A stretch of 64,000 nt of DNA. It comes from Escherichia coli. Its GTDB lineage: Bacteria > Pseudomonadota > Gammaproteobacteria > Enterobacterales > Enterobacteriaceae. The notes beneath the pieces are model-generated. The model had not been told where the DNA came from and made no database searches. It worked only from the letters and a program-made list of their open reading frames with translations. Positions within the stretch are counted from its first letter, which is position 1. The number at the start of each line of letters is the position of its first letter. The stretch lies in NCBI RefSeq assembly GCF_051903065.1, contig NZ_CP178438.1. One strand, written 5' to 3'. Below are positions 1 through 64,000 of this stretch, piece by piece. The position numbers and the translations under genes were made by a program.

Positions 1-500
<500 letters not shown>

Positions 501-506
501 TCACAC

Positions 507-572
507 AACATACGAGCCGGACGCATAAAGTGTAAAGCCTGGGGTGCCTAATGAGTGAGCTGACTCACATTA
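507..572 (-). promoter_or_regulatory. lac promoter (-10 at 507..512, -35 at 531..536) with CAP/CRP site at 549..572
   Basis: aacata is the reverse complement of TATGTT and tgtaaa of TTTACA; taatgagtgagctgactcacatta matches the CRP site palindrome with one substitution relative to the K-12 sequence as recalled. Confidence 0.8.
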
Positions 573-584
573 ATTGCGTTGCGC

Positions 585-1667
585 TCACTGCCCGCTTTCC
601 AGTCGGGAAACTTGTCGTGCCAGCTGCATTAATGAATCGGCCAACGCGCGGGGAGAGGCGGTTTGCGTCTTGGGCGCCAGGGTGGTTTTTCTTTTCACCA
701 GAGAGACGGGCAAAAGCTGATTGCCCTTCACCGCCTGGCCCTGAGAGAGTTGCAGCAAGCGGTCCACGCTGGTTTGCCCCAGCAGGCGAAAATCCTGTTT
801 GATGGTGGTTAACGGCGGGATATAACACGAGCTGTCTTCGGTATCGTCGTATCCCACTACCGAGATATCCGCACCAACGCGCAACCCGGACTCGGTAATG
901 GCGCGCATTGCGCCCAGCGCCATCTGATCGTTGGCAACCAGCATCGCAGTGGGAACGATGCCCTCATTTAGCATTTGCATGGTTTGTTGAAAACCGGACA
1001 TGGCACTCCAGTCGCCCTCCCGTTCCGCTATCGGCTGAATTTGATTGCGAGTGAGATATTTATGCCAGCCCGCCAGACGCAGACGCGCCGAGACAGAACT
1101 TAATGGGCCCGCTAACAGCGCGATTTGCTGGTGACCCAATGCGACCAGATGCTCCACGCCCAGTCGCGTACCGTCTTCATGGGAGAAAATAATACTGTTG
1201 ATGGGAGTCTGGTCAGAGACATCAAGAAATAACGCCGGAACATTAGCGCAGGCAGCTTCCACAGTAATGGCATCCTGGTCATCCAGCGGATAGTTAATGA
1301 TCAGCCCACTGACGCGTTGCGCGAGAAGATTGTGCACCGCCGCTTTACAGGCTTCGACGCCGCTTCGTTCTACCATCGACACCACCACGCTGGCACCCAG
1401 TTGATCGGCGCGAGATTTAATCGCCGCGACAATTTGCGACGGCGCGTGCAGGGCCAGACTGGAGGTGGCAACGCCAATCAGCAACGACTGTTTGCCCGCC
1501 AGTTGTTGTGCCACGCGGTTGGGTATGTAATTCAGCTCCGCCATCGCCGCTTCCACTTTTTCCCGCGTTTTCGCAGAAACGTGGCTGGCCTGATTCACCA
1601 CGCGGGAAACGGTCTGATAAGAGACACCGGCATACTCTGCGACATCGTATAGCGTTACTGGTTTCAC
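585..1667 (-). CDS. lacI: lactose operon repressor LacI
   Basis: ORF 585..1676 translates to the LacI sequence (KPVTLYDVAEYAGVSYQTVSRVVNQ...LESGQ); the annotated GTG start is at 1667. Confidence 0.95.
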   Translation of the reverse strand: MKPVTLYDVAEYAGVSYQTVSRVVNQASHVSAKTREKVEAAMAELNYIPNRVAQQLAGKQSLLIGVATSSLALHAPSQIVAAIKSRADQLGASVVVSMVERSGVEACKAAVHNLLAQRVSGLIINYPLDDQDAITVEAACANVPALFLDVSDQTPINSIIFSHEDGTRLGVEHLVALGHQQIALLAGPLSSVSARLRLAGWHKYLTRNQIQPIAEREGDWSAMSGFQQTMQMLNEGIVPTAMLVANDQMALGAMRAITESGLRVGADISVVGYDDTEDSSCYIPPLTTIKQDFRLLGQTSVDRLLQLSQGQAVKGNQLLPVSLVKRKTTLAPKTQTASPRALADSLMQLARQVSRLESGQ

Positions 1668-1702
1668 ATTCACCACCCTGAATTGACTCTCTTCCGGGCG
1701 CT

Positions 1703-1741
1703 ATCATGCCATACCGCGAAAGGTTTTGCGCCATTCGGCGG
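1703..1741 (-). promoter_or_regulatory. lacI promoter (-10 CATGAT, -35 GCGCAA) embedded in the 3' end of the upstream AraC-family gene
   Basis: Reverse complement contains GCGCAAAACCTTTCGCGGTATGGCATGATAG, matching the K-12 lacI promoter as recalled. Confidence 0.5.
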
Positions 1742-2657
1742 GGCTGACGCCGAAGTGAGATTTAAAATGCTGACGCCAGGTCACAGGTGAGAGAAAACCC
1801 ACCTCAGCCGCTATCCGCTCAACGGGCAACTGACTGGATCCCAACAGTTCCTGGCTACGGCGTAAGCGTTCAGTAATGAGCCATTCGGCGATACTCGAAC
1901 CGGTCGCTTTCATAAAATGGCGAGTTAATGTGCGGCGACTCATCATTACTCGCTGCGCCAGCGAGTCGAGATCATGCTGTTGCGCAATGTTTTGCCGCAG
2001 GTAATCCAGCAGGAGGTTTATGCGTTCATCATGGGTATTTTTCGGCACCGGTTGCTCAATAAACTGCGCCTGACCGCCGGTGCGATATGGCGGTACGACC
2101 ATCCGTCGGGCAATATGGTTAGCATAGTCGCTGCCAAAATGTTGCCGAACAATATACAAACAGCAATCCAGCGCCGCGGCAGTACCGGCAGAGGTAATAA
2201 TGCCGTCATCGTCTACGTACAACGCGTTAATATCCAGATGTGTTTGTGAAAAACGTGCCTGAAATTCACGCTCGAACTCCCAGTGCGTGGCGGCACGCTT
2301 ATTTTTCAGTAAACCTGCATAGCCGAGCACAAACGTGCCCAGGCAAAGCCCGACAATCTGTGCGCCGTTATCCCGTGCGGTCGTTAAGGCTTCCAGCAGT
2401 TTTTGTGGCGGTTTTTGTGTAATTGTTCCCCAGTAAGGAATTATCACAATATCCGCCTGGATGACTGCGGTATAGTCATGGGTGGCGGTTACGGAAAACC
2501 CATCGGCAGAGTCCACGTTTCCCGGCTTTTCAGCGCAGATAATTACGTGAAAGTGTTTTTTCTCCGCCATTTTTTCGCTAAATACGATAAACGGTACGGA
2601 AAGGTGAAAAGGACTAAAACCGGCAACGGCGATAATGGCAACAGTTAGCGGGCGCAT
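1704..2657 (-). CDS. AraC-family transcriptional regulator with N-terminal DJ-1/PfpI (class I glutamine amidotransferase-like) domain
   Basis: 317-aa ORF; the N-terminus (VAIIAVAGFSPFHLSVPFIVF..., a conserved Cys in GLCLGTFVL) looks DJ-1/PfpI-like and the C-terminus has an AraC-type HTH (RRTLTRHF...IAAEVGF). Not present at this position in K-12 as I recall it. Confidence 0.85.
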   Translation of the reverse strand: MRPLTVAIIAVAGFSPFHLSVPFIVFSEKMAEKKHFHVIICAEKPGNVDSADGFSVTATHDYTAVIQADIVIIPYWGTITQKPPQKLLEALTTARDNGAQIVGLCLGTFVLGYAGLLKNKRAATHWEFEREFQARFSQTHLDINALYVDDDGIITSAGTAAALDCCLYIVRQHFGSDYANHIARRMVVPPYRTGGQAQFIEQPVPKNTHDERINLLLDYLRQNIAQQHDLDSLAQRVMMSRRTLTRHFMKATGSSIAEWLITERLRRSQELLGSSQLPVERIAAEVGFLSPVTWRQHFKSHFGVSPAEWRKTFRGMA

Positions 2658-2676
2658 AACACTCTTTATCTCCGAA

Positions 2677-3453
2677 TTAGAATGTCAACGTTTCACCATC
2701 TTCTGGTACGTTCACAAATTCGATAATTTGATTATCTCTGGCGTATTCCTTGAGCGCATCACGCGTCAGCAAACAGTGGTTTACGGCCTCCATATGTGTC
2801 GCGACAATTTGCGCTTCTGGCAGGGTAAAATGTGTTTTGAGAATATCTTCTGCTCCCATAATTATCGCGCCATGCCCCAGAACATGCGCAAATCCGGCAT
2901 TCAACACAACCACTTCTGGTTGGAAAGTTAGCATTGTAACCTCGACGTCGTCACGCCAGAGGGTATCGCCAGCGAGATAGAGCGTTTTCTCTGTCGGGTG
3001 CTGGAAAACAACGCCGCAGGCTGCGCCTAAACGCTTCGCCATAGCCGGGTCGGCATAGGTGCGATCGGAGCCGTGCTGCCCTGTCGTTTTATGCAGAGTA
3101 ATATCGCCAAATTTAGTCTCGTCGGTAAGTACGGTAAGATGCGTAAATCCTTGTTTATTCAGTGATTCAGCATCTTGCTCATTTTGCACATAAATCGGTT
3201 TATCTTTAGGGACGACGCGGGAGGCTGTTTCGTCCCAGTGATCTTCATGCAAATGGGTCACGATTAGGGCGTCAACGTTGAGTAACGTTGTTAAATCGCA
3301 CGGTAATTCTACCGTTGGATTGCGGATTTCTGCGCGTGCCGTTCCGGCAAAACCCGGATAACTTCCTTTAGGCGCAAGTAACGGGTCGATAAGAAATGTT
3401 TTGCCAGCGTATTGGATAATTTGGGTGGCATTACGAATTTGCGTAATTTTCAT
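2677..3453 (-). CDS. MBL-fold metallo-hydrolase (beta-lactamase superfamily)
   Basis: ORF with the HxHxDH-type motif (THLHEDHWDE); probable ATG at 3453 preceded by GGAG (the ORF track extends to 3465). Its stop is 20 bp from the AraC-family start, suggesting co-transcription. Confidence 0.8.
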   Translation of the reverse strand: MKITQIRNATQIIQYAGKTFLIDPLLAPKGSYPGFAGTARAEIRNPTVELPCDLTTLLNVDALIVTHLHEDHWDETASRVVPKDKPIYVQNEQDAESLNKQGFTHLTVLTDETKFGDITLHKTTGQHGSDRTYADPAMAKRLGAACGVVFQHPTEKTLYLAGDTLWRDDVEVTMLTFQPEVVVLNAGFAHVLGHGAIIMGAEDILKTHFTLPEAQIVATHMEAVNHCLLTRDALKEYARDNQIIEFVNVPEDGETLTF

Positions 3454-3567
3454 GATTTGCTCCACATCACAGTATTGATGTCATTAGCGTAGCGTGCAGC
3501 CCGTACTGTGCATGTGGGCAAATGGGCGAATAACGATGAGAATGGGCCAAATTACACATTGGCGTAA

Positions 3568-4401
3568 CTAGCGTAAATGCACGCCGCTTCGCCGTCCGGC
3601 CACCAGAATAGCCTGCGATTCAACCCCTTCTTCGATCTGTTTTGCTACCCGTTGTAGTGCCGGAAGATGCTTTTCCGCTGCCTGTTCGATGGTCATTGCG
3701 CTCGCCATATACACCAGGTTCAAACAGCCAATCACCCGTTGTTCACTGCGCAGCGGTACGGCGATAGAGGCGATCTTCTCCTCCTGATCCCAGCCGCGGT
3801 AGTTCTGTCCGTAACCCTCTTTGCGCGCGCGCGCCAGAATGGCTTGCAGCTTTAACGGTTCTCGTGCCAGTTGATAGTCATCACCGGGGCGGGAGGCTAA
3901 CATTTCGATTAATTCCTTGCGTTCTTGTTCCGGGCAAAAGGCCAGCCAGGTCAGGCCCGAGGCGGTTTTCAGAAGCGGCAAACGTCGCCCGACCATTGCC
4001 CGGTGAAAGGATAAGCGGCTGAAACGGTGGGTGGTTTCGCGTACCACCATTGCATCAACATCCAGCGTGGACACATCTGTCGGCCATACCACTTCGCGCA
4101 ACAGATCGCCCAGCAGTGGGGCCGCCAGTGCAGAAATCCACTGTTCGTCACGAAATCCTTCGCTTAATTGCCGCACTTTGATGGTCAGACGAAAACTATC
4201 ATCGGAGGGACTACGCCGGACATATCCCTCTTCCTGCAGCGTCTCCAGCAGTCGCCGCACAGTGGTGCGATGCAGGCCGCTGAGTTCCGCCAGCAGCCCG
4301 ACGCTGGCACCGCCGTCAAGTTTATTTAACATATTTAATAACATTAGACCGCGGGTTAAGCCGCGCACGGTTTTGTATTCCGTCTGCTCATTGTTCTGCA
4401 T
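3568..4401 (-). CDS. mhpR: IclR-family activator of the mhp operon, MhpR
   Basis: Translation from the ATG at 4401 (MQNNEQTEYKTVRGLTRG...) gives the 277-aa MhpR; divergent from mhpA. Confidence 0.93.
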   Translation of the reverse strand: MQNNEQTEYKTVRGLTRGLMLLNMLNKLDGGASVGLLAELSGLHRTTVRRLLETLQEEGYVRRSPSDDSFRLTIKVRQLSEGFRDEQWISALAAPLLGDLLREVVWPTDVSTLDVDAMVVRETTHRFSRLSFHRAMVGRRLPLLKTASGLTWLAFCPEQERKELIEMLASRPGDDYQLAREPLKLQAILARARKEGYGQNYRGWDQEEKIASIAVPLRSEQRVIGCLNLVYMASAMTIEQAAEKHLPALQRVAKQIEEGVESQAILVAGRRSGVHLR

Positions 4402-4434
4402 ATTAATTGACATTTCTATAGTTAAAACAACGTT

Positions 4435-4449
4435 GTGCACCTGGTGCAC
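4435..4449. promoter_or_regulatory. Palindrome GTGCACCTGGTGCAC in the mhpR-mhpA divergent region (candidate MhpR operator)
   Basis: 15-bp palindrome seen directly in the sequence; I recall an MhpR operator of this form but could not verify it. Confidence 0.45.
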
Positions 4450-4591
4450 ATTCGGGCATGTTTTGATTGTAGCCGAAAACACCCTTTCTATACTGAGCGC
4501 ACAATAAAAAATAATTTACATGTTTTTAACAAAATAAGTTGCGCTGTACTGTGCGCGCAACGGCATTTTGTCCGAGTCGTGAGGTACTGAA

Positions 4592-6256
4592 ATGGCAATA
4601 CAACACCCTGACATCCAGCCTGCTGTTAACCATAGCGTTCAGGTGGCGATCGCTGGTGCCGGTCCGGTCGGGCTGATGATGGCGAACTATCTCGGCCAGA
4701 TGGGCATTGACGTGCTGGTGGTGGAGAAACTCGATAAGTTGATCGACTACCCGCGTGCGATTGGTATTGATGACGAGGCGCTGCGCACCATGCAGTCGGT
4801 CGGCCTGGTCGATAATGTTCTGCCGCATACTACGCCGTGGCACGCGATGCGTTTTCTCACCCCGAAGGGCCGCTGTTTTGCTGATATTCAGCCAATGACC
4901 GATGAATTTGGCTGGCCGCGCCGTAACGCCTTTATTCAGCCGCAGGTCGATGCGGTGATGCTGGAAGGGGTGTCGCGTTTTCCGAATGTGCGCTGCTTGT
5001 TTTCCCGCGAGCTGGAGGCCTTCAGTCAGCAAGATGACGAAGTGACCTTGCACCTGAAAACGGCAGAAGGGCAGCGGGAAATAGTCAAAGCCCAGTGGCT
5101 GGTGGCCTGTGATGGTGGGGCAAGTTTTGTCCGTCGCACCCTGAATGTGCCGTTTGAAGGTAAAACTGCGCCAAATCAGTGGATTGTGGTAGATATCGCC
5201 AACGATCCGTTAAGTACGCCGCATATCTATTTGTGTTGCGATCCGGTGCGCCCGTATGTTTCTGCCGCGCTACCTCATGCGGTACGTCGCTTTGAATTTA
5301 TGGTGATGCCAGGAGAAACCGAAGAACAGCTGCGTGAGCCGCAAAATATGCGCAAGCTGTTAAGCAAAGTGCTGCCTAATCCGGACAATGTTGAATTGAT
5401 TCGCCAGCGTGTCTACACCCACAACGCGCGACTGGCGCAACGTTTCCGTATTGATCGCGTACTGCTGGCGGGCGATGCCGCGCACATCATGCCGGTATGG
5501 CAGGGGCAGGGCTATAACAGTGGTATGCGCGACGCCTTTAACCTCGCATGGAAACTGGCGTTGGTTATCCAGGGGAAAGCCCGCGATGCGCTGCTCGATA
5601 CCTATCAACAAGAACGTCGCGATCACGCCAAAGCGATGATTGACCTGTCCGTGACGGCGGGCAACGTGCTGGCTCCGCCGAAACGCTGGCAGGGTACGTT
5701 ACGTGACGGCGTTTCCTGGCTGCTGAATTATCTGCCGCCAGTAAAACGCTACTTCCTCGAAATGCGCTTCAAGCCGATGCCGCAATATTACGGCGGTGCG
5801 CTGGTGCGTGAGGGCGAGGCGAAGCACTCTCCGGTCGGCAAGATGTTTATTCAGCCGAAAGTCACGCTGGAAAACGGCGACGTGACGCTACTCGATAACG
5901 CGATTGGCGCGAACTTCGCAGTAATTGGCTGGGGATGCAATCCACTATGGGGGATGAGCGACGAGCAAATCCAGCAGTGGCGCGCGTTGGGCACACGCTT
6001 CATTCAGGTGGTGCCGGAAGTGCAAATTCATACCGCACAGGATAACCACGACGGCGTACTACGCGTGGGGGATACGCAAGGTCGCCTGCGTAGCTGGTTC
6101 GCGCAACACAATGCTTCGCTGGTGGTGATGCGCCCGGATCGCTTTGTTGCCGCCACCGCCATTCCGCAAACTCTGGGCAAGACCCTGAATAAACTGGCGT
6201 CGGTGATGACGCTGACCCGCCCTGATGCCGACGTTTCTGTCGAAAAGGTAGCCTGA
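4592..6256 (+). CDS. mhpA: 3-(3-hydroxyphenyl)propionate hydroxylase (FAD monooxygenase)
   Basis: 554-aa ORF with the FAD-binding GxGxxG motif ([18 protein letters not shown]); first gene of the mhpABCDFE order. Confidence 0.95.
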
Positions 6257-6257
6257 T

Positions 6258-7202
6258 ATGCACGCTTATCTTCATTGTCTTTCCCACTCGCCGCTGGTGG
6301 GGTATGTCGACCCGGCACAAGAGGTACTCGATGAGGTCAATGGCGTGATTGCCAGCGCCCGCGAGCGTATTGCGGCTTTCTCCCCTGAACTGGTGGTGCT
6401 GTTTGCGCCAGATCACTACAACGGCTTTTTCTATGACGTGATGCCACCGTTCTGTTTAGGCGTTGGAGCGACGGCAATTGGTGATTTCGGCAGTGCGGCA
6501 GGAGAGCTGCCCGTGCCTGTGGAGCTGGCGGAGGCCTGTGCGCATGCCGTCATGAAGAGCGGGATCGATCTTGCCGTTTCTTACTGTATGCAGGTGGACC
6601 ACGGGTTCGCACAGCCGCTGGAGTTCCTGCTCGGTGGGCTGGATAAGGTGCCAGTTCTGCCTGTGTTCATCAACGGTGTCGCCACGCCGCTGCCCGGTTT
6701 CCAGCGTACCCGCATGTTGGGTGAAGCCATTGGACGTTTCACCAGCACTCTCAATAAACGCGTGCTGTTCCTGGGTTCCGGTGGGCTTTCCCATCAGCCG
6801 CCGGTGCCCGAACTGGCGAAAGCCGATGCCCATATGCGCGACCGTCTGTTGGGGAGCGGGAAAGATTTACCCGCCAGTGAGCGCGAATTGCGTCAGCAAA
6901 GGGTGATTAGCGCCGCTGAGAAGTTTGTTGAGGATCAGAGAACTCTGCATCCGCTCAACCCGATTTGGGATAACCAGTTCATGACTTTGCTGGAGCAGGG
7001 ACGCATACAGGAACTGGATGCCGTCAGTAACGAAGAGCTTTCCGCCATTGCCGGAAAGTCGACACATGAAATCAAAACCTGGGTCGCCGCTTTTGCCGCT
7101 ATTTCTGCATTTGGCAACTGGCGTAGCGAAGGGCGTTATTACCGCCCAATCCCGGAGTGGATTGCCGGATTTGGCTCGTTAAGCGCCAGAACAGAGAACT
7201 GA
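6258..7202 (+). CDS. mhpB: 2,3-dihydroxyphenylpropionate 1,2-dioxygenase (extradiol)
   Basis: 314-aa ORF ([16 protein letters not shown]...) directly after mhpA. Confidence 0.95.
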
Positions 7203-7219
7203 ATATGCAGGAGAAGATG

Positions 7220-8086
7220 ATGAGTTATCAGCCACAAACCGAAGCCGCCACCAGCCGTTTTCTGAATGTAGAAGAAGCGGGTAAAACGCTGCGCATCCAT
7301 TTTAATGACTGCGGACAAGGCGACGAAACCGTTGTCCTGCTGCATGGTTCCGGCCCGGGTGCTACTGGCTGGGCGAACTTCAGCCGCAATATCGATCCGC
7401 TGGTAGAGGCGGGCTATCGGGTGATCCTGCTGGATTGTCCGGGTTGGGGCAAGAGCGATTCGATCGTTAATAGTGGTTCGCGATCGGATCTTAATGCACG
7501 AATCCTGAAAAGCGTGGTGGATCAACTGGATATCGCCAAAATCCACCTGCTGGGCAACTCGATGGGTGGCCATAGTTCTGTGGCGTTCACCCTTAACTGG
7601 CCGGAGCGCGTCGGCAAACTGGTGCTGATGGGCGGCGGTACGGGCGGCATGAGTTTGTTTACGCCGATGCCAACCGAAGGTATTAAGCGACTGAATCAGC
7701 TTTATCGTCAGCCGACTATCGAAAACCTGAAGCTGATGATGGATATCTTCGTTTTTGATACCAGCGATTTGACCGACGCCCTGTTTGAAGCGCGCCTGAA
7801 TAATATGCTGTCGCGCCGCGATCACCTGGAAAATTTCGTTAAGAGCCTGGAAACTAATCCGAAACAGTTCCCGGATTTTGGCCCACGTCTGGCGGAAATC
7901 AAAGCGCAAACCCTGATTGTCTGGGGGCGCAACGACCGCTTTGTGCCGATGGATGCGGGTCTGCGTCTGCTGTCCGGCATTGCCGGTTCTGAACTGCATA
8001 TCTTCCGCGACTGTGGTCACTGGGCGCAGTGGGAACATGCCGACGCTTTCAATCAACTGGTGCTGAATTTCCTCGCACGTGCTTAA
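7220..8086 (+). CDS. mhpC: 2-hydroxy-6-ketonona-2,4-dienedioate hydrolase (alpha/beta hydrolase)
   Basis: ORF with the GNSMGG nucleophile motif; the start is placed at the MSYQPQ ATG (7220), with alternative in-frame ATGs at 7205 and 7217. Confidence 0.9.
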
Positions 8087-9848
<1,762 letters not shown>

Positions 9849-9852
<4 letters not shown>

Positions 9853-10862
9853 ACGGTAAAAAACTTTATATCTCGGACGTCACGTTGCGTGACGGTATGC
9901 ACGCCATTCGTCATCAGTATTCGCTGGAAAACGTTCGCCAGATTGCCAAAGCACTGGACGATGCCCGCGTGGATTCGATTGAAGTGGCCCATGGCGACGG
10001 TTTGCAGGGGTCCAGCTTTAACTATGGTTTCGGCGCACATAGCGACCTTGAATGGATTGAAGCAGCGGCGGATGTGGTGAAGCACGCCAAAATCGCGACG
10101 TTGTTGCTGCCAGGAATCGGCACTATTCACGATCTGAAAAATGCCTGGCAGGCTGGCGCGCGGGTGGTTCGTGTGGCAACGCACTGTACCGAAGCTGATG
10201 TTTCCGCCCAGCATATTCAGTATGCCCGCGAGCTCGGAATGGACACCGTTGGTTTTCTGATGATGAGCCATATGACCACGCCGGAGAATCTCGCCAAGCA
10301 GGCAAAGCTGATGGAAGGCTACGGTGCGACCTGCATTTATGTGGTGGATTCTGGCGGTGCGATGAACATGAGCGATATCCGTGACCGTTTCCGCGCCCTG
10401 AAAGCAGTGCTGAAACCAGAAACGCAAACCGGCATGCACGCTCACCATAACCTGAGTCTTGGCGTGGCGAACTCTATCGCGGCGGTGGAAGAGGGCTGCG
10501 ACCGAATCGACGCCAGCCTCGCGGGAATGGGCGCGGGCGCAGGTAACGCGCCGCTGGAAGTATTTATTGCCGCCGTGGATAAACTGGGTTGGCAGCATGG
10601 GGCCGATCTCTATGCGTTAATGGATGCCGCTGACGACCTGGTGCGTCCGTTGCAGGATCGACCGGTACGAGTCGATCGCGAAACGCTGGCGCTGGGATAC
10701 GCTGGTGTTTACTCCAGCTTCCTGCGTCACTGTGAAACGGCGGCGGCGCGTTATGGCTTAAGCGCGGTGGATATTCTCGTTGAGCTGGGCAAACGCCGGA
10801 TGGTTGGCGGCCAGGAGGATATGATCGTCGACGTGGCGCTGGATCTGCGCAACAACAAATAA
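9849..10862 (+). CDS. mhpE: 4-hydroxy-2-oxovalerate aldolase
   Basis: 337-aa ORF ([25 protein letters not shown]...); 4-bp overlap with mhpF. Confidence 0.95.
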
Positions 10863-10899
10863 TGATGACTGCCGAGAACGTGCATTTTGTATACCCATC

Positions 10900-11062
10900 C
10901 CAGCACGACTGCCGGATGCGGCGTGAACGCCTTATCCGGCCTACGGGTGGCGTGAGAATTTGTAGGCCTGATAAGACGCGCAAGCGTCGCATCAGGCATC
11001 TGCACACGACTGCCGGATGCGGTAAACGTCTTGTCCGGCCTACATTTCGCCCGTAGGCAGTC
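10900..11062. repeat. REP/BIME cluster (about three REP units in alternating orientation)
   Basis: Repeated gccggatgcggcgtgaacgccttatccggcctac-type palindromic units between mhpE and mhpT. Confidence 0.85.
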
Positions 11063-11136
11063 ATTAAATAGTTCTGATTACGCGGCTGGCAATGTATCAG
11101 TCGCGATTCACCTGCACTCGCAACGAGGTTCATCTT

Positions 11137-12348
11137 ATGTCGACTCGTACCCCTTCATCATCTTCATCCCGCCTGATGCTGACTATCGGGCTTTGTTTTT
11201 TGGTCGCTCTGATGGAAGGGCTGGATCTTCAGGCGGCTGGCATTGCGGCGGGTGGCATCGCCCAGGCTTTCGCACTCGATAAAATGCAAATGGGCTGGAT
11301 ATTCAGCGCCGGAATACTCGGTTTGCTACCCGGCGCGTTGGTTGGCGGAATGCTGGCGGACCGTTATGGTCGCAAGCGCATTTTGATTGACTCAGTTGCG
11401 CTGTTTGGTTTGTTCTCGCTGGCAACGGCGATTGCCTGGGATTTCCCCTCACTGGTCTTTGCGCGGCTGATGACCGGTGTCGGGCTGGGGGCGGCGTTGC
11501 CGAATCTTATCGCCCTGACGTCTGAAGCCGCGGGTCCACGTTTTCGTGGGACGGCAGTGAGCCTGATGTATTGCGGTGTTCCCATTGGCGCGGCGCTGGC
11601 GGCGACACTGGGTTTCGCGGGGGCAAACTTAGCATGGCAAACGGTGTTTTGGGTAGGTGGTGTGGTGCCGTTGATTCTGGTGCCGCTATTAATGCGCTGG
11701 CTGCCGGAGTCGGCGGTTTTCGCTGGCGAAAAACAGGCTGCGCCACCACTGCGTGCGTTATTTGCGCCAGAAACGGCAACCGCGACGCTGCTGCTGTGGT
11801 TGTGTTATTTCTTCACTCTGCTGGTGGTTTACATGTTGATCAACTGGCTACCGCTGCTTTTGGTGGAGCAAGGATTCCAGCCATCGCAGGCGGCAGGGGT
11901 GATGTTTGCACTGCAAATGGGGGCGGCAAGCGGGACGTTAATGTTGGGCGCATTGATGGATAAGCTGCGTCCAGTAACCATGTCGCTACTGATTTATAGC
12001 GGCATGTTAGCTTCGCTGCTGGCGCTTGGAACGGTGTCGTCATTTAACGGTATGTTGCTGGCGGGATTTGTCGCGGGGTTGTTTGCGACAGGTGGGCAAA
12101 GCGTTTTGTATGCCCTGGCACCGTTGTTTTACAGTTCGCAGATCCGCGCAACAGGTGTGGGAACAGCCGTGGCGGTAGGGCGTCTGGGGGCTATGAGCGG
12201 TCCGTTACTGGCCGGGAAAATGCTGGCATTAGGCACTGGCACGGTCGGCGTAATGGCCGCTTCTGCACCGGGTATTCTTGTTGCTGGGTTGGCGGTGTTT
12301 ATTTTGATGAGTCGGAGATCAAGAATGCAGCCGTGTGCCGATGCCTGA
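11137..12348 (+). CDS. mhpT: 3-(3-hydroxyphenyl)propionate transporter (MFS)
   Basis: Translation from the ATG at 11137 (MSTRTPSSSSSRLMLTIG...) with GAGG upstream; 403 aa; the ORF track extends upstream to 11092. Confidence 0.9.
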   Translation: MSTRTPSSSSSRLMLTIGLCFLVALMEGLDLQAAGIAAGGIAQAFALDKMQMGWIFSAGILGLLPGALVGGMLADRYGRKRILIDSVALFGLFSLATAIAWDFPSLVFARLMTGVGLGAALPNLIALTSEAAGPRFRGTAVSLMYCGVPIGAALAATLGFAGANLAWQTVFWVGGVVPLILVPLLMRWLPESAVFAGEKQAAPPLRALFAPETATATLLLWLCYFFTLLVVYMLINWLPLLLVEQGFQPSQAAGVMFALQMGAASGTLMLGALMDKLRPVTMSLLIYSGMLASLLALGTVSSFNGMLLAGFVAGLFATGGQSVLYALAPLFYSSQIRATGVGTAVAVGRLGAMSGPLLAGKMLALGTGTVGVMAASAPGILVAGLAVFILMSRRSRMQPCADA

Positions 12349-12449
12349 CGCGCCTTATTAAGCAGGGGCGAAAGGGACTTGCCCCCAATACACCCACGGC
12401 GTTTACAGGTATACTCGCTAAAAATTATTCAGCGGGTTTGGAAACAAAG

Positions 12450-12989
12450 ATGGCAAAACTTACCTTACAAGAGCAGTTGCTCAAAGCAGGATTAGTCACC
12501 AGCAAAAAAGCGGCGAAGGTCGAGAGAACGGCGAAAAAATCGCGCGTTCAGGCGCGTGAAGCTCGGGCTGCGGTAGAAGAAAATAAAAAGGCACAGCTTG
12601 AGCGTGATAAACAGCTTAGCGAACAGCAAAAACAAGCGGTGTTGGCAAAAGAATATAAAGCTCAGGTGAAGCAGCTTATTGAAATGAACCGGATCACCAT
12701 TGCCAATGGCGATATTGGTTTTAACTTCACTGATGGCAATCTGATTAAGAAGATTTTTGTCGATAAGCTCACACAAGCGCAGTTGATTAATGGTCGTCTG
12801 GCGATTGCCCGCTTGTTGGTCGATAACAATAGCGAAGGTGAATACGCCATTATTCCCGCCAGCGTTGCCGATAAAATTGCTCAGCGTGATGCCAGCAGTA
12901 TTGTGTTGCACAGCGCGCTCAGTGCCGAAGAGCAGGATGAAGACGATCCGTATGCCGACTTCAAAGTGCCTGATGATTTGATGTGGTAA
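12450..12989 (+). CDS. yaiL: DUF2058 protein YaiL
   Basis: 179-aa product from the ATG at 12450 (MAKLTLQEQLLKAGLVTSKK...); the ORF track extends upstream to 12333. Confidence 0.85.
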   Translation: MAKLTLQEQLLKAGLVTSKKAAKVERTAKKSRVQAREARAAVEENKKAQLERDKQLSEQQKQAVLAKEYKAQVKQLIEMNRITIANGDIGFNFTDGNLIKKIFVDKLTQAQLINGRLAIARLLVDNNSEGEYAIIPASVADKIAQRDASSIVLHSALSAEEQDEDDPYADFKVPDDLMW

Positions 12990-13003
12990 ACATAGATAAG
13001 TCG

Positions 13004-13118
13004 TGCGCAGATGCCTGATGCGACGCTATGCGCGTCTTATCATGCCTACGGCCTGCTACGGTTTATGGGCGAAGTGTAGGCCGGATAAGGCGTTCACGCC
13101 GCATCCGGCAGTCGTGCA
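13004..13118. repeat. REP/BIME cluster
   Basis: Two REP-like palindromic units (gatgcctgatgcgacgc...; gtaggccggataaggcgttcacgccgcatccggca) between yaiL and frmB. Confidence 0.85.
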
Positions 13119-13124
13119 CTATTA

Positions 13125-13958
13125 TCAACGCATATTCAGTTTATTGGCGTGGTAGGCAATATGCTCGCCAATAAAACTGGAGACAAAATAATAGCTGTGG
13201 TCGTAACCCTCGTGATAACGGATTAACGTCTTGATATTCATCTCCTGGCAGATCTTTTCAAGATTTTGAGTCCGCAGCTGTTCTGCGTAAAAATCATCAC
13301 TCAACCCCTGATCAACCATGATTTCCGCAACGCGTTGACCTTGTGAAATAAGACTCACCGGATCGTAATCCAACCAGGCCTCTTTATTTTCACCAAGATA
13401 TGCGGCAAAGGCTTGCTGTCCCCACGGTACTTGCGATGGGGAGACAATGGGCGAAAACGCCGAGACGCTGACATATTCATCTGGGTTACGTAACGCCAGC
13501 ACCAGCGCGCCCAGCCCGCCCATAGAATGACCTGAGATAGACTTTCTGGTCGTTGCCGGAAAATGTTGCATCACTAAATCCGGCAGCTCGTTGCGGATAT
13601 AGTCATACATTTTGTAATGTTCATTCCACGGCGCTTGCGTCGCGTTCAGGTAAAACCCGGCACCTTGCCCGAGATCGTAACGGTCGGCATCTGCGACATG
13701 ACTGCCTCGCGGACTGGTGTCCGGCGCAACAATAATAATGTTGTGCTCAGCCGCGTAACGCTGCATCCCCGATTTAGTAATGAAATTCTGCTCATTGCAG
13801 GTCAGGCCCGAAAGCCAGTACAGCACCGGTAATTTTTCACCTGCAGCTTTTGGTGGGAGATAGACGGCGACATTCATTTCACATTTCAGTGATGCGGAAT
13901 AATGCCGATACACATTTTGCCAGCCGCCAAAGCTGGCATGTTTTTCAATGAGTTCCAT
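13125..13958 (-). CDS. frmB: S-formylglutathione hydrolase
   Basis: 277-aa ORF with the esterase GHSMGG motif; last gene of frmRAB. Confidence 0.93.
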   Translation of the reverse strand: MELIEKHASFGGWQNVYRHYSASLKCEMNVAVYLPPKAAGEKLPVLYWLSGLTCNEQNFITKSGMQRYAAEHNIIIVAPDTSPRGSHVADADRYDLGQGAGFYLNATQAPWNEHYKMYDYIRNELPDLVMQHFPATTRKSISGHSMGGLGALVLALRNPDEYVSVSAFSPIVSPSQVPWGQQAFAAYLGENKEAWLDYDPVSLISQGQRVAEIMVDQGLSDDFYAEQLRTQNLEKICQEMNIKTLIRYHEGYDHSYYFVSSFIGEHIAYHANKLNMR

Positions 13959-14050
13959 CAGTCATTATCTCACGGTTAATCCCCCGGACGGCTGCCCGGG
14001 GAGAGTATTAAGAACCCCGTCTGAAGTGGACGGGGTAAACCAGCGGGAAA

Positions 14051-15190
<1,140 letters not shown>

Positions 15191-15194
15191 TCAG

Positions 15195-15470
15195 CTATTT
15201 AAGATAGGCACGAACCAGTTCAATAGTGTCGTCAACGGATTGGCTGACTTCGCGGCTGTAGCAGTCATTTCGGTCAAACGTTTCCCGGATATGGCTTTCA
15301 AGCACTTCAGCCATCAGCCCGTTAGCCGCGCCCCGAACGGCAGCAATCTGTTGGAGTATGGCACGGCATTCGGCATCACCCTCCAGCGACCGTTCCAGAG
15401 CATCAATCTGCCCCCGAATACGACGAACTCGAGTAAGGACCTTTTTCTTCTCTTCCGGAGTACTGGGCAT
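15195..15470 (-). CDS. frmR: formaldehyde-responsive repressor FrmR (CsoR/RcnR family)
   Basis: 91-aa product from the ATG at 15470 ([30 protein letters not shown]...). Confidence 0.92.
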
Positions 15471-15496
15471 TTCGCACCTCATCATCTGCACGCAAT

Positions 15497-15545
15497 ATAC
15501 TATAGGGGGGTATGCTATATGTCAATGCATACCCCCCTATAGTAT
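15497..15545. promoter_or_regulatory. frmRAB promoter operator: inverted repeat with G6 and C6 tracts
   Basis: atactataggggggtat (15497..15513) and its reverse complement atacccccctatagtat (15529..15545) lie just upstream of the frmR start, the architecture typical of CsoR/RcnR-family operators. Confidence 0.7.
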
Positions 15546-15629
15546 ATAACACTGGAGAATAATTGTTGTCCGAAGCCTAACCAGGTGAACGGTCCCTCAA
15601 GACAGATGGGGACCGTTTATGTGCTATTT

Positions 15630-16676
15630 TTATGCCGCATCCGCTAAAACAAACATCCCGTAAGGATGGATTTCGAGGTAATAGTGCTCACCAATATCGG
15701 GCTGTAAACGGGTGGCGTTTACTTGTAATAAAATCTCCTGTCCATGCCACTCTACGGTCACTTCGTACTGCGGCCCCATGTAGGCGACATGGCGAATAAC
15801 ACAACGCTGACTCTCTTCGCCGTGATTGCTTAAGGTGATGGCTTCCGGGCGAACGCCGACGGTGCCGCTACCTTGCGCCGGGAAATGCGCCGCGCGCGGC
15901 AGGCGATAACCGTAGATATCGACATACTCTTCGCTAAAGTTCGCCGGGAACAGGTTGGCGTCGCCCATAAAACTTGCCATAAATCGGGAGGCTGGCTGAC
16001 GATAGAGATCCTGCGGTGAGCCAATCTGCATGATGTGACCTTTATTCATCACCAACACAGTGTCGGACACCGCGAAAGCTTCACTTTGATCGTGAGTGAC
16101 GTAGAGCGACGTGATATTAAACTGCTTTTGCAGCTCGCGGATCTTATCGCGCATACTGCGGCGCAGGTTGGCATCGAGGTTACTTAACGGCTCATCAAAC
16201 AGCAGCACCTTTGGCTTGAGGATCAACGCGCGGGCCAGTGCCACACGCTGTTGCTGACCACCGGAAATCTGATCGACATAGCGGTCCTCGAAGCCTTCCA
16301 GATCCACCATTGCCAGCGCCTCCTTCACCCGCTGTTTCACTTCGCTACGCGAGACGCCAAGCATCTTCAGCCCGTAGCCAACGTTTTCACCCAGCGACAT
16401 ATGCGGGAACAGAGCGTATGACTGAAACACCATGCAGATATCGCGCTGTTGAATGGAACGATGCGTGACATCTTCGCCATCAATAAAAATTTGCCCTTCG
16501 CTCGGTTTTTCCAGCCCGGCAACCAGACGCAAAATGGTGGTTTTGCCACAGCCGGAAGGACCGAGCAGCGTCACCATTTGCCCTTGTGGAATGGTGAGAT
16601 TGATATTGTCGATAACCGTATTACTGCCGAATCGTTTAGTGACGTTGCGCAGTTCAACAAAATTTTTCTGACTCAT
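15630..16676 (-). CDS. ABC transporter ATP-binding protein (AfuC/FbpC-like)
   Basis: Walker [10 protein letters not shown], signature [15 protein letters not shown], Walker B LLFDEP; start placed at the MSQKNF ATG (16676) preceded by GGAG, with an alternative ATG at 16688 overlapping the upstream stop. Confidence 0.85.
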
Positions 16677-16687
16677 AGTGCGCTCCA

Positions 16688-18766
16688 TTACGCCTGGTTT
16701 TTGGCTTTAGAACGGGAGATACGAGCTTCTCCGATCAGCCAGTCAAAGAGGAAAATAATCGCCAGCATCACCACGATCAGAATCGAACCATAGGCGATGG
16801 CTACGCCATATTCGCCGTCTTCAACGCGGTTAAGAATGTAGGCGGTTGCCACGCGGGTGTCCGGCGTGACGAGAAAGACGATGGCGCTGACCGTCGTGAT
16901 GGCCCGCACAAAGCTGTAGATCAGGGCCGAGAGAATGGCCGGACGCAGCAGTGGCAGTAAAATGTGGGTTATGGTTCGCAAGGAACCTGCGCGCAGGCTG
17001 AGTGAGGCTTCATCCAGCGATTTGTCGATCTGCCCCAGGCCTGCAATCCCGGCGCGAATACCCACCGGAACGTTACGCATCACCATCGAGATAATCACAA
17101 TTGCCGCCGTTCCGGTGAGATAAACCGGAGCGCTGTTAAAGGCAAGAATATACGAAACGCCCGCCACCGTACCCGGTACGGCAAAGCACAGCATGGTGGT
17201 GAACTCGATGGTCTTTTTGCCTTTGAATTGTTGACGCACCACCACCCAGGCGATGAGCAGGCCAAAGATAGCGGTAATGGGAGCGGCAATCCCGGCGTAG
17301 AGCAGGGTATCCAGCAGTGAAGGCCACGCGCCGTCGCTCATTCCCTGACCAAATAGCTTGATAAAGTTATCCAGCGTCAGGGTGTAGTCCACGCCCCAGT
17401 TCACCGTGAAGCTGCCGTAGAAAATGCTGCCGTAGAGCAGGGCGTTAAAGGCAATCCATATCGCAAGTATGGCGACCACGCTCCACACCAGGGTGACCGG
17501 TAGCGGCTGGACGTCGCCACGGTAGGATTTGCCGGAAACCGTGACGTAAGAGCGTTTACCAATCCACATATACTGGATGCAGAACACCAGCAGCGAGAAC
17601 AGCAGCAGGAAAGCGCCAAGGGTGCTGGCGGCCTGATAATCCAGCTGCGAGCCGGTAATATAGAAGTAAATTTGCGTCGCCAGTACGTCGAAGTTACCGC
17701 CAAGTACCAGCGGGTTACTGAAATCAGCCAGTGACTGTACCACGACGATTAAAAAGGCATTGGCGAGTGCGGGCTTCAACAACGGCACAAACACGCCGTT
17801 AAAGGTTTGCCAGCGGCTGGCGCGCAGGGTGTAGGAGGCCTCTTCCAGCGAGGGATGAATGGTTTTAATGGCCCCGTCGAGGATCATAAATGCCATTGGC
17901 GTGAATGCCAGAACCTGTGCCAGCCAGATCCCGGTAAAACCGTACAGCCAGTTGGTGTTGGTCAGCCCAAACCACTCCACCATAAATTCCGTAACATAGC
18001 CGGAGCGCCCCATCATGAGCGTCACGCCTAAGCCGACCACAAACGGTGGCGTAACGATGGGCAAAATGGAAAAGATGCGACCAATAATGGCGCTGCGTTT
18101 AGCGATGCGCGTGGTATAAATCGCCAGCACCAGGCCGAAGAAAGTACAGCCTATCCCCACCGCTATCGACAAGACGATAGAGTTGACGATCACCTGAACA
18201 ATATGTGCCTGCGAGAGCACGGTCATAAACGCCAGCGGGGCGAACTCTCCCGCGTCGTTGGTGAACATCGGGATAAAAATGGCGATGCTCGGCCAGACGA
18301 TAAAAATGCCAATCAGCGCCACAATCGCAATCAGTGAGCCGATCACGAAGCGGTCGCCACCCAGCCATTCGAGGCGGGTTAAGGCCAGCGTCATAATCGC
18401 GCCTAGTTCGACAAACAGCACGATGGCGGCGTAGCCTAAACCGCGTCCAACCACGGTGGCGCTGATGACGATAAACGCCATACAGAGCAATGCCCAGCCG
18501 GCATCGAAATAATGACGGCTACGTTGTTCGCGCGTGGCCTCACTAAACGGGCGGACCAGCAACAGGCTCGGGAGTAAATACCACAGCCAGCTGATATTAA
18601 AATGCGACCAGCCATAAGCCTCGAGGATCTCATCACTCGTGGACTCCAGCAGGCCATAATCGAGGCTCCAGCTCGGCAACAGTATAAATGCCAGCCAGCC
18701 CAGCAAAACCCAAAGGAAAATCGCATCCCGCTTTTTCACGGGATGGAGTGCAAGTGTCTGTGACAT
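16688..18766 (-). CDS. ABC transporter permease, two fused transmembrane domains (AfuB/FbpB-like)
   Basis: About 692-aa highly hydrophobic ORF; probable ATG at 18766 ([12 protein letters not shown]); the ORF track extends to a TTG at 18817. Confidence 0.82.
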
Positions 18767-18834
18767 AGTAGTTCCGGTATGGTTGGCCGGGGCAGGCGTT
18801 TGTGCTGCACCCGGCAAATACGCCTAATGCGGGT

Positions 18835-19866
18835 TTATTTACCCATCTTCACTTCGCTGACCCATTTATTAATCAATGCCTTACGAACATCCGTGGAACC
18901 ATATTTATCCATGTCGTAGTTGATTAATTTCAGGTCGTCGAGCTTCAGCGAATTTGGCGACGTTTCGGCGGTGGTATTGGTCAGGATCTGATAAGACTTC
19001 CCTTTCTTCCACGCCAGTTCCTGAGCTTCTTTTGATAATACCCAGTCCACAAACAGTTTGGCGTTGTCGAGGTTGCGCGCGCCTTTCAGAATGCTGACGC
19101 CGCCAATTTCGTAGCCCGTACCTTCACACGGGGAAATCAACTCCAGCGGCGCGCCCTGTTCTTTTTCCAGCGAGTAGTCATGCAGGAAGCCAATACCAAT
19201 CGCCGTTTCGCCACGGGCGGCGTTACGTGCCGGGGCTATGCCTGATTTGGTGTACTGAGAGACGTTGGCGTTCAGTTGTTTTAGATAATCAAAGGCCTGA
19301 TCTTCCCCCCACAGCTGCGCAAAAGTAGCCAGGGCGGTGTAGGCAGTACCGGAACTTTGCGGATCGGCAATTTGAATTTCGCCTTTATATTCCGGTTTGG
19401 TGAGATCTTTCCAGCACTTCGGCACCGGCAGGTTTTTCTCTTTCAGACGATCGGTGTTTACGCCAAAACCGAGGATCCCCACATAAACGGCAGAGGACAG
19501 ATTCCCTTTCACTTTTGCCGGATCGCGGAATTTCTCCATGATCTGCTCAAGGGTAGGGGATTTATACGCCTGTAGCAGGCCCATCTCGCCAGCCTGCGAT
19601 TGCGGGTCTAAAGTGCCGCCGTACCAGACGTCAGCCTGGGGGTTTTTCTTTTCAGCATCGACTTTTGCCAGGGTGCTTCCGGAACCGTTGCGGATAAACG
19701 AGGTTTTTACATCATATTTCTCGCCAAACGCTTTGGTTTCGGCCTCACACATTTCATTGGTGGCGCTGCAATAGACCACCAGCCGGCCTTTTGCCTGCGC
19801 GGCACCCGTTAAAGTCGCCAGCGCAACGGCAGAAGCAATCAGAGTAGAGGTAAAGGTCATTTTCAT
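18835..19866 (-). CDS. periplasmic substrate-binding protein (AfuA/FbpA-like, likely sugar-phosphate binding)
   Basis: Starts MKMTFTSTLIASAVALATLTGAAQA (signal peptide); the ATG at 19866 overlaps the stop of the upstream MFS gene (ATGA). The longer track ORF to 20193 is a frame artefact. Confidence 0.85.
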   Translation of the reverse strand: MKMTFTSTLIASAVALATLTGAAQAKGRLVVYCSATNEMCEAETKAFGEKYDVKTSFIRNGSGSTLAKVDAEKKNPQADVWYGGTLDPQSQAGEMGLLQAYKSPTLEQIMEKFRDPAKVKGNLSSAVYVGILGFGVNTDRLKEKNLPVPKCWKDLTKPEYKGEIQIADPQSSGTAYTALATFAQLWGEDQAFDYLKQLNANVSQYTKSGIAPARNAARGETAIGIGFLHDYSLEKEQGAPLELISPCEGTGYEIGGVSILKGARNLDNAKLFVDWVLSKEAQELAWKKGKSYQILTNTTAETSPNSLKLDDLKLINYDMDKYGSTDVRKALINKWVSEVKMGK

Positions 19867-21179
19867 TGTTTTATCCTTCGAGCGTGAGTGGTGGTGATGC
19901 CCGCCATCAGTAACGGCATCAGCAGTAAACCCATAAGTACTGCGGCGACCGAGAGTAAACTGAACATTCCCGGCCAGCCGTAGCGTTCGATGACCAGCGA
20001 CAGCGGCCAGCCTGCCAGCGCCGCGCCAAGGTAAGCGAACAGGCCGAGAAATCCGGTGATTGAACCCGCCGCAGCTTTGTGCCCACACTCCACCGCCGCA
20101 AGTCCAATCAGCATTTGTGGGCCAAAGACGAAAAAGCCCACGGTAAAAAAGCACACTGCCAGCAGAGCGTAGTGATGAACCGGTGCCAGCCACAGTGCGG
20201 CGACTGACACCATCAACCCCAACGTGAACAGCAAAATCATTGGCGCTCGTTGCCCGCTAAACAGCAAATCCGATCCCCATCCGGCAAATAACGCGCCGAG
20301 TAAGCCGCCCACTTCAAACAGCATTACCGTGGCGTTGGCGCTGAGCAGGTTGACACCGTGGCTTTCCGTCAGCCAGATATTGCCCCAGTCGTTAAGCGCA
20401 ATCCGGATCACATAAACCAGTACATAAGAGACGCCCAGTAGCCAGATCAGCGGATTTTGCAGCATGGTGGTGCGCAACATTTGCCACAGCCCCATCGGCG
20501 GACTTTGTTGTTCCTGACGTAACTCCAGCGGATCGTGACGCCAGTGACCAACTGTCGGTAATCCCTCTTCCTGGGGCGTGCCTTTGAGTTGTAGCGTTAA
20601 CCAGATCCCTAATGCCATGCTGATTATCCCCGGTGTCAGCATCGCGGCCTGCCAGCCCCACCAGTGGGCGGCAAAGGCGCTAATCAGCGGAATAATCGCT
20701 CCGCCAATGTTGATCGACATATTCCAGCAGCCCCACCAGAAACCGCGCTCATTGCGTGAGTACCAGTGGGTCAGCAAGCGGGCACACGGTGGCCATCCCC
20801 AGCCCTGAAAAAAACCGTTCAGTGTCCAGACCACAAGCAGAAGCGTAAGTGATTCGCCAAAGGCAAACACCACGTTCAATAACCCGGTGGCGAACAAGCC
20901 GACGCCCATAAAACCGCGTTGTCCGTGGCTGTCATGCCACAGTCCGGCGGTAAATTTCGACAATCCGTAGCTGAGATAAAACAGCGAACCCAGCAGGCCA
21001 ATGTCGCCTTTATCCAGTCCGAGGTCGGTTTGTAGCGCCGGAAGGACGTAATTCACGCTTTTTCGCGTCAGATAAAATGCGGCGTAGCCAATAATCATGC
21101 ACATCAGCAATCGCGGACGTAATGCCCGGTAGCATTGATTAATTTCTCTCGCTGAACGCGCGTGCATGGTTGTCTCCAT
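19863..21179 (-). CDS. UhpC-like MFS sugar-phosphate sensor/transporter (organophosphate:phosphate antiporter family)
   Basis: 438-aa ORF with 12-TM MFS character and clear similarity to UhpC as recalled (GYAAFYLTRKS, FQGWGWPPCARLLTHWYSRNERG); an alternative ATG lies 4 codons downstream. Confidence 0.82.
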   Translation of the reverse strand: METTMHARSAREINQCYRALRPRLLMCMIIGYAAFYLTRKSVNYVLPALQTDLGLDKGDIGLLGSLFYLSYGLSKFTAGLWHDSHGQRGFMGVGLFATGLLNVVFAFGESLTLLLVVWTLNGFFQGWGWPPCARLLTHWYSRNERGFWWGCWNMSINIGGAIIPLISAFAAHWWGWQAAMLTPGIISMALGIWLTLQLKGTPQEEGLPTVGHWRHDPLELRQEQQSPPMGLWQMLRTTMLQNPLIWLLGVSYVLVYVIRIALNDWGNIWLTESHGVNLLSANATVMLFEVGGLLGALFAGWGSDLLFSGQRAPMILLFTLGLMVSVAALWLAPVHHYALLAVCFFTVGFFVFGPQMLIGLAAVECGHKAAAGSITGFLGLFAYLGAALAGWPLSLVIERYGWPGMFSLLSVAAVLMGLLLMPLLMAGITTTHARRIKQ

Positions 21180-21251
21180 GTTGCTGACTATATGAAAATG
21201 AAAGTGAAAGGGGATGAGAGAAAATCCGGGATACCTAAGACTTTTTCCTGG

Positions 21252-22793
21252 TTATCCGGCGATTTGTTGCAAAAATGTGGGCAAGTTAACAATTACCCGC
21301 GTGCCGTGCTGTTTTTCGAGCGTTAAGTCGCCGCCCAGGGCGCTGACGCGCTCACGCATCCCCTGAATGCCAAATCCGGCCATTTTCCCGCTGGCGATCC
21401 CCACACCGTTGTCGCTGACCTCCAGATGCAATACCTCTCCCTGCTGGCGCAGGATAATCGTCACTTCGCTGGCTTCGGCGTGTTTACAGACGTTATTGAG
21501 CAACTCCTGCAATAACCGATACAAGGTAAAGCGCACCGTTTCGTTTTCTGGTGTGGAGTTCAGTTGATAGGCAAACTGGCAATGAATGCCGCGTTCACCA
21601 AAGGCAAATTCATTAATCAGATGCAACAACGCTTCGCGAAATGTCAGTTCATCAAGCGCGGGAGGCCGCAACTGGCGCAGCAATTGGCGGGTGGAGAGAT
21701 GAATGCGGCGGGCGAGCTCATTGATTTGGCTGGCTGCGGATTGAATTTGCGCCGGATCACGCGCCCGCTTCACCAGTTGCGACTGGATCTGAATGGCGGT
21801 GATGTTCTGACCGATTTCGTCGTGCAGCTCTCGCGCCAGGTTTTTTCGCGTGTCCTCCTCGGTGTGGATCAACTTTTCCGCCAATGCCCGCCGCGCTGCC
21901 AGCTCGGCCTCCAGCCGTTGTCGGTAATGGTGCAGGTTTAGCGCCAGATGTTGCTGGCGACTGATGGCAATGCCCAGGCCAATTCCCAGCAAGGCCTGGG
22001 TCGCGAGGAAAATCTCCAGCTCCACCAGGTTACTAAAGCCCACGCCAATCTGGCGGGCGATGGTGATCATCATGCTGCCCAAAAGCCCGGAGAGTACGCC
22101 ACCTTGCCAGCCAAATTTCCACGCCATCACCACATTGGGCAAAAAGACCACGATCAACAGCAGACGCTCAATTTCAGGTGACAGCACCATCTGAGTGCCG
22201 ATACCAATGATAAAAAACAGGCTACACCAGATGATTAAAGAGGTACGCAAGGGGGGATTATGCGTATCGAGTCCCAGGAGCTGGTAGCGATGCTGCTGGC
22301 GCAGAAACTCAAAGATAAGATAGACAAACGGCGTCAGTAATACGCCGCCGGTAAATGAGGTCAAACCCGGCAGCATTATTGGGCCTGACATAAAAGGGGA
22401 GAGCAGGGCGGTATTCAACAATGAAGCTGCCGTGACAGTGGCTAACAGCAACGTCAGACGCTGCCAGTAAAGTGGAAAACGGTGCCAGAAGTTTTGCGCA
22501 AGGAGGACAGGAAACAGGCTAATAACCGGCGTTGCCAGCATGAGATAACCGTTCAATAGCTGCTCACTATGGAGCCAGAACATCATCAGCAAAGGGGGGA
22601 GTACCAACGCAGGCCAGTAGCGGCGAGAGAGCAAAATAACAAGGGCGAGATAAACTCCCTGCGGGAGAAACAACACCGCCTGTTGACCGTTATTGGTCAG
22701 ATAAAAGCTGAGCGTCCACAGCATCAGCCAGCCGGTTCCCCAGGCCAACACAATAAACAGCGAAATCACCCAATGACGAAGATTGCGCGACAT
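21252..22793 (-). CDS. UhpB-like sensor histidine kinase (MASE1 membrane domain plus HisKA_3/HATPase)
   Basis: 513-aa ORF; the C-terminus has an H-box (RELHDEIGQNITAI) and ATPase motifs (DNGVGI, GFGIQGMRERV), similar to UhpB as recalled. Confidence 0.85.
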   Translation of the reverse strand: MSRNLRHWVISLFIVLAWGTGWLMLWTLSFYLTNNGQQAVLFLPQGVYLALVILLSRRYWPALVLPPLLMMFWLHSEQLLNGYLMLATPVISLFPVLLAQNFWHRFPLYWQRLTLLLATVTAASLLNTALLSPFMSGPIMLPGLTSFTGGVLLTPFVYLIFEFLRQQHRYQLLGLDTHNPPLRTSLIIWCSLFFIIGIGTQMVLSPEIERLLLIVVFLPNVVMAWKFGWQGGVLSGLLGSMMITIARQIGVGFSNLVELEIFLATQALLGIGLGIAISRQQHLALNLHHYRQRLEAELAARRALAEKLIHTEEDTRKNLARELHDEIGQNITAIQIQSQLVKRARDPAQIQSAASQINELARRIHLSTRQLLRQLRPPALDELTFREALLHLINEFAFGERGIHCQFAYQLNSTPENETVRFTLYRLLQELLNNVCKHAEASEVTIILRQQGEVLHLEVSDNGVGIASGKMAGFGIQGMRERVSALGGDLTLEKQHGTRVIVNLPTFLQQIAG

Positions 22794-23422
22794 TAATGCC
22801 CCGCCAGCAGATGGTGGTCGAGCGCAAAATGTACCAGTTCAATGGTGCTATGGCAGTTCAGTTTTCCCAGCACATTGGCGCGATGCACATGTACCGTTTT
22901 ATGACTGAGTTCGAGTTTAAAGGCGATCTCTTTAACGCTGTCTCCTTTGACCAGTAAATCAAACACTTCACGTTCTCGTGGGGTGAGAATTTCCAGCGCC
23001 TGGGCGGGTTGCCCGCCGCCGCGTAAAGCCCGAATCGCATCGGCACAGAGATAATGCCCGCCCAGCCCGACCGAGCGCACCGCCTGTACTAACTCTTCCG
23101 GCCCACAGCGTTTGGTTAAATACCCGCTGGCACCGGCATCCAGCGCGCTTTGCACAAAGGTTGGCGCGTCATAAATGCTAAGAATAATGGCGCGAAATTG
23201 CGGTTTTTGTGCACGCAGGCGCTTAAGCAAACTGAGGCCGTTTTCGTCCGGCATGGCAATATCAATGACGGCAACATTGACGTCATCACGGATTAATGCC
23301 GACCATGCCTGCGCGGCACTACTGTACTGACCAATGACCTCCAGATCGTCTTCCAGAGAGAGTAATTGTGCGAAGCCAGAGCGCACCACCACATGGTCAT
23401 CCACCAGCACTACCCGAATCAT
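22793..23422 (-). CDS. UhpA-like response regulator (NarL/LuxR family)
   Basis: 209-aa ORF (MIRVVLVDDHVVVRSGFAQLL...) with a C-terminal LuxR HTH (LTPREREVFDLLVKGDSVKEIAFKLELSHKTVHVHRANVLGKL); 1-nt TAATG overlap with the kinase gene. Confidence 0.88.
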   Translation of the reverse strand: MIRVVLVDDHVVVRSGFAQLLSLEDDLEVIGQYSSAAQAWSALIRDDVNVAVIDIAMPDENGLSLLKRLRAQKPQFRAIILSIYDAPTFVQSALDAGASGYLTKRCGPEELVQAVRSVGLGGHYLCADAIRALRGGGQPAQALEILTPREREVFDLLVKGDSVKEIAFKLELSHKTVHVHRANVLGKLNCHSTIELVHFALDHHLLAGH

Positions 23423-23724
23423 ACTTTTCTTCTCTTATTATCTAATTCTCCTATCATGCATCACGGCGCGGCGCTGGCAATCAACCAGCGACAGATATGG
23501 AATGGATGTAACAAAATGGCAATAATTTGCCGGAGCGCGCACATCTTATCTGGCTTGTGAACCGGCGGGATACGTTCGCCAAAACCGCAAAATGCGCAAA
23601 CTCGCTAACCATTGCCGATTTTTTTCTAAAAACGCTTTGTTCTTAACAAGACCTTTTAATTCCTTTATCAAACTGACCCGCAACGAAATACTGCTCCCAT
23701 AACAAGACAGGGGAGCAGACAATC

Positions 23725-24687
23725 ATGGCAATTTCATCGCGTAACACACTTCTTGCCGCGCTGGCATTCATCGCTTTTCAGGCACAGGCGGTGAACGTCA
23801 CCGTGGCGTATCAAACCTCAGCCGAACCGGCGAAAGTGGCTCAGGCCGACAACACCTTTACTAAAGAAAGCGGAGCAACCGTGGACTGGCGTAAGTTTGA
23901 CAGCGGAGCCAGCATCGTGCGGGCGCTGGCTTCAGGCGACGTGCAAATCGGCAACCTCGGTTCCAGCCCGTTAGCGGTTGCAGCCAGCCAACAGGTGCCG
24001 ATTGAAGTCTTCTTGCTGGCGTCAAAACTGGGTAACTCCGAAGCGCTGGTGGTAAAGAAAACTATCAGCAAACCGGAAGATCTGATTGGCAAACGCATCG
24101 CCGTACCGTTTATCTCCACCACCCACTACAGCCTGCTGGCGGCGCTGAAACACTGGGGCATTAAACCCGGGCAAGTGGAGATTGTGAACCTGCAGCCGCC
24201 CGCGATTATCGCTGCCTGGCAGCGGGGAGATATTGATGGTGCTTATGTCTGGGCACCGGCGGTTAACGCCCTGGAAAAAGACGGCAAGGTGTTGACCGAT
24301 TCTGAACAGGTCGGGCAGTGGGGCGCGCCAACGCTGGACGTTTGGGTGGTGCGCAAAGATTTTGCCGAGAAACATCCTGAGGTCGTGAAAGCGTTCGCTA
24401 AAAGCGCCATCGATGCTCAGCAACCGTACATTGCTAACCCAGACGCGTGGCTGAAACAGCCGGAAAACATCAGCAAACTGGCGCGTTTAAGCGGCGTGCC
24501 TGAAGGTGACGTTCCGGGGCTGGTGAAGGGGAATACCTATCTGACGCCGCAGCAACAAACGGCAGAACTGACCGGACCGGTGAACAAAGCGATCATCGAC
24601 ACCGCGCAGTTTTTGAAAGAGCAGGGCAAGGTCCCGGCTGTAGCGAATGATTACAGCCAGTACGTTACCTCGCGCTTCGTGCAATAA
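23725..24687 (+). CDS. tauA: taurine ABC transporter periplasmic binding protein
   Basis: 320-aa ORF with signal peptide; first gene of tauABCD. Confidence 0.93.
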   Translation: MAISSRNTLLAALAFIAFQAQAVNVTVAYQTSAEPAKVAQADNTFTKESGATVDWRKFDSGASIVRALASGDVQIGNLGSSPLAVAASQQVPIEVFLLASKLGNSEALVVKKTISKPEDLIGKRIAVPFISTTHYSLLAALKHWGIKPGQVEIVNLQPPAIIAAWQRGDIDGAYVWAPAVNALEKDGKVLTDSEQVGQWGAPTLDVWVVRKDFAEKHPEVVKAFAKSAIDAQQPYIANPDAWLKQPENISKLARLSGVPEGDVPGLVKGNTYLTPQQQTAELTGPVNKAIIDTAQFLKEQGKVPAVANDYSQYVTSRFVQ

Positions 24688-24699
24688 AAGGAGGCGCAG

Positions 24700-25467
24700 A
24701 TGCTGCAAATCTCTCATCTTTACGCCGATTATGGCGGCAAACCGGCACTGGAAGATATCAACCTGACGCTGGAAAGCGGCGAGCTACTGGTGGTGCTGGG
24801 GCCGTCCGGCTGCGGTAAAACCACCCTGCTGAATCTGATTGCCGGTTTTGTGCCTTATCAGCATGGCAGCATTCAACTGGCGGGTAAGCGTATTGAGGGA
24901 CCGGGAGCAGAGCGTGGCGTAGTTTTTCAGAATGAAGGGCTACTACCGTGGCGCAATGTGCAGGACAACGTGGCGTTCGGCCTGCAATTGGCAGGTATAG
25001 AGAAAATGCAGCGACTGGAAATCGCGCACCAGATGCTGAAAAAAGTGGGGCTGGAAGGCGCAGAAAAACGCTACATCTGGCAGCTTTCCGGTGGTCAACG
25101 TCAGCGGGTGGGCATTGCCCGCGCGCTGGCGGCGAATCCCCAGCTGTTATTACTCGACGAACCGTTTGGTGCGCTGGACGCCTTCACCCGCGACCAGATG
25201 CAAACCCTGCTGCTGAAACTCTGGCAGGAGACGGGCAAGCAGGTGCTGTTGATTACCCACGATATAGAAGAAGCGGTGTTTATGGCGACTGAACTGGTTC
25301 TGCTTTCATCCGGCCCTGGACGTGTGCTGGAGCGGCTGCCGCTCAACTTTGCTCGCCGCTTTGTTGCGGGAGAGTCGAGCCGCAGCATCAAGTCCGATCC
25401 ACAATTCATCGCCATGCGCGAATATGTTTTAAGCCGCGTATTTGAGCAACGGGAGGCGTTCTCATGA
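24700..25467 (+). CDS. tauB: taurine ABC transporter ATP-binding protein
   Basis: 255-aa ORF with Walker [10 protein letters not shown] and signature [15 protein letters not shown]. Confidence 0.93.
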
Positions 25468-26291
25468 GTGTGCTCATTAATGAAAAACTGCATTCGCGGC
25501 GGCTGAAATGGCGCTGGCCGCTCTCGCGTCAGGTGACCTTAAGCATTGGCACGTTAGCGGTTTTACTCACTGTATGGTGGACGGTGGCGGCGCTGCAACT
25601 GATTAGCCCGCTGTTTTTGCCGCCGCCGCAACAAGTACTGGCAAAACTGCTCACCATTGCCGGACCGCAGGGATTTATGGACGCCACGCTGTGGCAGCAT
25701 CTGGCAGCCAGCCTGACGCGCATTTTGCTGGCGCTACTCGCGGCGGTGTTGATCGGCATTCCGGTCGGGATCGCCATGGGGCTAAGCCCGACGGTGCGCG
25801 GCATTCTGGATCCGATAATCGAGCTTTATCGTCCGGTGCCGCCGCTGGCTTATTTGCCGCTGATGGTGATCTGGTTTGGTATTGGCGAAACCTCGAAGAT
25901 CTTACTGATCTATTTAGCGATTTTTGCGCCGGTGGCGATGTCGGCGCTGGCAGGGGTGAAAAGCGCGCAGCAGGTTCGCATTCGTGCCGCCCAGTCGCTG
26001 GGTGCCAGCCGTGCGCAGGTGCTGTGGTTTGTCATTTTGCCCGGCGCGCTGCCGGAAATCCTCACCGGATTACGTATTGGTCTGGGTGTGGGCTGGTCTA
26101 CGCTGGTGGCGGCGGAGCTGATTGCCGCGACGCGCGGTTTAGGATTTATGGTTCAGTCAGCGGGTGAATTTCTCGCGACTGACGTGGTGCTGGCGGGGAT
26201 CGCGGTGATTGCGATTATCGCCTTTCTTTTAGAACTGGGTTTGCGCGCGTTACAGCGCCGCCTGACGCCCTGGCATGGAGAAGTACAATGA
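25464..26291 (+). CDS. tauC: taurine ABC transporter permease
   Basis: 275-aa hydrophobic ORF; 4-bp overlap with tauB. Confidence 0.93.
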
Positions 26292-27139
26292 GTGAACGTC
26301 TGAGCATTACCCCGCTGGGGCCGTATATCGGAGCACAAATTTCGGGTGCCGACCTGACGCGCCCGTTAAGCGATAATCAGTTTGAACAACTTTACCATGC
26401 GGTACTGCGCCATCAGGTGGTGTTTCTGCGCGATCAAGCCATTACGCCGCAGCAGCAACGCGCGCTGGCCCAGCGTTTTGGCGAACTGCATATTCACCCT
26501 GTTTACCCTCATGCCGAAGGGGTTGACGAGATCATCGTGCTGGATACCCATAACGATAATCCGCCAGATAACGACAACTGGCATACCGATGTGACATTTA
26601 TTGAAACGCCACCCGCAGGGGCGATTCTGGCAGCGAAAGAGTTACCTTCGACCGGCGGCGATACGCTCTGGACCAGCGGTATTGCGGCCTATGAGGCGCT
26701 CTCTGTTCCCTTCCGCCAGCTGCTGAGCGGGCTGCGTGCGGAGCATGATTTTCGTAAATCGTTCCCGGAATACAAATACCGCAAAACCGAGGAGGAACAT
26801 CAACGCTGGCGCGAGGCGGTCGCGAAAAATCCGCCGTTGCTACATCCGGTGGTGCGAACGCATCCGGTGAGCGGTAAACAGGCGCTGTTTGTGAATGAAG
26901 GCTTTACTACGCGAATTGTTGATGTGAGCGAGAAAGAGAGCGAAGCCTTGTTAAGTTTTTTGTTTGCCCATATCACCAAACCGGAGTTTCAGGTGCGCTG
27001 GCGCTGGCAACCAAATGATATTGCGATTTGGGATAACCGCGTGACCCAGCACTATGCCAATGCCGATTACCTGCCACAGCGACGGATAATGCATCGGGCG
27101 ACGATTCTTGGGGATAAACCGTTTTATCGGGCGGGGTAA
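26288..27139 (+). CDS. tauD: taurine dioxygenase (alpha-ketoglutarate dependent)
   Basis: 283-aa ORF ([38 protein letters not shown]...); 4-bp overlap with tauC. Confidence 0.95.
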
Positions 27140-27149
27140 TACGAGAGTG

Positions 27150-27240
27150 GACGGTCCCCTCGCCCCCTTGGGGAGAGGGTTAGGGTGAGGGGGCGTTCAC
27201 CGTGCTTTCAACAGGTTAACTCCCCCTTTCTGAGAGGAAA
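27150..27240. other. G/C-rich structured intergenic element between convergent tauD and hemB (probable bidirectional terminator)
   Basis: cccctcgccccc...ggggagagggttagggtgaggggg is capable of stable hairpins; recalled as resembling a recurrent E. coli intergenic motif, unverified. Confidence 0.35.
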
Positions 27241-27245
27241 CAAAA

Positions 27246-28220
27246 TTAACGCAGAATCTTCTTCTCAGCCAAATCCAGCGCAAAGTAGCTGAAAATCAGA
27301 TCCGCACCCGCACGCTTAATCGAACCTAAGCTTTCGAGCACCACTTTCTCTTCATCTATAGCACCCGCCAGCGCGGCGAACTTAATCATCGCATACTCAC
27401 CGCTCACCTGATACGCGCCAATCGGCAATTCAGTACGTTCACGCAGCTCACGCACGATGTCGAGGTACGCTCCAGCAGGTTTAACCATCAGGCAGTCTGC
27501 GCCCTGGGCTTCATCCAGCAGTGATTCACGAATCGCCTCGCGACGGTTCATTGGGTTCATCTGATAGCTTTTGCGGTCGCCTTTTAATGCGCTTCCGGCA
27601 GCTTCACGGAACGGACCATAAAAGGAAGAGGCGAACTTGGTCGAATACGACATAATCGCCGTATCTTTAAAGCCCGCAGCGTCCAGCGCCTGACGAATCG
27701 CCTGTACCTGGCCATCCATCGCGGCGGAAGGGGCGATGAAGTCTGCACCTGCAGCAGCTGCAACCACGGCTTGCTTGCCTAAATTTTCCAGAGTCGCGTC
27801 GTTGTCGACGCCATGCTCGCACAGCACACCGCAGTGACCGTGAGAAGTGTATTCACAGAAGCAGGTGTCTGACATGACAATCATTTCTGGCACGGTCTGC
27901 TTGCAGATGCGCGACATACGCGCCACCAGTCCATCTTCCCGCCAGGCATCGCTGCCGGTTTCATCGGTATGGTGAGAGATGCCGAAAGTCATCACGGAAC
28001 GAATACCGGCGTTGGCGATGCGTTCAATTTCGCGTGCCAGATGTTTCTCTGGAATGCGCATCACGCCAGGCATGGCTTCAACGGCTTTGTAGTCGTCAAT
28101 TTCTTCTTCAACAAAGATCGGCAACACCAGGTCGTTAAGGCTAAGTGTTGTCTCTTCAAACATAGCGCGCAGCGCAGGAGATTTGCGCAGGCGACGAGGG
28201 CGTTGGATTAAGTCTGTCAT
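27246..28220 (-). CDS. hemB: porphobilinogen synthase (delta-aminolevulinic acid dehydratase)
   Basis: 324-aa product from the ATG at 28220 ([37 protein letters not shown]...). Confidence 0.95.
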
Positions 28221-28745
28221 GGTCTGCCTGATGTTTGTGGAATTAAGGTGCACAGTATACCTGAAGCGGGGCAGGAGTGTTTTACGAAAGTTGTCACGAT
28301 GTTGACAAGAAGAGAATGAAAGAGAGACCAGGGCATCTTTGTAATAGAAATAGCAATAACTTCATATTCACTGAAAATATTTTTTAATTTTTATTTATAG
28401 GTGCTGGTTATTATTTTTGCCAATTTGGTTGAACTGTCAAAAATTGAATTACTTAAAGTTCATTGCTTATTGATACATTATTTGTCTGATTTGTTGTTTT
28501 GGTATTTTTAGGATCTATAATTCAAAATTAATGATTTCATTAACGTGTTGAAATGCAGTGTTTTTGTCAACTTATTCTTTGTGCGTATAGATATTTTTAT
28601 ATATGTCCGCAATCGGACTTAGGGGAAAGAATAATTGAACCATTCCTCTATAACGCCGCATAATCGTCAACGCGAAACATAAGATGTTTTCTATGCATTG
28701 ATAATTGATGGATCAACTTATTACGTCCCTGAGGAGGGATGACAA

Positions 28746-31688
<2,943 letters not shown>

Positions 31689-31710
31689 TATTCTTCACTC
31701 CGAAGAAATA

Positions 31711-32399
<689 letters not shown>

Positions 32400-33557
32400 T
32401 CAGGATGCGGGGATAACCAACGGTTTATTCCCGCTTAGCTCGGTCACCAGATCATTGATGCCATCGCTCATATTTTTAAAGCGCGTCAACGGCGAACGAG
32501 TGACCACCACAAACGCGCCAATATTCTTCTGCGGGATCATCGCCATATAGGTAATGAAACCGCCACCACCACCTGTCTTCTGAATAATCCCCGGACGACC
32601 CTCTTTCGGGGCCATATATACCCAGCCTAAACCAAGCGCATCCGCTTTGCCGGGGACATCCATGCCAATCACTTTCGTAAACTGCGCGCGCTGATAAATC
32701 AACGTCTGCATGCGATCTGCCTGGTTACTGCGCTGATAAAAATCAGATGACAAATACTGCTGCATCCAGCGCATCATATCGCCAGGCGTGGAATAGACGC
32801 CGCCGCTGCCAATTGCCGCCAGCGTGTTATTGCACGGACTGGCACCGCGCTCTGCAACCATTAAACGGCGGCACTGATCCGGTGAGGGGGTGTAGGTGGT
32901 GTCTTTCATCCCCAATGGACGGGTAATCTGCTCTTCAAACAACTGGGTATAAGGCTTGCCGGACGCATTCGCCAGTGCATCTGCCAGCAGGTCGAACGCA
33001 AGGTTAGAGTACGCCGCCTGACTGCCTGGCGCGGCTTTCAGCTTCGCCGTAGAAAGGTATTTCCAGCGTTGCTCGCGCGTTGGCCAGACAAACACCGGAC
33101 GATGTGCCGCGCCACCGGGCTGTTCACGGGGCAGGGCGCTGGTATGGGTTGCCAGATTGACCAGCGTAATGGGCGTCCCATTGTAGGTTGGCACGCATGC
33201 GCCTGGCGGAGCATATTTACTTAGCGGATCGTTTAACTTCACGGTCCCCTGGTCGAGCAATTTCACCAGCATCTCACTGGTCATTAGCTTGGTGAGGGAA
33301 GCAATACGCACGACCGAATCCAGCTGCGGGCGAACGTTATTACCAGGTCGCGTTTCGCCATAACTGCGAAAGACGCGCTGGTTACCGTCGATAACAACCA
33401 GCGCCATCCCCGTGGCACCGCTGCCGTAAAAAATATGATCGGCATAACGATCAACAATATCAGAAGCGAACTCCGGTTCAGTGATCGGCTGTGCCGCATG
33501 GACGGAGGTCAATGACGCCGCACACAGCACGGCAGAAAAAAGCAGACTACGTTTCAA
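32400..33557 (-). CDS. ampH: D-alanyl-D-alanine carboxypeptidase/endopeptidase AmpH (class C beta-lactamase-like penicillin-binding protein)
   Basis: 385-aa ORF with signal peptide and the SxxK motif (ASLTK); apparent TTG start. Confidence 0.92.
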   Translation of the reverse strand: MKRSLLFSAVLCAASLTSVHAAQPITEPEFASDIVDRYADHIFYGSGATGMALVVIDGNQRVFRSYGETRPGNNVRPQLDSVVRIASLTKLMTSEMLVKLLDQGTVKLNDPLSKYAPPGACVPTYNGTPITLVNLATHTSALPREQPGGAAHRPVFVWPTREQRWKYLSTAKLKAAPGSQAAYSNLAFDLLADALANASGKPYTQLFEEQITRPLGMKDTTYTPSPDQCRRLMVAERGASPCNNTLAAIGSGGVYSTPGDMMRWMQQYLSSDFYQRSNQADRMQTLIYQRAQFTKVIGMDVPGKADALGLGWVYMAPKEGRPGIIQKTGGGGGFITYMAMIPQKNIGAFVVVTRSPLTRFKNMSDGINDLVTELSGNKPLVIPAS

Positions 33558-33908
33558 CGGTGGTGTCCATAAATTGAATGAAGGTAACTGAGCGTATTTA
33601 TACTACTCATTGATGGATTGCAAAGGGCGAATTAGTGCAATAATAGTGTTAAAAACGTAACGGCGCGTAAACACGATCTTTTTCCTGCTCACCAATGCCT
33701 GCATTTGTGATCCTGCGCGTGTTAATCCGCTTATGTAAACAATCTTTGGTTTGTGAAATCCGTCGAAACAATTCTTATGGTCAGGCTGGCGAACTAAGCG
33801 CCTTGCTATGGGTCACAATGGGCGGTTTCATTTGGCTGACGCTTTGTAGCGGTCATGCGGTTAATACACAGCAGTTGTTAAAACGATAAGAAGTTAGCAG
33901 GAGTGCAT

Positions 33909-35129
33909 ATGTTTAAGTCTTTTTTCCCAAAGCCGGGAACGTTTTTTCTCTCGGCCTTTGTTTGGGCATTGATTGCCGTTATCTTCTGGCAAGCCGGTGG
34001 GGGTGACTGGGTGGCGCGTATCACCGGCGCTTCCGGGCAGATCCCGATTAGCGCCGCGCGTTTCTGGTCGTTGGATTTCCTGATTTTTTACGCTTACTAC
34101 ATTGTTTGCGTAGGACTTTTTGCATTGTTCTGGTTTATCTACAGCCCGCATCGTTGGCAATACTGGTCAATACTCGGTACTGCGCTGATTATCTTCGTCA
34201 CCTGGTTTTTGGTGGAAGTCGGGGTTGCCGTCAACGCCTGGTATGCGCCGTTCTATGATCTGATTCAAACCGCGCTAAGTTCGCCGCATAAAGTCACCAT
34301 CGAACAATTTTACCGCGAAGTGGGCGTCTTTCTGGGGATTGCGCTGATCGCGGTAGTGATCAGTGTGCTGAATAACTTCTTTGTCAGTCACTACGTGTTC
34401 CGCTGGCGTACGGCGATGAACGAATATTACATGGCGAACTGGCAACAACTGCGTCATATCGAAGGCGCCGCACAGCGTGTGCAGGAAGACACCATGCGTT
34501 TTGCTTCAACGCTGGAGAATATGGGTGTCAGTTTTATCAACGCCATCATGACGTTGATCGCCTTCCTGCCGGTGCTGGTAACGCTCTCCGCGCATGTGCC
34601 GGAGCTGCCGATTATCGGGCACATTCCGTATGGTCTGGTGATTGCCGCTATCGTCTGGTCGCTGATGGGGACCGGATTGCTGGCAGTGGTAGGGATCAAA
34701 CTGCCGGGGCTGGAGTTTAAAAACCAGCGAGTAGAGGCTGCCTACCGTAAAGAGCTGGTTTATGGTGAAGACGATGCCACGCGCGCGACGCCGCCTACGG
34801 TACGCGAGCTGTTTAGCGCCGTACGGAAAAACTATTTCCGCCTCTATTTTCACTATATGTATTTCAACATCGCTCGCATTCTCTATTTGCAGGTCGATAA
34901 CGTTTTCGGTTTGTTCTTGCTGTTTCCGTCAATTGTTGCCGGTACGATTACGCTCGGCCTGATGACGCAGATTACCAACGTTTTTGGTCAGGTTCGCGGT
35001 GCTTTCCAGTACCTGATTAACTCATGGACCACACTGGTTGAGTTGATGTCTATCTACAAACGTCTGCGCAGCTTTGAACATGAGCTGGATGGTGACAAAA
35101 TTCAGGAAGTAACCCATACCTTGAGCTAA
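33909..35129 (+). CDS. sbmA: peptide antibiotic/antimicrobial peptide transporter SbmA
   Basis: 406-aa product from the ATG at 33909 ([28 protein letters not shown]...). Confidence 0.95.
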
Positions 35130-35141
35130 AAAGGAGAAGTA

Positions 35142-36236
35142 ATGTCGCGCGTCAATCATCTATCTTCGCTGTCATTGTTGGCGGTTCTGGTTTTAGCGGG
35201 GTGCAGTAGTCAGGCTCCGCAACCGTTGAAAAAGGGCGAAAAAGAGATAGATGTGGCGAGCGTCGTGCGGCAGAAGATGCCTGCGAACGTGAAAGACCGT
35301 GATGCCTGGGCAAAAGATCTCGCCACCACCTTTGAAAGTCAGGGGCTGGCACCGACGCTGGAAAACGTCTGCTCGGTGCTGGCGGTGGCGCAGCAGGAGT
35401 CAAATTATCAGGCAGATCCGGCCGTTCCGGGCTTAAGCAAAATCGCCTGGCAAGAGATTGACCGTCGTGCTGAACGGATGCACATTCCTCCTTTTCTGGT
35501 TCATACCGCGCTAAAAATCAAATCGCCAAACGGCAAAAGTTATAGCGAACGGTTAGATTCGGTGCGTACAGAAAAGCAATTGAGCGCGATTTTTGACGAT
35601 CTGATCAGCATGGTGCCAATGGGGCAGACGCTGTTTGGTTCGCTTAATCCGGTGCGCACCGGTGGGCCGATGCAGGTCAGCATTGCTTTTGCCGAACAGC
35701 ATACCAAAGGGTATCCGTGGAAAATGGACGGTACAGTCCGTCAGGAAGTCTTTAGTCGCCGCGGCGGGTTGTGGTTTGGTACTTACCATTTACTGAATTA
35801 TCCCGCCAGTTATAGCGCACCGATATACCGTTTTGCTGATTTTAACGCTGGCTGGTACGCCAGCCGTAATGCCGCGTTTCAGAACGCGGTCAGTAAGGCC
35901 AGCGGCGTGAAGCTGGCACTGGACGGTGATTTAATTCGTTACGACAGTAAAGAACCCGGGAAAACCGAACTGGCAACGCGCAAACTGGCGGCAAAACTGG
36001 GGATGAGCGACAGCGAAATTCGTCGTCAGCTAGAGAAAGGTGACAGCTTCTCTTTTGAGGAGACGGCGCTGTACAAGAAAGTTTATCAACTTGCCGAAGC
36101 GAAAACGGGTAAATCACTCCCCCGCGAAATGTTGCCTGGCATTCAACTGGAAAGCCCGAAAATCACCCGCAACCTGACTACGGCCTGGTTTGCGAAGCGC
36201 GTAGACGAACGGCGGGCGCGTTGTATGAAACAGTGA
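35142..36236 (+). CDS. yaiW: lipoprotein YaiW
   Basis: 364-aa ORF with a lipobox (LAVLVLAGCSSQ) immediately downstream of sbmA. Confidence 0.92.
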   Translation: MSRVNHLSSLSLLAVLVLAGCSSQAPQPLKKGEKEIDVASVVRQKMPANVKDRDAWAKDLATTFESQGLAPTLENVCSVLAVAQQESNYQADPAVPGLSKIAWQEIDRRAERMHIPPFLVHTALKIKSPNGKSYSERLDSVRTEKQLSAIFDDLISMVPMGQTLFGSLNPVRTGGPMQVSIAFAEQHTKGYPWKMDGTVRQEVFSRRGGLWFGTYHLLNYPASYSAPIYRFADFNAGWYASRNAAFQNAVSKASGVKLALDGDLIRYDSKEPGKTELATRKLAAKLGMSDSEIRRQLEKGDSFSFEETALYKKVYQLAEAKTGKSLPREMLPGIQLESPKITRNLTTAWFAKRVDERRARCMKQ

Positions 36237-36253
36237 TCAAACAGGAATGTCAT

Positions 36254-36284
36254 GCCAGATAAGGCGTTTTAGGCCGTATCTGGC
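36254..36284. terminator. hairpin between convergent yaiW and yaiY (candidate bidirectional terminator, REP-like)
   Basis: Inverted repeat gccagata...tatctggc. Confidence 0.4.
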
Positions 36285-36294
36285 AACGTAAATC

Positions 36295-36603
36295 TTACTG
36301 GCGGCGATGTCGCCAGTGCAGCCATAGCGCCACCACTGCAAAAATGAGGCAGCCTACTAAAAACGGGATCAGCCCGAAAATGGTGCCGACACCTAAACCA
36401 ATTTCCACCCGTGGGCGACCTGTTTCCTGGACCTGCATTAAACGCTCATAGACGCCGGGCGCATGCACTAACAGGTTCAGCAATTGCGCCCCAGCCCAAA
36501 AGCAAAACAGCACAAACAACGCATAGGCAATGTTGCCAGGCGTTGAAGAGGCATTGCGATATTTTCCGCTAAACAGCGATTTTGACAGGGTGAAATCAGC
36601 CAT
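36295..36603 (-). CDS. yaiY: inner membrane protein YaiY
   Basis: 102-aa hydrophobic ORF ([36 protein letters not shown]...). Confidence 0.9.
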
Positions 36604-36862
36604 AAAAACCTCCGGAAGTCATCTGCTTCTCTTCTGGTGTGATACCAGCGGCTTATGGCAAGTCTGACAGGTCATTTAGATTGTCAATATCAGAATCATG
36701 GTAAATTGATGTTGGGAATATTCCCGAAGCGTGAATCTTCGCTGCGAGTCACAAAATAGCAACTTTAAGTTAAATTTATTAACAATTGCGAAAATGTTGT
36801 CTACACCACAGACGGTTGTTGCAGAATATGCAAGGATGTTGTTTTTCGTTAACGGAGCAGCC

Positions 36863-37075
36863 ATGAATCTGCCTGTAAAAATCCGCCGTGACTGGCACTA
36901 CTATGCGTTCGCCATTGGTCTTATATTCATTCTTAATGGCGTGGTGGGGTTACTGGGATTTGAAGCAAAAGGTTGGCAGACCTATGCCGTCGGTCTGGTG
37001 ACATGGGTGATTAGTTTCTGGCTGGCGGGGTTGATTATTCGTCGTCGCGATGAAGAAACTGAAAACGCCCAATAA
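36863..37075 (+). CDS. yaiZ: small membrane protein YaiZ
   Basis: 70-aa product from the ATG at 36863 (MNLPVKIRRDWHYYAFAIGLIFILNGVVG...); the ORF track extends upstream to 36731. Confidence 0.85.
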   Translation: MNLPVKIRRDWHYYAFAIGLIFILNGVVGLLGFEAKGWQTYAVGLVTWVISFWLAGLIIRRRDEETENAQ

Positions 37076-37098
37076 GAATATTATCGGGCGTTAAAATA

Positions 37099-38193
37099 TT
37101 ACATTGTGGTTTTCAATGCGTTATCCGCAGCGTGACGCTCCAGCGCCAGCTCAATCAAACGTGTGATCAGATCGGTGTAACCCAGACCGCTGGCTTGCCA
37201 CAGCTTCGGATACATACTGATGTTGGTGAAGCCAGGCAGTGTGTTGATCTCGTTGATCACCACTTCGTTCTCTGGGGTTAAAAACACGTCTACACGTGCC
37301 ATGCCTGCGCATCCCAACGTCTGATAAGCTTGAACGGCAATCGCCCGGATCTTATCGTTGATTTCTGGCGCAATGGCTGCCGGAACTACCACTTTCGCGC
37401 CATCTTCGTCAATGTACTTGGTGTCGTAGGCATAGAAATCGCTGGTGAGTACGATCTCACCACAGGTGCTGGCTTGCGGATTGTCGTTGCCCAGAACTGC
37501 GCATTCGATCTCACGACCTTTGATCCCTTGCTCAACGATCACTTTATGATCGAACTCGAACGCCAGATCGACGGCAATTGCGTACTGTTCTTCACTGGTT
37601 ACTTTGCTGACACCAACAGAAGAGCCCTGATTAGCCGGTTTTACAAACAGTGGTAACCCCAGTTTAGACTCCACTTCGGCAAAACTAATGTTGTGACGAT
37701 TAGCGCGCGTCAGGGTAATAAATGGCGCAATGTTCAGCCCGGCATCGCGTAGCAGACGTTTGGTGACATCTTTGTCCATACAGGCTGCTGAAGCCAGAAC
37801 ATCAGAACCTACAAACGGTAAATTGGCGACCCGCAGCATTCCCTGCAAGGAACCATCTTCGCCCAGCGTACCGTGGACAATCGGGAAAATGACATCCACC
37901 GTCGGCAACGGCTGACCGTTTTGCGCGTCGATAAGCTGATGCTCATGTTTACCTGGCACCTGGGCGAGGCTGGTCGCCGAAGGGCGCAACGCAATATGGG
38001 CAGGATCGTCTGCATTTAGCAGATAATTGCTGGCATCGCTGACGTGCCATTGCCCTTGTTTATCAATGCCCAGCAGCACAACGTCGAAGCGACTTTTATC
38101 AATGGCATCGACAATGTTTTTTGCCGATTGCAGAGACACTTCATGTTCCGCTGATTTACCACCAAAAACGATTCCTACCCGCAGTTTTTCCAT
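37099..38193 (-). CDS. ddlA: D-alanine--D-alanine ligase A
   Basis: 364-aa ORF ([51 protein letters not shown]...). Confidence 0.95.
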
Positions 38194-38655
38194 CTTAAAA
38201 ACCTATCCCGTCTAACACAAAGTGCATACATTACCACGACAAAACGGGGGATTCGCGGCCTTCTGAAAGATTGTTGCAATCTTCTGCTGACAAAGCGTGC
38301 AACGTACTGGTGAAGAAAGTGCGTTATCTCAAAGATGTGCGCAAGATCACAAAAATGATGAACGGGAAGCTAATTTATTCCTGGCTTAAATGGCCATGCG
38401 GTGAGTTTTTTTCTCTTAATTATAAGTTAACGAAGAGAATATATTTCATAACTTTTATTTATAATAAAGGTTGATAATTAAAAGCCTATATTTTGTGTGG
38501 ATAATTATTTAAATAAGAGAAACGTTTCGCTGGTAATCAAACAAAAAATATTTGCGCAAAGTATTTCCTTTGTCATAAAAATAATACTTCCAGACACTAT
38601 GAAGTTGTGAAACATAATGTTAACTTCTCCATACTTTGGATAAGGAAATACAGAC

Positions 38656-38916
38656 ATGAAAAATCTCATTGCTGAGTTGTTATTTAAGCTTGCCCAAAAA
38701 GAAGAAGAGTCGAAAGAACTGTGTGCGCAGGTAGAAGCTTTGGAGATTATCGTCACTGCAATGCTTCGCAATATGGCGCAAAATGACCAACAACGGTTGA
38801 TTGATCAGGTAGAGGGGGCGCTGTACGAGGTAAAGCCCGATGCCAGCATTCCTGACGACGATACGGAGCTGCTGCGCGATTACGTAAAGAAGTTATTGAA
38901 GCATCCTCGTCAGTAA
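38656..38916 (+). CDS. iraP: anti-adapter protein IraP (stabilises RpoS)
   Basis: 86-aa ORF ([40 protein letters not shown]...). Confidence 0.93.
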
Positions 38917-38936
38917 AAAGTTAATCTTTTCAACAG

Positions 38937-38954
38937 CTGTCATAAAGTTGTCAC
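38937..38954 (+). promoter_or_regulatory. Pho box of the phoA promoter (PhoB binding site), with -10 TATAGT at 38965..38970
   Basis: ctgtcataaagttgtcac: two CTGTCAT-like 7-bp direct repeats with 4-bp spacing, upstream of the phoA start. Confidence 0.85.
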
Positions 38955-39016
38955 GGCCGAGACTTATAGTCGCTTTGTTTTTATTTTTTAATGTATTTGT
39001 ACATGGAGAAAATAAA

Positions 39017-40432
39017 GTGAAACAAAGCACTATTGCACTGGCACTCTTACCGTTACTGTTTACCCCTGTGACAAAAGCCCGGACACCAGAAATGCCTGTT
39101 CTGGAAAACCGGGCTGCTCAGGGCGATATTACTGCACCCGGCGGTGCTCGCCGCTTAACGGCTGATCAGACCGCCGCTCTGCGTGATTCTCTTAGCGATA
39201 AACCTGCAAAAAATATTATTTTGCTGATTGGTGATGGGATGGGGGACTCGGAAATTACTGCCGCACGCAATTATGCCGAAGGTGCGGGCGGCTTTTTTAA
39301 AGGTATCGATGCCTTACCGCTTACCGGGCAATACACTCACTATGCGCTGAATAAAAAAACCGGCAAACCGGACTACGTCACCGACTCGGCTGCATCAGCA
39401 ACCGCCTGGTCAACCGGTGTCAAAACCTATAACGGCGCGCTGGGCGTCGATATTCACGAAAAAGATCACCCAACGATTCTGGAAATGGCAAAAGCCGCAG
39501 GTCTGGCGACCGGTAACGTTTCTACCGCAGAGTTGCAGGATGCCACGCCCGCTGCGCTGGTGGCGCATGTGACCTCGCGCAAATGCTACGGTCCGGGCGC
39601 GACCAGTGAAAAATGTCCGGGTAACGCTCTGGAAAAAGGCGGAAAAGGATCGATTACCGAACAGTTACTTAACGCTCGTGCCGACGTTACGCTTGGCGGT
39701 GGCGCAAAAACCTTTGCTGAAACGGCAACCGCAGGTGAATGGCAGGGAAAAACGCTGCGTGAACAGGCACAGGCGCGTGGTTATCAGTTGGTGAGCGATG
39801 CTGCCTCACTGAATTCGGTGACGGAAGCGAATCAGCAAAAACCCCTGCTTGGCCTGTTTGCTGACGGCAATATGCCAGTGCGCTGGCTAGGACCGAAAGC
39901 AACGTATCACGGTAATATTGATAAGCCCGCAGTCACCTGTACGCCTAATCCGCAACGTAATGACAGTGTACCGACCCTGGCACAGATGACCGACAAAGCC
40001 ATTGAATTGTTGAGTAAAAATGAGAAAGGCTTTTTCCTGCAAGTTGAAGGTGCGTCAATCGATAAACAGGATCATGCTGCGAATCCTTGTGGGCAAATTG
40101 GCGAGACGGTCGATCTCGATGAAGCCGTACAACGGGCGCTGGAATTCGCCAAAAAGGATGGTAACACGTTGGTCATAGTCACCGCTGATCACGCCCACGC
40201 CAGCCAGATTGTTGCGCCGGATACCAAAGCTCCGGGCCTCACCCAGGCGCTAAATACCAAAGATGGCGCAGTGATGGTGATGAGTTACGGGAACTCCGAA
40301 GAGGATTCACAAGAACATACCGGCAGTCAGTTGCGTATTGCGGCGTATGGCCCGCATGCCGCCAATGTCGTTGGACTGACCGACCAGACCGATCTCTTCT
40401 ACACCATGAAAGCCGCTCTGGGGCTGAAATAA
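39017..40432 (+). CDS. phoA: alkaline phosphatase
   Basis: GTG start at 39017 ([21 protein letters not shown] signal peptide); 471-aa precursor; active-site DSAAS present. Confidence 0.95.
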
Positions 40433-40437
40433 AACCG

Positions 40438-40476
40438 CTCCCGGCAGTGAATTTTCGCTGCCGGGTGGTTTTTTTG
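40438..40476 (+). terminator. rho-independent terminator after phoA
   Basis: Hairpin cccggcag...ctgccggg followed by a T run (tggttttttt). Confidence 0.85.
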
Positions 40477-40550
40477 CTGTTAGCAACCAGACTTAATGGC
40501 AGATCACGGGCGCATACGCTCATGGTTAAAACATGAAGAGGGATGGTGCT

Positions 40551-40871
40551 ATGAAAATAACATTACTGGTTACCTTGCTTTTCGGTCTGGTTTTTTTAAC
40601 CACCGTCGGCGCTGCCGAGAGAACTTTAACCCCACAACAACAGCGTATGACCTCCTGTAATCAGCAGGCGACGGCGCAGGCGTTGAAAGGGGATGCTCGT
40701 AAGACCTACATGAGTGATTGCCTGAAGAACAGCAAGTCTGCGCCTGGCGAAAAAAGTTTGACGCCACAGCAGCAAAAGATGCGCGAATGTAATAATCAAG
40801 CAACGCAACAATCTCTGAAAGGTGATGATCGTAATAAGTTTATGAGTGCCTGCCTCAAGAAAGCCGCCTGA
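40551..40871 (+). CDS. psiF: phosphate starvation-inducible protein PsiF
   Basis: 106-aa product from the ATG at 40551 (MKITLLVTLLFGLVFL...) with an internally duplicated LTPQQQ...CN.QAT...LKGD motif. Confidence 0.92.
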   Translation: MKITLLVTLLFGLVFLTTVGAAERTLTPQQQRMTSCNQQATAQALKGDARKTYMSDCLKNSKSAPGEKSLTPQQQKMRECNNQATQQSLKGDDRNKFMSACLKKAA

Positions 40872-40972
40872 CACCTGATAGTGCTAACGGGTGAGCTACG
40901 AAAATGGCTCACCCGAAATTTCATACTTCTGCCTTTAGCTCCGTCTCTATAATTTGGGAAAATTGTTTCTGA

Positions 40973-42088
40973 ATGTTCCCAAAAATAATGAATGATGAAA
41001 ACTTTTTCAAAAAAGCGGCGGCGCACGGGGAGGAACCTCCTTTAACTCCTCAAAACGAACATCAGCGGTCCGGGCTGCGCTTCGCCCGTCGCGTCAGACT
41101 ACCCCGTGCGGTTGGCCTGGCTGGCATGTTCTTACCGATTGCTTCAACGCTGGTTTCACACCCGCCGCCGGGCTGGTGGTGGCTGGTGTTGGTCGGCTGG
41201 GCGTTCGTCTGGCCGCATTTAGCCTGGCAGATAGCGAGCAGGGCCGTCGATCCGCTTAGCCGGGAAATTTACAACTTAAAAACCGATGCAGTATTAGCGG
41301 GAATGTGGGTAGGCGTAATGGGCGTAAACGTGCTGCCTTCCACCGCGATGTTGATGATTATGTGTCTGAATTTGATGGGGGCAGGCGGCCCCCGTCTGTT
41401 TGTCGCGGGTCTGGTGTTGATGGTGGTTTCCTGCCTTGTCACCCTCGAGCTGACGGGCATTACCGTGTCGTTCAATAGTGCGCCGCTGGAATGGTGGCTC
41501 TCCCTTCCCATTATTGTCATTTATCCTCTGCTGTTTGGCTGGGTCAGCTACCAGACGGCAACCAAACTGGCGGAACATAAACGCAGGTTGCAGGTCATGA
41601 GTACACGCGACGGCATGACGGGCGTGTATAACCGACGTCATTGGGAAACTATGTTACGCAATGAATTTGATAACTGTCGGCGACATAATCGCGATGCAAC
41701 GTTACTGATTATCGATATCGACCATTTCAAGAGCATCAACGATACCTGGGGCCATGATGTGGGCGATGAAGCGATTGTGGCGCTTACCCGACAGTTACAA
41801 ATTACCCTGCGTGGTAGCGATGTGATTGGTCGGTTTGGCGGCGATGAGTTTGCAGTAATCATGTCCGGTACGCCAGCTGAGAGCGCCATTACCGCCATGT
41901 TACGAGTGCATGAAGGATTAAATACGTTACGCCTGCCGAATACGCCGCAGGTGATGTTACGGATTAGTGTGGGGGTTGCGCCGCTGAACCCACAAATGAG
42001 TCACTATCGTGAGTGGTTGAAATCGGCAGATTTGGCGCTCTACAAAGCAAAGAAAGCCGGACGTAACCGCACCGAAGTGGCGGCCTGA
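40973..42088 (+). CDS. dgcC: diguanylate cyclase DgcC (AdrA/YaiC)
   Basis: 371-aa ORF with an N-terminal membrane (MASE2-like) region and a GGDEF domain (RFGGDEFAV). Confidence 0.93.
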   Translation: MFPKIMNDENFFKKAAAHGEEPPLTPQNEHQRSGLRFARRVRLPRAVGLAGMFLPIASTLVSHPPPGWWWLVLVGWAFVWPHLAWQIASRAVDPLSREIYNLKTDAVLAGMWVGVMGVNVLPSTAMLMIMCLNLMGAGGPRLFVAGLVLMVVSCLVTLELTGITVSFNSAPLEWWLSLPIIVIYPLLFGWVSYQTATKLAEHKRRLQVMSTRDGMTGVYNRRHWETMLRNEFDNCRRHNRDATLLIIDIDHFKSINDTWGHDVGDEAIVALTRQLQITLRGSDVIGRFGGDEFAVIMSGTPAESAITAMLRVHEGLNTLRLPNTPQVMLRISVGVAPLNPQMSHYREWLKSADLALYKAKKAGRNRTEVAA

Positions 42089-42104
42089 CGTCCGGCGAAA
42101 GTCA

Positions 42105-42914
42105 TCAGGATTTGCTGAGTTTTTCTGATTTTTCCATACACTTCGTCATCGCTTCGATCACTGCAGCACGGAAGCCTTTCTCTTCCAGTACGCGTACCGC
42201 TTCAATGGTGGTGCCTCCCGGTGAGCAGACCATATCTTTCAGTGCCCCTGGATGTTCTCCCGTTTCCAGCACCATTTTTGCGGAACCCATTACCGCCTGA
42301 GCGGCAAATTTATACGCCTGGGCGCGTGGCATCCCGCCCAGCACGGCGGCGTCGGCCATCGCTTCGATAAACATAAATACGTAGGCTGGCGAAGAACCGC
42401 TCACACCGACCACCGGGTGGATCATCGGCTCAGCAATTACTTCCGCTTCGCCAAAGCAGCGGAAAATATTCAGCACATCAGCGGTATCTTCTGGGGTTAC
42501 CAGCGCGTTTGGCGTTACGGAGGTCATCCCGGCATTAACCAGCGCGGGAGTGTTCGGCATGGCGCGGATAATTTTCCGGTCATGGCCCAGCGCGCGGGCA
42601 AGCTGGTCGAGCGTGACACCTGCAGCAATAGAAACGACCAGAGAGTCTTTATTGAGGCTGGAGGTGATTTCGCTAAGCACTTTAATCATGATGCCAGGTT
42701 TAACGGCGGCAAAAATGATGTCGGCGATTTGCGCCACTTCTTGCGCCGATTCTGCGGCGTTGATGCCGAACTGGTCATGCAGGGCGGCGACTTTATCCGG
42801 GGAGGGGGTGTATACCCAGATTTGCCCTGGAAGCACCTGACCGCTGGCAATCAGACCGCCGAGAATGGCTTTTCCCATATTGCCGCAGCCAATAAAACCG
42901 ATTTTCTTTTCCAT
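42105..42914 (-). CDS. proC: pyrroline-5-carboxylate reductase
   Basis: 269-aa product from the ATG at 42914 ([21 protein letters not shown]...); the ORF track extends to 43022. Confidence 0.95.
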
Positions 42915-43033
42915 TGCCTCACTCCTGCCGTGAAATTCATTGTTTTGATAATCGCTGGCAGAAGCATAAACAGAACTATGCCGGAAGGCAAAAGCGCGAC
43001 ACAATAGAGGATTACCCAACAAAGGATGACTTT

Positions 43034-43492
43034 ATGACAATTTGGGTGGATGCCGACGCGTGTCCCAATGTAATTAAAGAGATTTTGTATCGCGCGGCGG
43101 AACGTATGCAGATGCCGCTGGTACTGGTAGCAAACCAGAGTTTACGCGTGCCGCCATCGCGATTTATTCGTACGCTGCGCGTCGCGGCAGGTTTCGACGT
43201 TGCCGATAACGAAATTGTCCGGCAGTGTGAAGCGGGCGATTTGGTGATCACCGCAGATATACCTTTGGCTGCTGAAGCCATCGAGAAAGGCGCTGCGGCG
43301 CTTAATCCGCGCGGTGAACGTTACACGCCAGCGACCATTCGTGAGCGCCTGACGATGCGCGATTTTATGGATACCTTACGTGCCAGTGGGATCCAGACCG
43401 GCGGACCAGATAGCCTTTCACAACGTGACCGCCAGGCATTTGCCGCGGAGCTGGAGAAGTGGTGGCTGGAAGTGCAACGTAGTCGTGGCTAA
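43034..43492 (+). CDS. yaiI: UPF0178 protein YaiI
   Basis: 152-aa product from the ATG at 43034 ([24 protein letters not shown]...); divergent from proC. Confidence 0.9.
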
Positions 43493-43493
43493 A

Positions 43494-43617
43494 TGTAATT
43501 TATTATTTACACTTCATTCTTGAATATTTATTGGTATAGTAAGGGATGTATTGAGATTTTCACTTTAAGTGGAATTTTTTCTTTACAATCGAAATTGTAC
43601 TAGTTTGATGGTATGAT
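43494..43617 (+). promoter_or_regulatory. aroL promoter region: TyrR boxes (43494..43511, 43570..43587), TrpR half-site (43598..43606), -10 TATGAT (43612..43617)
   Basis: tgtaatttattatttaca and tggaattttttctttaca fit TGTAAA-N6-TTTACA; gtactagtt fits the TrpR operator half-site. Confidence 0.7.
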
Positions 43618-43674
43618 CGCTATTCTCATGACACCGGCTTTCGCCGCATTGCGACCTATTGGGGAAAACCCACG

Positions 43675-44199
43675 ATGACACAACCTCTTTTTCTGATTGG
43701 GCCTCGGGGCTGTGGTAAAACAACGGTCGGAATGGCCCTTGCCGATTCGCTTAACCGTCGGTTTGTCGATACCGATCAGTGGTTGCAATCACAGCTCAAT
43801 ATGACGGTCGCGGAGATCGTCGAAAGGGAAGAGTGGGCGGGATTTCGCGCCAGAGAAACGGCGGCGCTGGAAGCGGTAACTGCGCCATCCACCGTTATCG
43901 CTACAGGCGGCGGCATTATTCTGACGGAATTTAATCGTCACTTCATGCAAAATAACGGGATCGTGGTTTATTTGTGTGCGCCAGTATCAGTCCTGGTTAA
44001 CCGACTGCAAGCTGCACCGGAAGAAGATTTACGGCCAACCTTAACGGGAAAACCGCTGAGCGAAGAAGTTCAGGAAGTGCTGGAAGAACGCGATGCGCTA
44101 TATCGTGAAGTTGCGCATATTATCATCGACGCAACAAACGAACCCAGCCAGGTGATTTCTGAAATTCGCAGCGCCCTGGCACAGACGATCAATTGTTGA
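43675..44199 (+). CDS. aroL: shikimate kinase II
   Basis: 174-aa ORF with P-loop GPRGCGKTT. Confidence 0.95.
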
Positions 44200-44239
44200 T
44201 TTTCGAGCGCCTATACTTAACGTTCATCCCGTGAAATAA

Positions 44240-44440
<201 letters not shown>

Positions 44441-44697
44441 CCGCATCAGACTGCTCGGAAGGGATTCTGAGTGCCACTACAAGGGATCTGCGTCACATTT
44501 TTCATAATTCATGTTTTTCAAATAATTAGAATATTAAACAATAACAATCCATTACTGGAATCATTTGGAATCTTTACATTATGCCGTGCACGTCTGCTGC
44601 TACGCTTTTTGTCATTTGTAGCACAAGTAAGTGTCAGCAGTGGTGCTTAACACTTGCCCGGTAATTAACGACGAAATAAAAGTAAGGTGGAAGAACA

Positions 44698-45375
44698 ATG
44701 AGTGCGTCGTTGGCGATTCTAACCATCGGCATTGTACCTATGCAGGAAGTTTTGCCGCTCCTGACAGAATACATTGACGAAGATAATATTTCCCATCATA
44801 GCCTGCTGGGGAAGTTAAGCCGCGAAGAAGTGATGGCGGAGTACGCGCCAGAAGCAGGCGAAGACACAATTCTCACATTATTAAATGACAACCATTTGGT
44901 CCATGTTTCGCGTCGCAAAGTAGAGCGTGACCTGCAAGGTGTGGTTGAAGTGCTCGATAATCAGGGCTACGACGTCATTATATTAATGAGTACGGCAAAC
45001 ATTAGTAGTATGACTGCGCGTAATACGATCTTTCTTGAGCCGTCGCGGATATTGCCACCGCTGGTTTCCTCTATTGTTGAAGATCATCAGGTGGGGGTTA
45101 TCGTACCGGTTGAGGAGTTGCTGACCGTTCAGGCGCAAAAATGGCAAATTTTGCAGAAACCGCCGGTATTTTCATTGGGTAACCCCATTCATGATTCAGA
45201 ACAAAAAATCATTGATGCCGGGAAAGAATTACTGGCGAAAGGCGCAGATGTCATCATGCTGGATTGTTTGGGATTTAACCAGCGTCATCGCGATTTACTG
45301 CAAAAACAGCTCGATGTTCCTGTCTTGCTCTCTAACGTATTGATTGCACGGCTGGCTGCGGAATTACTGGTGTAA
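44698..45375 (+). CDS. aroM: AroM family protein
   Basis: 225-aa ORF ([30 protein letters not shown]...). Confidence 0.92.
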
Positions 45376-45446
45376 TTTTGCGTGACAGCCAGCGCATCTG
45401 GCCCCTATAGTGAAGTAGATGTTCAACTACCAGACAGGGCCAGTTT

Positions 45447-45731
45447 ATGCTTCAAAGTAATGAGTACTTTTCCGGCAAAGTGAAATCGATCGGCTTTTCC
45501 AGCAGCAGCACTGGTCGCGCCAGCGTGGGTGTTATGGTTGAAGGCGAATACACCTTCAGCACCGCTGAGCCGGAAGAGATGACGGTAATCAGTGGCGCGC
45601 TGAATGTGTTACTGCCTGACGCGACCGACTGGCAAGTGTATGAAGCCGGTTCGGTGTTTAATGTTCCCGGTCACAGTGAGTTTCATCTGCAAGTTGCCGA
45701 ACCCACCTCTTATCTGTGCCGCTATCTGTAA
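45447..45731 (+). CDS. ppnP: pyrimidine/purine nucleoside phosphorylase PpnP (YaiE)
   Basis: 94-aa ORF ([37 protein letters not shown]...). Confidence 0.92.
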
Positions 45732-47065
45732 TTCCTCGCCTTCCCCTTGAACGGGAGGGCATTTTTCTGAAATATCCTCTCTTTAACCCATAATAATATT
45801 TCCTTTGCTGCGATTTTTTCAATTTCCGATATATTCATAATTCATCAAGGTTGATATCAATATCATTGAAGATTATGAATAGAATTAATATATTGGTCAT
45901 CTGTATGGTCGTGTTTTTTATGACTGGCAATGCATGTGCCACAGAGTGGATCAGTAGCGAGGACCTTATCACCTCTGACTTTCATCTTATGACGGCAGAT
46001 GAGCGCAACGTGGTTAAAGCGGCAACCGACGATAGTATGGAAGCTGCTTATATGCTAAAAGATAATATCCGCTGGTATTATCATAATGGTAACCTATCAT
46101 TACCCGCTAACTTCAGCAATCAAAATAAACTGGTGGTGAACGGTAATTTAACGATTTCCGGCGATTATGATGATTATCTGTCAGGTAATGGTCATCTGAT
46201 TGTATTAGGTAATGTTATTGTCGATAACTTTATTAATCATGATTTCGCGTATGTCAAAGGACAGATGACAGCGAAAGGTTTAGTTTATGCTGATTACAAT
46301 GATCACAACTTTGAAGTGATGAAGGGAATTAGCGCGCGAGGCATTATTGTTTCCGATAAAGCAACGCAATTTGAGGTCATCAAAGCTGAGTTTTATATCA
46401 ATGAAGATGAAAGCGGTGAAGGATATAACTGGGATGAGAATATTCAAAAAGCCTATTCACTGGTGACTGCCGATCTTTATGATCACACTGAAATCGAAAC
46501 CGATAACATTTCCAATGCGTATCCTGACTATGATAGCGTCGCAGACAACATCGTTCAGGGTTTACCTCTTTTTTGCGATAAAGCCGCTCCTGAAATTAAT
46601 GAGAAATTAAAATGGATTGAAACGGGGAAACTCGATAATTTCCCAGCGAATAAAATAAAGCATCAAGATCCACTGGTGGCACGTTTTCTGACTCATACAG
46701 AGAGTTTATCACCCGCCGTTATGCTGCAACTGTTACAGCACCCCGATGACCAGACGCGTGAATCGATGGCGCAGTCCTGGCCCGCTCAACAGATGCATTT
46801 GCTTACCGATGAATTAATTAAAGATGAGGCTGTTGCCAGAGGGCTGGTTAAAAACAGTAATATTTCCGCCGATGTGAATAAAAAATTAATGTCTGTACCC
46901 GTCGAGAGCGTACAGCTGGAGCAGGCCAGACAGGATAATCTTTCTCCAGATATTGTTGCGTCGTTAAGTCATAGCCCCTTTCTCAGTGTACGCAAGACAT
47001 TACTCAGCCAGGTGATGCTGCCAACTTACTGATTTAGTGTATGATGGTGTTTTTGAGGTGCTCCA

Positions 47066-47341
47066 GTGGCTTCTGTTTCTATCAGCTGTCCCTCCTGTTC
47101 AGCTACTGACGGGGTGGTGCGTAACGGCAAAAGCACCGCCGGACATCAGCGCTATCTCTGCTCTCACTGCCGTAAAACATGGCAACTGCAGTTCACTTAC
47201 ACCGCTTCTCAACCCGGTACGCACCAGAAAATCATTGATATGGCCATGAATGGCGTTGGATGCCGGGCAACAGCCCGCATTATGGGCGTTGGCCTCAACA
47301 CGATTTTACGTCACTTAAAAAACTCAGGCCGCAGTCGGTAA
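47066..47341 (+). CDS. insA: IS1 protein InsA
   Basis: 91-aa ORF ([43 protein letters not shown]...) at IS1 positions 56..331. Confidence 0.95.
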
Positions 47342-47763
47342 CCTCGCGCATACAGCCGGGCAGTGACGTCATCGTCTGCGCGGAAATGGACGAACAGTGG
47401 GGCTATGTCGGGGCTAAATCGCGCCAGCGCTGGCTGTTTTACGCGTATGACAGGCTCCGGAAGACGGTTGTTGCGCACGTATTCGGTGAACGCACTATGG
47501 CGACGCTGGGGCGTCTTATGAGCCTGCTGTCACCCTTTGACGTGGTGATATGGATGACGGATGGCTGGCCGCTGTATGAATCCCGCCTGAAGGGAAAGCT
47601 GCACGTAATCAGCAAGCGATATACGCAGCGAATTGAGCGGCATAACCTGAATCTGAGGCAGCACCTGGCACGGCTGGGACGGAAGTCGCTGTCGTTCTCA
47701 AAATCGGTGGAGCTGCATGACAAAGTCATCGGGCATTATCTGAACATAAAACACTATCAATAA
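47260..47763 (+). CDS. insB: IS1 InsB (transposase made as an InsAB' fusion by -1 frameshift at the A6C motif near 47317..47323)
   Basis: 167-aa ORF in the -1 frame relative to insA; the aaaaaac slippery site is present in the overlap. Confidence 0.93.
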
Positions 47764-48927
47764 GTTGGAGTCATTACCACTCAGCCATTACGATTACGCC
47801 TGGCTGGTTCCGACTGCAGTGGCCGATGAGTTGATAAATAACGAAGACCCGGAGTTACGTGAAAGAATTACCGGAGCAGATTTAACCGCACAACAAGCAG
47901 TGATGTTGAGTAAAGATAAATCACTGAAAGTTCGTGAAGCATTAGCCCGGACGCTTACTGAATTAAAAATTACCCAACTGTCAGCAACCCTGCGTACAGA
48001 GGATATTGAACGTATCGCAGAACAAATGTATCTGGATAATAAAGAAAATAAAAATATCGTAAAAGCGTTATTGATAGCGTTGCCGGAGATGCGTCAACTG
48101 TCTCTGGCAAAAGAAGATGTGCACAATTTGCGCGAAGGTGCGCGTTATCTGACATCGAAGGACGTGATTAGTTATCTATTGACTCAGCATGATGTTCCCA
48201 CCGTCTGGGATGAGCTGGCACGCGATAAATTATTGCCGCTGGAATATAAGAAACAGTTATGGCAACGCACATTAAATTTAATGATGAGCAAACGGCAAGA
48301 AGATCAAGAGCAAGCCTACGAAGTACAGCTGGCGCTGATTGATAATGGTGTTGTTGACGAAGAGATGTTAAATAATGCCATTGATTTACTGGTTGATTTA
48401 CCCGCTGAATACCGCTATCGAATGCGTAACCAATTATTTGATAATAAAGATTTACCTTCCGGAATTATCAACAAACTCGATCAACAGTATCGCTTCAACT
48501 CTGACTGGGCGCTGTCTGTTGACAGTATGAAAAATAGCACCCGTAGGCAAAGTGAAAGAGGATTACACCGCTGGAACCGTGAGGATAGCGATATTTTTGC
48601 GGAACTGGCGACGATAAAAGATAAATCAGATGATGAATGGTGGCGTGCATTGCTGCAAAGTCGCAATGATCATTTGCGCCAAACGGCATTACGCAACGCA
48701 CATACCCCGGCGTCGTTGTTAACGACATTGACTGAGCCTCAGGATCGGTCGCTGGCTATTAATAATCCACAGCTGGCTGCCGATGTGAAAACGGCGTGGT
48801 TAAAAGAGGATCCATCATTACTCTTATTTGTCGAACAACCCGATCTTTCGCTGTTACGTGATTTAGTGAAAACCGGGGCAACGCGGAAAATTCGCAGTGA
48901 AGCGCGTCACCGGCTTGAGGAAAAACA

Positions 48928-49383
48928 ATGACACAACGTCCATGGAGCAAGTTACAGCGGGAGATCTATGACTTACTGACGCCAACGATCAACCTGCAAA
49001 TTCACTGTACCCGTTATCCCATGCGCAGCCAAAATGGTGGAAGCACCGATTTACCGCGTTATTGGATCACGTTGGATAAAAACGTGATCTGGGATTACCC
49101 GAAAGACTTTATTGCAGGTAACGGTGGAGTGCGTAATTTTCACGGTGAAACTTGCTGGTATCCTTACCTGACGGATATTTGTTCAATTTCTGATTTATTG
49201 CGTGAATATATTGATACCCCAAAAGCGGAGCTGTTAACAAAACAATTTACCAGCGATAAATGGGGGTTAGTGAATATTCTGCGTGCTGCTGACAGGCGAA
49301 TAGGGATGAGGCGATTAGATCAGTTACGGCGTAAAACGCATAATATTGCTGCGCTAAAAATTATTGCCCGCCGTAGCGAATAA
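48928..49383 (+). CDS. hypothetical 151-aa protein, translationally coupled to the upstream repeat-protein gene
   Basis: ATGA start/stop overlap at 48928..48931; no signal peptide; no family recognised. Confidence 0.6.
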
Positions 49384-49401
49384 TTATATCCCTGGTATGG
49401 C

Positions 49402-49446
49402 TTCGTACGCCGGATAAGACGCGGCAGGCGTCGCATCCGGCATTAA
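49402..49446. repeat. REP element
   Basis: gtacgccggataagacgcggcaggcgtcgcatccggcat palindromic unit before the rdgC 3' end. Confidence 0.8.
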
Positions 49447-49460
49447 AGGAAAATCAGCAA

Positions 49461-50372
49461 TTAACGTTGTGCTTCGCCACCTAATCCTTCAATCAGGTTT
49501 TGAATTAACGCTGCCAGTTCACCAGTCATCAGGATGAAATCGGCATCAAAACGCTGGGCGAAATCTTCACGGTCGATATCTTCGTTTTGATCGCGCAGCT
49601 CGTCGCAGAACTTCAGACGCTTGAGCGAACCATCGTCGCACATCACAAACTGAATGCGCTGCTGCCAGTCGAGCGCCAGTTTAGTCACCACTTTTCCGGC
49701 TTCAATGTGATTGGTGATCTCTTCGCTGGTCAGATCTTGTTTCTTCGCGCGGATCACTCCGCCATCTTCCAGCAACGATTTCAGCTCGGCTTCATCAAGC
49801 AGCTGGAAGCCCTGTGCCGCACTACCGGAACGTACCCATTCGGTCAGCGTCAGTTCAATCGGGTTTTCCATGCTCAATGGTACAACCGGTAACGACCCCA
49901 GGCTTTTACGCAGCAGTGCCAGCGTATCTTCCGCTTTTTTGGCACTGGCGCAGTCCACCATAATCAAACCGTTAACCGTGTCGATCCACATCATTGTCTG
50001 GCTAAAACGGCTGAAAGCACGCGGCAACAGAGAGTGCAGCACTTCGTCTTTCAGCGAATCTTTTTCGGTTTTCTTCAGCTTACGCGCCTGTTCCGCTTCC
50101 AGTTTGGCGATTTTCGCTTCCAGCGCCTGTTTAATCACCGGAGACGGTAGGATTTTTTCTTCTTTGCGCGCGCAGATAACAATTTGACCATTGGCAACGT
50201 GCGTTAACGCATCGCTGTGCGATCCCATCGGAGGAACCCAGCCCATCTTCGCCATGTCCTGGCTGCCGCATGGGGTAAATGCCATCGAGGCTAGCTGTTT
50301 TTCCATCTCTTCTGCACGCAGCGAAATCTCGCGGCTAAGACGGTAAACCATTAAATTTTTGAACCACAGCAT
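49461..50372 (-). CDS. rdgC: recombination-associated protein RdgC
   Basis: 303-aa product from the ATG at 50372 ([37 protein letters not shown]...). Confidence 0.95.
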
Positions 50373-50496
50373 GATAATTTCCACGGCCTTGTCGTTAAAT
50401 TTAGCGGGCATGATAACGAATTGTCGGCGGCCTTGCATTGCCAATCCGGTTGTCCGTCTCTACGCTATTGATATTGAAAAAAATAAGGAGAGTACC

Positions 50497-51405
50497 GTGC
50501 GTATAGGTATCGATTTAGGCGGCACCAAAACTGAAGTGATTGCACTGGGCGATGCAGGGGAGCAGTTGTACCGCCATCGTCTGCCCACGCCGCGTGATGA
50601 TTACCGGCAGACTATTGAAACGATCGCCACGTTGGTTGATATGGCGGAGCAGGCGACGTGGCAGCGCGGAACGGTAGGTATGGGCATTCCTGGCTCAATT
50701 TCGCCTTACACCGGTGTGGTGAAGAATGCCAATTCAACCTGGCTCAACGGTCAGCCATTCGATAAAGACTTAAGCGCGAGGTTGCAGCGGGAAGTGCGGC
50801 TGGCAAATGACGCCAACTGTCTGGCGGTTTCAGAAGCAGTAGATGGCGCGGCAGCGGGAGCGCAGACGGTATTTGCCGTGATTATCGGCACGGGATGCGG
50901 CGCGGGCGTGGCATTCAATGGGCGGGCGCATATCGGCGGCAATGGCACGGCAGGTGAGTGGGGACACAATCCGCTACCGTGGATGGACGAAGACGAACTG
51001 CGTTATCGCGAGGAAGTCCCTTGTTATTGCGGTAAACAAGGTTGTATTGAAACCTTTATTTCGGGCACGGGATTCGCGACGGATTATCGTCGTTTGAGCG
51101 GACATGCGCTGAAAGGCAGTGAAATTATCCGCCTGGTTGAAGAAAACGATCCGGTAGCGGAACTGGCATTGCGTCGCTACGAGCTGCGGCTGGCAAAATC
51201 GCTGGCACATGTCGTGAATATTCTCGATCCGGATGTGATTGTCCTGGGGGGCGGGATGAGCAATGTAGACCGTTTATATCAAACGGTTCCGCAGTTGATT
51301 AAACAATTTGTCTTCGGCGGCGAATGTGAAACGCCGGTGCGTAAGGCGAAGCACGGTGATTCCAGCGGCGTACGCGGCGCTGCGTGGTTATGGCCACAAG
51401 AGTAA
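50497..51405 (+). CDS. mak: fructokinase / manno(fructo)kinase Mak (ROK family)
   Basis: GTG start at 50497 preceded by AAGGAG; 302 aa ([36 protein letters not shown]...). Confidence 0.92.
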
Positions 51406-51424
51406 AAAACCCAGGCAATTGGCG

Positions 51425-51525
51425 CATCATGCCTGATGCGACGCTTGCCGCGTCTTATCAGGCCTACAAAATGTGCCAGAACCGCGTAGGGCGGATAAGG
51501 CGTTCACGCCGCATCCGGCAATAAG
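51425..51525. repeat. REP/BIME cluster (two REP units)
   Basis: catgcctgatgcgacgcttgccgcgtcttatcaggcctac and gtagggcggataaggcgttcacgccgcatccggca between mak and araJ. Confidence 0.85.
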
Positions 51526-51547
51526 CAACGCGCTCCGTGACTGCAAT

Positions 51548-52732
51548 CTACCCCAGAGGTTTCGCCAGCACCGGAGTATCCGCCGCTTGCTGGCGCTTAT
51601 AGCGACCATACAGCAGCAATGATGACATCGCAGCAAACGAAAGCAGGGCGGCAGGCAGCGCCACGTAATTATATGCCAGCCCCAGCGTCAGCATCATACC
51701 TCCGCAATATGCGCCGACGGCGCTACCGAGGTTAAACGCTATTTGCCCACCTGCGGCACCTAATAACTCTCCGCCTTTGGCATTTTGCAGTAACAATATT
51801 TGCAGAGGTGCTGAAAGGGCAAATAATCCCGCGCAACAAATAAAAGCAAAAATAAGCGACGTTGTTTTCATGCCGCCGCAGAAAAAGAGCATCAGCAGTG
51901 CCAGTACAATGATAAAGTCAGTCACTGCTGCAATGCGCAGTGGTGAATAACGTCCTGAAATCCTGCCACTTAGCATATTTCCCAGCACCATCCCTAGCCC
52001 AACTAACATCATAATAAAGGTCATCGCCGTTTCCGAAAAACCGGAAATAAACATCATGTATGGCTTTACGTAGCTGAACCAGGCAAATACACCTGCGTTG
52101 CCAAACATGGTGGCGGCGAAAATTAACCACGGGGCCGGGCTGCGCAAAAAGTGAAATTGTTCGCGCAGCTTTCCTTTCGCCTCGTCGCGAATATCCGGCA
52201 CCCAAAAATAGACCGATGCCATCACCGCAATATTAAAAACAGCGATCAATAAAAAGGTGTAACGCCAGCTAAATTCCTGACTTAAATACGTTCCCAGCGG
52301 AATGCCCAGCAAATTGGCGACTGTCATCCCGGAAACCATCCCCGCCACGGCGGCGGTGACTTTTCCGGGTTTGATAATTTTTGATAACACGATCGCTCCG
52401 ACGCCAAAAAATGCGCCATGCGGAAAGCCGGAAACCAGGCGACCAATGGCAAGCATCAGGTAAGACGAAGAGAGCGTGAACATGGCGTTGCCAATGACGC
52501 ACAACGCCACCAGAAACAACAAGATATGTTTGAGTGAGTAGCGGCTGGAAAAGAGTGCGATTATTGGCGCACCGACCACCACCCCCAGCGCATAATACGA
52601 GATCATATGCCCGGCAGCAGGAATCGAAATTCCTACGTTATGCGCCAGCTCCGTGAGCACGCCCATAATGCCAAATTCGGCCATCCCCAAACCAAACGTG
52701 CCCAGAGCCAAAGATAAAATGACTTTTTTCAT
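51548..52732 (-). CDS. araJ: MFS transporter AraJ
   Basis: 394-aa product from the ATG at 52732 (MKKVILSLALGTFGLGMAEFGIMGVLTELAHNVG...); the ORF track extends to 52861. Confidence 0.92.
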   Translation of the reverse strand: MKKVILSLALGTFGLGMAEFGIMGVLTELAHNVGISIPAAGHMISYYALGVVVGAPIIALFSSRYSLKHILLFLVALCVIGNAMFTLSSSYLMLAIGRLVSGFPHGAFFGVGAIVLSKIIKPGKVTAAVAGMVSGMTVANLLGIPLGTYLSQEFSWRYTFLLIAVFNIAVMASVYFWVPDIRDEAKGKLREQFHFLRSPAPWLIFAATMFGNAGVFAWFSYVKPYMMFISGFSETAMTFIMMLVGLGMVLGNMLSGRISGRYSPLRIAAVTDFIIVLALLMLFFCGGMKTTSLIFAFICCAGLFALSAPLQILLLQNAKGGELLGAAGGQIAFNLGSAVGAYCGGMMLTLGLAYNYVALPAALLSFAAMSSLLLYGRYKRQQAADTPVLAKPLG

Positions 52733-52857
52733 ACCACCATCACAACCACCAGAACGGCTACCAATCACCGTAGCCAATAAAGTGATAGCTTGCAGGATAA
52801 CGACCAGCAAGGCCAAGAGATAATTCGCCCCTCTGTATTCATTATTCTGCTGAATAG

Positions 52858-55800
52858 TCATTTCACCGCAAACGCGCTTTCCAGTTTGCTGTAGCCCAGA
52901 CCGTTGATCTTTTTCACTTTGATCTGCACCGGAATACGCTCTTTCATCGCTTCTACGTGGCTAATCACACCGATGGTTTTGCCACTGGCGTTCAGGGCAT
53001 CCAGCGCATCAAGGGCGGTATCCAGCGTTTCGCTATCCAGCGTGCCAAAACCTTCATCAAGGAACAGCGAGTCAATACGTGTTTTATGGCTGACCAGATC
53101 CGAAAGCGCCAGCGCCAGCGCCAGACTAACGAGGAAACTTTCGCCGCCGGAAAGGGTACGGGTATCGCGTACCGCATCTGCCTGCCAGGTATCAACAACC
53201 TCGACTTCCAGCGCCTCGCTGGCTTTGCGCTGTAACAGATAGCGCCCGTGCAGCCGGGTAAGTTGCTGATTAGCGAGATGGACTAAATTATCCAGCGTCA
53301 GCCCCTGGGCAAACTTGCGGAATTTATCGCCCTCTTTGGAACCTATTAGCGAATTCAGATATCCCCAGTCCTCAACCTGCTGCGTCATTTGAGCAATTTG
53401 CTGCATTAAGGTTTGTTGTTGCTGACGGTTATCTGCATCTTGCTTCAGCTGCTGGCGAATCTCGCCTTGACTCGTGGTGTTTTCACGCAACTTTTGGTGA
53501 GTTTGCGCTAACTCTTGCTGAATCTGCTCCACCGTCACAGTGAGAGCCAACCCGTCAGGTCGGTGTTGCTGATGCTGTGCCAGCGTTTCTGCTGTCTGAG
53601 TGACCAGCGTTTGCGCCTGACGGCGCTGGTTTTCCAGATTCTGCTTGAGCTGTTCCAGCTGCGTTAGTGTTTGTTCATCCATTAGCGCCGCAAGGAACGC
53701 CTGCTGATCGTCAAAGACGCTGGCCTGTAGCGCGGTGTCAAACTGCGCCTGGGCTTTTTGCAGACTTTGCGCCGCCAGAACGTCCTGTTGCTGTAATGTC
53801 TGCTGCTGGCTGTGTAATGCGAGACATTGTTCATGTACCTGCCGCCAGTTTTCCAGTACCACAGTTTCTTCGCAGTGCGGGAGTTCATCACTTTGCGGCA
53901 GCGTTTCCAGAATTGGCGTCAACTGCTGAATACGGTTTTGCAACTCGGTTAATTCGTTCTGGCGTAGTTGCCAGCTATGGGCTTCTTGCTGGCGCGCCGA
54001 CAACCAGCTCTCTTCTTCATCTTCCTGTGGCACTGTCAGTGCATAACCCGCCAATGCCGTTAAGAGCTGCTGCTGGCGTTGTTCAATTTGCTGTTGATAC
54101 TGGATAATTTGCTGATTATGCGCGGCAATCTGCCCTTGTAATTCATGTCGTTGGCTGAGTAACCGCAGCTGGCGTTCGTGCTCATCTTGTGCATCCAGCC
54201 ACGGTTGAATATCGTCCTGTGGCTGCAACGTGATATTGAGGCTGGCCGTGACGGCTTGCCATTGTTGAGTAAGTGCTTGCTCATCTTGTCGGAGGCTTTG
54301 CGCTTCGTTTTCATCACGCTGAAGCTGCTTTGTTAAGGCGTCCAGTTGCCCACGTAGCGTCGCACCTTCTTCACCGAGCTTTTTAACTTCGTTTTCCAGC
54401 GCCAGTAATCGAGACTGATTAACACCAGGCTCCAGCGCCTGATACGCCTCGACCGCCGGGTGGCTGGTGGAACCACAAAGTGGGCAAGGCTGACCCGCCT
54501 GTAACTGTGCACGTTGAGCTTCCAGCGTTTTGATGCGCGCTTCCTGCTCGCAAATGGTTTTGACATCGGCAAGTTGCTGCGTCTTTTCTTTATAACGCTG
54601 GCGCATTTCGTTAAGTGCGGCATTACGTTGCGTCTGTTCCAGAGTGACATTCTGGATAGTGACCATTAACTGCGCCAGACGTTTTTGTTGGGGAACAATC
54701 TGCCCATGCAGCGCGACCAGGCGCTGACGCAGTGGGCGTTGCTCGGCATGTTGCGCCAGGGCGCTAGCAACTTCATCGGCGGTTAACGTCAACGTGATCG
54801 CCGCAAGCGTATTAAGTTTTTGCTCAGCATGGGTTAACTGTTGCTGCCATTGCCGCAGATGCTCGCGATCGCTGGTTTGTTGGGAGAACTGCGCACGCCA
54901 ACCCGCCAGTTCGTTGTTCCACTGACGGAAGCGGTCGTGTTCCTGTAACCAGGTATTCAGGCTTTGTTGCTGCTGCTGTAATTCTGCTGACTGCTTCGCC
55001 GCGTGGTGGCGAATGCTCGCGCGAAGCGCCATTGTGCTCTGTAAGCGAGTATTTACTTCTTCAATCTGCTGGCGAGTATGCGCCAGCGCCGCGCTGTGTT
55101 CTGCGATGCGTTCCCAGTGCGGACGAAGATTTCGTGCCGGTTGTGCCAGACTGAGCGCCGCCAGTTGAGGTTGCGCTTTTTCTTCTTCGGCTAACGCCTG
55201 TTGCAAGGCCTGCTGACGGCGGCTGGCTTCTTGCTGCAATTCGTCCAGACGCGTTAACCAGTTTAGTGATTGTTGTTCTTGCTGCTGCGCGGTAATTAAC
55301 TGTTTTTCTTCGTCAGTAAGTACCTGCAAACTCGCTGTCAGCGATTGCACTTGTTCTGGCGTGAGCAACGCGACGCCGCTGGCCTGCGCTTGCAGCTTCT
55401 CCAGCTCAGTGCGGGCCGATTTGTGCTGCTCAAAAACCATCGCCGAGATTTGCCCGTAGATTTCAGTGCCGGTTAACTCCTCGAGCAATTCCGCGCGTTC
55501 TTTGGGTTTGGCATTCAGGAAGGCAGCAAATTGCCCCTGCGAAAGCAGCATCGAACGGGTGAAGCGCCCGTAATCCAGCCCGGTTAACGTCGCTGTCAGT
55601 TCCAGCTTATCTTTCACTTTGTCGGCGAGAATTTTGCCGTCGGCGCAGCGCGCCAGCTCTACGCGTGGCACCTGCAAATTACCGTCGGGTTGGTTACGCG
55701 CCCGATTCTGGCTCCAGAACGCGCGATACGCTTCACCTTTCACTTCAAACTCCACCTCCGCCAGACATTCGGCGGTATCGCGGGTCATGAGATCATTTTG

Positions 55801-56001
55801 CGATTGTGAAACGTTAGAGAGACGCGGAGTTTCGTGATACAGCGCCAGACAAATGGCGTCCAGCAGGGTGGTTTTCCCCGCACCGGTTGGGCCGGTAATG
55901 GCAAACAGCCCGTTGCTGGCGAACGGCTCGCGGGTGAAATCAATCTTCCATTCGCCTTTTAATGAGTTCAGGTTTTTCAGGCGCAGGCTGAGAATTTTCA
56001 T
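52858..56001 (-). CDS. sbcC: DNA repair exonuclease SbcC (SMC-like ATPase subunit of SbcCD)
   Basis: 1047-aa ORF with N-terminal Walker A (GPTGAGKTT), long Gln-rich coiled coil, CxxC hook (CPLCGS) and C-terminal signature/Walker B ([26 protein letters not shown]). Confidence 0.95.
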
Positions 56002-57200
56002 GCTTCGTGTTCTCCGGCGAGGGTATGCAACGTCGTGGTGAAAAGATGCTGCAGACGTTGCTGCTGCGATTCATCCAGTTCTTCCAGTGCCAGACGGCGA
56101 TTGAACACCTCTTCGACGCTGAGTTCGCTGAGGGTTTCACGCTGTTGGCTGGCTAACACACGCTCGCGCTGTTCACGACTCCGGCGTACCAGCAATACTT
56201 CAACAGGCAATGATTCGGTTAATGCCTGGATTTTGCGCTGAATATCATGCAGATACTCATCAGTAGTGATTTCGATATCCAGCCAGACAGGCGGCTCCTG
56301 TGATACATCGCGCCACTGTTCCAGCTGTGCGGTAATCGACGCCAGATCGCCTTTCAGTACCGCCATGGGTTGCGTTACCGGTACGTTCAGGTTTTCCACG
56401 CTCTCTAATTTGCCGTTTGAAAATGTCACCAGATGGACATATTTACTCTTTCCGCATTCATCAAAACTCAGTGGAATGGGGGAGCCGCAATAGCGAACAT
56501 GTTCCATGCCGCCAATAATCTGTGCGCGGTGAATATGCCCGAGCGCGATGTAGTCGGCTGGTGGAAAGTTTTGTGCCGGAAACGCGTCCAGCGTGCCAAT
56601 ATAAATGTCACGCACGGCGTCACTTTTACTGGCCCCCACGGTCGTTAAATGTCCCGTGGCGATGATGGGCAGAGGCTGATCGCCGCGCAGTTTGCAGGCA
56701 TCGGCATAGTGTTGTTGGTAATAATCGGTAATCGCTGCCAGTAAATGCTGCTGTTTTTCAATACCGTTAAGCCCCGCCTGGCTGGTAATAATGTCACGCG
56801 GACGTAAAAACGGAATGGGGCACAGCACTACGCCTGGCGTCCCGTCGCGACGAGGCAAGATTTGCGGCGCATGTCCGGCGCTGGCGACCACGGTCGTATT
56901 GAGGAACGCCATGATATCGCGCGATTCATTCAGCGTGGCGACCGAGTCATGGTTTCCTGCCAGTACCACCAGATGACAGCCAGTTTGCTGTAAATTGACA
57001 ACAAAACGGTTGTATAACGTGCGGGCGTAACTGGGCGGCGAGCCGGTATCGAAAACATCACCAGCAACAATAATCGCATCCACCTGATGGGTTTGTGCTG
57101 TCTCCAGCAGCCAGTCAAGAAAAGCCTGATGTTCAGCTTCGCGGCTTTTACTGTAGAAGTTCTGGCCGAGATGCCAGTCTGAGGTGTGAAGAATGCGCAT
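55998..57200 (-). CDS. sbcD: DNA repair nuclease SbcD (Mre11-like phosphoesterase)
   Basis: 400-aa product from the ATG at 57200 ([31 protein letters not shown]...); 4-bp overlap with sbcC. Confidence 0.95.
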
Positions 57201-57308
57201 AACGGTTCCCTGGCGAAAAAGCATGGGCGCGATTATACCCAAACAGATGTGCCATTTGCTTTTTTCTGCGCCACGGAAATCAATAACCTGAAGATATGTG
57301 CGACGAGC

Positions 57309-57339
57309 TTTTCATAAATCTGTCATAAATCTGACGCAT
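57309..57339 (+). promoter_or_regulatory. Pho boxes of the phoB promoter
   Basis: ttttcataaatctgtcataaatctgacgcat contains tandem CTGTCAT-type repeats upstream of the phoB start. Confidence 0.8.
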
Positions 57340-57389
57340 AATGACGTCGCATTAATGATCGCAACCTATTTATTACAACAGGGCAAATC

Positions 57390-58079
57390 ATGGCGAGACG
57401 TATTCTGGTCGTAGAAGATGAAGCTCCAATTCGCGAAATGGTCTGCTTCGTGCTCGAACAAAATGGCTTTCAGCCGGTCGAAGCGGAAGATTATGACAGT
57501 GCTGTGAATCAACTGAATGAACCCTGGCCGGATTTAATTCTCCTTGACTGGATGTTACCTGGCGGCTCCGGTATCCAGTTCATCAAACACCTCAAGCGCG
57601 AGTCGATGACCCGGGATATTCCAGTGGTGATGTTGACCGCCAGAGGGGAAGAAGAAGATCGCGTGCGCGGCCTTGAAACCGGCGCGGATGACTATATCAC
57701 CAAGCCGTTTTCGCCGAAGGAGCTGGTGGCGCGAATCAAAGCGGTAATGCGCCGTATTTCGCCAATGGCGGTGGAAGAGGTGATTGAGATGCAGGGATTA
57801 AGTCTCGACCCGACATCTCACCGGGTGATGGCGGGCGAAGAGCCGCTGGAGATGGGGCCGACAGAATTTAAACTGCTGCACTTTTTTATGACGCATCCTG
57901 AGCGCGTGTATAGCCGCGAGCAGCTGTTAAACCACGTCTGGGGAACTAACGTGTATGTGGAAGACCGCACGGTCGATGTCCACATTCGTCGCCTGCGTAA
58001 AGCACTGGAGCCCGGCGGGCATGACCGCATGGTGCAGACCGTGCGCGGTACAGGATATCGTTTTTCAACCCGCTTTTAA
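57390..58079 (+). CDS. phoB: phosphate regulon response regulator PhoB
   Basis: 229-aa ORF ([42 protein letters not shown]...). Confidence 0.96.
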
Positions 58080-58136
58080 CGCCTTGCTCATCGGACGCAG
58101 AGCAGGGCTTATGATTTCTTAACTGGAGTATCTTAC

Positions 58137-59432
58137 GTGCTGGAACGGCTGTCGTGGAAAAGGCTGGTGCTGGAGCTGCTACTTTGCTGCCTCCCGGCTT
58201 TCATCCTGGGTGCATTTTTTGGTTACCTGCCCTGGTTTTTGCTGGCATCGGTAACGGGACTGCTTATCTGGCATTTCTGGAATTTATTGCGCCTTTCATG
58301 GTGGCTGTGGGTGGATCGTAGTATGACCCCGCCACCGGGGCGTGGTAGCTGGGAACCGCTACTATACGGCTTACACCAGATGCAGCTGCGAAATAAAAAA
58401 CGCCGCCGTGAACTGGGCAATCTGATTAAACGCTTTCGTAGCGGCGCGGAGTCGCTGCCCGACGCAGTGGTGCTGACCACGGAAGAGGGCGGTATTTTCT
58501 GGTGTAACGGTCTGGCGCAACAGATTCTTGGTTTGCGCTGGCCGGAAGATAACGGGCAGAACATCCTTAACCTGCTGCGTTACCCGGAGTTTACGCAATA
58601 TCTGAAAACGCGTGATTTTTCTCGCCCGCTCAATCTGGTGCTCAACACCGGGCGGCATCTGGAAATTCGCGTCATGCCTTATACCCACAAACAGTTGCTG
58701 ATGGTGGCGCGTGATGTCACGCAAATGCATCAACTGGAAGGGGCGCGGCGCAACTTTTTCGCCAACGTAAGCCATGAGTTACGCACGCCATTGACCGTGT
58801 TACAGGGTTACCTGGAGATGATGGATGAGCAGCCGCTGGAAGGCGCGGTACGCGAAAAAGCGTTGCACACCATGCGCGAGCAGACCCAGCGGATGGAAGG
58901 GTTGGTGAAGCAATTGCTGACGCTGTCGAAAATAGAAGCCGCACCGACGCATTTGCTCAATGAAAAGGTTGATGTGCCGATGATGCTGCGCGTTGTTGAG
59001 CGCGAGGCTCAGACTCTGAGTCAGAAAAAACAGACATTTACCTTTGAGATAGATAACGGCCTCAAGGTGTCTGGCAACGAAGATCAGCTACGCAGTGCGA
59101 TTTCGAACCTGGTCTATAACGCCGTGAATCATACGCCGGAAGGCACGCATATCACCGTACGCTGGCAGCGAGTGCCGCACGGTGCCGAATTTAGCGTTGA
59201 AGATAACGGACCGGGCATTGCACCGGAGCATATTCCGCGCCTGACCGAGCGTTTTTATCGCGTTGATAAAGCGCGTTCCCGGCAAACCGGCGGTAGCGGA
59301 TTAGGGTTAGCGATCGTGAAACATGCGGTGAATCATCACGAAAGTCGCCTGAATATTGAGAGTACAGTAGGAAAAGGAACACGTTTCAGCTTTGTTATCC
59401 CGGAACGTTTAATTGCCAAAAACAGCGATTAA
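58137..59432 (+). CDS. phoR: phosphate regulon sensor histidine kinase PhoR
   Basis: 431-aa ORF with H-box ([19 protein letters not shown]) and ATPase motifs ([34 protein letters not shown]). Confidence 0.96.
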
Positions 59433-59458
59433 TCCGCCTTTGTCATCTTTTATTGCCA

Positions 59459-59488
59459 TAAGCCAGCCGATGTTGGCTTATTTTCTTT
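59459..59488 (+). terminator. probable rho-independent terminator after phoR
   Basis: Hairpin taagcca...tggctta followed by ttttcttt. Confidence 0.6.
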
Positions 59489-59838
59489 GCAGTCAAAATA
59501 CGGGCGTTAGATTTTACAACGGTTGGTGATTTTTTGTTCGCATGATTAGCCATGTCTTTTTCACGGAAATAGTGTTTTATACTGGTTGGTGATTTCTTAT
59601 CGCTATATACCTCTGGTTTTTAGATCCCTCCTTGCTTTAAAACGTTATAAGCGTTTAAATTGCGCTTCAGGTGCTGTCATACTGACTGCATTAACGCGGT
59701 AAATCGAAAAACTATTCTTCGCCGCGCCTGGTTGGGAGTATTTCCCGCTAAAATTGTTTAAATATACCGCTGTATCATCCCCAGGGATTGGCACAAAAAT
59801 TTAACGTTACAACACCACATCCACAGGCAGTATGATTT

Positions 59839-61158
59839 ATGACCCATCAATTAAGATCGCGCGATATCATCGCTCTGGGCTTTATGACATTTGCGTTGTT
59901 CGTCGGCGCAGGTAACATTATTTTTCCTCCAATGGTCGGCTTACAGGCAGGCGAACACGTCTGGACTGCGGCATTCGGCTTCCTTATTACTGCCGTTGGT
60001 CTGCCGGTATTAACGGTAGTGGCGCTGGCAAAAGTTGGCGGCGGTGTTGACAGCCTCAGCACGCCAATCGGTAAAGTCGCTGGCGTACTGCTGGCAACGG
60101 TTTGTTACCTGGCGGTGGGGCCGCTTTTCGCTACGCCGCGTACAGCTACCGTTTCCTTTGAAGTGGGGATTGCGCCGCTGACGGGTGATTCCGCGCTGCC
60201 GCTGTTTATCTACAGCCTGGTCTATTTCGCTATCGTTATTCTGGTTTCGCTCTATCCGGGCAAGCTGCTGGATACCGTGGGCAACTTCCTTGCGCCGCTG
60301 AAAATTATCGCGCTGGTCATCCTGTCTGTTGCCGCGATTGTCTGGCCGGCGGGTTCTATCAGCACGGCGACTGAGGCTTATCAAAACGCTGCGTTTTCTA
60401 ACGGCTTCGTTAACGGCTATCTGACCATGGATACGCTGGGCGCAATGGTGTTTGGTATCGTTATTGTTAACGCGGCGCGTTCTCGTGGCGTTACCGAAGC
60501 GCGTCTGCTGACCCGTTATACCGTCTGGGCTGGCCTGATGGCGGGTGTTGGTCTGACTCTGCTGTACCTTGCGCTGTTCCGTCTGGGTTCAGACAGCGCG
60601 TCGCTGGTCGATCAGTCTGCAAACGGCGCTGCTATTCTGCATGCTTACGTTCAGCACACCTTTGGCGGCGGCGGTAGCTTCCTGCTGGCGGCGTTAATCT
60701 TCATCGCCTGCCTGGTAACGGCAGTTGGCCTGACCTGTGCTTGTGCAGAATTCTTTGCCCAGTACGTACCGCTCTCTTATCGTACGCTGGTGTTTATCCT
60801 CGGCGGCTTCTCGATGGTGGTTTCTAACCTCGGCTTAAGCCAGCTGATCCAGATCTCCGTACCGGTGCTGACCGCTATTTATCCGCCGTGTATCGCACTG
60901 GTTGTATTAAGTTTTACACGCTCATGGTGGCATAATTCGTCCCGCGTGATTGCTCCGCCGATGTTTATCAGCCTGCTTTTTGGTATTCTCGACGGGATCA
61001 AAGCATCTGCATTCAGCGATATCTTACCGTCCTGGGCGCAGCGTTTACCGCTGGCCGAACAAGGTCTGGCGTGGTTAATGCCAACAGTGGTGATGGTGGT
61101 TCTGGCCATTATCTGGGATCGCGCGGCAGGTCGTCAGGTGACCTCCAGCGCTCACTAA
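59839..61158 (+). CDS. brnQ: branched-chain amino acid transporter BrnQ
   Basis: 439-aa hydrophobic ORF ([40 protein letters not shown]...). Confidence 0.95.
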
Positions 61159-61179
61159 ATCACTGAACATTTGTTTTAA

Positions 61180-61209
61180 CCACGGGGCTGCGATGCCCCG
61201 TGGTTTTTT
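61180..61209 (+). terminator. rho-independent terminator after brnQ
   Basis: Hairpin ccacgggg...ccccgtgg followed by tttttt. Confidence 0.85.
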
Positions 61210-61233
61210 ATTGTGTTGATGGGTTAGGAATTG

Positions 61234-62607
61234 ATGGAAAGTAAGAACAAGCTAAAGCGTGGGCTAAGTACCCGCCACATACGCTTTATGGCACTGGGTT
61301 CAGCAATTGGCACCGGGCTGTTTTACGGTTCGGCAGACGCCATCAAAATGGCCGGTCCGAGCGTGTTGTTGGCCTATATTATCGGTGGTATCGCGGCGTA
61401 TATCATTATGCGTGCGCTGGGGGAAATGTCGGTACATAACCCGGCCGCCAGCTCTTTCTCGCGTTATGCGCAGGAAAACCTCGGCCCGCTGGCAGGTTAC
61501 ATTACCGGCTGGACCTACTGCTTTGAAATCCTAATTGTCGCCATCGCCGATGTGACCGCTTTTGGTATCTATATGGGTGTCTGGTTCCCGACGGTGCCGC
61601 ACTGGATTTGGGTACTGAGCGTGGTGCTGATCATTTGCGCCGTAAACCTGATGAGCGTGAAGGTATTCGGTGAGCTGGAATTCTGGTTCTCGTTCTTTAA
61701 AGTCGCCACCATCATCATCATGATTGTCGCTGGTTTCGGCATCATCATCTGGGGGATTGGCAACGGCGGGCAACCGACCGGTATTCATAACCTGTGGAGC
61801 AACGGCGGCTTCTTCAGTAACGGCTGGCTTGGGATGGTGATGTCGTTGCAAATGGTGATGTTTGCTTACGGTGGGATCGAAATTATCGGGATTACCGCCG
61901 GTGAAGCGAAAGATCCTGAGAAATCGATACCGCGTGCGATTAACTCCGTGCCGATGCGTATTCTGGTGTTCTACGTCGGTACGCTGTTCGTCATTATGTC
62001 TATCTACCCGTGGAATCAGGTTGGCACTGCCGGTAGCCCGTTCGTGCTGACGTTCCAGCATATGGGCATTACCTTTGCCGCCAGCATTCTTAACTTTGTT
62101 GTGCTGACTGCTTCGCTGTCGGCAATTAACAGTGACGTATTTGGCGTAGGCCGTATGCTCCACGGTATGGCAGAGCAGGGCAGCGCACCGAAAATTTTCA
62201 GCAAAACGTCGCGTCGCGGTATTCCGTGGGTTACGGTGCTGGTGATGACTACCGCGCTGCTGTTTGCGGTGTATCTGAACTACATCATGCCGGAAAACGT
62301 CTTCCTGGTGATCGCTTCGCTGGCAACCTTCGCCACGGTGTGGGTGTGGATTATGATCCTGCTGTCGCAAATTGCCTTCCGTCGCCGTTTGCCGCCAGAA
62401 GAAGTTAAGGCGCTGAAATTTAAAGTGCCGGGTGGGGTAGCAACGACCATCGGCGGGCTGATTTTCCTGCTCTTTATTATTGGGTTGATTGGTTATCACC
62501 CGGATACGCGTATCTCGCTGTATGTCGGTTTCGCGTGGATTGTTGTGCTGTTGATTGGCTGGATGTTTAAACGCCGCCACGATCGTCAGCTGGCTGAAAA
62601 CCAGTAA
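61234..62607 (+). CDS. proY: proline-specific permease ProY (APC family)
   Basis: 457-aa product from the ATG at 61234 ([42 protein letters not shown]...). Confidence 0.95.
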
Positions 62608-62765
62608 TACTTGCGTTCTGTAAGCCGGTTCAGGAGGAAATCCTGATCCGGCTATTCCGAAAGTTATCCGCCCCCGTCCTCCTCCCCCAAATATCCTTCA
62701 GATGATGAGTGATCCTGCATTAGGCTATGGCAAGGTGATCAGATTTTCATCACAGGGGAATTATG

Positions 62766-64000
62766 ATGTTAAATGCATGGCACCTGCCGGTGCCCCCATT
62801 TGTTAAACAAAGCAAAGATCAACTGCTCATTACACTGTGGCTGACGGGCGAAGACCCACCGCAGCGCATTATGCTGCGTACAGAACACGATAACGAAGAA
62901 ATGTCAGTACCGATGCATAAGCAGCGCAGTCAGCCGCAGCCTGGTGTCACCGCATGGCGGGCGGCGATCGATCTCTCCAGCGGACAACCCCGGCGGCGTT
63001 ATAGTTTCAAATTGCTGTGGCACGATCGCCAGCGTTGGTTTACACCGCAGGGCTTCAGCCGAATGCCGCCAGTACGACTGGAGCAGTTTGCCATCGATGT
63101 ACCGGATATCGGCCCACAATGGGCAGCGGATCAGATTTTTTATCAGATCTTCCCTGATCGTTTCGCCCGTAGTCTTCCTCGTGAAGCTGAACAGGATCAT
63201 GTCTATTACCATCACGCAGCCGGACAAGAGATCATATTGCGTGACTGGGATGAACCGGTCACGGCGCAGGCGGGCGGATCAACGTTCTATGGCGGCGATC
63301 TGGACGGGATAAGCGAAAAACTGCCGTATCTGAAAAAACTTGGCGTGACGGCGCTGTATCTCAATCCGGTGTTTAAAGCTCCCAGCGTACATAAATACGA
63401 TACCGAGGATTATCGCCATGTCGATCCGCAGTTTGGCGGTGATGGGGCGTTGCTGCGTTTGCGACACAATACGCAGCAGCTGGGAATGCGGCTGGTGTTG
63501 GACGGCGTGTTTAACCACAGTGGCGATTCCCATGCCTGGTTTGACAGGCACAATCGTGGCACGGGGGGGGCTTGTCACAACCCCGAATCGCCCTGGCGCG
63601 ACTGGTACTCGTTTAGTGACGATGGCACGGCGCTTGACTGGCTGGGCTATGCCAGCTTGCCGAAGCTGGATTATCAGTCGGAAAGTCTGGTGAATGAAAT
63701 TTATCGCGGGGAAGACAGTATTGTCCGCCACTGGCTGAAAGCGCCGTGGAATATGGACGGCTGGCGGCTGGATGTGGTGCATATGCTGGGGGAGGCGGGT
63801 GGGGCGCGCAATAATTTGCAGCACGTTGCCGGGATCACCGAAGCGGCGAAAGAAACCCAGCCAGAAGCGTATATAGTTGGAGAGCATTTTGGCGATGCAC
63901 GGCAATGGTTACAGGCCGATGTGGAAGATGCCGCCATGAACTATCGCGGCTTCACATTCCCGTTGTGGGGATTTCTTGCCAATACCGACATCTCTTACGA
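62766..64000 (+). CDS. malZ: maltodextrin glucosidase MalZ, 5' part only (continues beyond window end)
   Basis: Open frame to the window end beginning [37 protein letters not shown]...; an alternative ATG lies at 62763. Confidence 0.9.

Follow-up and report, generated by a model that had tools for sequence, protein, structure and literature searches.

The comparisons reported here indicate that the two genes between lacI and mhpR, known as O-island 19 (OI-19), are an ancestral enterobacterial module comprising a SaxA-type enzyme, its cognate regulator OvrA and a definable candidate operator, and that the classical lacI promoter of Escherichia coli K-12 is a fossil of ovrA coding sequence. The locus itself is not new, as its genes identify the pair as the OI-19 (z0442/ovrA and z0443) of E. 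coli O157:H7; locus, regulator name and virulence role are already known, and what we add to them is modest. The explanation that we favor as a whole, namely an ancestral saxA-ovrA operon in OI-19, its loss by deletions, a fossil promoter, membership of the hydrolase in the SaxA family, regulation by OvrA and read-through into lacI, appears likely to us, even though its individual parts are of unequal strength and are graded separately below. The pairing with a SaxA-type enzyme further provides a testable native signal for OvrA.

Gene organization between lacI and mhpR

The window, i.e., the whole stretch of 64,000 nt of E. coli DNA that was analyzed, carries the features compiled in Table 1. 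An initial annotation, made from the sequence alone, had described a regulator and an MBL-fold hydrolase on the minus strand between lacI and mhpR, and this arrangement was confirmed by the open reading frames, by RefSeq and by a domain analysis, in which OvrA matched the Pfam families DJ-1_PfpI (residues 6-171, 1e-12) and HTH_18 (residues 233-311, 3e-19) and the hydrolase matched Lactamase_B_2. Of the span proposed for the pair, 1704-3465, the start holds whereas the end does not, as 3465 is an upstream GTG of the longest open reading frame and RefSeq places the ATG at 3453. The two genes are 19 nt apart, and the distance between the ovrA stop codon (TGA, 1704-1706) and the canonical lacI GTG at 1667 was measured as 36 nt, close to the 37 bp estimated initially. 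A scan of window positions 1-5000 against Rfam matched no RNA family.

Table 1. Features in and around the lacI-mhpR interval of the window.
Feature	Position	Strand	Remarks
lacI CDS	585..1667	(-)	ORF listing and RefSeq annotation of identical arrangement; canonical GTG start at 1667
lacI -10 hexamer CATGAT	1703..1708	(-)	overlaps ovrA stop codon (TGA, 1704-1706)
ovrA (z0442)	1704-2657	(-)	317 aa; ORF and RefSeq
ovrA part kept in K-12-type genomes	1704..1737	(-)	last 10 sense codons, stop and 1 nt; alignments
ovrA part kept in second deletion class	1704..1802	(-)	BH100, ATCC 25922, ATCC 11775, E2348/69
lacI -35 hexamer GCGCAA	1726..1731	(-)	within ovrA codons 309-311
MBL-fold gene, z0443 homolog, SaxA family	2677-3453	(-)	258 aa; ATG after GGAG Shine-Dalgarno
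mhpR/hydrolase intergenic region	3454..3567	(-)	114 nt from MBL-fold gene to mhpR stop; presumed operon promoter
Candidate operator TGGCCCATTCTCATCGTTATTCGCCCATTTGCCCAC	3514..3549	(-)	96 nt upstream of hydrolase ATG; conserved block
mhpR	3568..4401	(-)	ORF listing and RefSeq

OvrA and the hydrolase share 99.4% and 98.8% of their residues with the O157:H7 proteins, LacI is 99.7% identical to O157 LacI at the amino-acid level, the flanking genes are the same, and RefSeq labels the regulator at this position as "OI-19-encoded virulence regulator OvrA". Genes, chromosomal position and size thus match OI-19 of EDL933, although the literature describes it in EHEC O157:H7, whereas positions 1400-3800 of the window are 100% identical to the chromosome of ECNB21-M121, a non-O157 strain isolated from meat. 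The segment that K-12 lacks measures about 1,830 nt in our alignment, in agreement with the published 1,834 bp of O-island 19. The statement in the initial annotation that target and effector of the pair are unknown is outdated, as the hydrolase falls into the SaxA family and the regulator has been described, under the name OvrA, as activating the LEE1/ler promoter of EHEC (Liu et al., J Infect Dis 2020; PMC8565820, PMC10877973). Reviews list the function of z0443 as unknown and take OI-19 for O157- or pathogen-specific DNA (PMC8565820, PMC10877973), whereas the data discussed below point to an ancestral locus with a SaxA-like enzyme.

Ancestry of O-island 19 and its loss in E. coli

K-12 J53 carries neither of the two genes and has a spacer of only 76 nt without any gene between lacI and mhpR, in line with the short K-12 spacer named in the initial annotation. 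The same annotation spoke of a pair that was inserted at this site, and this part did not survive the comparison with related genomes. In Citrobacter the gene order is the same (mhpA-mhpR-MBL-ovrA-lacI-lacZ): the MBL-fold gene and ovrA are followed by lacI and lacZ in 14 Citrobacter genomes (by lacZ only in Citrobacter sp. R56), with mhpR or mhpA-mhpR upstream in the eight genomes whose sequence extends far enough. Identity between the Citrobacter and E. coli proteins amounts to 75-80% for OvrA, 77-81% for the MBL-fold protein, 80-83% for LacI and 90-92% for MhpR, and the 40 nt that join ovrA to lacI are shared by C. sedlakii, where CATGAT again coincides with the stop codon. Among E. coli genomes, the OI-19 copies diverge by up to 2.2%, their dS is comparable to that of the flanks, and their dN/dS of 0.08-0.18 (about 0.08 for ovrA and 0.10-0.18 for the hydrolase) indicates purifying selection. 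At the borders of OI-19 we found no flanking, direct or inverted repeats, no target-site duplications and no mobility genes, integrase or tRNA. From synteny, divergence, purifying selection and borders free of repeats and mobility genes, we conclude that the pair is ancestral and that K-12 carries a deletion.

The opposite scenario, in which OI-19 was acquired horizontally in the O157:H7 lineage and inserted into a short lacI-mhpR spacer just upstream of the lacI promoter, can draw on the small number of carriers (435 of 5,426 complete E. coli genomes, mostly O157:H7, O55:H7 and O145:H28), on the G+C content of the hydrolase gene, which at 47.7% is lower than that of the neighboring lacI and mhpR (56%; ovrA 51.5%, whole window 51.8%), and on the mobility of related hydrolase-regulator modules on plasmids. 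However, the plasmid copies are merely 58-63% identical and hence not the source, and a horizontally acquired island would not be expected at the corresponding site of related genera, whereas this one is present in the 14 Citrobacter genomes at a divergence like that of lacI and lacZ. The core-like divergence and low dN/dS (about 0.1) of the E. coli copies, the unremarkable borders, the exact junction in C. sedlakii and two features of the genomes that lack the pair, namely a K-12 spacer in which the ovrA frame stays open over 10 codons and closes at the same stop and an independent deletion class that retains 99 nt of ovrA, all speak against such an insertion, and we regard it as highly improbable.

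Most E. coli, K-12 among them, have lost the ancestral pair by a deletion of about 1.83 kb, and a second lineage has lost it by a larger one. The alignment of lac-mhp junctions proposed as a check in the initial annotation revealed three junction classes, i.e., the intact pair, a K-12-type deletion that keeps 34 nt of ovrA (4,458 of 5,426 complete genomes) and a second deletion with a yaiL-type junction that keeps 99 nt (487 genomes), while 46 of the 5,426 genomes fit none of the three. The second class has lost the rest of ovrA, the MBL-fold gene and the entire mhp operon as far as yaiL, and RefSeq annotates the remaining 99 nt as a GlxA-family pseudogene. The K-12-type deletion begins directly behind the final mhpR codon and leaves the last 34 nt of ovrA in place. 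The mhpR gene ends with TAG in the window, with TGA in K-12 and with TAA in strain VREC0864, whose divergent allele differs from K-12 at the junction by five transitions. As about 10 nt of the K-12 junction (TGACACCAT) agree fully with neither of the parental sequences, the endpoints of the deletion are not placeable to the base, and the K-12-type allele may have arisen in a less simple way than by a single clean deletion. Scenarios of microhomology or of an in-frame fusion at this junction were dropped as over-interpretation.

The lacI promoter and the 3' end of ovrA

The classical lacI promoter of K-12 is weak, with GCGCAA as -35 and CATGAT as -10, and is the site of the lacIq up-mutation. 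Both hexamers lie within the last codons of the regulator gene, as claimed initially, with a spacer of 17 nt between them; CATGAT is taken to be the -10 on the basis of what is established for the K-12 promoter. Between 1737 and the lacI start, i.e., from -41 onward, the window and K-12 agree in every base, so that the promoter has the same sequence and the same distance to the lacI start in both. What differs is the context, as the same bases are part of a non-coding spacer in K-12 whereas here they lie inside a live coding sequence, with the -10 on the ovrA stop codon. The CATGAT hexamer is identical in K-12, BH100, O157 and C. sedlakii, the latter having GCGAAA at the position of the -35.

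That the K-12 promoter looks like a remnant of the 3' end of the regulator gene had already been suggested in the initial annotation, and this is borne out by 34 nt that are identical at the same place and in frame with ovrA as well as by the C. sedlakii junction and the second, independent E. coli deletion. Because both deletions spare the 3' end that carries the -35 and -10, we conclude from these alignments that the classical K-12 lacI promoter is a fossil of ovrA coding sequence. In the literature that we searched, we found no statement on an origin of the lacI promoter as an ovrA remnant. That this textbook promoter is what is left of the 3' end of a lost gene explains its weakness and its odd placement.

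Possible read-through into lacI

Where the pair is intact, operon transcripts probably run into lacI and would add to the output of the weak embedded promoter, since the 36-nt gap from ovrA to lacI lacks a terminator. In this gap and its surroundings, a pattern scan detected no hairpin followed by a T-run, and no unusually stable fold is predicted (z-score 0.26). In about 8% of E. coli genomes, lacI may consequently share transcripts with the operon that precedes it. Alternatively, the embedded promoter could be the sole source of lacI transcripts in strains with OI-19, with transcription from upstream being irrelevant due to Rho, RNA decay or an essentially silent operon, and the arrangement would then be without effect on regulation. 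The lacI hexamers are identical to those of K-12, O157:H7 is normally lactose-inducible, and ovrA ends in a translated region, so that a Rho-dependent stop past the stop codon is possible; against this stand the lack of a hairpin-plus-T-run or stable structure around the gap and the substantial z0443 signal in stationary phase. From our point of view, exclusive use of the embedded promoter is quite conceivable, with somewhat less than an even chance of being correct.

The hydrolase z0443 as a member of the SaxA family

SaxA is an isothiocyanate hydrolase and a virulence factor of Pectobacterium (van den Bosch et al. 2018; PMC7036374). The z0443 protein is 54% identical to the SaxA of PDB entry 6BRM over 258/259 residues (E-value of 5e-87 with phmmer and 1e-101 with BLASTP), and the two also agree in length (258 vs. 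259 aa), in the HxHxDH motif and in the remaining metal ligands. H67, H69, D71, H72, H127, D163 and H220 are invariant among 66 homologs including 6BRM, and we thus assign z0443 to the SaxA isothiocyanate-hydrolase family, with all metal ligands intact. The two enzymes differ in their setting, as z0443 is chromosomal and vertically inherited in an enteric commensal or pathogen whereas SaxA is plasmid-borne in a plant pathogen. No link between z0443 or OI-19 and SaxA was found in the literature searched.

Active members of the SaxA family can be as little as 44.9% identical (differing by up to 55%), and isothiocyanate hydrolysis has been reported for all five SaxA clusters, including those from bacteria that are not plant pathogens. 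Hence, z0443 is probably isothiocyanate-hydrolyzing as well, and would convert R-N=C=S and H2O into R-NH2 and COS, with glucosinolates from diet or forage as the putative source of the isothiocyanates. In the gut of herbivores and humans, E. coli is indeed exposed to the breakdown products of glucosinolates. Nevertheless, one could argue that z0443 uses the SaxA fold for another substrate (an electrophile, lactone or ester), that OvrA is mainly a virulence or stress regulator and that isothiocyanates are irrelevant in E. coli. Neither E. coli nor Citrobacter is a plant pathogen, and the authors of the SaxA study themselves consider that the family may serve purposes besides isothiocyanate detoxification in bacteria not associated with plants. 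The 10-fold RpoS dependence of z0443 in EDL933 would suit a general stress gene, OvrA has its documented role at LEE1, and in 14 loci the regulator homologs are paired with a gene of the isochorismatase family, presumably the family of SaxB, instead of saxA. Yet the end-to-end similarity to a demonstrated isothiocyanate hydrolase with every metal ligand kept, the activity preserved across all five clusters and the exposure of gut E. coli to glucosinolate products weigh against a different substrate, which we therefore deem unlikely.

A comparable combination of genes is found in P. syringae and P. viridiflava, whose sax set comprises the hydrolase saxA, saxB, the regulator saxC and efflux pumps (Fan et al. 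2011 via PMC12903958). Like OI-19, it combines a hydrolase with a dedicated transcriptional regulator, whereas the E. coli locus has neither saxB nor efflux genes. With regard to application, isothiocyanate hydrolysis by z0443 would be relevant to the use of allyl-isothiocyanate food preservatives and brassica feeds against O157:H7.

OvrA and its candidate operator

OvrA has the architecture of the GlxA/FtrA-type AraC regulators (FtrA, GbdR, CdhR), i.e., a DJ-1/PfpI domain followed by a double AraC helix-turn-helix. FtrA is its best NCBIfam match, but an identity of OvrA with the FtrA equivalog was rejected as the score of 320 bits is under the cutoff of 425, and its linkage to saxA-like genes and its candidate operator set it apart as a distinct subfamily. 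Across 80 species loci, the regulator and hydrolase genes are linked in 66 (39 co-directional and 27 divergent), and this linkage spans Gamma-, Beta- and Desulfuromonadota-type Proteobacteria as well as plasmids. One plasmid copy encodes a hydrolase with 63% identity to z0443, followed at a distance of 15 nt by a regulator with 58% identity to OvrA.

The residues Cys105, His125 and Cys165-166 of OvrA are about 99% conserved among 81 homologs. An isothiocyanate, or an electrophile related to it, could be the effector of OvrA and might be sensed by Cys105 of the DJ-1-like domain. Cys105 is, however, conserved in regulator homologs with or without an adjoining saxA, and its conservation is therefore no specific pointer to isothiocyanate sensing. 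One could speculate further that OvrA is a thiol-based isothiocyanate sensor acting through Cys105, and that, in E. coli lineages with OI-19, glucosinolate breakdown products from diet or forage would induce their own detoxification by the SaxA-like enzyme, the LEE type III secretion of EHEC and, by read-through, LacI. If this were true, virulence and the lac switch would both respond to a dietary signal of plant origin, but we consider a connection of this breadth rather a long shot. The activation of LEE1 by OvrA in EHEC might represent a later co-option.

The sequences that precede the hydrolase gene in E. coli, Citrobacter, Kluyvera and Erwinia cannot be aligned except for a single conserved block, the candidate operator. 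The motif TGGCCCRAT-N21-GGCCAC occurs at -92 to -106 in 34 of the 39 co-directional loci, and also adjoins the regulator gene in loci of other architectures. OvrA may thus bind at 3514-3549 and control the saxA-ovrA operon from there. The only published OvrA site, GACATTTAATGATAATG at LEE1, is unlike this conserved GC-rich block; its 17-bp motif is absent upstream of OI-19, and the window holds a single match with three mismatches (69-85), which is at chance level. This disagreement between the two sites casts doubt either on the assignment of the native operator or on how specific the site at LEE1 is. A scan of 3454-3567 for consensus sigma-70 promoters returned no site upstream of the hydrolase gene. 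A putative RpoS-type -10 (CTACGCT) can be read by eye in the same region, and was not listed as a feature.

The gene pair between lacI and mhpR is O-island 19

The first bases of the window fall within lacZ and are followed by four minus-strand genes and then by mhpA on the plus strand. Between lacI and mhpR lie ORFs of 317 and 258 amino acids, separated by 19 nt, with a further 36 nt between the stop of the former and the GTG of lacI; the longest ORF for the latter would start at a GTG (3465) upstream of its ATG. In K-12 J53, lacI and mhpR are 76 nt apart and neither gene is present. Since ORFs, promoter hexamers and the K-12 J53 gap all agree with it, the observation in the initial annotation of two extra genes, with the K-12 lacI promoter at the 3' end of the regulator gene, was right in every particular.

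Coordinates of the features discussed (window positions unless a locus is named)
Feature	Position	Strand	Remark
lacI	585-1667	minus	ORF, GTG start
lacI promoter -10, CATGAT	1703-1708		K-12 hexamer; overlaps TGA stop of the 317-aa ORF
317-aa ORF (ovrA)	1704-2657	minus	
lacI promoter -35, GCGCAA	1726-1731		K-12 hexamer
258-aa ORF (MBL-fold hydrolase)	2677-3453	minus	ATG with GGAG before it
Candidate OvrA operator, E. coli copy	3514-3549		one mismatch to TGGCCCRAT-N21-GGCCAC
mhpR	3568-4401	minus	
Plasmid hydrolase-regulator module	L092 (comparison locus) 3501-5282		63% and 58% identical to the chromosomal pair

In a megablast search against every complete E. coli genome, the chromosome of the meat isolate ECNB21-M121 matched at 100% and O157:H7 genomes at 99.1%. 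RefSeq names the regulator in matching genomes "ovrA: OI-19-encoded virulence regulator OvrA" and its neighbour "MBL fold metallo-hydrolase", and O-island 19 of EDL933 has been reviewed as a 1,834-bp island with z0442 (ovrA) and z0443 (PMC8565820, PMC10877973). The gene pair was therefore already known, and the locus is OI-19 with ovrA as its regulator. Reported activities of OvrA are binding to GACATTTAATGATAATG in the LEE1 promoter, activation of ler and promotion of adherence and colonisation; the function of z0443 is given as unknown and its deletion as without effect on virulence (PMC8565820, PMC10877973). In EDL933, z0443 mRNA is about 10-fold RpoS-dependent. Domain analysis agreed with the initial reading, as OvrA combines a DJ-1/PfpI domain with an AraC-type HTH_18 domain (its best NCBIfam match, FtrA, scores under the curated cutoff) and the hydrolase matches Lactamase_B_2.

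This is not a new kind of system and the advance is modest. What is added is the very probable assignment of z0443 to the SaxA family, a conserved candidate operator and the demonstration of an ancestral "island" lost by deletion two or more times. From our point of view, the outcome is a neat account of where a textbook promoter, that of lacI, comes from, together with a testable native role for the EHEC virulence regulator OvrA.

Insertion or deletion

Among 5,426 complete E. coli genomes, 435 carry the intact island, always chromosomal, single-copy and with 97.8-100% identity. In 4,458 genomes, the end of mhpR is joined to the last 34 nt of ovrA (K-12-type). A third state, found in 487 genomes including BH100, ATCC 25922 and ATCC 11775, retains 99 nt at the 3' end of ovrA, where a GlxA-family pseudogene is annotated, and lacks the rest through the mhp operon up to yaiL; E2348/69 (O127:H6) is listed here because its annotation shows a GlxA-family remnant next to lacI. 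When one genome per bacterial species was scanned, the regulator appeared in no other Escherichia, and the order MBL-ovrA followed by lacI-lacZ in 14 Citrobacter genomes (lacZ only in Citrobacter sp. R56), with mhpR or mhpA-mhpR upstream in the eight of 14 whose sequence extends that far. Citrobacter and E. coli proteins share 75-80% (OvrA) and 77-81% (hydrolase) identity, similar to LacI (80-83%).

The initial annotation regarded the pair as inserted between lacI and mhpR. For both island genes, dN/dS is about 0.08-0.18, whether E. coli copies are compared with each other or with C. sedlakii, their synonymous divergence among E. coli copies is not above that of the flanking lacI and mhpR, and no boundary repeats, integrase or tRNA were found at the island borders. 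Together with the Citrobacter synteny and the junction classes, this reverses the proposed direction: the pair is, with high confidence, ancestral to the lac-mhp region of Escherichia and Citrobacter, and K-12 has a deletion.

Alignment with K-12 placed this deletion between the mhpR end and the last 34 nt of ovrA but did not fix its endpoints to the base, as about 10 nt at the junction, TGACACCAT, match neither parental side. At the same position, the divergent allele of E. coli VREC0864 reads TAATGCCGC, which is nearer the ovrA sequence. The K-12-type junction is unusually variable, with five transitions in 11 nt between VREC0864 (L086, 1540-1600) and K-12 (L002), and mhpR ends with TAG in OI-19 strains, with TGA in K-12 and with TAA in VREC0864. 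In E. coli RMDEC465 (L084), whose lacZ carries an annotated frameshift, lacI and mhpR show a synonymous divergence of about 0.2 relative to the window and the two island genes one of 0.07-0.085, which may point to a locus made mosaic by recombination. E. coli GF4-3 from guinea fowl (L090) keeps OI-19, diverges about 12 nt past the ovrA stop and does not have lacI next after ovrA, a further rearrangement class at this junction.

Origin of the lacI promoter

Intact, K-12-type and yaiL-type genomes share one identical sequence from position 1737 up to the start of lacI, and both independent deletions end before reaching this stretch. In C. sedlakii, the only Citrobacter species with a tight junction, 40 nt bearing ...TTTCGCGGTATGGCATGATAGCGC... 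like E. coli separate the ovrA stop from the lacI start, and the placement of CATGAT on the stop codon is kept. The proposal that the K-12 lacI promoter is a remnant of the regulator gene's 3' end is hence well supported, and we found no paper noting this origin in the literature searched. The sparing of the promoter in both deletions and in C. sedlakii is consistent with selection for continued lacI expression. In the C. freundii complex, ovrA and lacI are separated by an opposite-strand ORF. The C-terminus of OvrA is also different there, and with it the embedded promoter sequence, compared with E. coli and C. sedlakii. The separating ORF (L004, L006 and L010, about 6950-7740) encodes some 207-231 aa and is class I methyltransferase-like judging by translation.

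Nothing resembling a terminator was found between ovrA and lacI by a terminator scan or by RNA folding (z-score 0.26). Read-through into lacI from the operon upstream would thus be structurally possible; whether it reaches a measurable level is, in our estimation, evenly balanced.

The hydrolase and its linkage to OvrA-type regulators

In a PDB sequence search, the hydrolase matched the metal-dependent isothiocyanate hydrolase SaxA (6BRM) over its full length with 54% identity (E 5e-87). The HxHxDH motif (H67, H69, D71, H72) does not vary among 66 aligned homologs, 6BRM being one of them, and neither do H127, D163 and H220. The authors of the SaxA study described the conversion of isothiocyanates to amine and carbonyl sulfide and a family widespread in Enterobacterales, whose five clusters all keep the catalytic properties and in which two functional members share just 44.9% identity; they also considered purposes beyond plant isothiocyanates possible. 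The E. coli protein lies well within this identity range and was therefore filed as a SaxA-family member, an assignment we hold with little doubt. By homology, it would probably also hydrolyse isothiocyanates.

We surveyed the neighbours of the 80 best regulator homologs, each from a different species. In 39 loci (Citrobacter, Kluyvera, Erwinia, Aeromonas, Vibrio, Geomonas and others) the gene directly upstream on the same strand encodes a SaxA homolog, and in 27 (Betaproteobacteria, Marinobacter, Halomonas) a SaxA homolog is encoded divergently; 14 have none beside the regulator. Many of the divergent homologs have a signal-peptide-like N-terminal extension, which is hydrophobic (e.g. MLIKTFAG...AFA) in L038, L055, L060, L068 and similar loci, at about 5750-5900; the proteins with it may be exported, unlike the enteric ones.

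The hydrolase upstream regions of E. coli, Citrobacter, Kluyvera and Erwinia are unalignable save for one block of about 40 nt. Its motif, TGGCCCRAT-N21-GGCCAC, occurs 92-106 nt upstream of the hydrolase ATG in 34 of the 39 co-directional loci, and the 13 divergent intergenic regions inspected show a variant with a GGTCAAT end. The E. coli copy contains GCCCA three times, with two copies 20 nt apart, a spacing usual for AraC-type direct-repeat sites. It is the best candidate for the native OvrA operator, and we consider it probable that OvrA acts at this conserved element. The AT-rich LEE1 site of OvrA is unlike it and has no counterpart near OI-19.

Among the 14 loci lacking SaxA, four of the five listed neighbourhoods have a divergent, isochorismatase-like neighbour (L046, L053, L061 and L083 from Pseudomonas, Rhodocyclales, Dechloromonas and Burkholderiaceae, about 5250-6000), assigned by Pfam in L046 and judged from translations in the others. 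The same candidate operator, TGGCCCGAT...GGCCAC, lies between regulator and isochorismatase-like gene in all four, pointing to a broader regulon for regulators of this type.

In about 99% of OvrA homologs, the DJ-1 nucleophile-elbow Cys105, His125 and Cys165-166 are kept, and among solved DJ-1 domains isonitrile hydratases come closest. Covalent sensing of electrophiles by OvrA is attractive but unproven. Cys105 is conserved equally in regulators unlinked to saxA, and an isothiocyanate as the effector can be put forward only tentatively.

Plasmid-borne modules and further observations

Homologs 63% identical to the chromosomal hydrolase are present on many of 128 Escherichia plasmids matched by tblastn. 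One is the 372-kb NZ_CP083586.1 (source "meat"; match 243175-243948), which, judging by its accession and source, appears to come from ECNB21-M121, the strain that matches the window; two SaxA-family genes may therefore coexist in that strain. The genes next to the hydrolase were inspected on two plasmids: on an IncY plasmid, a gap of 15 nt separates it from a downstream regulator with 58% identity to OvrA, and the layout is repeated on an Enterobacter plasmid. The two-gene module is thus also mobile; chromosomal OI-19 does not derive from these plasmids.

Elsewhere in the window, a cluster between tauA and frmR (about 15630-23420, mapped from NZ_CP083585.1 3650581-3658373) encodes a response regulator, a MASE1 sensor kinase, a UhpC-like receptor and an ABC transporter (fbpC). 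It replaces genes beside frmR in BH100 (yaiO and others) and may correspond to O-island 20. Between iraP and ddlA, an IS5-like ISKpn26 transposase gene (about 38570-39550, mapped from NZ_CP083585.1 3634456-3635436) adjoins a truncated hypothetical gene.

Follow-up and report, generated by a model that had tools for sequence, protein, structure and literature searches.

REP palindromic units, three BIME-2-type mosaics among them, in the lacZ–malZ region of an Escherichia coli chromosome

Five intergenic sites in a 64-kb stretch of E. coli chromosome carry sequences which almost certainly belong to the E. coli REP (palindromic unit) family; they form three BIME-2-type mosaics, one fixed singleton and one relic, and the mechanism which we propose for them below is the most likely one. 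The stretch, called the window throughout, runs from lacZ to malZ and is near-identical to strain 23CRST027 (NZ_AP045789.1, 682308-746307); the first 47 kb contain 7 mismatches. The literature on REP/BIME elements goes back to the 1980s and already covers their 3' location, Y/Z2 structure, copy-number polymorphism and targeting by IS1397. The finding reported here is already-known biology, and the elements are ordinary ones.

Identity and structure of the REP units

By direct reading we found REP-type palindromes at all five places where a first-pass annotation of this DNA had put them, and its coordinates and flanking gene names proved correct. We then aligned the eight clear units of the window into a covariance model (R1) with a 12-pair stem and searched both strands of the 64 kb with filters off. 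This pattern search, which the first-pass annotation had proposed, returned eight strong units (47–61 bits, E 3e-11 to 4e-15) and one degenerate unit at 36248-36288 (26 bits, E 4e-5). It detected no further REP unit beyond the five sites; the remaining matches were the reverse strand of known units or had E ≥ 0.3. The scores of the eight strong units are circular, since the model was made from those units, so the informative results are the lack of extra matches, the degenerate unit and the matches in other strains. Within the window, a 17-nt tail pattern, CGYCTTATCMGGCCTAC, with up to 3 mismatches allowed, matched the eight strong units and one 3-mismatch stretch inside mhpB, which is a chance match; nine matches in total compare with a chance expectation of 0.39 and were reached in 0 of 100 shuffles. 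A pattern of fixed loop length built from the quoted unit ends recovered a single unit, since loop length varies and the two arms are unlike (GATGCG versus TTATC), and the covariance model and tail pattern were used instead. Queries that contain the units had matches in 5425 of 5426 E. coli genomes, with a median of at least 37 per genome, and unit pairs from different loci were 88–100% identical over 36–42 nt (repeat pairs I1, I2 and I3). The copy of the K-12 RefSeq annotation that we examined lists no REP features.

Length, loop and outer stem divide the units into two types. Y units are 35 nt long (GCCGGAT...GTGAA...ATCCGGC) and Z2 units 37–38 nt (GCCTGAT...ATCAGGC); y and z2 of E. coli have been described with the same unit lengths and GTAG tag (PMC8266576). 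The predicted hairpins are stable on both strands (z of -2.5 to -5.3 versus shuffles). Across the eight units, 97.9% of the cells of the 12-pair stem are paired, the unpaired column 14/30 is conserved, and two stem pairs differ on both sides between Y and Z2, as compensatory changes do. The sequence CCTAC/GTAGG is found in seven of the eight strong units; it is missing from the unit near rdgC, which has GTAC, and from the degenerate unit.

Site 1, between mhpE and mhpT, has three units. The first, of Y type (10907..10945, plus strand; 61.3 bits, E 4e-15), reads 5'-GCCGGATGCGGCGTGAACGCCTTATCCGGCCTAC with GTAG on the complementary strand, and its stem begins 48 nt past the mhpE stop codon. The second, an inverted Z2 (10961..11001, minus strand; 60.9 bits), lies tail-to-tail with the first across a 17-nt linker and head-to-head with the third, a Y unit (11008..11044, plus strand; 47.5 bits, E 3e-11) with a shortened loop and mutations in loop and stem (GCGGTAAACGTCTTGTCC). 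K-12 and SCU-316 both keep this altered unit at the end of their arrays. Beyond it, the distal flank (11045..11062, plus strand; ATTTCGCCCGTAGGCAGTC) holds a GTAGGC stub in all five strains compared, whatever their unit number. The stub looks like a truncated additional unit, and the flank resembles the linker of site 2 (repeat pair I5).

Site 2, between yaiL and frmB, has two units. A Z2 with one stem mismatch, ATCATGCC (13009..13050, plus strand; 56.7 bits; repeat pairs I6 and D8), begins its stem 23 nt past the yaiL stop and is preceded by the remnant of a head-to-head linker, AGTCGTGCGCAG, at 12999-13010. The second unit, a Y (13075..13113, minus strand; 61.4 bits), is a perfect inverted copy of the first unit of site 1 over 42 nt (I1, 100% complementary), and its stem begins 15 nt past the stop codon of frmB (fghA), which lies on the minus strand. 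Site 4, between mak and araJ, likewise pairs a Z2 (51427..51468, plus strand; 59.8 bits), whose stem begins 25 nt past the mak stop, with a tail-to-tail Y (51485..51523, minus strand; 57.6 bits) across an 18-nt linker; the Y has one stem mismatch, GGGCGGAT, and lies 28 nt from the araJ stop.

The other two sites hold one unit each. At site 3, between an SF0329-family gene and rdgC, a single Z2-like unit (49404..49445, minus strand; 58.1 bits) has a Y-like outer stem, CCGGAT, and GTAC in place of GTAG; it is 26 nt from the SF0329-family stop and 19 nt from the rdgC stop. Site 5, between the convergent genes yaiW and yaiY, is the degenerate unit, a REP relic (36248..36288, minus strand; 26.2 bits, E 4e-5) that has lost GTAG and the internal mismatch and keeps a hairpin z of -4.3 to -4.8. 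Its outer stem, GCCAGAT/ATCTGGC, is still paired through a double change from G-C to A-T. Orthologues of this relic score 22–30 bits and have decayed differently in different strains.

At sites 1, 2 and 4, Y and Z2 units alternate in inverted orientation, which is the BIME-2 arrangement. The tail-to-tail linkers are 17, 26 and 18 nt long, respectively, and the head-to-head gap at site 1 is 6 nt. We considered BIME-1, in which Y and Z1 units flank a long L linker with an IHF site, and rejected it: no match to the IHF consensus WATCAANNNNTTR falls inside any REP site, no linker exceeds 26 nt, and no unit has the 29-nt length of Z1. Because the linkers lack the IHF consensus, the sites are of BIME-2 and not BIME-1 type. 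With BIME-2 in the Bachellier/Gilson classification (as given in PMC3333891) the window sites share alternating Y and Z2 units, short linkers, the GTAG tag and the lack of an IHF site, together with tandem amplification and a unit number that varies among strains at one locus. They show no material difference from it, the linkers being compared by length and not by the S/s/l/r motif letters; the window alleles are short (2–3 units, versus 4–9 in K-12). The first-pass annotation had spoken of four REP/BIME clusters, and the term holds for sites 1, 2 and 4, but the rdgC site is a single unit and not a BIME.

Position relative to genes and to accessory segments

All nine units are intergenic, lie 3' of at least one gene at 10–48 nt from a stop codon, and avoid divergent spacers altogether. 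In a census of the 57 spacers of the window, four of the five convergent spacers that reach 45 bp contained a REP, versus one of 23 tandem spacers of that length and none of nine divergent ones, that is, one of the 32 non-convergent spacers compared (Fisher p = 4e-4). The idea that REPs mark operon boundaries is borne out to the extent that they lie in 3' spacers, but it is too general, as REPs are missing from the majority of operon ends in the window. The accurate rule is that REPs occur at 3' ends, mainly at convergent gene pairs. Among the convergent spacers that reach 45 bp, only tauD/hemB (27140-27245) has no REP; it is 106 bp long in the window and in K-12 and 39 bp in Nissle and CUVET19-970.

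The first-pass annotation had seen no REP inside two putative acquired regions, and systematic searching agrees. With the covariance model and filters off, we detected no REP-family unit in the afu/uhp segment (15471-23724), which is present in 524 of 5426 genomes; the covariance model likewise found none inside the DUF2773 and SF0329 genes between ppnP and rdgC or in the ovrA/MBL segment. The afu/uhp and DUF2773-SF0329 copies of SCU-316 and O157 also had no REPs, nor did the yaiO-yaiS segment that K-12, Nissle and CUVET have instead. What does not stand is the further step of reading this absence as consistent with a foreign origin, which is statistically unsupported, absence being expected by chance. 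At backbone rates, the probability of finding zero REPs in the afu island is ~0.25–0.33 when calculated per kb and ~0.75 when calculated per eligible spacer. Inside the island no two genes converge, and just three of its tandem spacers, counting the frmR/afuC boundary spacer, reach 45 bp. With so few eligible spacers and so high a chance probability, the absence carries almost no evidential weight. Lack of REPs is therefore unfit as a sign of foreign DNA in short segments unless it is scaled to the count of eligible, and especially convergent, 3' spacers.

Three hairpins or matches were considered as further REPs and set aside. The intercistronic afuA/afuB hairpin at 18789-18818 (minus strand; GCCGGGTGCAG...CTGCCCCGGC), a candidate REP within the island, scored 7.8 bits (E 6) and was no more stable than its shuffles (z -1.5). 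Its likeness to a Y REP is 74%, and each of the 524 genomes with the segment has it once; placed 3' of the gene for the binding protein in the afu ABC operon, it may be a gene-specific intercistronic hairpin. A 12.4-bit match at 19338-19372 is inside the afuA coding sequence and was treated as chance. The hairpin at 62623-62653 between proY and malZ (GCCGGTTCAGGA-GGAAA-TCCTGATCCGGC) has REP-like ends, yet scores 10.2 bits (E 1.3); it is probably a gene-specific hairpin 3' of proY.

Two other features of the accessory DNA were observed. At the junction of the afu island, just upstream of frmR, a perfect 21-nt inverted repeat (ATATACTATAGGGGGGTATGC / GCATACCCCCCTATAGTATAT) spans 15495-15547; with a G/C tract between TACT and AGTA, it looks like the operator of FrmR, a CsoR/RcnR-type regulator. 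Between lacI and mhpR, at 1668-3567, lie ovrA (annotated as an OI-19-encoded virulence regulator) and a gene for an MBL-fold hydrolase, both missing from K-12, where lacI abuts mhpR.

Variation among strains and the history of the rdgC site

The first-pass annotation had also suggested comparing copy number among strains. We counted units in six strains and measured length classes in evenly spaced samples of 5,426 complete genomes, which together sample the species and are not a full census. Across the six strains the BIME sites vary and the rdgC singleton does not. Site 1 has three units in the window, nine in K-12, three in SCU-316 and one each in O157 86-24 and CUVET19-970; Nissle has no mhp operon. 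At site 2 there are two units in the window, O157 86-24 and CUVET19-970, four in K-12 and Nissle, and five plus one split by IS1397 in SCU-316. Site 4 has two units in the window, O157 86-24 and CUVET19-970, four in K-12 and Nissle, and one plus a truncated Y in SCU-316. Site 3 has a single unit in all six strains, and site 5 a single relic in each, that of CUVET19-970 being recognised by eye, below the E 0.01 cut-off. The BIME arrays differ in whole steps of ~101 bp, each a Y plus a Z2, between a constant first and a constant last Y, and length classes ~101 bp apart were also seen in samples of 60 and 45 genomes. Tandem unit number that depends on the strain is published BIME-2 behaviour (PMC3333891).

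The sites whose units lack GTAG (3 and 5) are the only ones invariant in number, a correlation over two sites. The TnpA-REP of E. coli has been reported to tolerate no mutation of GTAG (PMC8266576), and the invariance fits that requirement and does not prove it. The unit at site 3 is identical in the six E. coli strains, and of 5426 genomes at least 5417 have it.

The IS1397 copy in SCU-316 (L005 ~3732-5165, yaiL/fghA) is inside the loop of a Z2 unit and is flanked by a TTGC direct repeat. This IS3-family element is known to target the loops of palindromic units (PMC3333891, PMC1525189), and its insertion in the yaiL/frmB Z2 loop agrees with the published specificity. The window itself has no IS1397; its sole insertion sequence is an IS1A, unrelated to the REPs, at 47011-47778 (768 bp) inside the DUF2773-family gene (45875-48931), with a 9-bp target duplication, ACTCAGCCA, at 47002-47010 and 47779-47787. 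As the sole structural difference from 23CRST027, this IS1A must be a very recent insertion. Gene coordinates past 47779 are those of the 23CRST027 annotation plus 777, and the shifted reading frames were verified.

In order to place the rdgC unit in a wider context, we compared 80 rdgC loci from different species, five of them Escherichia and 75 from outside the genus, including Salmonella, Citrobacter, Klebsiella, Enterobacter, Kosakonia and Kluyvera. None of the 75 non-Escherichia loci has a DUF2773 or SF0329 gene, and in each of them ppnP and rdgC converge directly. E. albertii, E. whittamii and two other Escherichia species have one or both genes at this locus; the fifth Escherichia locus, that of the representative E. 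coli, has the K-12-type deleted remnant only. The DUF2773-SF0329 segment has a GC content of 41–44%, versus 52% for the backbone. To judge from these comparisons of sequence, it is a genuine Escherichia-specific insertion as old as the genus. Rather than a strain-specific insertion, the ppnP-rdgC segment is thus a genus-old one in which most E. coli carry an internal deletion. The K-12 genes ykiA and ykiD (L004 11609-12030) are the two ends left by this deletion within DUF2773-SF0329 (window segment 45732-49383). The deleted form is the majority, in ~36 of 44 rows of an evenly spaced E. coli sample, with its right end near window position 49322.

The rdgC REP occurs at all five Escherichia loci, ~17 nt past the rdgC stop, and is absent from most outgroups, an absence that holds at E < 1e-3 only (nhmmer), the REP of Escherichia sp. 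E1V33 having been missed at that threshold and found by eye. Its tag is intact as GTAG in E. albertii and Escherichia sp. MOD1-EC7003 and reads GTAC in E. coli. In E1V33 (L009 6931-6970) the orthologue has turned perfectly palindromic, GCCGGATGTGACGCAC-TGG-GTGCGTCACATCCGGC, which looks like the result of one arm being copied over the other. The outgroup ppnP/rdgC spacers that we read (33–71 bp) contain a plain GC hairpin, except for three Citrobacter loci (L016, L019 and L021) with REP-type units of their own in the intact rdgC/ppnP spacer. In the window, directly past the ppnP stop, a hairpin with a T-run, GCCTTCCCC-TTGAA-CGGGAGGGC (45738-45768), corresponds by position to the rdgC/ppnP hairpin shared by Salmonella, Citrobacter and Klebsiella; it is the ancestral hairpin, which has stayed on the ppnP side of the DUF2773-SF0329 insertion. 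The view that REP sites belong to the conserved backbone therefore fails for the rdgC REP, which is at the junction of an Escherichia-specific insertion where outgroups mostly have a plain hairpin. Given this placement, the REP arrived together with the island or later than it, and it does not belong to the ancestral backbone.

The spacer 3' of mak also contains varied hairpins or REP-like units across genera. The slot for a 3' hairpin is thus conserved while its occupant changes, which supports a generic role for 3' hairpins. REP-type units of Salmonella, Citrobacter, Kosakonia and Phytobacter share GCCGGAT...ATCCGGC hairpins with those described here, often with GTAG/CTAC, and in some species of Enterobacteriaceae such units are in the same convergent 3' spacers (rdgC/ppnP and the mak 3' end). 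However, their loop and stem details and their presence in each species differ, and they are independent occupants and not orthologues. In the mak/araJ spacer of MOD1-EC7003 (L013 ~4900-4945), the end of a Z2 unit has expanded into six tandem CATCAGG heptamers.

Proposed function and alternative explanations

We propose, by analogy with REPs studied elsewhere, that the units lie in transcribed 3' untranslated spacers and would form GC-rich RNA hairpins from either strand. Such hairpins would block 3'-to-5' exonucleases, protecting the upstream mRNA, and would cause partial, largely Rho-dependent termination, reducing read-through into the next or opposing gene. A stabiliser and partial Rho-terminator role, together with an association with convergent pairs, has been described (bioRxiv 10.64898/2026.03.23.713779); the same study found REP effects to be strongly context-dependent, and earlier reporter work included some REPs that gave no stabilisation. 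The units would be non-autonomous, recognised through GTAG and the hairpin by a single-copy TnpA-REP (RAYT) encoded elsewhere; the tnpA-REP gene lies between yafL and fhiA (PMC3333891), outside the window. BIME-2 arrays would be mobilised and amplified through TnpA-REP; that they gain and lose whole Y+Z2 units, and so differ among strains, is seen directly in the strain comparison. Family membership, hairpin potential, 3' location, the absence of U-tracts, expansion by whole units and targeting by IS1397 come from direct analysis of these loci, and from the analogy we infer a regulatory effect of the REPs at them.

The strongest competing explanation is that the repeats are purely selfish or neutral, REPIN-like passengers of TnpA-REP which have gathered in 3' spacers because they are harmless there. 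The range of one to nine units in the mhpE/mhpT array among healthy strains is what such passengers would show, as are the lineage-specific decay of site 5 and the truncation of a Y unit in SCU-316, and the literature reports weak or no effects for some REPs. But a passenger would not be expected to remain identical at site 3 in six strains and to persist in 5417 or more of 5426 genomes and across Escherichia species, nor would the stem of the site 5 relic be expected to be preserved by compensatory change. REPs also fill a slot where outgroups keep a hairpin, and in published data REP325 changes the expression of both its neighbors. We consider neutrality a possible but rather unlikely account of these units.

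A more specific history can be imagined for site 3. In an ancestor of Escherichia the low-GC island would have split rdgC from its ancestral hairpin, which stayed beside ppnP (45738-45768), and a REP would have been recruited as a replacement and then, in the E. coli lineage, fixed and immobilised by the change from GTAG to GTAC; more generally, REPs may repair 3' ends orphaned by islands, and the BIME unit number of each strain (1 to 9 at mhpE/mhpT) may tune read-through into mhpT. This extended scenario is speculative and rather unlikely.

It is very improbable that site 1 encodes a nucleoid-associated sRNA of naRNA4 type that would condense DNA in trans together with HU. Rfam RF02564 does match the second and third units on the minus strand (10965-11040), and its 68.6 bits exceed the gathering score of 59.5. 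However, this match is antisense to mhpE-mhpT transcription, while the sense strand scores 44.5, below the threshold; no promoter-like site is nearby, and the model describes a Y-Z2 pair, so that any head-to-head BIME-2 pair would match; the match itself speaks for membership of the REP family. RF02564 scores at all other REP sites fell below the gathering threshold. The 12-unit Y/Z2 array REP325/naRNA4, between yjdM and yjdN, resembles site 1 in its unit types, its head-to-head Y-Z2 architecture and its place between tandem genes, but site 1 has three units against 12, and its Rfam-sense strand is antisense to local transcription. A naRNA4 gene at site 1 was set aside for reasons of strand and literature.

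The idea that the units are ordinary gene-specific intrinsic terminators, similar by coincidence, has a negligible chance of being right: they are strong hairpins just past stop codons, but none of the units in the window is followed by a T-run or coincides with a terminator-like site, and the 88–100% identity between loci over 36–42 nt, the dozens of copies per genome and the variation of array size by whole units are repeat-family evidence that refutes it.

We return to the preferred reading of the units as REP-family elements with a stabiliser and partial terminator role. The five sites can now be annotated with unit types and strands, and they have little importance beyond annotation. The natural alleles with one, three and nine units at mhpE/mhpT would provide a convenient series in which to test the stabiliser-plus-partial-terminator model.

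Follow-up and report, generated by a model that had tools for sequence, protein, structure and literature searches.

Between the frmRAB operon and a variable gene cassette in the window, the 64-kb stretch of E. coli DNA analyzed here, lies a large inverted repeat with a run of six G or C residues in each arm. The question that it raises is whether it serves as a binding site for the regulator of the adjacent operon, as an RNA hairpin, as a boundary element of the cassette, or as a promoter switch. We conclude that the repeat is almost certainly the operator of Pfrm, the frmRAB promoter induced by formaldehyde. The element is genuine and functional, and it is not new, having already been described for K-12 (Denby et al. 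2016, PMC5146963).

Geometry of the Inverted Repeat

The sequence ATACTATAGGGGGGTAT occupies positions 15497-15513 on the plus strand, and its exact reverse complement occupies 15529-15545, with 15 nt between the two. A sequence-only reading of this DNA had reported these two 17-bp arms, and both are present as described; the true arms are longer. Complementarity continues without mismatch for two bases inward and two bases outward on each side, and the full perfect inverted repeat, which constitutes the FrmR operator region of Pfrm, spans 15495-15547, with arms of 21 nt each (15495-15515 and 15527-15547) around an 11-nt spacer. Its sequence is ATATACTATAGGGGGGTATGC-tatatgtcaat-GCATACCCCCCTATAGTATAT. 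These arms form the longest perfect inverted repeat of the 64-kb window, the runner-up having arms of 13 nt, and the longest arm found in 100 first-order Markov simulations of the window was 15 nt. The arm 17-mer, with up to three mismatches allowed, was observed twice, against an expectation of 0.06 occurrences per shuffled window. Perfect arms of 21 nt are therefore far beyond chance.

Each arm reads ATAC-TATAGGGGG-GTAT, with a G6 tract and ATA/TAT plus ATAC/GTAT flanks, and conforms to the type I CsoR/RcnR (DUF156) operator pattern as defined in PMC5146963. The repeat is better read as two operator sites, one per arm, than as one. The promoter-proximal type I FrmR site (15497-15513) reads ATACCCCCCTATAGTAT on the minus strand, which is the frmR-sense strand, and overlaps the -10 hexamer. 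The promoter-distal type I FrmR site (15529-15545) reads ATACTATAGGGGGGTAT on the minus strand and is directly upstream of the -35 hexamer. The two sites face each other, and their centers are 32 bp apart, corresponding to ~3.05 turns of B-form DNA. This distance suggests that both sites present the same helix face in B-form DNA; in the model of Denby et al., the tetramers are about a quarter turn apart. The recognition unit itself can be parsed in two ways, either as ATAC-N9-GTAT (Denby) or as AT-rich flanks around C6 (Osman). For E. coli, the probable assignment of the sites draws on the sequence pattern together with FrmR binding to a whole-promoter fragment.

The frmRAB Operon and Its Predicted Core Promoter

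The gene next to the repeat is frmR (15195-15470, minus strand, ATG at 15470), which encodes a 91-aa repressor of the CsoR/RcnR family (PF02583, E = 3e-23). It is followed by the second operon gene, frmA (14051-15160, minus strand), encoding S-(hydroxymethyl)glutathione dehydrogenase, and the third, frmB (fghA; 13125-13958, minus strand), encoding S-formylglutathione hydrolase. The FrmR protein of this strain is 100% identical to K-12 FrmR (PDB 5LBM), with Pro2, Cys35, and His60 present. Its sequence (MPSTPEE...C35...H60), the Pro2/Cys35 methylene-bridge pair, and the presence of frmA and frmB downstream place it in the FrmR subgroup of the family. The distance from the repeat to the frmR start on the minus strand, put at about 30 bp in the sequence-only reading, is 24 nt from the 21-nt arm and 26 nt from the 17-nt arm. 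The repeat is thus found where the promoter of a family repressor would be, with a PF02583 gene 24 nt downstream and promoter hexamers overlapping the repeat.

Between 15300 and 15800, only one sequence resembles a sigma-70 promoter, TTGACA-17-TAGTAT on the minus strand. The predicted -35 hexamer TTGACA (15520-15525, minus strand) agrees with the consensus at 6/6 positions and is contained in the spacer between the two sites, and the predicted -10 hexamer TAGTAT (15497-15502, minus strand), 17 nt from the -35, is contained in the proximal FrmR site. Operator and predicted core promoter are interleaved, with the -35 in the spacer and the -10 in the proximal arm. Transcription is predicted to start at ~15490-15492, which fits the "inverted repeat centred at -29" of PMC5146963. 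A Shine-Dalgarno-like GAGGTG (15475-15480, minus strand) lies 4 nt ahead of the frmR ATG.

Published FrmR Binding and the Proposed Mechanism of Repression

For K-12, Denby et al. (2016, Sci Rep 6:38879, Fig. 6a; PMC5146963) described the large inverted repeat as two type I FrmR sites in tandem. FrmR binds Pfrm with a Kd of ~220 nM, compared with ~3600 nM for control promoter DNA (PMC5146963). BLItz measurements showed that FrmR comes off Pfrm after formaldehyde treatment, and frmRAB transcription in vitro is inhibited by FrmR and relieved by formaldehyde (PMC5146963). Repression and derepression of Pfrm, both in vitro and in vivo, have thus been published for an identical FrmR acting on near-identical DNA (PMC5146963). 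The assignment of the repeat to a CsoR/RcnR-family FrmR, made earlier from the DNA sequence, is borne out by the complete identity of the adjacent FrmR with that of K-12 and by this formaldehyde-reversible binding. Related data come from Salmonella, where the 33-bp frmRAPro probe TTCTGATAGTATACCCCCCTATAGTATATGGAG binds two FrmR tetramers with a KDNA of ~1e-7 M (Osman et al. 2015, 2016; PMC4528141, PMC5016687). The core of that probe is the exact E. coli arm 17-mer, and FrmR binding was undetectable once the left AT-rich flank of the probe was mutated (PMC4528141, PMC5016687). FrmR is also named in a 2026 PLoS Pathogens paper on formaldehyde resistance, which does not treat its promoter or operator.

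We infer that each 17-bp arm core is one type I site, which should accommodate a single FrmR tetramer. For E. coli, this stoichiometry is a model only, because the 33-bp Salmonella probe, with a single 17-mer, takes two tetramers. With the predicted -35 located between the sites and the -10 within the proximal one, FrmR occupying both sites would enclose and mask the core promoter and exclude RNA polymerase by promoter occlusion. Formaldehyde links Pro2 to Cys35 of FrmR, the tetramer changes shape and releases the DNA, and transcription of frmR, frmA, and frmB follows. Repression of Pfrm is also autorepression, since the operon begins with frmR.

Conservation of the Promoter and the Neighboring Cassette Junction

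Of 5426 complete E. coli genomes, 5415 carry the 143-bp promoter segment (15420-15562) with ≥95% identity, irrespective of the cassette upstream. K-12 Pfrm is the same element at the same locus, and its 17-bp sites, spacer TTGACA, -10, leader, and FrmR (100%) are identical to those of this strain. There are two substitutions: K-12 has T at 15514 where this strain has G, with the result that the perfect arms are 19 nt in K-12 and 21 nt here, and K-12 has T at 15491, near the predicted transcription start, where this strain has C. The upstream neighbor also differs, being afuC/fbpC here and yaiO in K-12. Strains EDL933 and 96_1414P have spacer single-nucleotide polymorphisms (SNPs) that leave TTGACA intact, and the -35 TTGACA is kept in all E. 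coli spacer variants examined except the single flipped spacer discussed below. Separately, strain A12 (NZ_CP028762.1) has C7 instead of C6 in the distal arm (window 15532-15537), a one-base homopolymer change in an operator site.

Homology to K-12 stops at 15562/15563, after GGAGAATAA, 15 bp past the outer arm. An island junction had been anticipated within about 100 bp of the repeat, and comparison with K-12 now places it at this 15-bp distance. The variable segment beyond it, the "afu/uhp island" (15563-23686), encodes fbpC/afuC, an ABC permease, a substrate-binding protein, uhpC, a sensor kinase, and a response regulator. It stands in place of K-12 379974-385193 (yaiO, yaiX::IS2, yaiP, ykiC, and yaiS), and K-12 homology resumes after it at the tauA promoter. 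An afu-type neighbor is found in 450 of the 5415 genomes. The afu/uhp cassette therefore stops 15 bp short of the operator, and the entire promoter is preserved on the conserved side. On the island side, a 9-bp perfect hairpin (AACGGTCCC...GGGACCGTT) is located at 15588-15617, just past the afuC/fbpC stop, with a T-rich run after it on the plus strand only. This hairpin may be the cassette's own terminator.

Alternative Roles of the Repeat

The repeat could instead act mainly as an RNA hairpin, serving as a terminator of, or a barrier to, read-through from the upstream gene (afuC/fbpC here, yaiO in K-12). The genes upstream of the repeat are co-oriented with frmR, and the minus-strand RNA, if transcribed, forms a 21-bp stem with a folding energy of -38.5 kcal/mol (z = -7.4). 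We nevertheless regard this role as very unlikely. On neither strand is there a U-run after the stem, and the repeat was not called in the terminator scan. The afuC gene has its own separate hairpin at 15588-15617. The single-site relatives in Citrobacter, Enterobacter, and Salmonella lack the hairpin yet keep the 17-mer, and across phyla the 17-mer tracks CsoR/RcnR genes. A specific candidate of this kind, an intrinsic (rho-independent) terminator, was rejected on the grounds that the strong stem has no T run on either strand. An Rfam scan of 15100-15900 returned no family, only far-sub-threshold matches to miRNA hairpins.

An even smaller chance attaches to the repeat being a recombination or mobile-element feature that sets the island boundary, either as terminal inverted repeats or as an integration target; we consider this extremely unlikely. 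Its attraction is the position of the afu/uhp junction, only 15 bp from the outer arm, together with one genome in which the spacer is inverted, suggesting that the arms can recombine or template-switch. Against this, the repeat lies wholly in the backbone common to both cassettes (5415 genomes, 450 of them afu-type), there is no transposase or integrase in the variable segment, and that segment replaces yaiO-yaiS rather than being an insertion. The junctions share no repeat with the arms, and nothing related is found at the right junction, 23686. As a candidate, a mobile-element terminal repeat or att site was rejected, the repeat being in the shared backbone with no copy at the other junction.

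The genome with the inverted spacer is that of FJ_Ec_21 (NZ_CP143627.1; L014 41-93). Its 15-nt K-12-type spacer (window 15514-15528) is exactly reverse-complemented while flanks and arms are intact, so that TTGACA faces away from frmR and no -35 match is left on the frmR strand. A search with the flipped version among the 5415 genomes carrying the segment gave no second spacer flip. A common spacer flip was a candidate that we rejected, since it occurs in one genome only and the 95.6% identity class has the normal orientation. The FJ_Ec_21 flip may have arisen as a rare event, by inversion or template switching, or may be an assembly artifact. There is a slim chance that the operator arms double as a quasi-palindrome able to invert the 11-15-nt spacer together with the -35. 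Such a flip, if real and recurrent, would amount to a rare heritable off-switch for formaldehyde detoxification or to a template-switch hotspot inside the promoter. That the repeat is primarily an invertible or cruciform promoter switch, whose flipped spacer turns the -35 away and silences the operon heritably, is exceedingly unlikely. FJ_Ec_21 does have precisely such a spacer between intact arms and no longer has a -35 on the frmR strand. Against this, no other of the 5415 genomes shares the flip, which could be a palindrome assembly artifact or a one-off template-switch mutation; no invertase is present, and arms of 19-21 nt are short for recombination.

Other Features of the Window

With the repeat read as the operator of Pfrm, it matters little beyond correct annotation, since this operator-promoter of the formaldehyde-detoxification operon has already been published for E. 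coli. Pfrm already serves as a formaldehyde biosensor in synthetic methylotrophy.

Elsewhere in the window, several features were observed that are separate from the frm locus. In the lac operator O1 region (473-507) there is a T at ~501 where K-12 has C (ACAATTTCACACA vs. ACAATTCCACACA). This T creates a 13-nt perfect palindrome around O1 and equals a G to A change at lac -1; two further SNPs are found near the lacZ Shine-Dalgarno and codon 3. A 13-nt perfect inverted repeat, TAATGCCCGTCAAggatTTGACGGGCATTA, at 31729-31758, overlapping the 3′ end of the region of a long ORF (28746-31688), looks like a terminator. Colinearity with K-12 is also broken at 28839-30234, 45874-48589, and 48960-49321: the yaiT region differs from that of K-12 and is without the K-12 IS3, and ~2.7 kb plus 0.36 kb near ykiA/ykiD have no K-12 counterpart. 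A short element at 10896-11043, probably a repeat of the REP/BIME type, has a copy at ~51429-51525 and resembles K-12 411076-411269, which lies between mak and araJ, with 84-86% similarity.

Relatives of the Operator in Other Species and Plasmids

Other genomes were scanned for the exact 17-mer using one genome per species, and the resulting counts are lower bounds biased to exact matches. The exact 17-mer ATACCCCCCTATAGTAT was detected at no fewer than 120 loci of other genomes (L018-L137). In 91 of 120 among the matches listed, the 17-mer is followed at 0-200 nt by the start of a CsoR/RcnR-family gene, and the site therefore co-occurs with genes of this family well outside E. coli. An FrmA-like dehydrogenase adjoins the 17-mer at a minimum of 25 loci, and it is for these alone that the regulated genes were identified. 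The family-linked 17-mers among the matches listed span Proteobacteria, Firmicutes, Actinobacteria, and others. The genera represented among the matches listed include Bacillus, Paenibacillus, Oceanobacillus, Nonomuraea, Streptomyces, Agrobacterium, and Janthinobacterium, along with Verrucomicrobia metagenome-assembled genomes (MAGs). Going by these conserved sites, DNA recognition seems to vary very little among sensors whose effectors are presumably different.

The arrangement of sites is more restricted. Among the matches listed, the tandem inverted arrangement is found in E. coli and E. albertii only. In both E. albertii and a Moellerella plasmid, two inverted sites are separated by a spacer that contains TTGACA. 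Citrobacter, Enterobacter, Lelliottia, Kosakonia, Siccibacter, and Cedecea have a single site directly before the Shine-Dalgarno, with TTTACA ~19-20 nt upstream. The plasmid FrmR homologs that are 89-91% identical (Klebsiella L002 and Moellerella L003) are associated with two inverted ATAC-N9-GTAT sites that have been kept (300-400), in which G6 is replaced by GGGAGG/CTCCGA or GTGGAG/CTCCAC. More distant plasmid-borne frmR homologs (an E. coli plasmid, 53%; Ralstonia; Acinetobacter) have one site.

G/C tracts had been put forward as the hallmark of this operator class. That part of the sequence-only reading stands for the present locus, where both arms contain G6/C6, and does not extend to the sites of the plasmid homologs, which contain other tracts. 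The G tract is not invariant, because the sites of the 89-91%-identical plasmid homologs carry GTGGAG or GGGAGG; judged from the sites compared, it is not strictly required across the wider group and varies in close relatives. What is invariant across the relatives is ATAC/GTAT plus the -35, not the G6 tract.

Comparison with Known Operators

A close known counterpart of Pfrm outside E. coli is the Salmonella Typhimurium frmRA operator, which shares the exact 17-mer ATACCCCCCTATAGTAT and responds to a CsoR/RcnR-family FrmR that is released by formaldehyde, and which needs its AT-rich flank. Unlike the E. coli operator, it has only one site, immediately ahead of the Shine-Dalgarno and with a more complete left flank (ATAGTATA); Citrobacter, Enterobacter, and Kosakonia are arranged in the same way. 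The Salmonella frmRA operon is without frmB, and FrmR in that single-site group is ~53-57% identical.

A two-site arrangement is known from E. coli rcnR-rcnA, where, in the account of Iwig & Chivers 2009 cited in PMC5146963, there are two type I G6 sites, one tetramer is proposed for each, and the system is autoregulated. The rcnR-rcnA region of a Salmonella plasmid likewise contains two directly oriented copies of TACT-C6/7-AGTA. RcnR has the motif TACT-G6-N-AGTA and Ni/Co as effector; its two sites, judging from that plasmid region and the rcnRAPro probe, are direct and closer together, whereas the FrmR sites are inverted. The RcnR motif is absent from the repeat, in whose arms (ACTATA-G6-TATGC) the G tract is not followed by AGTA. 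The operators of CsoR-type copper sensors in Firmicutes and Actinobacteria have the identical 17-mer 40-140 nt upstream of distant CsoR/RcnR-family genes; they are single sites and presumably have other effectors and target genes than Pfrm.

Follow-up and report, generated by a model that had tools for sequence, protein, structure and literature searches.

A probable 3'-terminal stem-loop of the afuABC transcript, carried by the OI-20 cassette, precedes frmR in Escherichia coli

The hairpin located at positions 15588 to 15634 of the sequence analyzed here, a stretch of 64,000 nucleotides from Escherichia coli contig NZ_CP178438.1 (RefSeq assembly GCF_051903065.1) which we refer to as the window, probably forms the 3' end of the transcript of the afuABC (OI-20) operon as a terminal stem-loop, and was brought in with the horizontally acquired cassette. 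The original prediction had described it as an orphan hairpin with a T-rich tail, which might be either a terminator left over from an ancestral neighbor or a structural element marking the insertion junction. The hairpin belongs to the OI-20 cassette, of which afuC is the last gene, and is maintained in more than one chromosomal context. The features discussed below are listed in Table 1.

Table 1. Features at and around the hairpin between afuC and frmR, with positions in the window.
Feature	Positions	Strand	Remarks
frmR promoter and presumed operator palindrome, 21-bp arms	15495..15547	minus	-35 at 15525-15520, -10 at 15502-15497
Cassette-derived 3' flank between the hairpin and the junction upstream of frmR	15563..15587	minus	K-12-type homology ends at 15562; similarity to the 'ept' flank
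Hairpin arm AACGGTCCC	15588..15596	plus-strand reading	3' arm GGGACCGUU on the afu mRNA (minus); 100% complementary to 15609-15617
Loop, 12 nt	15597..15608	minus	Most variable part among the E. coli alleles
Hairpin arm GGGACCGTT	15609..15617	plus-strand reading	5' arm AACGGUCCC on the afu mRNA
A-rich spacer UAAAAAUAGCACAUA	15618..15632	minus	Includes the afuC stop codon TAA (15632-15630); T-rich 'tail' in the plus-strand reading
fbpC/afuC, ABC-transporter ATPase, last gene of the OI-20 cassette	15630..16688	minus	352-codon ORF; RefSeq annotation, identical locus
Mobile OI-20 cassette	15563..23518	minus	Response regulator, MASE1 histidine kinase, UhpC-like MFS protein, AfuA, AfuB, AfuC, 3' hairpin

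The arms, the 12-nt loop and the T-rich stretch on the plus strand were found at the coordinates and with the sequence that had been described. The stem consists of 9 perfect pairs, 6 of which are G-C, which places it within the GC-rich stems of about 5 to 14 bp that are typical of intrinsic terminators, and on the minus strand it starts 12 nt past the stop codon of a gene on the same strand, afuC. RNA folding predicted a hairpin on both strands. The plus-strand RNA had a folding energy of -23.1 kcal/mol (z -3.3) and none of 200 shuffled sequences was equally stable, while the minus-strand RNA had a folding energy of -18.2 kcal/mol (z -2.4), with 2 of 200 shuffled sequences being equally stable. 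The 12-nt loop falls outside the range of 3 to 8 nt expected of a canonical intrinsic terminator on either strand, and the minimum-free-energy fold adds 2 pairs that reduce it to a 7-nt loop with a bulge.

The tails were given TransTermHP-style scores on both strands and ranked against the positions in the window. The plus strand carries the T-rich tail tatgtgctattttta directly after the stem, and the stem itself can be lengthened by G.U pairs to 15585-15623, after which the sequence reads CUAUUUUUAU, so that the U run begins 9 nt past the 9-bp stem or 1 nt past the G.U-extended stem. Depending on the stem end chosen, the plus-strand tail scored from -3.07 to -4.16, which corresponds to the top 1% to 8% of the window positions and bears out the terminator-like appearance that had been noted for this strand. 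The sequence after the stem on the minus strand, CACCUGGUUAGG, is not a U-tract, also in agreement with the earlier description; its scores of -1.66 to -3.05 were unremarkable among the window positions. No U-tract was found immediately 3' of the stem on this strand, where the tail CACCUGGUUAGGCUU scored -1.66, and the consensus terminator scan did not call the hairpin on the minus strand. The earlier statement that no plus-strand gene lies upstream was likewise correct: the ORF list, the annotation and a promoter scan revealed no gene and no promoter-like site upstream of the hairpin on the plus strand, where the only ORFs are those antisense to frmR.

To put these values in perspective, the full hairpin pattern with at most 3 mismatches was matched once in the window, against 0.02 matches expected. 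Perfect inverted repeats of 9 bp with loops of 3 to 20 nt are less unusual and were found at 12 sites in the window, compared with about 5.6 9-mer matches in shuffled sequence. With the window-wide shuffled rate, about 0.006 such repeats would be expected to fall by chance between the afuC stop codon and the island junction, which are 67 nt apart. We consider the hairpin to be more than a chance palindrome because it is placed right after the stop codon and because it is maintained across alleles.

The 6 genes of the OI-20 cassette are fusR, fusK, a uhpC-like gene, afuA, afuB, and afuC. In RefSeq, an identical locus is annotated with genes for a response regulator, a MASE1 histidine kinase, a UhpC-like MFS protein, an ABC substrate-binding protein, a permease and fbpC, followed by frmR, frmA, and fghA (frmB), all on the minus strand. 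The annotated start of fbpC/afuC is at 16676, 12 nt further in than the start of the ORF. AfuABC is a hexose/heptose-phosphate transporter encoded on OI-20 of EHEC O157:H7, where it adjoins the FusKR fucose-sensing system (PMC4546632). The OI-20 arrangement at frmR was identified in 450 of 5,426 complete E. coli genomes. K-12-type genomes instead contain yaiO, an acetyltransferase gene, yaiP, and yaiS between frmR and tauA, and the frmR-tauA interval is a replacement site, with yaiO-yaiS in K-12-type genomes and OI-20 here.

The homology of the other complete E. coli genomes, which do not carry OI-20 at frmR, to the window ends at position 15562, 25 nt before the stem, and the hairpin and the 25 nt beyond it therefore belong to the cassette. 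When these 25 nt (15587-15563) were compared with the flank of afuC in another chromosomal context, here called 'ept', the observed score was reached by 3 of 2,000 shuffled sequences, while the score against the K-12-type sequence was reached by 575 of 2,000 and thus gave no sign of a resemblance. On the far side, homology with the cassette copy in a pathogenicity island stops near 23518, and homology with K-12-type genomes is found again from about 45 nt upstream of the tauA start codon ATG. It was also noted that the swap has replaced the tauA promoter region (window up to about 23680), to about 45 nt before the ATG. There is no indication of an attachment site, because the 2 ends of the cassette have no repeat of at least 9 nt in common. 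The left boundary of the OI-20 replacement is fixed at 15562/15563, and the cassette carries its own 3' structure. The suggestion that the hairpin marks the insertion junction is not upheld, since the hairpin is near rather than at the junction, the 25 nt in between are also derived from the cassette, and the ends lack a common repeat of at least 9 nt.

At the equivalent place, the K-12-type genomes contain unrelated sequence with a different hairpin, GCCGCCC-N8-GGGCGGC, located 8 nt past the stop codon of yaiO. The two hairpins resemble each other in being U-less and GC-rich and in following the stop codon of the gene next upstream of the frmR promoter, but they have no sequence relationship, and the yaiO hairpin is therefore not the ancestor of the afuC hairpin. 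The alignment with the K-12-type sequence upstream of frmR thus rules out a relic of the ancestral neighbor in the sense of the original prediction, given the unrelated sequence, the different yaiO hairpin, the end of homology at 15562 and the fact that the hairpin travels with afuC. In a weaker sense, the hairpin may be left over from an earlier context of the cassette. The yaiO hairpin (locus L002, 6222-6250) lies just upstream of the frmR promoter, and its fold was no better than that of shuffled sequence (z -1.1). We further noted that 13 nt on the conserved side of the junction (15550-15562; ATTATTCTCCAGT on the minus strand) resemble the 'ept' flank of the cassette, GATTATTTTCTGGT, and these nucleotides may represent a microhomology patch at the crossover point.

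The 6-gene cassette was found in 3 different chromosomal contexts in E. coli, and the arm at 15609..15617 is the part common to all of them. The A-rich tract after the afuC stop codon is also retained in all cassette contexts. In the 'ept' context, represented by 8 genomes, a gene for a phosphoethanolamine transferase converges on afuC, the 3' flank of which reads AAACGGTCCCCTCTTGCTCTGAGGGGACATC. Here the hairpin is in a shifted register, GTCCCCTC-N7-GAGGGGAC, with a stem of 8 bp and a folding energy of -20.1 kcal/mol on both strands (sense strand z -3.0), and the similarity of the flank to the window extends beyond the hairpin. The scan did not identify a canonical terminator between the phosphoethanolamine transferase gene and the hairpin. 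A shifted register is the behavior expected of a selected structure rather than of a pair of half-sites for a protein.

Among alleles with an intact hairpin, those of strains LHM10-1, E600003, CUPS04, and JML285 have substitutions in the loop and stems that are either kept or rebuilt, and the alleles in the frmR context vary mainly in the loop (LHM10-1, E600003). In the WL297 allele, also in the frmR context, a change in the stem produces a C.A mismatch on the sense strand and a G.U pair on the plus strand. That the structure is rebuilt with different pairs while the loop drifts argues for selection on folding, and disfavors a protein-binding palindrome with fixed half-sites. A scan of metagenomes for further alleles outside the frmR context yielded 12 loci, of which 5 represented the known IS-truncated allele of the pathogenicity island and 7 were chance matches; none of the 12 contained a new intact hairpin allele. 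A divergent E. coli allele in locus L006 is cut off by the contig edge within the hairpin, and the complete genomes contain nothing equivalent, the best match being 93.3%.

The third context is a pathogenicity island, in which the cassette is located beside a tyrosine integrase gene in about 60 genomes and 5 metagenome contigs. In these copies, an IS50-like end (CTGTCTCTTATACAC...) abuts the hairpin loop and the distal arm is missing. Since about 60 genomes carry the cassette with an IS-cut hairpin, the cassette can do without an intact one. The IS50-like end CTGTCTCTTATACACAAAT abutting the afuC hairpin loop was seen in L086 (~8950-9023), L004 (1431-3000), L092, L094, L095, L096, and L098. 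In L004, the flanks of the IS lack a 9-bp target duplication, which points to a rearrangement mediated by the IS and not to a simple insertion.

To study whether afuC is followed by a hairpin in other species, we collected 80 afuC loci from other Enterobacterales and counted hairpins with a folding energy no weaker than -14 kcal/mol in the first 75 nt after the stop codon. A hairpin of this kind was present in nearly all loci in which afuC ends the operon, and the exceptions were mainly from Buttiauxella, where the next gene starts 3 nt past the stop codon. The structures differ among genera: Klebsiella, Citrobacter, and Enterobacter contain REP/BIME-like palindromes after afuC, Trabulsiella, Silvania, and Enterobacter mori have canonical terminators with an A-tract, a hairpin and a U-tract, and Serratia and Photorhabdus have U-less hairpins. 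In several other genera, the afuC flank appears to enter the end of a convergent gene, as judged by eye. Stems of the type AAACGG...CCGTTT in E. coli, E. mori, Silvania, and Serratia were considered as possible homologs, but MAFFT left the stems out of register, and we claim neither homology nor covariation for them.

The role at the RNA level and the strand of action that we infer from these observations are as follows. A stem-loop would form in the minus-strand RNA 12 nt past the afuC stop codon and would probably define and stabilize the 3' end of the mRNA by blocking 3'-5' exonucleases once factor-dependent or inefficient termination had taken place nearby. An efficient intrinsic terminator on the minus strand is unlikely because the U-tract is lacking. 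Acting as this exonuclease barrier and/or as a weak terminator ahead of the frmR promoter, the hairpin would also partly insulate frmR from afu read-through. The plus strand looks like a terminator because the sequence that separates the stop codon from the stem is A-rich, a pattern typical of bidirectional terminators between convergent genes. This plus-strand face has nothing obvious to terminate in the frmR context, and may be the legacy of a bidirectional terminator that probably served a convergent neighbor in an earlier context of the cassette; a convergent layout is present in the 'ept' context and appears to occur at afuC in several other genera.

The closest counterparts among known systems are the transcripts in E. 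coli that end in a Rho-dependent manner at stable, U-less stem-loops shielding them from PNPase and RNase II (PMC6061677). Like these, the afuC hairpin is a stable, GC-rich stem-loop located directly past a gene, and the transcribed strand carries no U-rich sequence beyond it. The protective stem-loops typically lack an upstream A-tract and are enriched for C over G downstream (PMC6061677), whereas the afuC hairpin is preceded by an A-rich tract and has no rut-like C-over-G bias after it. Bidirectional intrinsic terminators, consisting of an A-tract, a hairpin and a U-tract, are similar in that an A-rich tract flanking a GC-rich hairpin makes a U-rich tail on the opposite strand, and canonical versions end afuC in Trabulsiella (L014, L028) and Silvania (L035, L040). 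The hairpin studied here differs from them in having only one tail of 2 and a 12-nt loop, and in that afuC and frmR are co-directional rather than convergent. With the REP/BIME elements at operon 3' ends, such as the palindromes after afuC in Klebsiella and Citrobacter, it shares the position and the presumed stabilization of the mRNA 3' end, but it is single-copy and unrelated in sequence.

Several observations speak against placing the end of the afu transcript here. There is no C-over-G bias downstream of the stem on the minus strand, with 10 C and 8 G in 40 nt and 11 C and 15 G in 60 nt, and the A-rich tract UAAAAAUAGCACAUAAAC lies upstream of the stem on this strand. Furthermore, a U-tract is lacking on the minus strand (tail score -1.7), the loop of 12 nt exceeds what is usual for a terminator, the fold of the window allele is more stable on the plus strand (-23.1 versus -18.2 kcal/mol), and the WL297 allele pairs G.U on the plus strand but C.A on the sense strand. 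An alternative is an intrinsic terminator on the plus strand. It would keep antisense or pervasive transcription, or a short unannotated transcript from the frmR promoter palindrome, from running antisense into afuC. Such a terminator would agree with the stronger plus-strand fold (z -3.3), with the G.U-extended stem followed by CUAUUUUUAU, with tail scores of -3.1 to -4.2 in the top 1% to 8%, with a WL297 variant that is tolerated as a G.U pair on the plus strand only, and with the retention of the A-rich tract after the stop codon in all cassette contexts. We nevertheless regard it as unlikely. It would have neither a gene upstream on the plus strand nor a promoter that the scan could detect, and in a manual reading the mirrored TAGTAT of the palindrome had only 1 of 6 bases matching at any -35 position. 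The 'ept' allele lacks the G.U extension and folds equally well on both strands (-20.1 kcal/mol), and on the plus strand the stretch that precedes the hairpin straddles the recombination junction and lacks conservation in K-12-type genomes.

The hairpin might also be a neutral relic or a chance palindrome that does nothing in its present context, for example a terminator that decayed and lost its U-tract when the cassette moved, but this is rather unlikely. In its favor, several perfect 9-bp inverted repeats are expected by chance in 64 kb of sequence, the sense strand lacks a canonical tail, about 60 genomes have retained the cassette although an IS end disrupts the hairpin, and there is very little allelic diversity in which covariation could be detected. 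However, only about 0.006 such repeats are expected in the 67-nt gap, the substitutions are concentrated in the loop, the hairpin has been rebuilt with different pairs in the 'ept' context, and a hairpin at this position is near-universal among the afuC orthologs. Roles at the DNA level and membership of a repeat family are effectively excluded. An operator for a dimeric regulator, or a recombination or attachment site marking the end of the island, would suit a perfect palindrome with half-site centers 21 bp apart (2 helical turns) close to the island junction; yet the register and spacing of the arms differ between contexts (9 bp and N12 versus 8 bp and N7), which a fixed half-site geometry does not allow, the hairpin is separated from the junction by 25 nt, the other end of the cassette has no matching repeat and the sequence occurs once per genome, all of which makes this very improbable. 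A REP/BIME or other dispersed repeat unit has a negligible probability despite the similar elements that follow afuC at this place in Klebsiella, Citrobacter, and Enterobacter: a blastn search (word size 11) placed a 78-nt segment at exactly one site per genome in 457 genomes, the window contained a single match with at most 3 mismatches, and there was no Rfam match. The copy number thus refutes REP membership, which had been named in the original prediction.

The afuABC and frmRAB genes are transcribed in the same direction and are separated by only about 160 nt, without a canonical terminator in between. The frmR promoter is located about 65 nt downstream of the hairpin, and given that the neighbors are co-directional, the hairpin is the only cassette-borne structure that could limit read-through into frmRAB. 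The palindrome at 15495-15547 has perfect arms, with the -35 box within the 11-nt spacer and the -10 box within one arm, and it is presumably the FrmR operator. On RNA reading through from afuC, this palindrome would have a folding energy of -41.7 kcal/mol (z -8). A scan with Rfam 15 at E-values up to 10 gave no match over 15588-15634 and only weak matches to miRNA models on the frmR palindrome, which are artifacts caused by the palindrome.

Two further proposals concern this region and, even taken jointly, are quite improbable. If the hairpin is only a leaky insulator, transcription in O157-type strains would continue into frmRAB upon induction of OI-20 (through FusKR, sugar phosphates or mucus), and the uptake of sugar phosphates would be coupled to glutathione-dependent aldehyde detoxification, unlike in K-12. 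Alternatively, a short FrmR-controlled RNA would start in the promoter palindrome on the plus strand and end at the hairpin, antisense to the afuC stop codon. The proximity of afuABC and frmRAB could affect frmRAB expression in EHEC-lineage strains only if the read-through is real. The hairpin is an ordinary operon-end feature of the OI-20 cassette, and the finding matters little beyond annotation. A search of the literature on Z0458, OI-20 and terminators found nothing relevant.

A second, smaller hairpin was noted at 15668-15644 on the minus strand, where CATCCTTACGGGATG is followed by TTTGTTTTAG within the last 14 codons of afuC. It was flagged by the terminator scan both here and in the CUPS04 copy, and is probably due to chance or to coding constraints.

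Follow-up and report, generated by a model that had tools for sequence, protein, structure and literature searches.

The window, the whole 64,000 nucleotide stretch of Escherichia coli DNA that was analysed, contains six collinear minus-strand open reading frames between frmR and tauA (15630-23422), as an earlier note on this DNA had described; they appear in the open reading frame list and agree with the RefSeq gene calls of an O157-type strain whose DNA is 99% identical. The locus is EHEC O157:H7 O-island 20 (OI-20), fusR-fusK-z0461-afuA-afuB-afuC, and is already known, a match that the earlier note did not make. This identity follows from the six shared genes, their unchanged order and flanks (the frmR-tauA site) and the near identity of the products; the DNA is 99.0% identical to that of the O157-type strain, the proteins are 1 to 7 residues apart from Z0463-Z0458, and the O157-type strain's protein accessions are those listed for EDL933 Z0459, Z0461, Z0462 and Z0463. 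The window differs from the EHEC island in coming from a non-O157 background. The adjacency of FusKR and afuABC in OI-20 was already remarked upon in 2015 (PMC4546632); new here are the gene order shared by over 25 genera of Enterobacterales and by Grimontia, the tauA adjacency and a conserved uhpT-like element in one of the gaps. The GC content of the island (51-57%) is ordinary for E. coli.

The first two genes encode relatives of the UhpA regulator and the UhpB kinase, respectively. The Z0463 orthologue fusR (22793..23422, minus strand) encodes a NarL/FixJ-type response regulator of 209 amino acids, 1 residue apart from O157 protein WP_000621918.1 (Z0463), whose best NCBIfam match is UhpA at 193 bits, under the equivalog cut-off of 258 (PRK10360). 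It is 48% identical to K-12 UhpA, and the recognition-helix stretch KTVHVHRAN is identical in the two proteins. The start of the Z0462 orthologue fusK (21252..22793, minus strand) overlaps the fusR stop in the sequence TAATG, an overlap that had been reported earlier and is read in the sequence. Its product is a MASE1 histidine kinase of 513 amino acids, 4 residues apart from WP_000089287.1 (Z0462), with a full-length match to UhpB at 380 bits, under the NCBIfam equivalog cut-off of 408 (PRK11644). FusK is 35% identical to UhpB, keeps the H-box ARELHDEIGQ and the N and G boxes, and its MASE1, HisKA_3 and HATPase_c domains are collinear with UhpB over the full length. Because the match is full-length and the architecture the same, yet the score lies under the UhpB cut-off, FusK is, as judged by its sequence, a member of a paralogue clade from which UhpB proper is excluded. 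The labels UhpA-like and UhpB-like in the earlier note thus agree with the best matches of the two proteins, and since both fall under their equivalog cut-offs their signal specificity may have diverged from that of the Uhp system.

The third gene, the z0461 orthologue (19863..21167, minus strand), encodes an MFS protein of 434 amino acids that is 1 residue apart from WP_000543352.1 and is, by its NCBIfam scores and residue comparison, a putative sugar-phosphate receptor of the UhpC type. It scores 587 bits against UhpC (above the cut-off of 564) and 214 bits against UhpT (under the cut-off of 497), and its identity to UhpC is 53%, compared with 29% to UhpT. Residues R35, K71 and R255 are conserved, and at the positions of UhpT D388 and K391 it has T371 and L374, as in UhpC. 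Its earlier description as a UhpC-like sensor, and not a member of the UhpT group, is therefore upheld. The conserved phosphate-binding arginines of organophosphate transporters together with the UhpC score argue that a phosphorylated ligand would fit this protein better than neutral fucose, which does not appear to fit. In addition, FusK has the architecture of UhpB, and in the Uhp system UhpB requires UhpC to detect the ligand. Both points weigh against the published model, put forward in reviews and in primary papers citing Pacheco 2012, in which FusK senses mucin-released L-fucose, FusR~P represses ler, z0461 and fuc, Z0461 aids fucose import and afuABC is a separately regulated neighbour. 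According to such citing papers FusK autophosphorylates in response to fucose and FusR represses ler, z0461 and the fuc genes; where the OI-20 literature names the proteins, it calls FusKR a "fucose-sensing" system and Z0461 a "fucose transporter". As an observation on its own, the z0461 repression relayed by these papers has the opposite sign to that expected of a Uhp-type switch.

The last three genes encode an ABC importer. The Z0460 orthologue afuA (18835..19866, minus strand) encodes a putative periplasmic sugar-phosphate binding protein of 343 amino acids that matches Actinobacillus pleuropneumoniae AfuA (4R72, of structure entries 4R72-4R75) with an E value of 1e-168, and its H229, D230 and E253 fall at the positions of H205, D206 and E229, which coordinate the sugar in that protein; the pyridoxal-phosphate paralogue 6WCE differs from AfuA at the Asp and Glu positions. 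The Z0459 orthologue afuB (16688..18766, minus strand) encodes a fused double permease of 692 amino acids, 7 residues apart from WP_000084161.1 (Z0459), with two permease-domain matches in NCBIfam. Directly downstream is a single ATPase gene, afuC (15630..16676, minus strand; Z0458 orthologue, annotated fbpC), whose 348 amino acid product scores 699 bits against PRK11432, above the cut-off of 496, so that the layout is that of AfuABC systems. The RefSeq and NCBIfam names of these genes (fbpC, "ferric ABC transporter") would make the locus a ferric-iron importer with the Uhp-like genes as unrelated neighbours. This is very improbable, since AfuA reaches only about 1e-12 with iron-binding proteins and is not close to the FbpA/HitA type, its sugar residues are intact, and Sit et al. 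(2015) showed sugar-phosphate transport by AfuABC and argued that its iron annotation is wrong (PMC4546632). The same values uphold the earlier description of the importer as AfuABC-like. AfuABC orthologues of A. pleuropneumoniae and C. rodentium bind and transport glucose-6-phosphate (G6P), fructose-6-phosphate (F6P) and sedoheptulose-7-phosphate (S7P), the C. rodentium AfuA orthologue binds sugar phosphates, and AfuABC rescues a uhpT mutant on G6P or F6P (PMC4546632). The island shares with those systems an orthologous binding protein with the same ligand residues, a fused permease and an ATPase, and the prediction that this E. coli AfuABC allele is a G6P, F6P and S7P importer is thus supported by homology.

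The junctions between the genes differ. The sensor and binding-protein genes overlap in the sequence ATGA, as had been noted before, and z0461 and afuA are therefore likely to be translationally coupled, which argues against the published view of afuABC as a separately regulated neighbour. The stop-start overlap described earlier between permease and ATPase genes exists for the longest afuC open reading frame (ATG at 16688) and is absent if the annotated start at 16676 is used, which lies 9 nt past the afuB stop codon and is served by the Shine-Dalgarno sequence GGAG; the annotation and this sequence make 16676 the more likely start. Gaps of 84 nt and 68 nt separate kinase from sensor and binding protein from permease, respectively. 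The earlier proposal of a single coupled six-gene operon is probably incorrect, because a conserved promoter-like element divides kinase from sensor; fusRK and an inducible z0461-afuABC are probably transcribed as separate units. A candidate sigma-70 promoter for fusRK (TTGCCA-16-CATGAT, with 9/12 consensus matches) lies in the fusR-tauA intergenic region (23453..23480, minus strand); in a generic promoter and terminator scan of the region the sites, this candidate included, were no commoner than in shuffled sequences, and the scan did not flag the conserved gap element, which has no -35 hexamer. On the 3' side of the afuC stop is a hairpin, ACGGTCCC...GGGACCGT (15589..15616, minus strand), in a 63-nt stretch that folds at -18.5 kcal/mol; no U-tract follows it in the sequence, and it is a possible transcript end. 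A functional role for the afuA-afuB gap was considered and dropped, as its hairpin is unremarkable (z = -1.46) and the gap is poorly conserved.

The predicted promoter/operator in the fusK-z0461 gap (21187..21251, minus strand), whose function is suggested by its conservation, begins directly after the kinase stop with a 17-bp palindrome, CCAGGAAAAAGTCTTAG (21251-21235). The box TCTCATCCC (21219-21211) lies 15 nt past the palindrome, a -10-like TATAGT (21192-21187) lies 18 nt past that box, and the z0461 Shine-Dalgarno sequence GGAG is at 21177-21174. The palindrome, the TCTCATCC box and the -10 element are conserved across loci. Among 19 genera, 34 of 87 columns of the kinase/sensor gap are at least 80% conserved versus 2 of 84 in the afuA-afuB gap, and mean identity is 53% versus 23%. 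The kinase/sensor gap is represented by 75 distinct sequences. The palindrome is present in one copy per locus, immediately 3' of the kinase stop, and kinase and sensor are in every case separated by about 75-125 nt, with the sensor/afuA gap at -4 to +60 nt in most loci. No second operator copy was found within the window, where the sole other match has 3 mismatches and is within chance. The Grimontia gap has palindrome, box and -10 element with identical spacing. The palindrome is centred 51 nt upstream of the -10 hexamer, the inverted repeat in the uhpT promoter of K-12 is centred 52 nt upstream, and a TCTCA-type box stands 18 nt from the -10 in both; the UhpA footprint positions on uhpT are those reported in Kadner-lab papers. 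A conserved palindrome at such an activator-type position is not what the published repressor model would predict. The published FusR site at ler was also compared with the palindrome; at best it matched 10/17 positions of the E. coli operator and 8/17 of the consensus palindrome without gaps, values that 241 and 1322 of 2000 shuffled sequences, respectively, also attained, so the site has no meaningful resemblance to the palindrome, which likewise tells against that model.

The gap elements also bear on the idea that the locus is a phosphate-scavenging ABC operon driven by PhoB and phosphate starvation, which the adjacent two-component system only fine-tunes. The V. cholerae hexose-6-phosphate uptake system is said to be a member of the Pho regulon. 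Uptake of hexose-6-phosphate in that species (permease VCA0686) aids fitness on transfer to phosphate-limited water, as PMC4101255 relates from Moisi 2013. The elements seen in the island gap are nonetheless a palindrome and a uhpT-like box, no tandem CTGTCAT-type Pho box was seen by eye in the conserved gap, and we regard PhoB as an improbable main driver of this operon.

The island is present in 518-519 of 5426 complete E. coli genomes (~10%). Most E. coli have yaiO/yaiP-type genes or an empty frmR-tauA junction at this site, so the earlier remark that K-12 carries other genes here was right in substance. Wherever the contig is long enough, the six-gene order is kept in all of the 80 best-matching AfuA loci, which span over 25 genera of Enterobacterales, and the module is often at the same tauA-adjacent position in other genera. 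The lack of uhpT pointed out for the island extends to these relatives, as no UhpT-like gene was found in it or in the 80 best related loci. The matches listed in the FusK homologue search go down to 55% identity, and Vibrionaceae were reached through a representative search, in which one representative lacked a recorded contig; in that family the genus Grimontia has the same six-gene order although its kinase is only 37-39% identical. More distant UhpB relatives are found beside a UhpT-like MFS protein or standing alone. The order kept across genera and the frequent tauA adjacency make the module look old, and disfavour a recent acquisition by O157. Two claims in the literature, that only O157:H7 has FusKR and that Enterococcus faecalis was its possible donor, look wrong on present data, because about 10% of complete E. 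coli and many other genera carry the module. The six genes also occur together in more than 25 genera without the LEE and in one genus of Vibrionaceae, a distribution that tells against the published fucose model.

With a probability of roughly 0.6, we consider the locus to be an old Enterobacterales/Vibrionaceae variant of Uhp in which the ATP-driven AfuABC importer replaces the UhpT antiporter and FusR activates z0461-afuABC. The suggestion that an ABC importer is the regulated target in the place of UhpT is in this way sustained on the comparative side, by synteny in more than 25 genera and by the conserved uhpT-like promoter. In such a system fusR and fusK would be expressed from their own promoter and be translationally coupled. 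Z0461, a UhpC-type membrane receptor with phosphate-binding arginines, would bind external sugar phosphate and signal to FusK, a MASE1 kinase lacking its own periplasmic sensor domain, which would then phosphorylate FusR. Within the 84-nt gap FusR~P would bind both the palindrome, whose centre is near -63, and the TCTCATCC box, which is -35-proximal, and would switch on z0461-afuABC transcription, thereby amplifying the receptor, and AfuABC would bring in G6P, F6P and S7P. We infer the sensing by Z0461, the phosphotransfer from FusK to FusR, activation by FusR~P, the nature of the signal and the direction of the regulation from sequence. FusR, FusK and Z0461 are paralogous to UhpA, UhpB and UhpC, respectively, of the K-12 UhpABC-UhpT system, and the candidate target promoter is laid out as that of uhpT. 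The two systems differ in the target, which is an ABC importer in the island and the UhpT antiporter in K-12, and in the grouping of the receptor gene, which in the island goes with the target (by the 84-nt gap and the ATGA overlap) whereas in K-12 it is coupled to the kinase gene, with a uhpB-uhpC gap of 9 nt.

More tentatively, and at a little below even odds, we propose that FusKR is not primarily a fucose sensor. With Z0461 it would form a three-component switch of the Uhp type, belonging to an ancient module passed on by vertical descent; external hexose or heptose phosphates would be the signal, and z0461-afuABC would be switched on from the palindrome/TCTCATCC promoter. What has been reported on fucose and the LEE in EHEC would in that case reflect indirect effects or a recent addition. 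Our reading departs from the literature on EHEC OI-20 in proposing a Uhp-type activator of afuABC in place of a fucose-sensing repressor. The published model is strengthened by a 2026 study in which fucose-dependent LEE repression requires fusKR; once fusKR is deleted, fucose derived from 2'-fucosyllactose no longer represses the LEE (PMC12976359). The joint rise of Z0459 (afuB), Z0461, Z0462 and Z0463 (fusKR) in RNA-seq of EDL933 in bovine gut contents agrees with the proposed switch and is unfavourable to the published model, and overall we judge it unlikely as the full account of the locus, though with a considerably better chance than PhoB control. The two views are partly compatible, since fucose could act indirectly, or as a secondary input that EHEC gained. 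On balance, the sequence comparisons favour a Uhp-type sugar-phosphate switch that drives the importer over the published fucose-sensor role.

FusKR is widely cited as pathogen sensing of microbiota-released fucose and is in use as a therapeutic handle. If its ancestral main job is to switch a sugar-phosphate importer, then the signal, the role of Z0461 and the way in which nutrient uptake is tied to virulence control in EHEC and C. rodentium would need re-examination, and the predicted operator offers a precise and cheap way to test the model.

Two other systems resemble the island. The V. cholerae importer reportedly adjoins uhpABC-like genes. Like AfuABC it is a hexose-6-phosphate ABC importer, and the six-gene order itself is found in another genus of Vibrionaceae, Grimontia. 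According to PMC4101255, which cites Moisi et al. 2013 (J Bacteriol 195:1800), the V. cholerae VCA0682-VCA0687 "iron(III) ABC transporter" has been re-assigned as a hexose-6-phosphate importer. We note that Bacillus cereus SpsRK-SpsABC also combines a two-component system with accessory membrane or binding proteins, a response to G6P and F6P and a gut setting, although its proteins are unrelated to those of the island, and it senses via a substrate-binding protein and targets a PgtP-like transporter (PMC4049939).

The interval between frmR and tauA (window 15630-23422) holds six minus-strand open reading frames, as the earlier note had read it, and the same six genes are annotated in RefSeq for a 99.0% identical strain: a response regulator (22793-23422), a MASE1 histidine kinase (21252-22793), a uhpC-type MFS protein (19863-21167), a substrate-binding protein (18835-19866), a fused permease (16688-18766) and an fbpC-type ATPase (15630-16676). 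The TAATG overlap of the regulator and kinase genes and the ATGA overlap of the sensor and binding protein genes that it described are present, but the permease/ATPase overlap exists only if the longest ORF is taken; the annotated ATPase ATG at 16676 is the likelier start because it has a GGAG Shine-Dalgarno sequence. The kinase-sensor (84 nt) and binding protein-permease (68 nt) spacings are true gaps in the window, and the base composition of the island is normal for E. coli. For EDL933 Z0459, Z0461, Z0462 and Z0463 a transcriptome supplement lists the very accessions that the 99% identical strain carries, and the window proteins are only 1-7 residues away from these. The locus is therefore the known O-island 20 (OI-20; FusKR, Z0461 and AfuABC) of EHEC O157:H7, and so no discovery. 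We note that just upstream of frmR a long near-perfect inverted repeat (15497-15560, minus strand; ATACTATAGGGGGGTATGC ... GCATACCCCCCTATAGTAT), presumably the FrmR operator, surrounds a TTGACA-17-TAGTAT promoter.

The MFS protein passes the NCBIfam UhpC cut-off (587 against 564) and fails that of UhpT (214 against 497), and shares 53% identity with K-12 UhpC and 29% with UhpT. It retains the organophosphate-carrier arginines and lysine (R35, K71 and R255), and has T371/L374 at the positions of UhpT D388/K391, as is also the case in UhpC. The kinase scores 380 bits against UhpB over its full length, under the 408 cut-off, and its H, N and G boxes are unbroken; the best match of the regulator is UhpA (193 bits, under the 258 cut-off), to which it is 48% identical, with the same recognition-helix stretch, KTVHVHRAN. 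The binding protein matches Actinobacillus pleuropneumoniae AfuA (4R72-4R75) at 1e-168 and true iron-binding proteins at only about 1e-12, and its H229, D230 and E253 fall on the H205, D206 and E229 with which AfuA coordinates the sugar; the pyridoxal-phosphate paralogue 6WCE has neither the Asp nor the Glu. These scores and residues therefore bear out the assignment of UhpA-, UhpB- and UhpC-like proteins and an Afu-type sugar-phosphate importer, and the "ferric" label that the importer carries in databases is wrong. According to Sit et al. 2015 (PMC4546632), AfuABC imports G6P, F6P and S7P, complements a uhpT mutant and aids colonisation, C. rodentium retains the island, and ATP-driven import by AfuABC, unlike UhpT, needs no phosphate export. 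According to PMC4101255, which cites Moisi 2013, an ABC importer of V. cholerae with an iron-transporter annotation (VCA0686) was likewise characterised as taking up hexose-6-phosphate.

Of 5426 complete E. coli genomes, 518-519 have the complete island; those without it have yaiO/yaiP-type genes or an empty junction, much as the earlier note gives for K-12. A synteny scan with AfuA as query (one genome per species, the six proteins placed by tblastn) gave the order regulator-kinase-sensor-afuA-afuB-afuC in all 80 best loci, where the contig reaches far enough. These span more than 25 genera, including Citrobacter, Klebsiella, Raoultella, Serratia, Enterobacter, Leclercia, Buttiauxella, Rahnella, Erwinia, Pantoea, Yersinia, Brenneria and Ewingella, and none of the 80 has a UhpT-like gene, in agreement with the lack of uhpT first seen in the window. 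About 30 of the 80 have the module divergent beside tauA, as in the window; this site looks ancestral in Enterobacteriaceae, and the module seems to have been lost from most E. coli. In the kinase family (50% clustering), Grimontia (Vibrionaceae) has the same six genes with kinases 37-39% identical, and relatives of at most 39% identity outside the clade have either a UhpT-like MFS gene by a tightly coupled uhpABC or no transporter gene next to them. VCA0682-0684, neighbours of the V. cholerae importer gene VCA0686, are presumably uhpABC-like. The distribution shows that the module is old and widespread and not limited to O157:H7. Reviews, in contrast, place FusKR in EHEC O157:H7 only, possibly from Enterococcus faecalis; it is found in E. 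coli including O145:H28 and many non-EHEC isolates, and in more than 25 genera, often adjacent to tauA and with a normal E. coli GC content.

Kinase and sensor genes lie about 75-125 nt apart in almost every locus (an apparent 278 and 413 nt in two are probably an artefact of truncated kinase alignments), and the spacing from sensor to afuA runs from -4 to +60 nt, with about 160 nt in Yersinia. Of the 87 columns of the kinase/sensor gap, 34 are at least 80% conserved over 19 genera, with a mean pairwise identity of 53%, against 2 of 84 columns and 23% for the afuA-afuB gap of the same loci. On the minus strand of the window the conserved features are a 17-bp palindrome, CCAGGAAAAAGTCTTAG (21251-21235), immediately 3' of the kinase stop, a box (G)TCTCATCC (21219-21211), a -10-like TATAGT (21192-21187) 18 nt past the box, and GGAG followed by the sensor-gene ATG at 21167. 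The palindrome (consensus C[CT]AGGAA-N3-TTCC[TA]RG) occurs once per locus, always directly 3' of the kinase stop, and the Grimontia gap has CTAGGAATTTTTCCTAT, GTCTGATTT and TAATAT at the same spacing as the window. In the K-12 uhpT promoter an inverted repeat is centred 52 nt upstream of the -10 hexamer (51 nt for the module palindrome), and a TCTCAGGCC box lies exactly 18 nt from TACAAT, as the module box does from TATAGT. Kadner-lab work reportedly has UhpA occupying two stretches of uhpT, about -80 to -50 and -50 to -32, which would match the positions of the module palindrome and box.

We favour, at a probability of about 0.6, a Uhp-type activation model with two transcription units, fusRK and z0461-afuABC; the idea of one coupled operon with the importer in the role of UhpT thus stands only in part. 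The fusRK unit would supply regulator and kinase, and read-through out of it possibly the basal receptor. The UhpC-type Z0461 would detect the signal, most likely external sugar phosphate, and pass it on to FusK; FusR~P would activate the z0461-afuABC promoter, and AfuABC would then use ATP to bring in sugar phosphates. The components and their conservation are demonstrated; which way regulation runs, and by what signal, we infer. That afuB, z0461, fusK and fusR rise together in EDL933 RNA-seq from bovine gut contents is circumstantial backing. Pacheco 2012, as cited in later papers, however, has fucose sensed by FusK, ler, z0461 and the fuc genes repressed by FusR, and Z0461 as a helper of fucose import, and a 2026 paper (PMC12976359) again finds fusKR-dependent effects of fucose on the LEE. 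These published data, which name fucose as the signal and z0461 as repressed, carry weight, but are unlikely to be the complete story. Fucose sensing as the primary function of the module fits poorly with several observations: the module is conserved in many LEE-less species, Z0461 is translationally coupled to afuA and has features of a phosphate-ester binder, the predicted operator is at an activator-type position, and the published FusR site at ler has no likeness beyond chance to the conserved palindrome. Both views could be compatible if fucose is an indirect or secondary input in EHEC. What the locus still offers is a specific, testable operator/promoter prediction at the kinase/sensor gap, beside the evidence for an old, widespread module beyond O157:H7.

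Some comparison loci show further features (coordinates of L-numbered loci are their own). In Entomohabitans teleogrylli (L048) a second perfect palindrome, CCAGGAAATTTTCCTGG (16540-16556), lies between two minus-strand ORFs about 2.3 kb downstream of afuC, with TCTCCTGG 14 nt later, and could be a further regulator target or a chance match. The afuA-afuB spacer is unconserved and, depending on the genus, 53-191 nt long (L002, L048, L056, L079, L080, L081); the longer ones may hold inserted repeat elements. A version of the six-gene module with only about 93.7% identity to the window occurs in 68 E. coli genomes. In the one examined, G6/7 (L083, NZ_CP060061.1, 2768-12024), it occupies a different site, adjoining a tyrosine integrase beside ulaF and with IS remnants around it, so that there is a mobile copy as well as the tauA-adjacent one. 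K-12, which lacks the island, has an 85% identical afuC and part of afuB (NZ_CP012868.1, 4362503-4363909), at what we take to be the CP4-6 cryptic prophage; this would be a decayed second importer copy without sensor genes. The UhpC-like gene of Citrobacter youngae ATCC 29220 (L047, 8700-9014) has an apparent early stop, and the kinase, permease and ATPase of Leclercia adecarboxylata NCTC13032 (L029, 2823-9340) align in fragments only; pseudogenisation or assembly errors may lie behind both.

Follow-up and report, generated by a model that had tools for sequence, protein, structure and literature searches.

The 72-bp gap between the histidine kinase gene fusK and the MFS sensor gene z0461 carries a conserved predicted promoter of the uhpT type, confirmed here as a sequence feature. 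We assign a probability of about 0.7 to the reading that this is an activator-dependent sigma-70 promoter driving z0461 and afuABC. From the sequence we infer that FusR and CRP bind, where transcription starts, that control is by activation and not repression, and that the inducer is probably a hexose phosphate sensed through Z0461. The promoter would be of a known kind in a new wiring, with the sensor gene inside the regulated unit and an ABC importer as the output.

The fus-afu cluster and its junctions

We analysed a stretch of 64,000 nucleotides of Escherichia coli DNA (the window), which is 100% identical across 8.3 kb to the E. coli chromosome of strain 23CRST027. According to the list of open reading frames and the RefSeq annotation of the 100%-identical chromosome, six genes flanked by frmR and tauA form a cluster on the minus strand:

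22793..23422, minus strand: fusR, NarL/UhpA-family response regulator, orthologue of EHEC Z0463
21252..22793, minus strand: fusK, MASE1 histidine kinase (MASE1 kinase in RefSeq), UhpB paralogue, orthologue of EHEC Z0462
19863..21179, minus strand: z0461, uhpC-like MFS sensor/transporter gene, probable true start at 21167
18835..19866, minus strand: afuA, periplasmic sugar-phosphate binding protein (AfuA structures 4R72-4R75)
16688..18766, minus strand: afuB, permease (RefSeq and NCBIfam)
15630..16676, minus strand: afuC, ATPase (RefSeq and NCBIfam)

By sequence comparison, the cluster is EHEC O-island 20 (OI-20), comprising fusR, fusK, z0461 and afuABC. Positions 21150..21330 are identical in EHEC 86-24, which has the same neighbour genes (frmR...tauA), and the promoter region is 99.3% identical in many O157:H7 genomes. 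The AfuA product matches the solved structures 4R72-4R75 at E = 1e-168. Work with the C. rodentium orthologue of OI-20 showed that AfuABC imports G6P, F6P and S7P (Sit et al. 2015, PMC4546632).

Relatives of the kinase were sought in one genome per species. We found 322 and analysed the best 80, whose kinase identity ranges from 95% to 57%. These cover the genera Escherichia, Klebsiella, Raoultella, Citrobacter, Serratia, Enterobacter, Leclercia, Kosakonia, Atlantibacter, Buttiauxella, Edwardsiella, Photorhabdus, Rahnella and Ewingella. All 80 loci (the best 80 of the 322 species-level relatives) keep the genes in the order fusR-fusK-mfs-afuA-afuB-afuC. z0461 and afuA overlap by 4 nt in the window, and the distance from the MFS gene to afuA is between -4 and 44 nt in 77 of 78 loci; hence, z0461 and afuA are expected to be co-transcribed as a single operon.

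The open reading frames and RefSeq agree on a kinase-MFS gap of 72 bp (21180..21251) and an afuA-afuB gap of 68 bp (18767..18834). A preliminary description of this DNA had named these as the only non-overlapping junctions. Both are real, but they are not the only ones, since RefSeq places a further gap of 11 bp between afuB and afuC (16677..16687). The extent of the kinase-MFS gap depends on the start codon of the MFS gene, for which two elements are kept across genera:

21176..21173, minus strand: Shine-Dalgarno sequence GGAG of the MFS gene
21167..21165, minus strand: conserved ATG of the MFS gene

The annotated ATG at 21179, in contrast, lacks conservation in other genera. The functional kinase-MFS gap is therefore probably about 84 bp, and the real start of z0461 is probably 21167.

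A conserved promoter-like array in the 72-bp gap

We aligned the region from 79 distinct sequences, down to 57% kinase identity. Across these Enterobacterales loci, conserved blocks in the 72-bp gap alternate with drifting spacers. Three elements stand out:

21251..21235, minus strand: S box, 17-bp UhpA-type palindrome of 7-3-7 form, CCAGGAAAAAGTCTTAG, centre 21243 (about -63), major-base fraction 0.93
21230..21214, minus strand: W box, CCCGGATTTTCTCTCAT, a second and degenerate site of 7-3-7 form with its centre at 21222 (-42), lying over the -35 region
21192..21187, minus strand: -10 hexamer TATAGT, with TAyAnT conserved in all loci (0.91)

The most conserved part of the W box region, the block TCTCATCC at 21219..21212, has a major-base fraction of 0.97 over the 79 loci, compared with 0.64-0.72 for the linker, the spacer and the kinase tail. 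The S box begins directly 3' of the kinase stop codon. It is imperfect in E. coli (CCAGGAAAAAGTCTTAG) and a perfect palindrome in distant genera (CTAGGAATAATTCCTAG, CCAGGAAAAATTCCTGG), with a 7-3-7 consensus over the genera of CYARGAA-N3-kTCYTRG. An S-box pattern derived from the fus loci occurs once per locus, always at the kinase-MFS junction. In Raoultella planticola an ERIC-like element is inserted between the W box and the -10, and inducibility is predicted to be lost there.

The hexamer 17 bp upstream of the -10 is ATCCCC, a poor -35. A weak second box over so poor a -35 is the layout of an activator-dependent promoter, and transcription is predicted to start near 21180. A generic promoter scan of 15000..24000, whose hits were at chance level, flagged only the fusR promoter and left the 72-bp gap unflagged. 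A promoter that needs an activator and has a poor -35 would be missed in this way, but the scan lends the site no support.

The preliminary description had reasoned that, with no uhpT promoter present, the UhpA-like regulator must act upstream of its own gene or at one of the two gaps, and had recognised no UhpA box by eye. The premise needs revision: the uhpT gene is absent, yet a predicted uhpT-type promoter is present in the 72-bp gap, and a motif search with a uhpT-derived consensus does locate a box, at 21251..21235. Of the sites proposed, this gap is the most likely place for the regulator to act, in that a UhpA-type box, a weak box over the -35 and a -10 all lie there in the register of K-12 uhpT.

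We also considered whether the conserved sequences work in the RNA and not as an internal promoter: they might terminate or attenuate fusRK, direct processing or influence translation. The S box is palindromic and could fold, and a terminator scan flagged a weak stem with a T-run at 21300..21279. However, terminator-like matches in 15000..24000 are at chance (11 found, 11.6 expected), and with a fold of -6.7 kcal/mol (z = +0.28) the RNA of the 72-bp gap is no more stable than its shuffled versions. Moreover, neither putative stem is intact in most genera, compensatory changes are absent (279 of 500 shuffles score as well), and it is the primary sequence that is conserved, loop bases included. 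We give this explanation next to no credence. Two specific candidates of this kind were rejected: an intrinsic terminator in the kinase-MFS gap (weak fold, chance-level scan, no covariation), and hairpins at the S box and at the 3' element of fusK (covariation absent). With no terminator in the 72-bp gap, read-through from the fusR promoter can supply basal sensor.

Similarity to uhpT promoters

For comparison we assembled six uhpT promoters, from K-12, Enterobacter, Plesiomonas, Vibrio vulnificus and two metagenomic relatives. The sequence CTAGGAA-N3-TTCCTAG is found upstream of uhpT in all six, at the UhpA site known from experiment; it is absent from the uhpT of Tatumella, which has no adjacent uhpABC. 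A consensus built from the six uhpT promoters alone has a single match in the 64-kb window, at 21235..21251, where 0.06 are expected, and CCAGGAAAAAGTCTTAG differs from it by one mismatch. A search with a hidden Markov model (HMM) of the gap ranked two uhpT promoters highest, one from Plesiomonas (E = 8.7e-5) and one from L088 (E = 5e-3). The same model aligned to K-12 PuhpT in the right place with no significance (E = 0.15 to 4); the likeness to K-12 PuhpT is weak, and rests on short elements and their spacing.

With coordinates set by the -10 TACAAT, the box of K-12 PuhpT, CTAAGAAATTTTCCAGG, lies at -72..-56, which we take to be the middle of the strong UhpA-binding region; the limits of the UhpA sites at uhpT are reportedly -80, -50 and -32, as determined in the Kadner laboratory. 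UhpA occupies adjacent strong and weak sites at uhpT (PMC4790336) and is essential there. CRP, which does no more than assist it, recognises an inverted repeat with its centre at -103, some 30 bp upstream of where UhpA binds (PMC5352689).

The spacing of the elements is closely similar in the two promoter families. From the CRP or CRP-like site to the palindrome centre is 40.5 bp here and 39.5 bp in uhpT promoters; from the -10 to the palindrome centre is 51 bp here and 52 bp there, so that the S box sits 1 bp closer to the -10 than its uhpT counterpart. Both families have a CYWRG half-site 4-5 bp past the palindrome, and TCTCA(T/G) 15-16 bp past it. TCTCA occupies -39..-35 in both the gap promoter and K-12 PuhpT, and TCTCATG is found at the matching place in the Vibrio and Plesiomonas uhpT promoters. 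The shared features comprise a 17-bp box near -64, a weak site over a poor -35, a good -10, a CRP site (here only CRP-like) 91.5 bp upstream of the -10, and the recognition helix of the regulator.

The two promoters differ in what they drive and where they sit. The uhpT promoter follows the sensor gene and drives the UhpT antiporter, whereas the gap promoter lies between the kinase and sensor genes and precedes a uhpC-like gene and an ABC importer; hence the sensor gene is inside the predicted regulated unit in the fus cluster, unlike in uhp. Unlike the CRP site of uhpT, the CRP-like site of the gap promoter lies within a coding sequence, and its half-sites depart from the consensus. Finally, the uhpT promoter is experimentally defined, whereas the gap promoter is predicted from sequence.

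FusR, FusK and Z0461 resemble the Uhp proteins

FusR shares 48% identity with K-12 UhpA, and the two have an identical recognition helix, KTVHVHRAN, which is invariant in 79 FusR orthologues and identical in the UhpA of Plesiomonas and Vibrio. FusR nevertheless scores 193 bits against a cut-off of 258 for the NCBIfam UhpA equivalog. Likewise, FusK is 35% identical to K-12 UhpB over its full length and scores 380 bits with the NCBIfam UhpB model (cut-off 408). Since the UhpA and UhpB equivalog cut-offs are missed, FusR and FusK are best seen as paralogues, and the fus system as distinct from UhpABC. Z0461 passes the NCBIfam UhpC model (587 bits, cut-off 564) and is 53% identical to K-12 UhpC, with two arginines aligned (in TRKS and VIRIA); these are the pair typical of organophosphate:phosphate antiporter relatives (GlpT, UhpT). 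The fus cluster and UhpABC have in common that a NarL-family regulator, a MASE1/HisKA_3 kinase and a UhpC-type MFS gene are encoded together. They differ in output: UhpABC acts on uhpT, which follows uhpC, while the fus cluster is without uhpT and its output would be afuABC.

Given that the recognition helices of UhpA and FusR are identical, the boxes in the gap might be used mainly by canonical UhpA, or equally by UhpA and FusR, such that G6P sensed via UhpBC switches on afuABC and FusR is secondary or competing. Of the 17 positions of the E. coli S box, 14 agree with the K-12 uhpT box read as its reverse complement, and the two systems coexist, since 5416 of 5426 E. coli genomes have PuhpT. 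We consider this very unlikely. In every locus the box goes strictly with fusRK, and the six genes are conserved as a unit, from which we take the adjacent regulator to be the cognate one. In addition, uhpT promoter activity was undetectable in an O157:H7 Sakai uhpA deletion mutant (PMC5352689); as O157:H7 strains carry fusR, FusR must be inactive or non-cross-reacting on PuhpT there. This failure to act on a nearly identical box in that setting also counts against our preferred reading.

A CRP-like site in the last codons of fusK

Two further conserved elements lie upstream of the S box, within fusK:

21294..21273, minus strand: CRP-like site, AATTGTTAACTTGCCCACATTT, in the last fusK codons
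21264..21272, minus strand: conserved block, TTGCAACAA, between the CRP-like site and the kinase stop, mean major-base fraction 0.88

The CRP-like site has its centre at 21283.5, or -103.5 relative to the predicted start if the -10 is placed at -12..-7. No other sequence in the 64 kb comes within two mismatches of the CRP consensus (0.19 matches expected). Conservation reaches at least 95% in 16 of the 22 columns of the site, whose major-base fraction is 0.93. Codons 500-510 of fusK form the window of highest synonymous conservation in this 513-codon gene (0.947, against a mean of 0.666), a value reached in none of 20000 permutations. The half-sites, TGTTA and CCACA, are non-consensus, and the T in TGTTA is invariant, although a synonymous G would better fit CRP; thus, the protein that binds here may be another one. 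In the TTGCAACAA block (fusK codons 508-510), synonymous conservation is 0.94-0.98; conservation of this block is absent in Photorhabdus.

Proposed mechanism and the direction of regulation

On our preferred reading, of an activator-dependent uhpT-type promoter, a dimer of FusR-P would bind the strong 17-bp palindrome at about -63. FusR-P would then cooperatively occupy the weak box at -42 and recruit RNA polymerase to TATAGT, and the transcript would begin near 21180, with a short leader that carries the GGAG and the ATG at 21167. CRP or a similar factor at -103.5 could bring the promoter under catabolite control, in the manner of the CAP site at uhpT. Basal sensor may come from transcripts that read through from the fusR promoter, and induction would then give positive feedback. 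The transcript would span z0461 and afuA, and a hairpin before afuBC would attenuate or stabilise it; by protecting or partly terminating the upstream message, this hairpin in the 68-bp gap would most likely yield more AfuA than AfuBC.

The same boxes could instead form an operator, with FusR at -63 and -42 blocking polymerase and repressing z0461-afuABC, and the promoter otherwise constitutive or dependent on CRP only. According to PMC6199705, which cites Pacheco 2012, FusKR acts as a repressor of z0461 and of the fuc genes in minimal medium with fucose, and the W box overlaps the -35 region, a position that can also serve repression. We regard this as unlikely. With ATCCCC, a very poor -35, the promoter should be weak without an activator, and its layout copies that of uhpT, a promoter that depends strictly on activation by UhpA, the homologue of FusR, with CRP at -103 in no more than a helping role. 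Regulator and target transcripts also rise together in EDL933, where RNA-seq shows a joint increase of Z0459, Z0461, Z0462 and Z0463. As for the reported repression, deletions of fusK could remove the CRP-like site or raise read-through, either of which might mimic derepression. The anatomy of the promoter argues for activation, in conflict with the reported repression.

Other candidate sites

Two alternative sites of regulation had been proposed besides the 72-bp gap. For the region upstream of fusR, the relevant features are:

23453..23531, minus strand: fusR promoter region, a promoter-scan match with -35 TTGCCA (23480..23475), a 16-bp spacer and -10 CATGAT (23458..23453)
23531..23506, minus strand: conserved upstream blocks of this region, GGCAAATTATTGCC and ATTTTGTTACAT

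Conservation across genera ends about 110 bp upstream of fusR, and it is plausible that fusR has its own conserved sigma-70-like promoter. Across loci, no UhpA-type box was found upstream of fusR, before afuA or in the afuA-afuB gap. The suggestion that the regulator acts upstream of its own gene is therefore disfavoured: a sigma-70-like promoter is there, and a UhpA-type box is not.

The second site, the 68-bp gap, contains one feature:

18786..18815, minus strand: REP-like GC-rich hairpin, centroid hairpin GCCGGG...CCCGGC

The minimum free energy of the gap is -22 kcal/mol (z = -1.4). At the afuA-afuB junction, a hairpin is present in every genus, in gaps of 53-259 bp, but the sequences are unrelated and comprise REPs, paired REPs or terminator-like hairpins with a U-run; the Citrobacter and Klebsiella copies look like canonical REP. 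In favour of the regulated promoter, or a second one, lying in this gap, the junction is genuinely non-coding and is retained by every genus. However, a UhpA-type box and any promoter-like match (in the scan of 15000..24000) are absent from it, the gap is REP-like, and what the lineages share is a GC hairpin, in some with a U-run, and not its sequence. We see very little chance that the 68-bp gap is the regulated promoter, and the proposal to that effect is not upheld.

The gap holds a REP-like hairpin that most likely acts at the level of the mRNA, setting how much binding protein is made relative to the membrane components. REP and other intercistronic hairpins are known between binding-protein and permease genes, for example between malE and malF. 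The copy in the window shares with the malE-malF type a GC-rich imperfect palindrome directly after the binding-protein gene; it differs in being a degenerate single REP-like unit, and its effect would be on mRNA stability or attenuation. A comparison with Rfam gave two sub-threshold matches only, one of them in the 68-bp gap, to the REP-derived naRNA4 (E = 0.16). Related 43-mers turn up in 1432 E. coli genomes, whereas 519 have the island.

Relation to published work on FusKR

Published accounts report FusKR as a fucose-sensing system that represses ler, z0461 and fuc genes. Here, by contrast, the sole conserved UhpA-type site is the predicted internal promoter. The published FusR-protected ler sequence matches the box at 9 of 14 positions, where shuffles average 7.9, and so bears no resemblance to it. 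Sit et al. 2015 (PMC4546632) remark on the proximity of AfuABC and FusKR only, and do not address regulation; in the literature searched, no paper links FusR to a uhp-type promoter or describes regulation of afuABC.

It is possible, though we would stop short of calling it probable, that FusK, FusR and Z0461 were in origin a Uhp-like sensor of sugar phosphates, with three components, whose main conserved target is its own z0461-afuABC unit, with the fucose and ler functions a lineage-specific overlay or a secondary activity of low specificity, and with cross-talk between FusR and UhpA. An identical helix and near-identical boxes would make such cross-talk on DNA possible in the approximately 10% of E. 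coli that have both systems.

FusKR is widely cited as an example of a pathogen sensing sugar released by the microbiota, and AfuABC is a colonisation factor. The promoter located here predicts that transcription of z0461-afuABC is inducible by sugar phosphate and dependent on FusR and probably on CRP. It also suggests that fusK deletion mutants may lose an upstream element of the neighbouring promoter. FusKR has been described elsewhere as confined to O157:H7 or restricted to EHEC, or as acquired from E. faecalis. These claims fit poorly with the distribution of the module, which is present in 519 of 5426 complete E. coli genomes, with relatives of the kinase in 322 Enterobacterales species; it looks like a widespread nutrient-uptake unit of the Enterobacterales rather than an EHEC-specific acquisition.

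Distribution of the six-gene module

In reviews, FusKR is presented as a system confined to EHEC O157:H7. Among the 5426 complete E. coli genomes, 519 carry the module of six genes (15630..23422), and these include isolates from human faeces, meat, wastewater and marine sediment. It is also present in 322 Enterobacterales genomes at the species level.

Conserved sequences upstream of fusR and at the fusK 3' end

Repression of fusKR by QseB and QseF has been reported. Comparison across genera identified the following conserved sequences:

23506..23531, minus strand, two cross-genus conserved blocks 5' of the fusR promoter
21264..21272, conserved block TTGCAACAA within the final codons of fusK, 3' of the CRP-like site and ahead of the stop codon

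The first block upstream of the fusR promoter is a palindrome, GGCAAATTATTGCC; the second is ATTTTGTTACAT, whose consensus can be written as GTTACAT-TC-GTTACAT or, alternatively, as TGTTA-N6-TTACA, and in which the unusual TGTTA half-site of the fusK CRP-like site recurs. The TTGCAACAA block shows synonymous constraint, and is absent from Photorhabdus.

Gene starts

In the region 21165..21179, RefSeq begins the uhpC-like gene at ATG 21179, a start that overlaps with the Shine-Dalgarno sequence and that most genera lack. The start that is conserved, ATG 21167, lies four codons further 3'. For afuC, RefSeq and the NCBIfam alignment both place the start at 16676, which leaves an 11-bp gap (16677..16687) after afuB, while the longest open reading frame would give a 1-base overlap with afuB.

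Related loci in other genera

The Raoultella planticola promoter (L076:8543-8833) carries an ERIC/IRU-like element of ~194 bp, containing …AAGTAAGTGACTGGGGTGAGTAAG…, inserted between the W box (the degenerate second UhpA-type site) and the -10 element, and the TATA is duplicated. This insertion is a natural promoter disruption. Similar elements lie in the mfs-afuA gap of Klebsiella sp. (L061) and the afuA-afuB gap of Photorhabdus (L072).

In Tatumella sp. TA1 (L086), uhpT lacks adjoining uhpABC genes. We detected no UhpA-type box upstream of this uhpT; it has a good CRP-like site instead, AAATGTGACCTTTATCGCA, suggesting that this uhpT is under different regulation.

Follow-up and report, generated by a model that had tools for sequence, protein, structure and literature searches.

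In Escherichia coli, the ends of Rho-terminated transcripts lie directly downstream of stable stem-loops without a U-tract, which guard them against PNPase and RNase II, and 24% of these protective stem-loops are REPs (Dar & Sorek 2018). REP/BIME elements are dispersed extragenic palindromic repeats that stabilise mRNA 3' ends, since their transcribed stem-loops stop 3'-to-5' exonucleases. BoxC is a smaller family of about 20 copies per genome, compared with about 500 for REP. It was described in the early 1990s; the Maher laboratory later came upon it again and called it the 'PIT' element (Hoyne/Maher 2000-2002), as recounted by Holder et al. 2015 (PMC4666352). BoxC copies are always intergenic, show no bias in strand, gene class or preferred ORF distance, and are commoner upstream than downstream of ORFs (Holder et al., PMC4666352). 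Tests of PIT elements by the Maher laboratory found neither promoter nor terminator activity and no effect on replication in vivo (as summarised in PMC4666352). Since orientation is unbiased, the neighbouring genes show no correlation in function (Holder et al.) and the copies are in excess upstream of ORFs, a role in RNA would be at most incidental for part of the family.

Here we describe a BoxC copy between the convergent genes tauD and hemB. The window is the whole stretch of E. coli DNA that was analysed (64,000 nucleotides of contig NZ_CP178438.1); its positions are used throughout and are obtained by subtracting 361507 from the K-12 positions. The genes and the parts of the repeat are as follows.

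26288..27139, + strand: tauD CDS (taurine dioxygenase), stop codon included, from the ORF list; the RefSeq K-12 homologue is 387795-388646.
27246..28220, - strand: hemB CDS (porphobilinogen synthase), stop codon at 27246-27248; K-12 hemB is 388753-389727.
27157..27192, + being the G-rich strand: BoxC / PIT / TMECO core of 36 nt, CCCTCGCCCCCTTGGGGAGAGGGTTAGGGTGAGGGG, identical to TMECO no. 5.
27157-27167, + strand: C-block of the core, CCCTCGCCCC(C), followed by the loop TT and G-block 1.
27170-27179, + strand: G-block 1 of the core, GGGGAGAGGG, followed by the loop TTA and G-block 2.
27183-27192, + strand: G-block 2 of the core, GGGTGAGGGG, slightly different from G-block 1.
27147..27196, no strand assigned: approximate full repeat unit, comprising the core and a semi-conserved tauD-side flank GTGGACGGTC, from alignment to 22 published K-12 BoxC copies.

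The identities of both genes are backed by the RefSeq annotation of K-12 and other strains, and the tauD annotation is present in all matching genomes. The hemB frame in the ORF list extends over 27246..28253 (-). The original prediction had placed a G/C-rich element between convergent tauD and hemB, and the element is found there, in a spacer that measures 106 bp (27140-27245). BoxC begins 17 nt past the tauD stop and ends 53 nt short of the hemB stop, and is thus extragenic. In blastn searches the spacer is 100% identical in several genomes, including O157:H7 strains, and one base off K-12. It contains cccctcgccccc at 27156-27167 and ggggagagggttagggtgaggggg at 27170-27193, and ctccccc at 27220-27226 forms a second C-run. 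Even when up to 3 mismatches are tolerated, the window has a single copy of the 21-mer GGGAGAGGGTTAGGGTGAGGG and 100 shuffles have none, so the G/C-rich element is more than a product of chance. On the far side of hemB, an ORF of 980 aa (28746-31688, +) appears intact in the window; its K-12 homologue, the autotransporter gene yaiT, is a pseudogene split by IS3.

This element is a known copy of the repeat that has been named BoxC, PIT, TMECO and HPG1. Table 1 of Holder et al. 2015 (PMC4666352) lists the same 36-mer as TMECO no. 5, type 'A mm', at K-12 388664-388699. Kaplan et al. 2016 (PMC5100583) list it as HPGQ no. 13, with 31 on the tauD side (tauD >>> 31) and 54 on the hemB side (54 <<< hemB), and the entry eco:3 (eco:3_BoxC) in the supplementary E.coli_BoxC set of the 2008 stem-loop family catalogue (PMC2267715) is its exact reverse complement. 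The recurrent E. coli intergenic motif that had been recognised without a name is therefore BoxC, and this very copy stands in three publications; for the window, the outcome is mainly that a name has been settled. The copy has the three-block core CCCTC(T/G)CCC(C) - loop - (G)GGGAGAGGG - TTA/CCG - GGGTGAGGG(G) and agrees with the majority consensus of the 22 K-12 BoxC copies at 43/51 positions, the core being off by one loop base. It shares with the family the C, G and G' blocks, the TTA middle loop (type A), the G within the C-block ('mm'), the extragenic site and the copy number. The differences from the family lie outside the core: the hemB-side flank is GCGTTCA instead of the usual ..GGGGAACA, and the last G-run is also used by a locus-specific hairpin.

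The motif was searched for across genomes. Of 5,426 complete E. coli genomes, 5,408 have blastn matches to the spacer, at 82,170 places in all; the median per genome is 17, K-12 has 19, and 82,120 of the places are chromosomal and 50 are on plasmids. The dispersed repeat is confined to the left part of the spacer, since 27196-27248, its right half, has no further copy in E. coli. An Rfam scan of 26500-28000 with E up to 10 returned only noise, the best hit in the interval scoring 17.5 bits (E 1.7) against a gathering threshold of 40, and the annotation of NC_000913.3 shows no repeat within 388647-388752. The element has neither a match to the REP consensus nor a REP/BIME annotation, and to our knowledge it bears no resemblance to the REP palindrome. 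BoxC and REP thus have no sequence similarity, and they differ further in the third block of BoxC, which allows alternative pairings and has triplex or G-quadruplex potential. REPs also have RAYT, whereas we know of no dedicated transposase for BoxC.

RNA folding of both strands bears out the alternative stable hairpins that had been proposed for the spacer. For the whole spacer, the predicted folding energy of the + strand is -44.1 kcal/mol, with z -2.0, and that of the - strand -38.4 kcal/mol, with z -1.25; both z-scores are modest. In the + strand RNA (27153-27196), the C-block is predicted to pair best with the distal G-block, including one G-U pair (-29.4 kcal/mol, z -2.9), and pairing with the proximal G-block would cost one G-A mismatch. 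Two stem-loops are predicted in the hemB transcript.

27157..27179, - strand: BoxC stem-loop, CCCUCUCCCCAAGGGGGCGAGGG, predicted -15.6 kcal/mol, z -2.3.
27188..27227, - strand: locus-specific stem-loop in the hemB 3' UTR, predicted -19.9 kcal/mol, z -3.4.

The 3' arm of the second stem-loop, GCCCCC, is the complement of the terminal G-run of BoxC. Both structures have been drawn before in the TRS data (PMC10687069), the locus-specific one upstream of the hemB 'primary' terminus and the BoxC one upstream of the 'alternative primary' terminus (Supplementary Data 3). On the tauD strand (+), 27187-27233 holds an alternative predicted hairpin, GAGGGGG...CUCCCCC (-19.9 kcal/mol), followed by UUUCU, which vies with the BoxC C-block for one G-run; by its modelled fold, this hairpin could be a weak, structure-switchable tauD terminator.

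The G-rich strand also carries a canonical G-quadruplex motif, GGGG-AGA-GGG-TTA-GGG-TGA-GGGGG (27170-27193, +), whose four tracts of at least three Gs are separated by 3-nt loops. BoxC may accordingly be viewed as a DNA element, acting as an intrastrand purine-motif triplex or as a switch between G-quadruplex and hairpin that causes local genome instability or structural regulation, with RNA ends as by-products. By CD and NMR, Holder et al. (PMC4666352) showed that oligonucleotides of the type A-mm class fold in vitro into intrastrand triplexes that are stable, with a Tm of about 74 C, and a related HPG2 oligonucleotide switches in vitro between G-quadruplex and hairpin with different ions (Kaplan et al., PMC5100583). 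Rearrangement between E. coli strains is also greater at TMECO loci than at control sites (Holder et al., PMC4666352), and the tauD-hemB locus is itself polymorphic, with 106-bp, 39-bp and +51-bp alleles. However, DMS footprinting in vivo detected no protection of the G-stretches (Holder et al., PMC4666352), and the duplex is favoured whenever the complementary strand is present (Holder et al.; Kaplan et al., PMC5100583). The earlier functional tests of PIT elements gave no effect in vivo, the core is almost invariant across diverse strains that carry the BoxC allele, and excess polymorphism is expected of any repeat that is gained and lost. We therefore regard a primary role as non-B DNA as quite improbable.

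Published maps of RNA 3' ends and of Rho-dependent termination bear directly on the RNA. The hemB termini given here are those in Supplementary Data 2 and 3 of the TRS re-analysis (PMC10687069), and the Rho region is one reported further downstream.

27176..27187, - strand: hemB mRNA 3' terminus cluster 1 (K-12 388683-388694, peaks 388687 and 388691), TRS, PMC10687069, labelled 'Primary'.
27139..27157, - strand: hemB mRNA 3' terminus cluster 2 (K-12 388646-388664, peaks 388660 and 388647), TRS, PMC10687069.
26992, - strand: peak (K-12 388499) of a region of bicyclomycin-sensitive termination by Rho, antisense to tauD, Adams et al. 2021, PMC7815308, Supplementary file 2.

Cluster 2 is labelled 'Primary' in one TRS table and 'Alternative primary' in another (PMC10687069). 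Cluster 1 follows the 27188-27227 hairpin at a distance of about 8 nt, and cluster 2 lies 4‒17 nt 3' of the BoxC hairpin. With the folds reproduced here, both steady-state ends of hemB thus fall a few nucleotides past a predicted stable U-less stem-loop. The curated Term-seq lists of Adams et al. 2021 (PMC7815308) contain no end at K-12 3884xx-3887xx and never name hemB. The two datasets are divided on transcript ends in the spacer, the TRS termini placing hemB ends there and the curated Term-seq lists placing none, and this difference implies that the hemB ends are minor or depend on threshold and method.

The Rho regions of Adams et al. 2021 were defined by DirectRNA-seq with and without bicyclomycin (PMC7815308). 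At 388499, the upstream/downstream reads are 86/33 without bicyclomycin and 146/213 with it, giving a Rho score of 3.80 (p 2e-9; PMC7815308); the score is computed over 800-nt windows and does not fix the exact termination site. The region lies about 160 nt further along the hemB strand. This bicyclomycin sensitivity shows that RNA polymerase from hemB runs through the spacer and that Rho halts transcription in antisense tauD, at about 26992. These published data thus speak against Rho-independent termination on the hemB strand.

The element had also been proposed as a bidirectional terminator, which in the intrinsic sense is not supported. If BoxC were a Rho-independent terminator releasing polymerase from both tauD and hemB, its features would be partly as expected: a G/C-rich hairpin is predicted on each strand between convergent genes, the hemB 3' ends of the TRS data directly follow hairpins, ends on either strand lie at the single BoxC between aaeR and tldD, and the + strand alternative hairpin (27187-27228) is followed by UUUCU. 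In contrast to intrinsic or 'bidirectional' terminators, however, BoxC has no U-tract. The sequence 3' of it is CGUUCACCGU on the + strand and GACCGUCCAC on the - strand, that 3' of the second - strand hairpin (27188-27227) is UCACCCUAAC, and none of them is U-rich; a terminator and promoter scan found nothing in the spacer. The bicyclomycin-sensitive read-through downstream, the empty spacer in the curated Term-seq lists (Adams et al., PMC7815308) and the PIT reporter assays, in which the elements had no terminator activity or effect on RNA polymerase (Maher laboratory, summarised in PMC4666352), also stand against it. Intrinsic termination at BoxC is therefore very unlikely. A preprint on collision termination mentions neither hemB nor tauD.

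In the hemB transcript, BoxC is represented by its C-rich strand (CCCCCUCACCCUAACCCUCUCCCC), which could instead belong to a rut (Rho loading) site and so bring about the termination by Rho further downstream. The RNA of the hemB strand does reach its highest C/G ratio over BoxC, at 1.8‒1.9, and the Rho region follows about 165‒200 nt downstream. However, the C/G profile is ambiguous, half of the C-rich tract is locked in the predicted hairpin, and a stronger C-rich, G-poor stretch (antisense RNA C/G 2.7) lies further downstream, at about 26965-26888. In the scheme of Dar & Sorek 2018 the protective hairpins come first and rut sites lie downstream, and the Rho region between adk and hemH (498060) follows a BoxC in the opposite, G-rich orientation (TMECO no. 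6), which argues that BoxC has no orientation specificity for Rho. We give the rut interpretation hardly any credence.

Termini of the same kind are found at other BoxC copies. Directly beyond BoxC, the TRS data have U-less termini at hrpB (164638, +), alx (3239706, +), tldD (3390482 and 3390499, -) and aaeR (3390541, +); the last two genes are convergent, and their shared BoxC (K-12 3390479-3390545) marks the ends on both strands. Among the 60-nt upstream windows of Adams et al., BoxC occurs at or near the end in those of 847200 (-), 3781065 (+, the primary end of lldD), 3959467 (-) and 4231270 (-). Taken over these two independent datasets, about 8 of the ~20 K-12 loci have BoxC with U-less 3' ends, in both orientations and with tails of 0‒17 nt. 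By a rough estimate, which is not a formal test and distributes a few thousand termini among 9.3 million strand positions, the number of such coincidences expected by chance is well below one. BoxC is mentioned neither by Dar & Sorek 2018 nor in the TRS paper (PMC10687069).

From these observations, we consider that the tauD-hemB BoxC is probably a REP-like stem-loop that acts as an exonuclease barrier and sets the 3' end of hemB, not an intrinsic terminator. Transcribed from either strand, the C-block and one of the G-blocks would form a very G/C-rich, U-less stem-loop. RNA polymerase coming from hemB would pass BoxC and continue into antisense tauD, where Rho would terminate the read-through. 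The tail would then be trimmed by 3'-to-5' exonucleases, which would stall at the BoxC stem-loop or at the adjoining stem-loop that contains the last G-run of BoxC, and this stalling may give rise to the discrete steady-state ends of hemB. The barrier would thereby define the hemB 3' end and probably stabilise the mRNA. Of the two roles that had been suggested for the element, terminator and mRNA stabiliser, the second is the better half: the termini just past the stem-loops fit it, and the stabilisation itself is what we infer from them. The same may apply to the tauD mRNA, for which an end near 27188-27195 is predicted; tauD is induced by sulfate starvation, and its expression is not expected in the media used.

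The hemB 3' region resembles the protective stem-loops of Dar & Sorek 2018 in the U-less stem-loop, the precise 3' end nearby and the bicyclomycin-sensitive read-through beyond. It differs from them in having two tandem stem-loops and two clusters of ends, and the dependence on PNPase and RNase II, which is their finding, would carry over to hemB by analogy. The likeness to REP/BIME elements consists in dispersed extragenic palindromic repeats at the 3' ends of Rho-terminated transcripts, and probably also in the stopping of 3'-to-5' exonucleases by the transcribed stem-loop. Such a barrier would account for how hemB manages without an intrinsic terminator.

The spacer between tauD and hemB is of three types among the 5,426 E. 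coli genomes. About 3,600 genomes have the 106-bp BoxC spacer, and about 1,800 (about one third) have an unrelated 39-bp spacer, GGGGGAAATGCCGGGTTGGATAACCCGGCATAATGATCA, as in APEC O1 (NC_008563.1 405719-405757). The two alleles differ over the entire spacer and in the last tauD codons. In a rare third allele, found in a few genomes such as E. coli M8 (NZ_CP019953.1), BoxC is preceded at its left edge by an insertion of 51 bp. The M8 insertion is flanked by the near-repeats GGACGGTCACCTCG and GGACAGTCCCTTCG, as if duplication or recombination had added a partial left end of BoxC. Seven diverse strains that carry the BoxC allele have the same core, except for a one-base change in the length of a C-run. 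Since the core is invariant at the locus and the cross-phylum pattern described below fixes both G-blocks, there are no compensatory changes to score. The 39-bp spacer contains a perfect 10-bp hairpin in its core, with a predicted energy near -17 kcal/mol on either strand and z-scores of -3.7 and -4.4. Both alleles thus place a strong predicted hairpin between the stop codons, which suggests a need for some 3' hairpin and not for BoxC as such.

That about one third of E. coli genomes lack BoxC at this site counts against an exonuclease barrier formed by BoxC, and it fits a neutral or selfish dispersed repeat that has no selected function here, came with an inserted or recombined spacer and has only incidental RNA ends. 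The absence of any reported orientation or gene-class bias for the family points the same way, as does the occurrence of the three-block core in genome-specific flanks across many phyla and in-frame in genes of a Gracilibacteria MAG, a behaviour typical of mobile mini-elements. On the other hand, 3' termini lie next to BoxC far more often than chance allows, genomes with the BoxC-bearing allele hardly vary in the core, and the alternative allele retains a strong hairpin at the same site, suggesting selection for a hairpin. A neutral origin is also compatible with an exonuclease barrier, which needs only a later use of the repeat. We judge it unlikely, though worth serious weight, that BoxC is without a selected function at this locus.

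BoxC-like cores recur outside E. coli. When species-representative genomes were scanned with the core pattern, at least 120 stretches in at least about 17 MAGs matched, and the true range is wider than these matches show. Among the matches listed, the core CCCTC(T/G)CCC - loop - GGGAGAGGG - NNN - GGGTGAGGG is present in several to about 30 copies per genome, and the hosts are alpha-, gamma- and deltaproteobacterial, Verrucomicrobia, Nitrospirales, Armatimonadota and Gracilibacteria MAGs and one unclassified MAG; no Enterobacteriaceae are among the matches listed. The C-block precedes the two G-blocks in nearly every listed copy, the flanks are genome-specific, and inverted pairs of the core occur, as in E. 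coli. For the gene context, only the A/T-rich Gracilibacteria result is trustworthy, since stop-to-stop ORFs are unreliable in G/C-rich genomes. In the Candidatus Gracilibacteria MAG JALNXF01 (genetic code 25), 17 of the 20 motif copies lie in-frame inside long ORFs, where they encode PHPNPLPEGEG or LTPTLSQRERE. These ORFs include the following.

L091 10338-12284, - strand: LepA.
L091 3054-4517, - strand: MiaB.
L093: IleS.
L085 1721-2959: SufS-like desulfurase.

The copy in LepA lies within a 44-residue insertion relative to solved LepA structures, and that in the SufS-like protein within a smaller insertion of about eight residues. These in-frame copies hint at insertion in the style of the Rickettsia palindromic elements (RPE), and at mobility. 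The Gracilibacteria relatives are like RPE in being short palindromic copies in-frame in conserved housekeeping genes, whereas the sequences are unrelated and E. coli BoxC is strictly extragenic. It is conceivable, but rather unlikely, that the BoxC core is a cross-phylum mobile mini-element that E. coli has co-opted as an orientation-independent exonuclease barrier setting mRNA 3' ends. If this were true, BoxC would be a second REP-like system and would have its first concrete function.

The value added by the present analysis is modest: BoxC copies, the present one included, coincide with U-less mRNA 3' termini in two independent datasets and in both orientations, a connection that we did not find stated in the BoxC or the 3'-end literature consulted. 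If the role of BoxC is confirmed, the spacer alleles of natural E. coli would provide a ready-made comparison at tauD-hemB, and genome annotation could mark BoxC as a 3'-UTR element. The functionally orphan BoxC would then gain a REP-like role in the definition of mRNA 3' ends.
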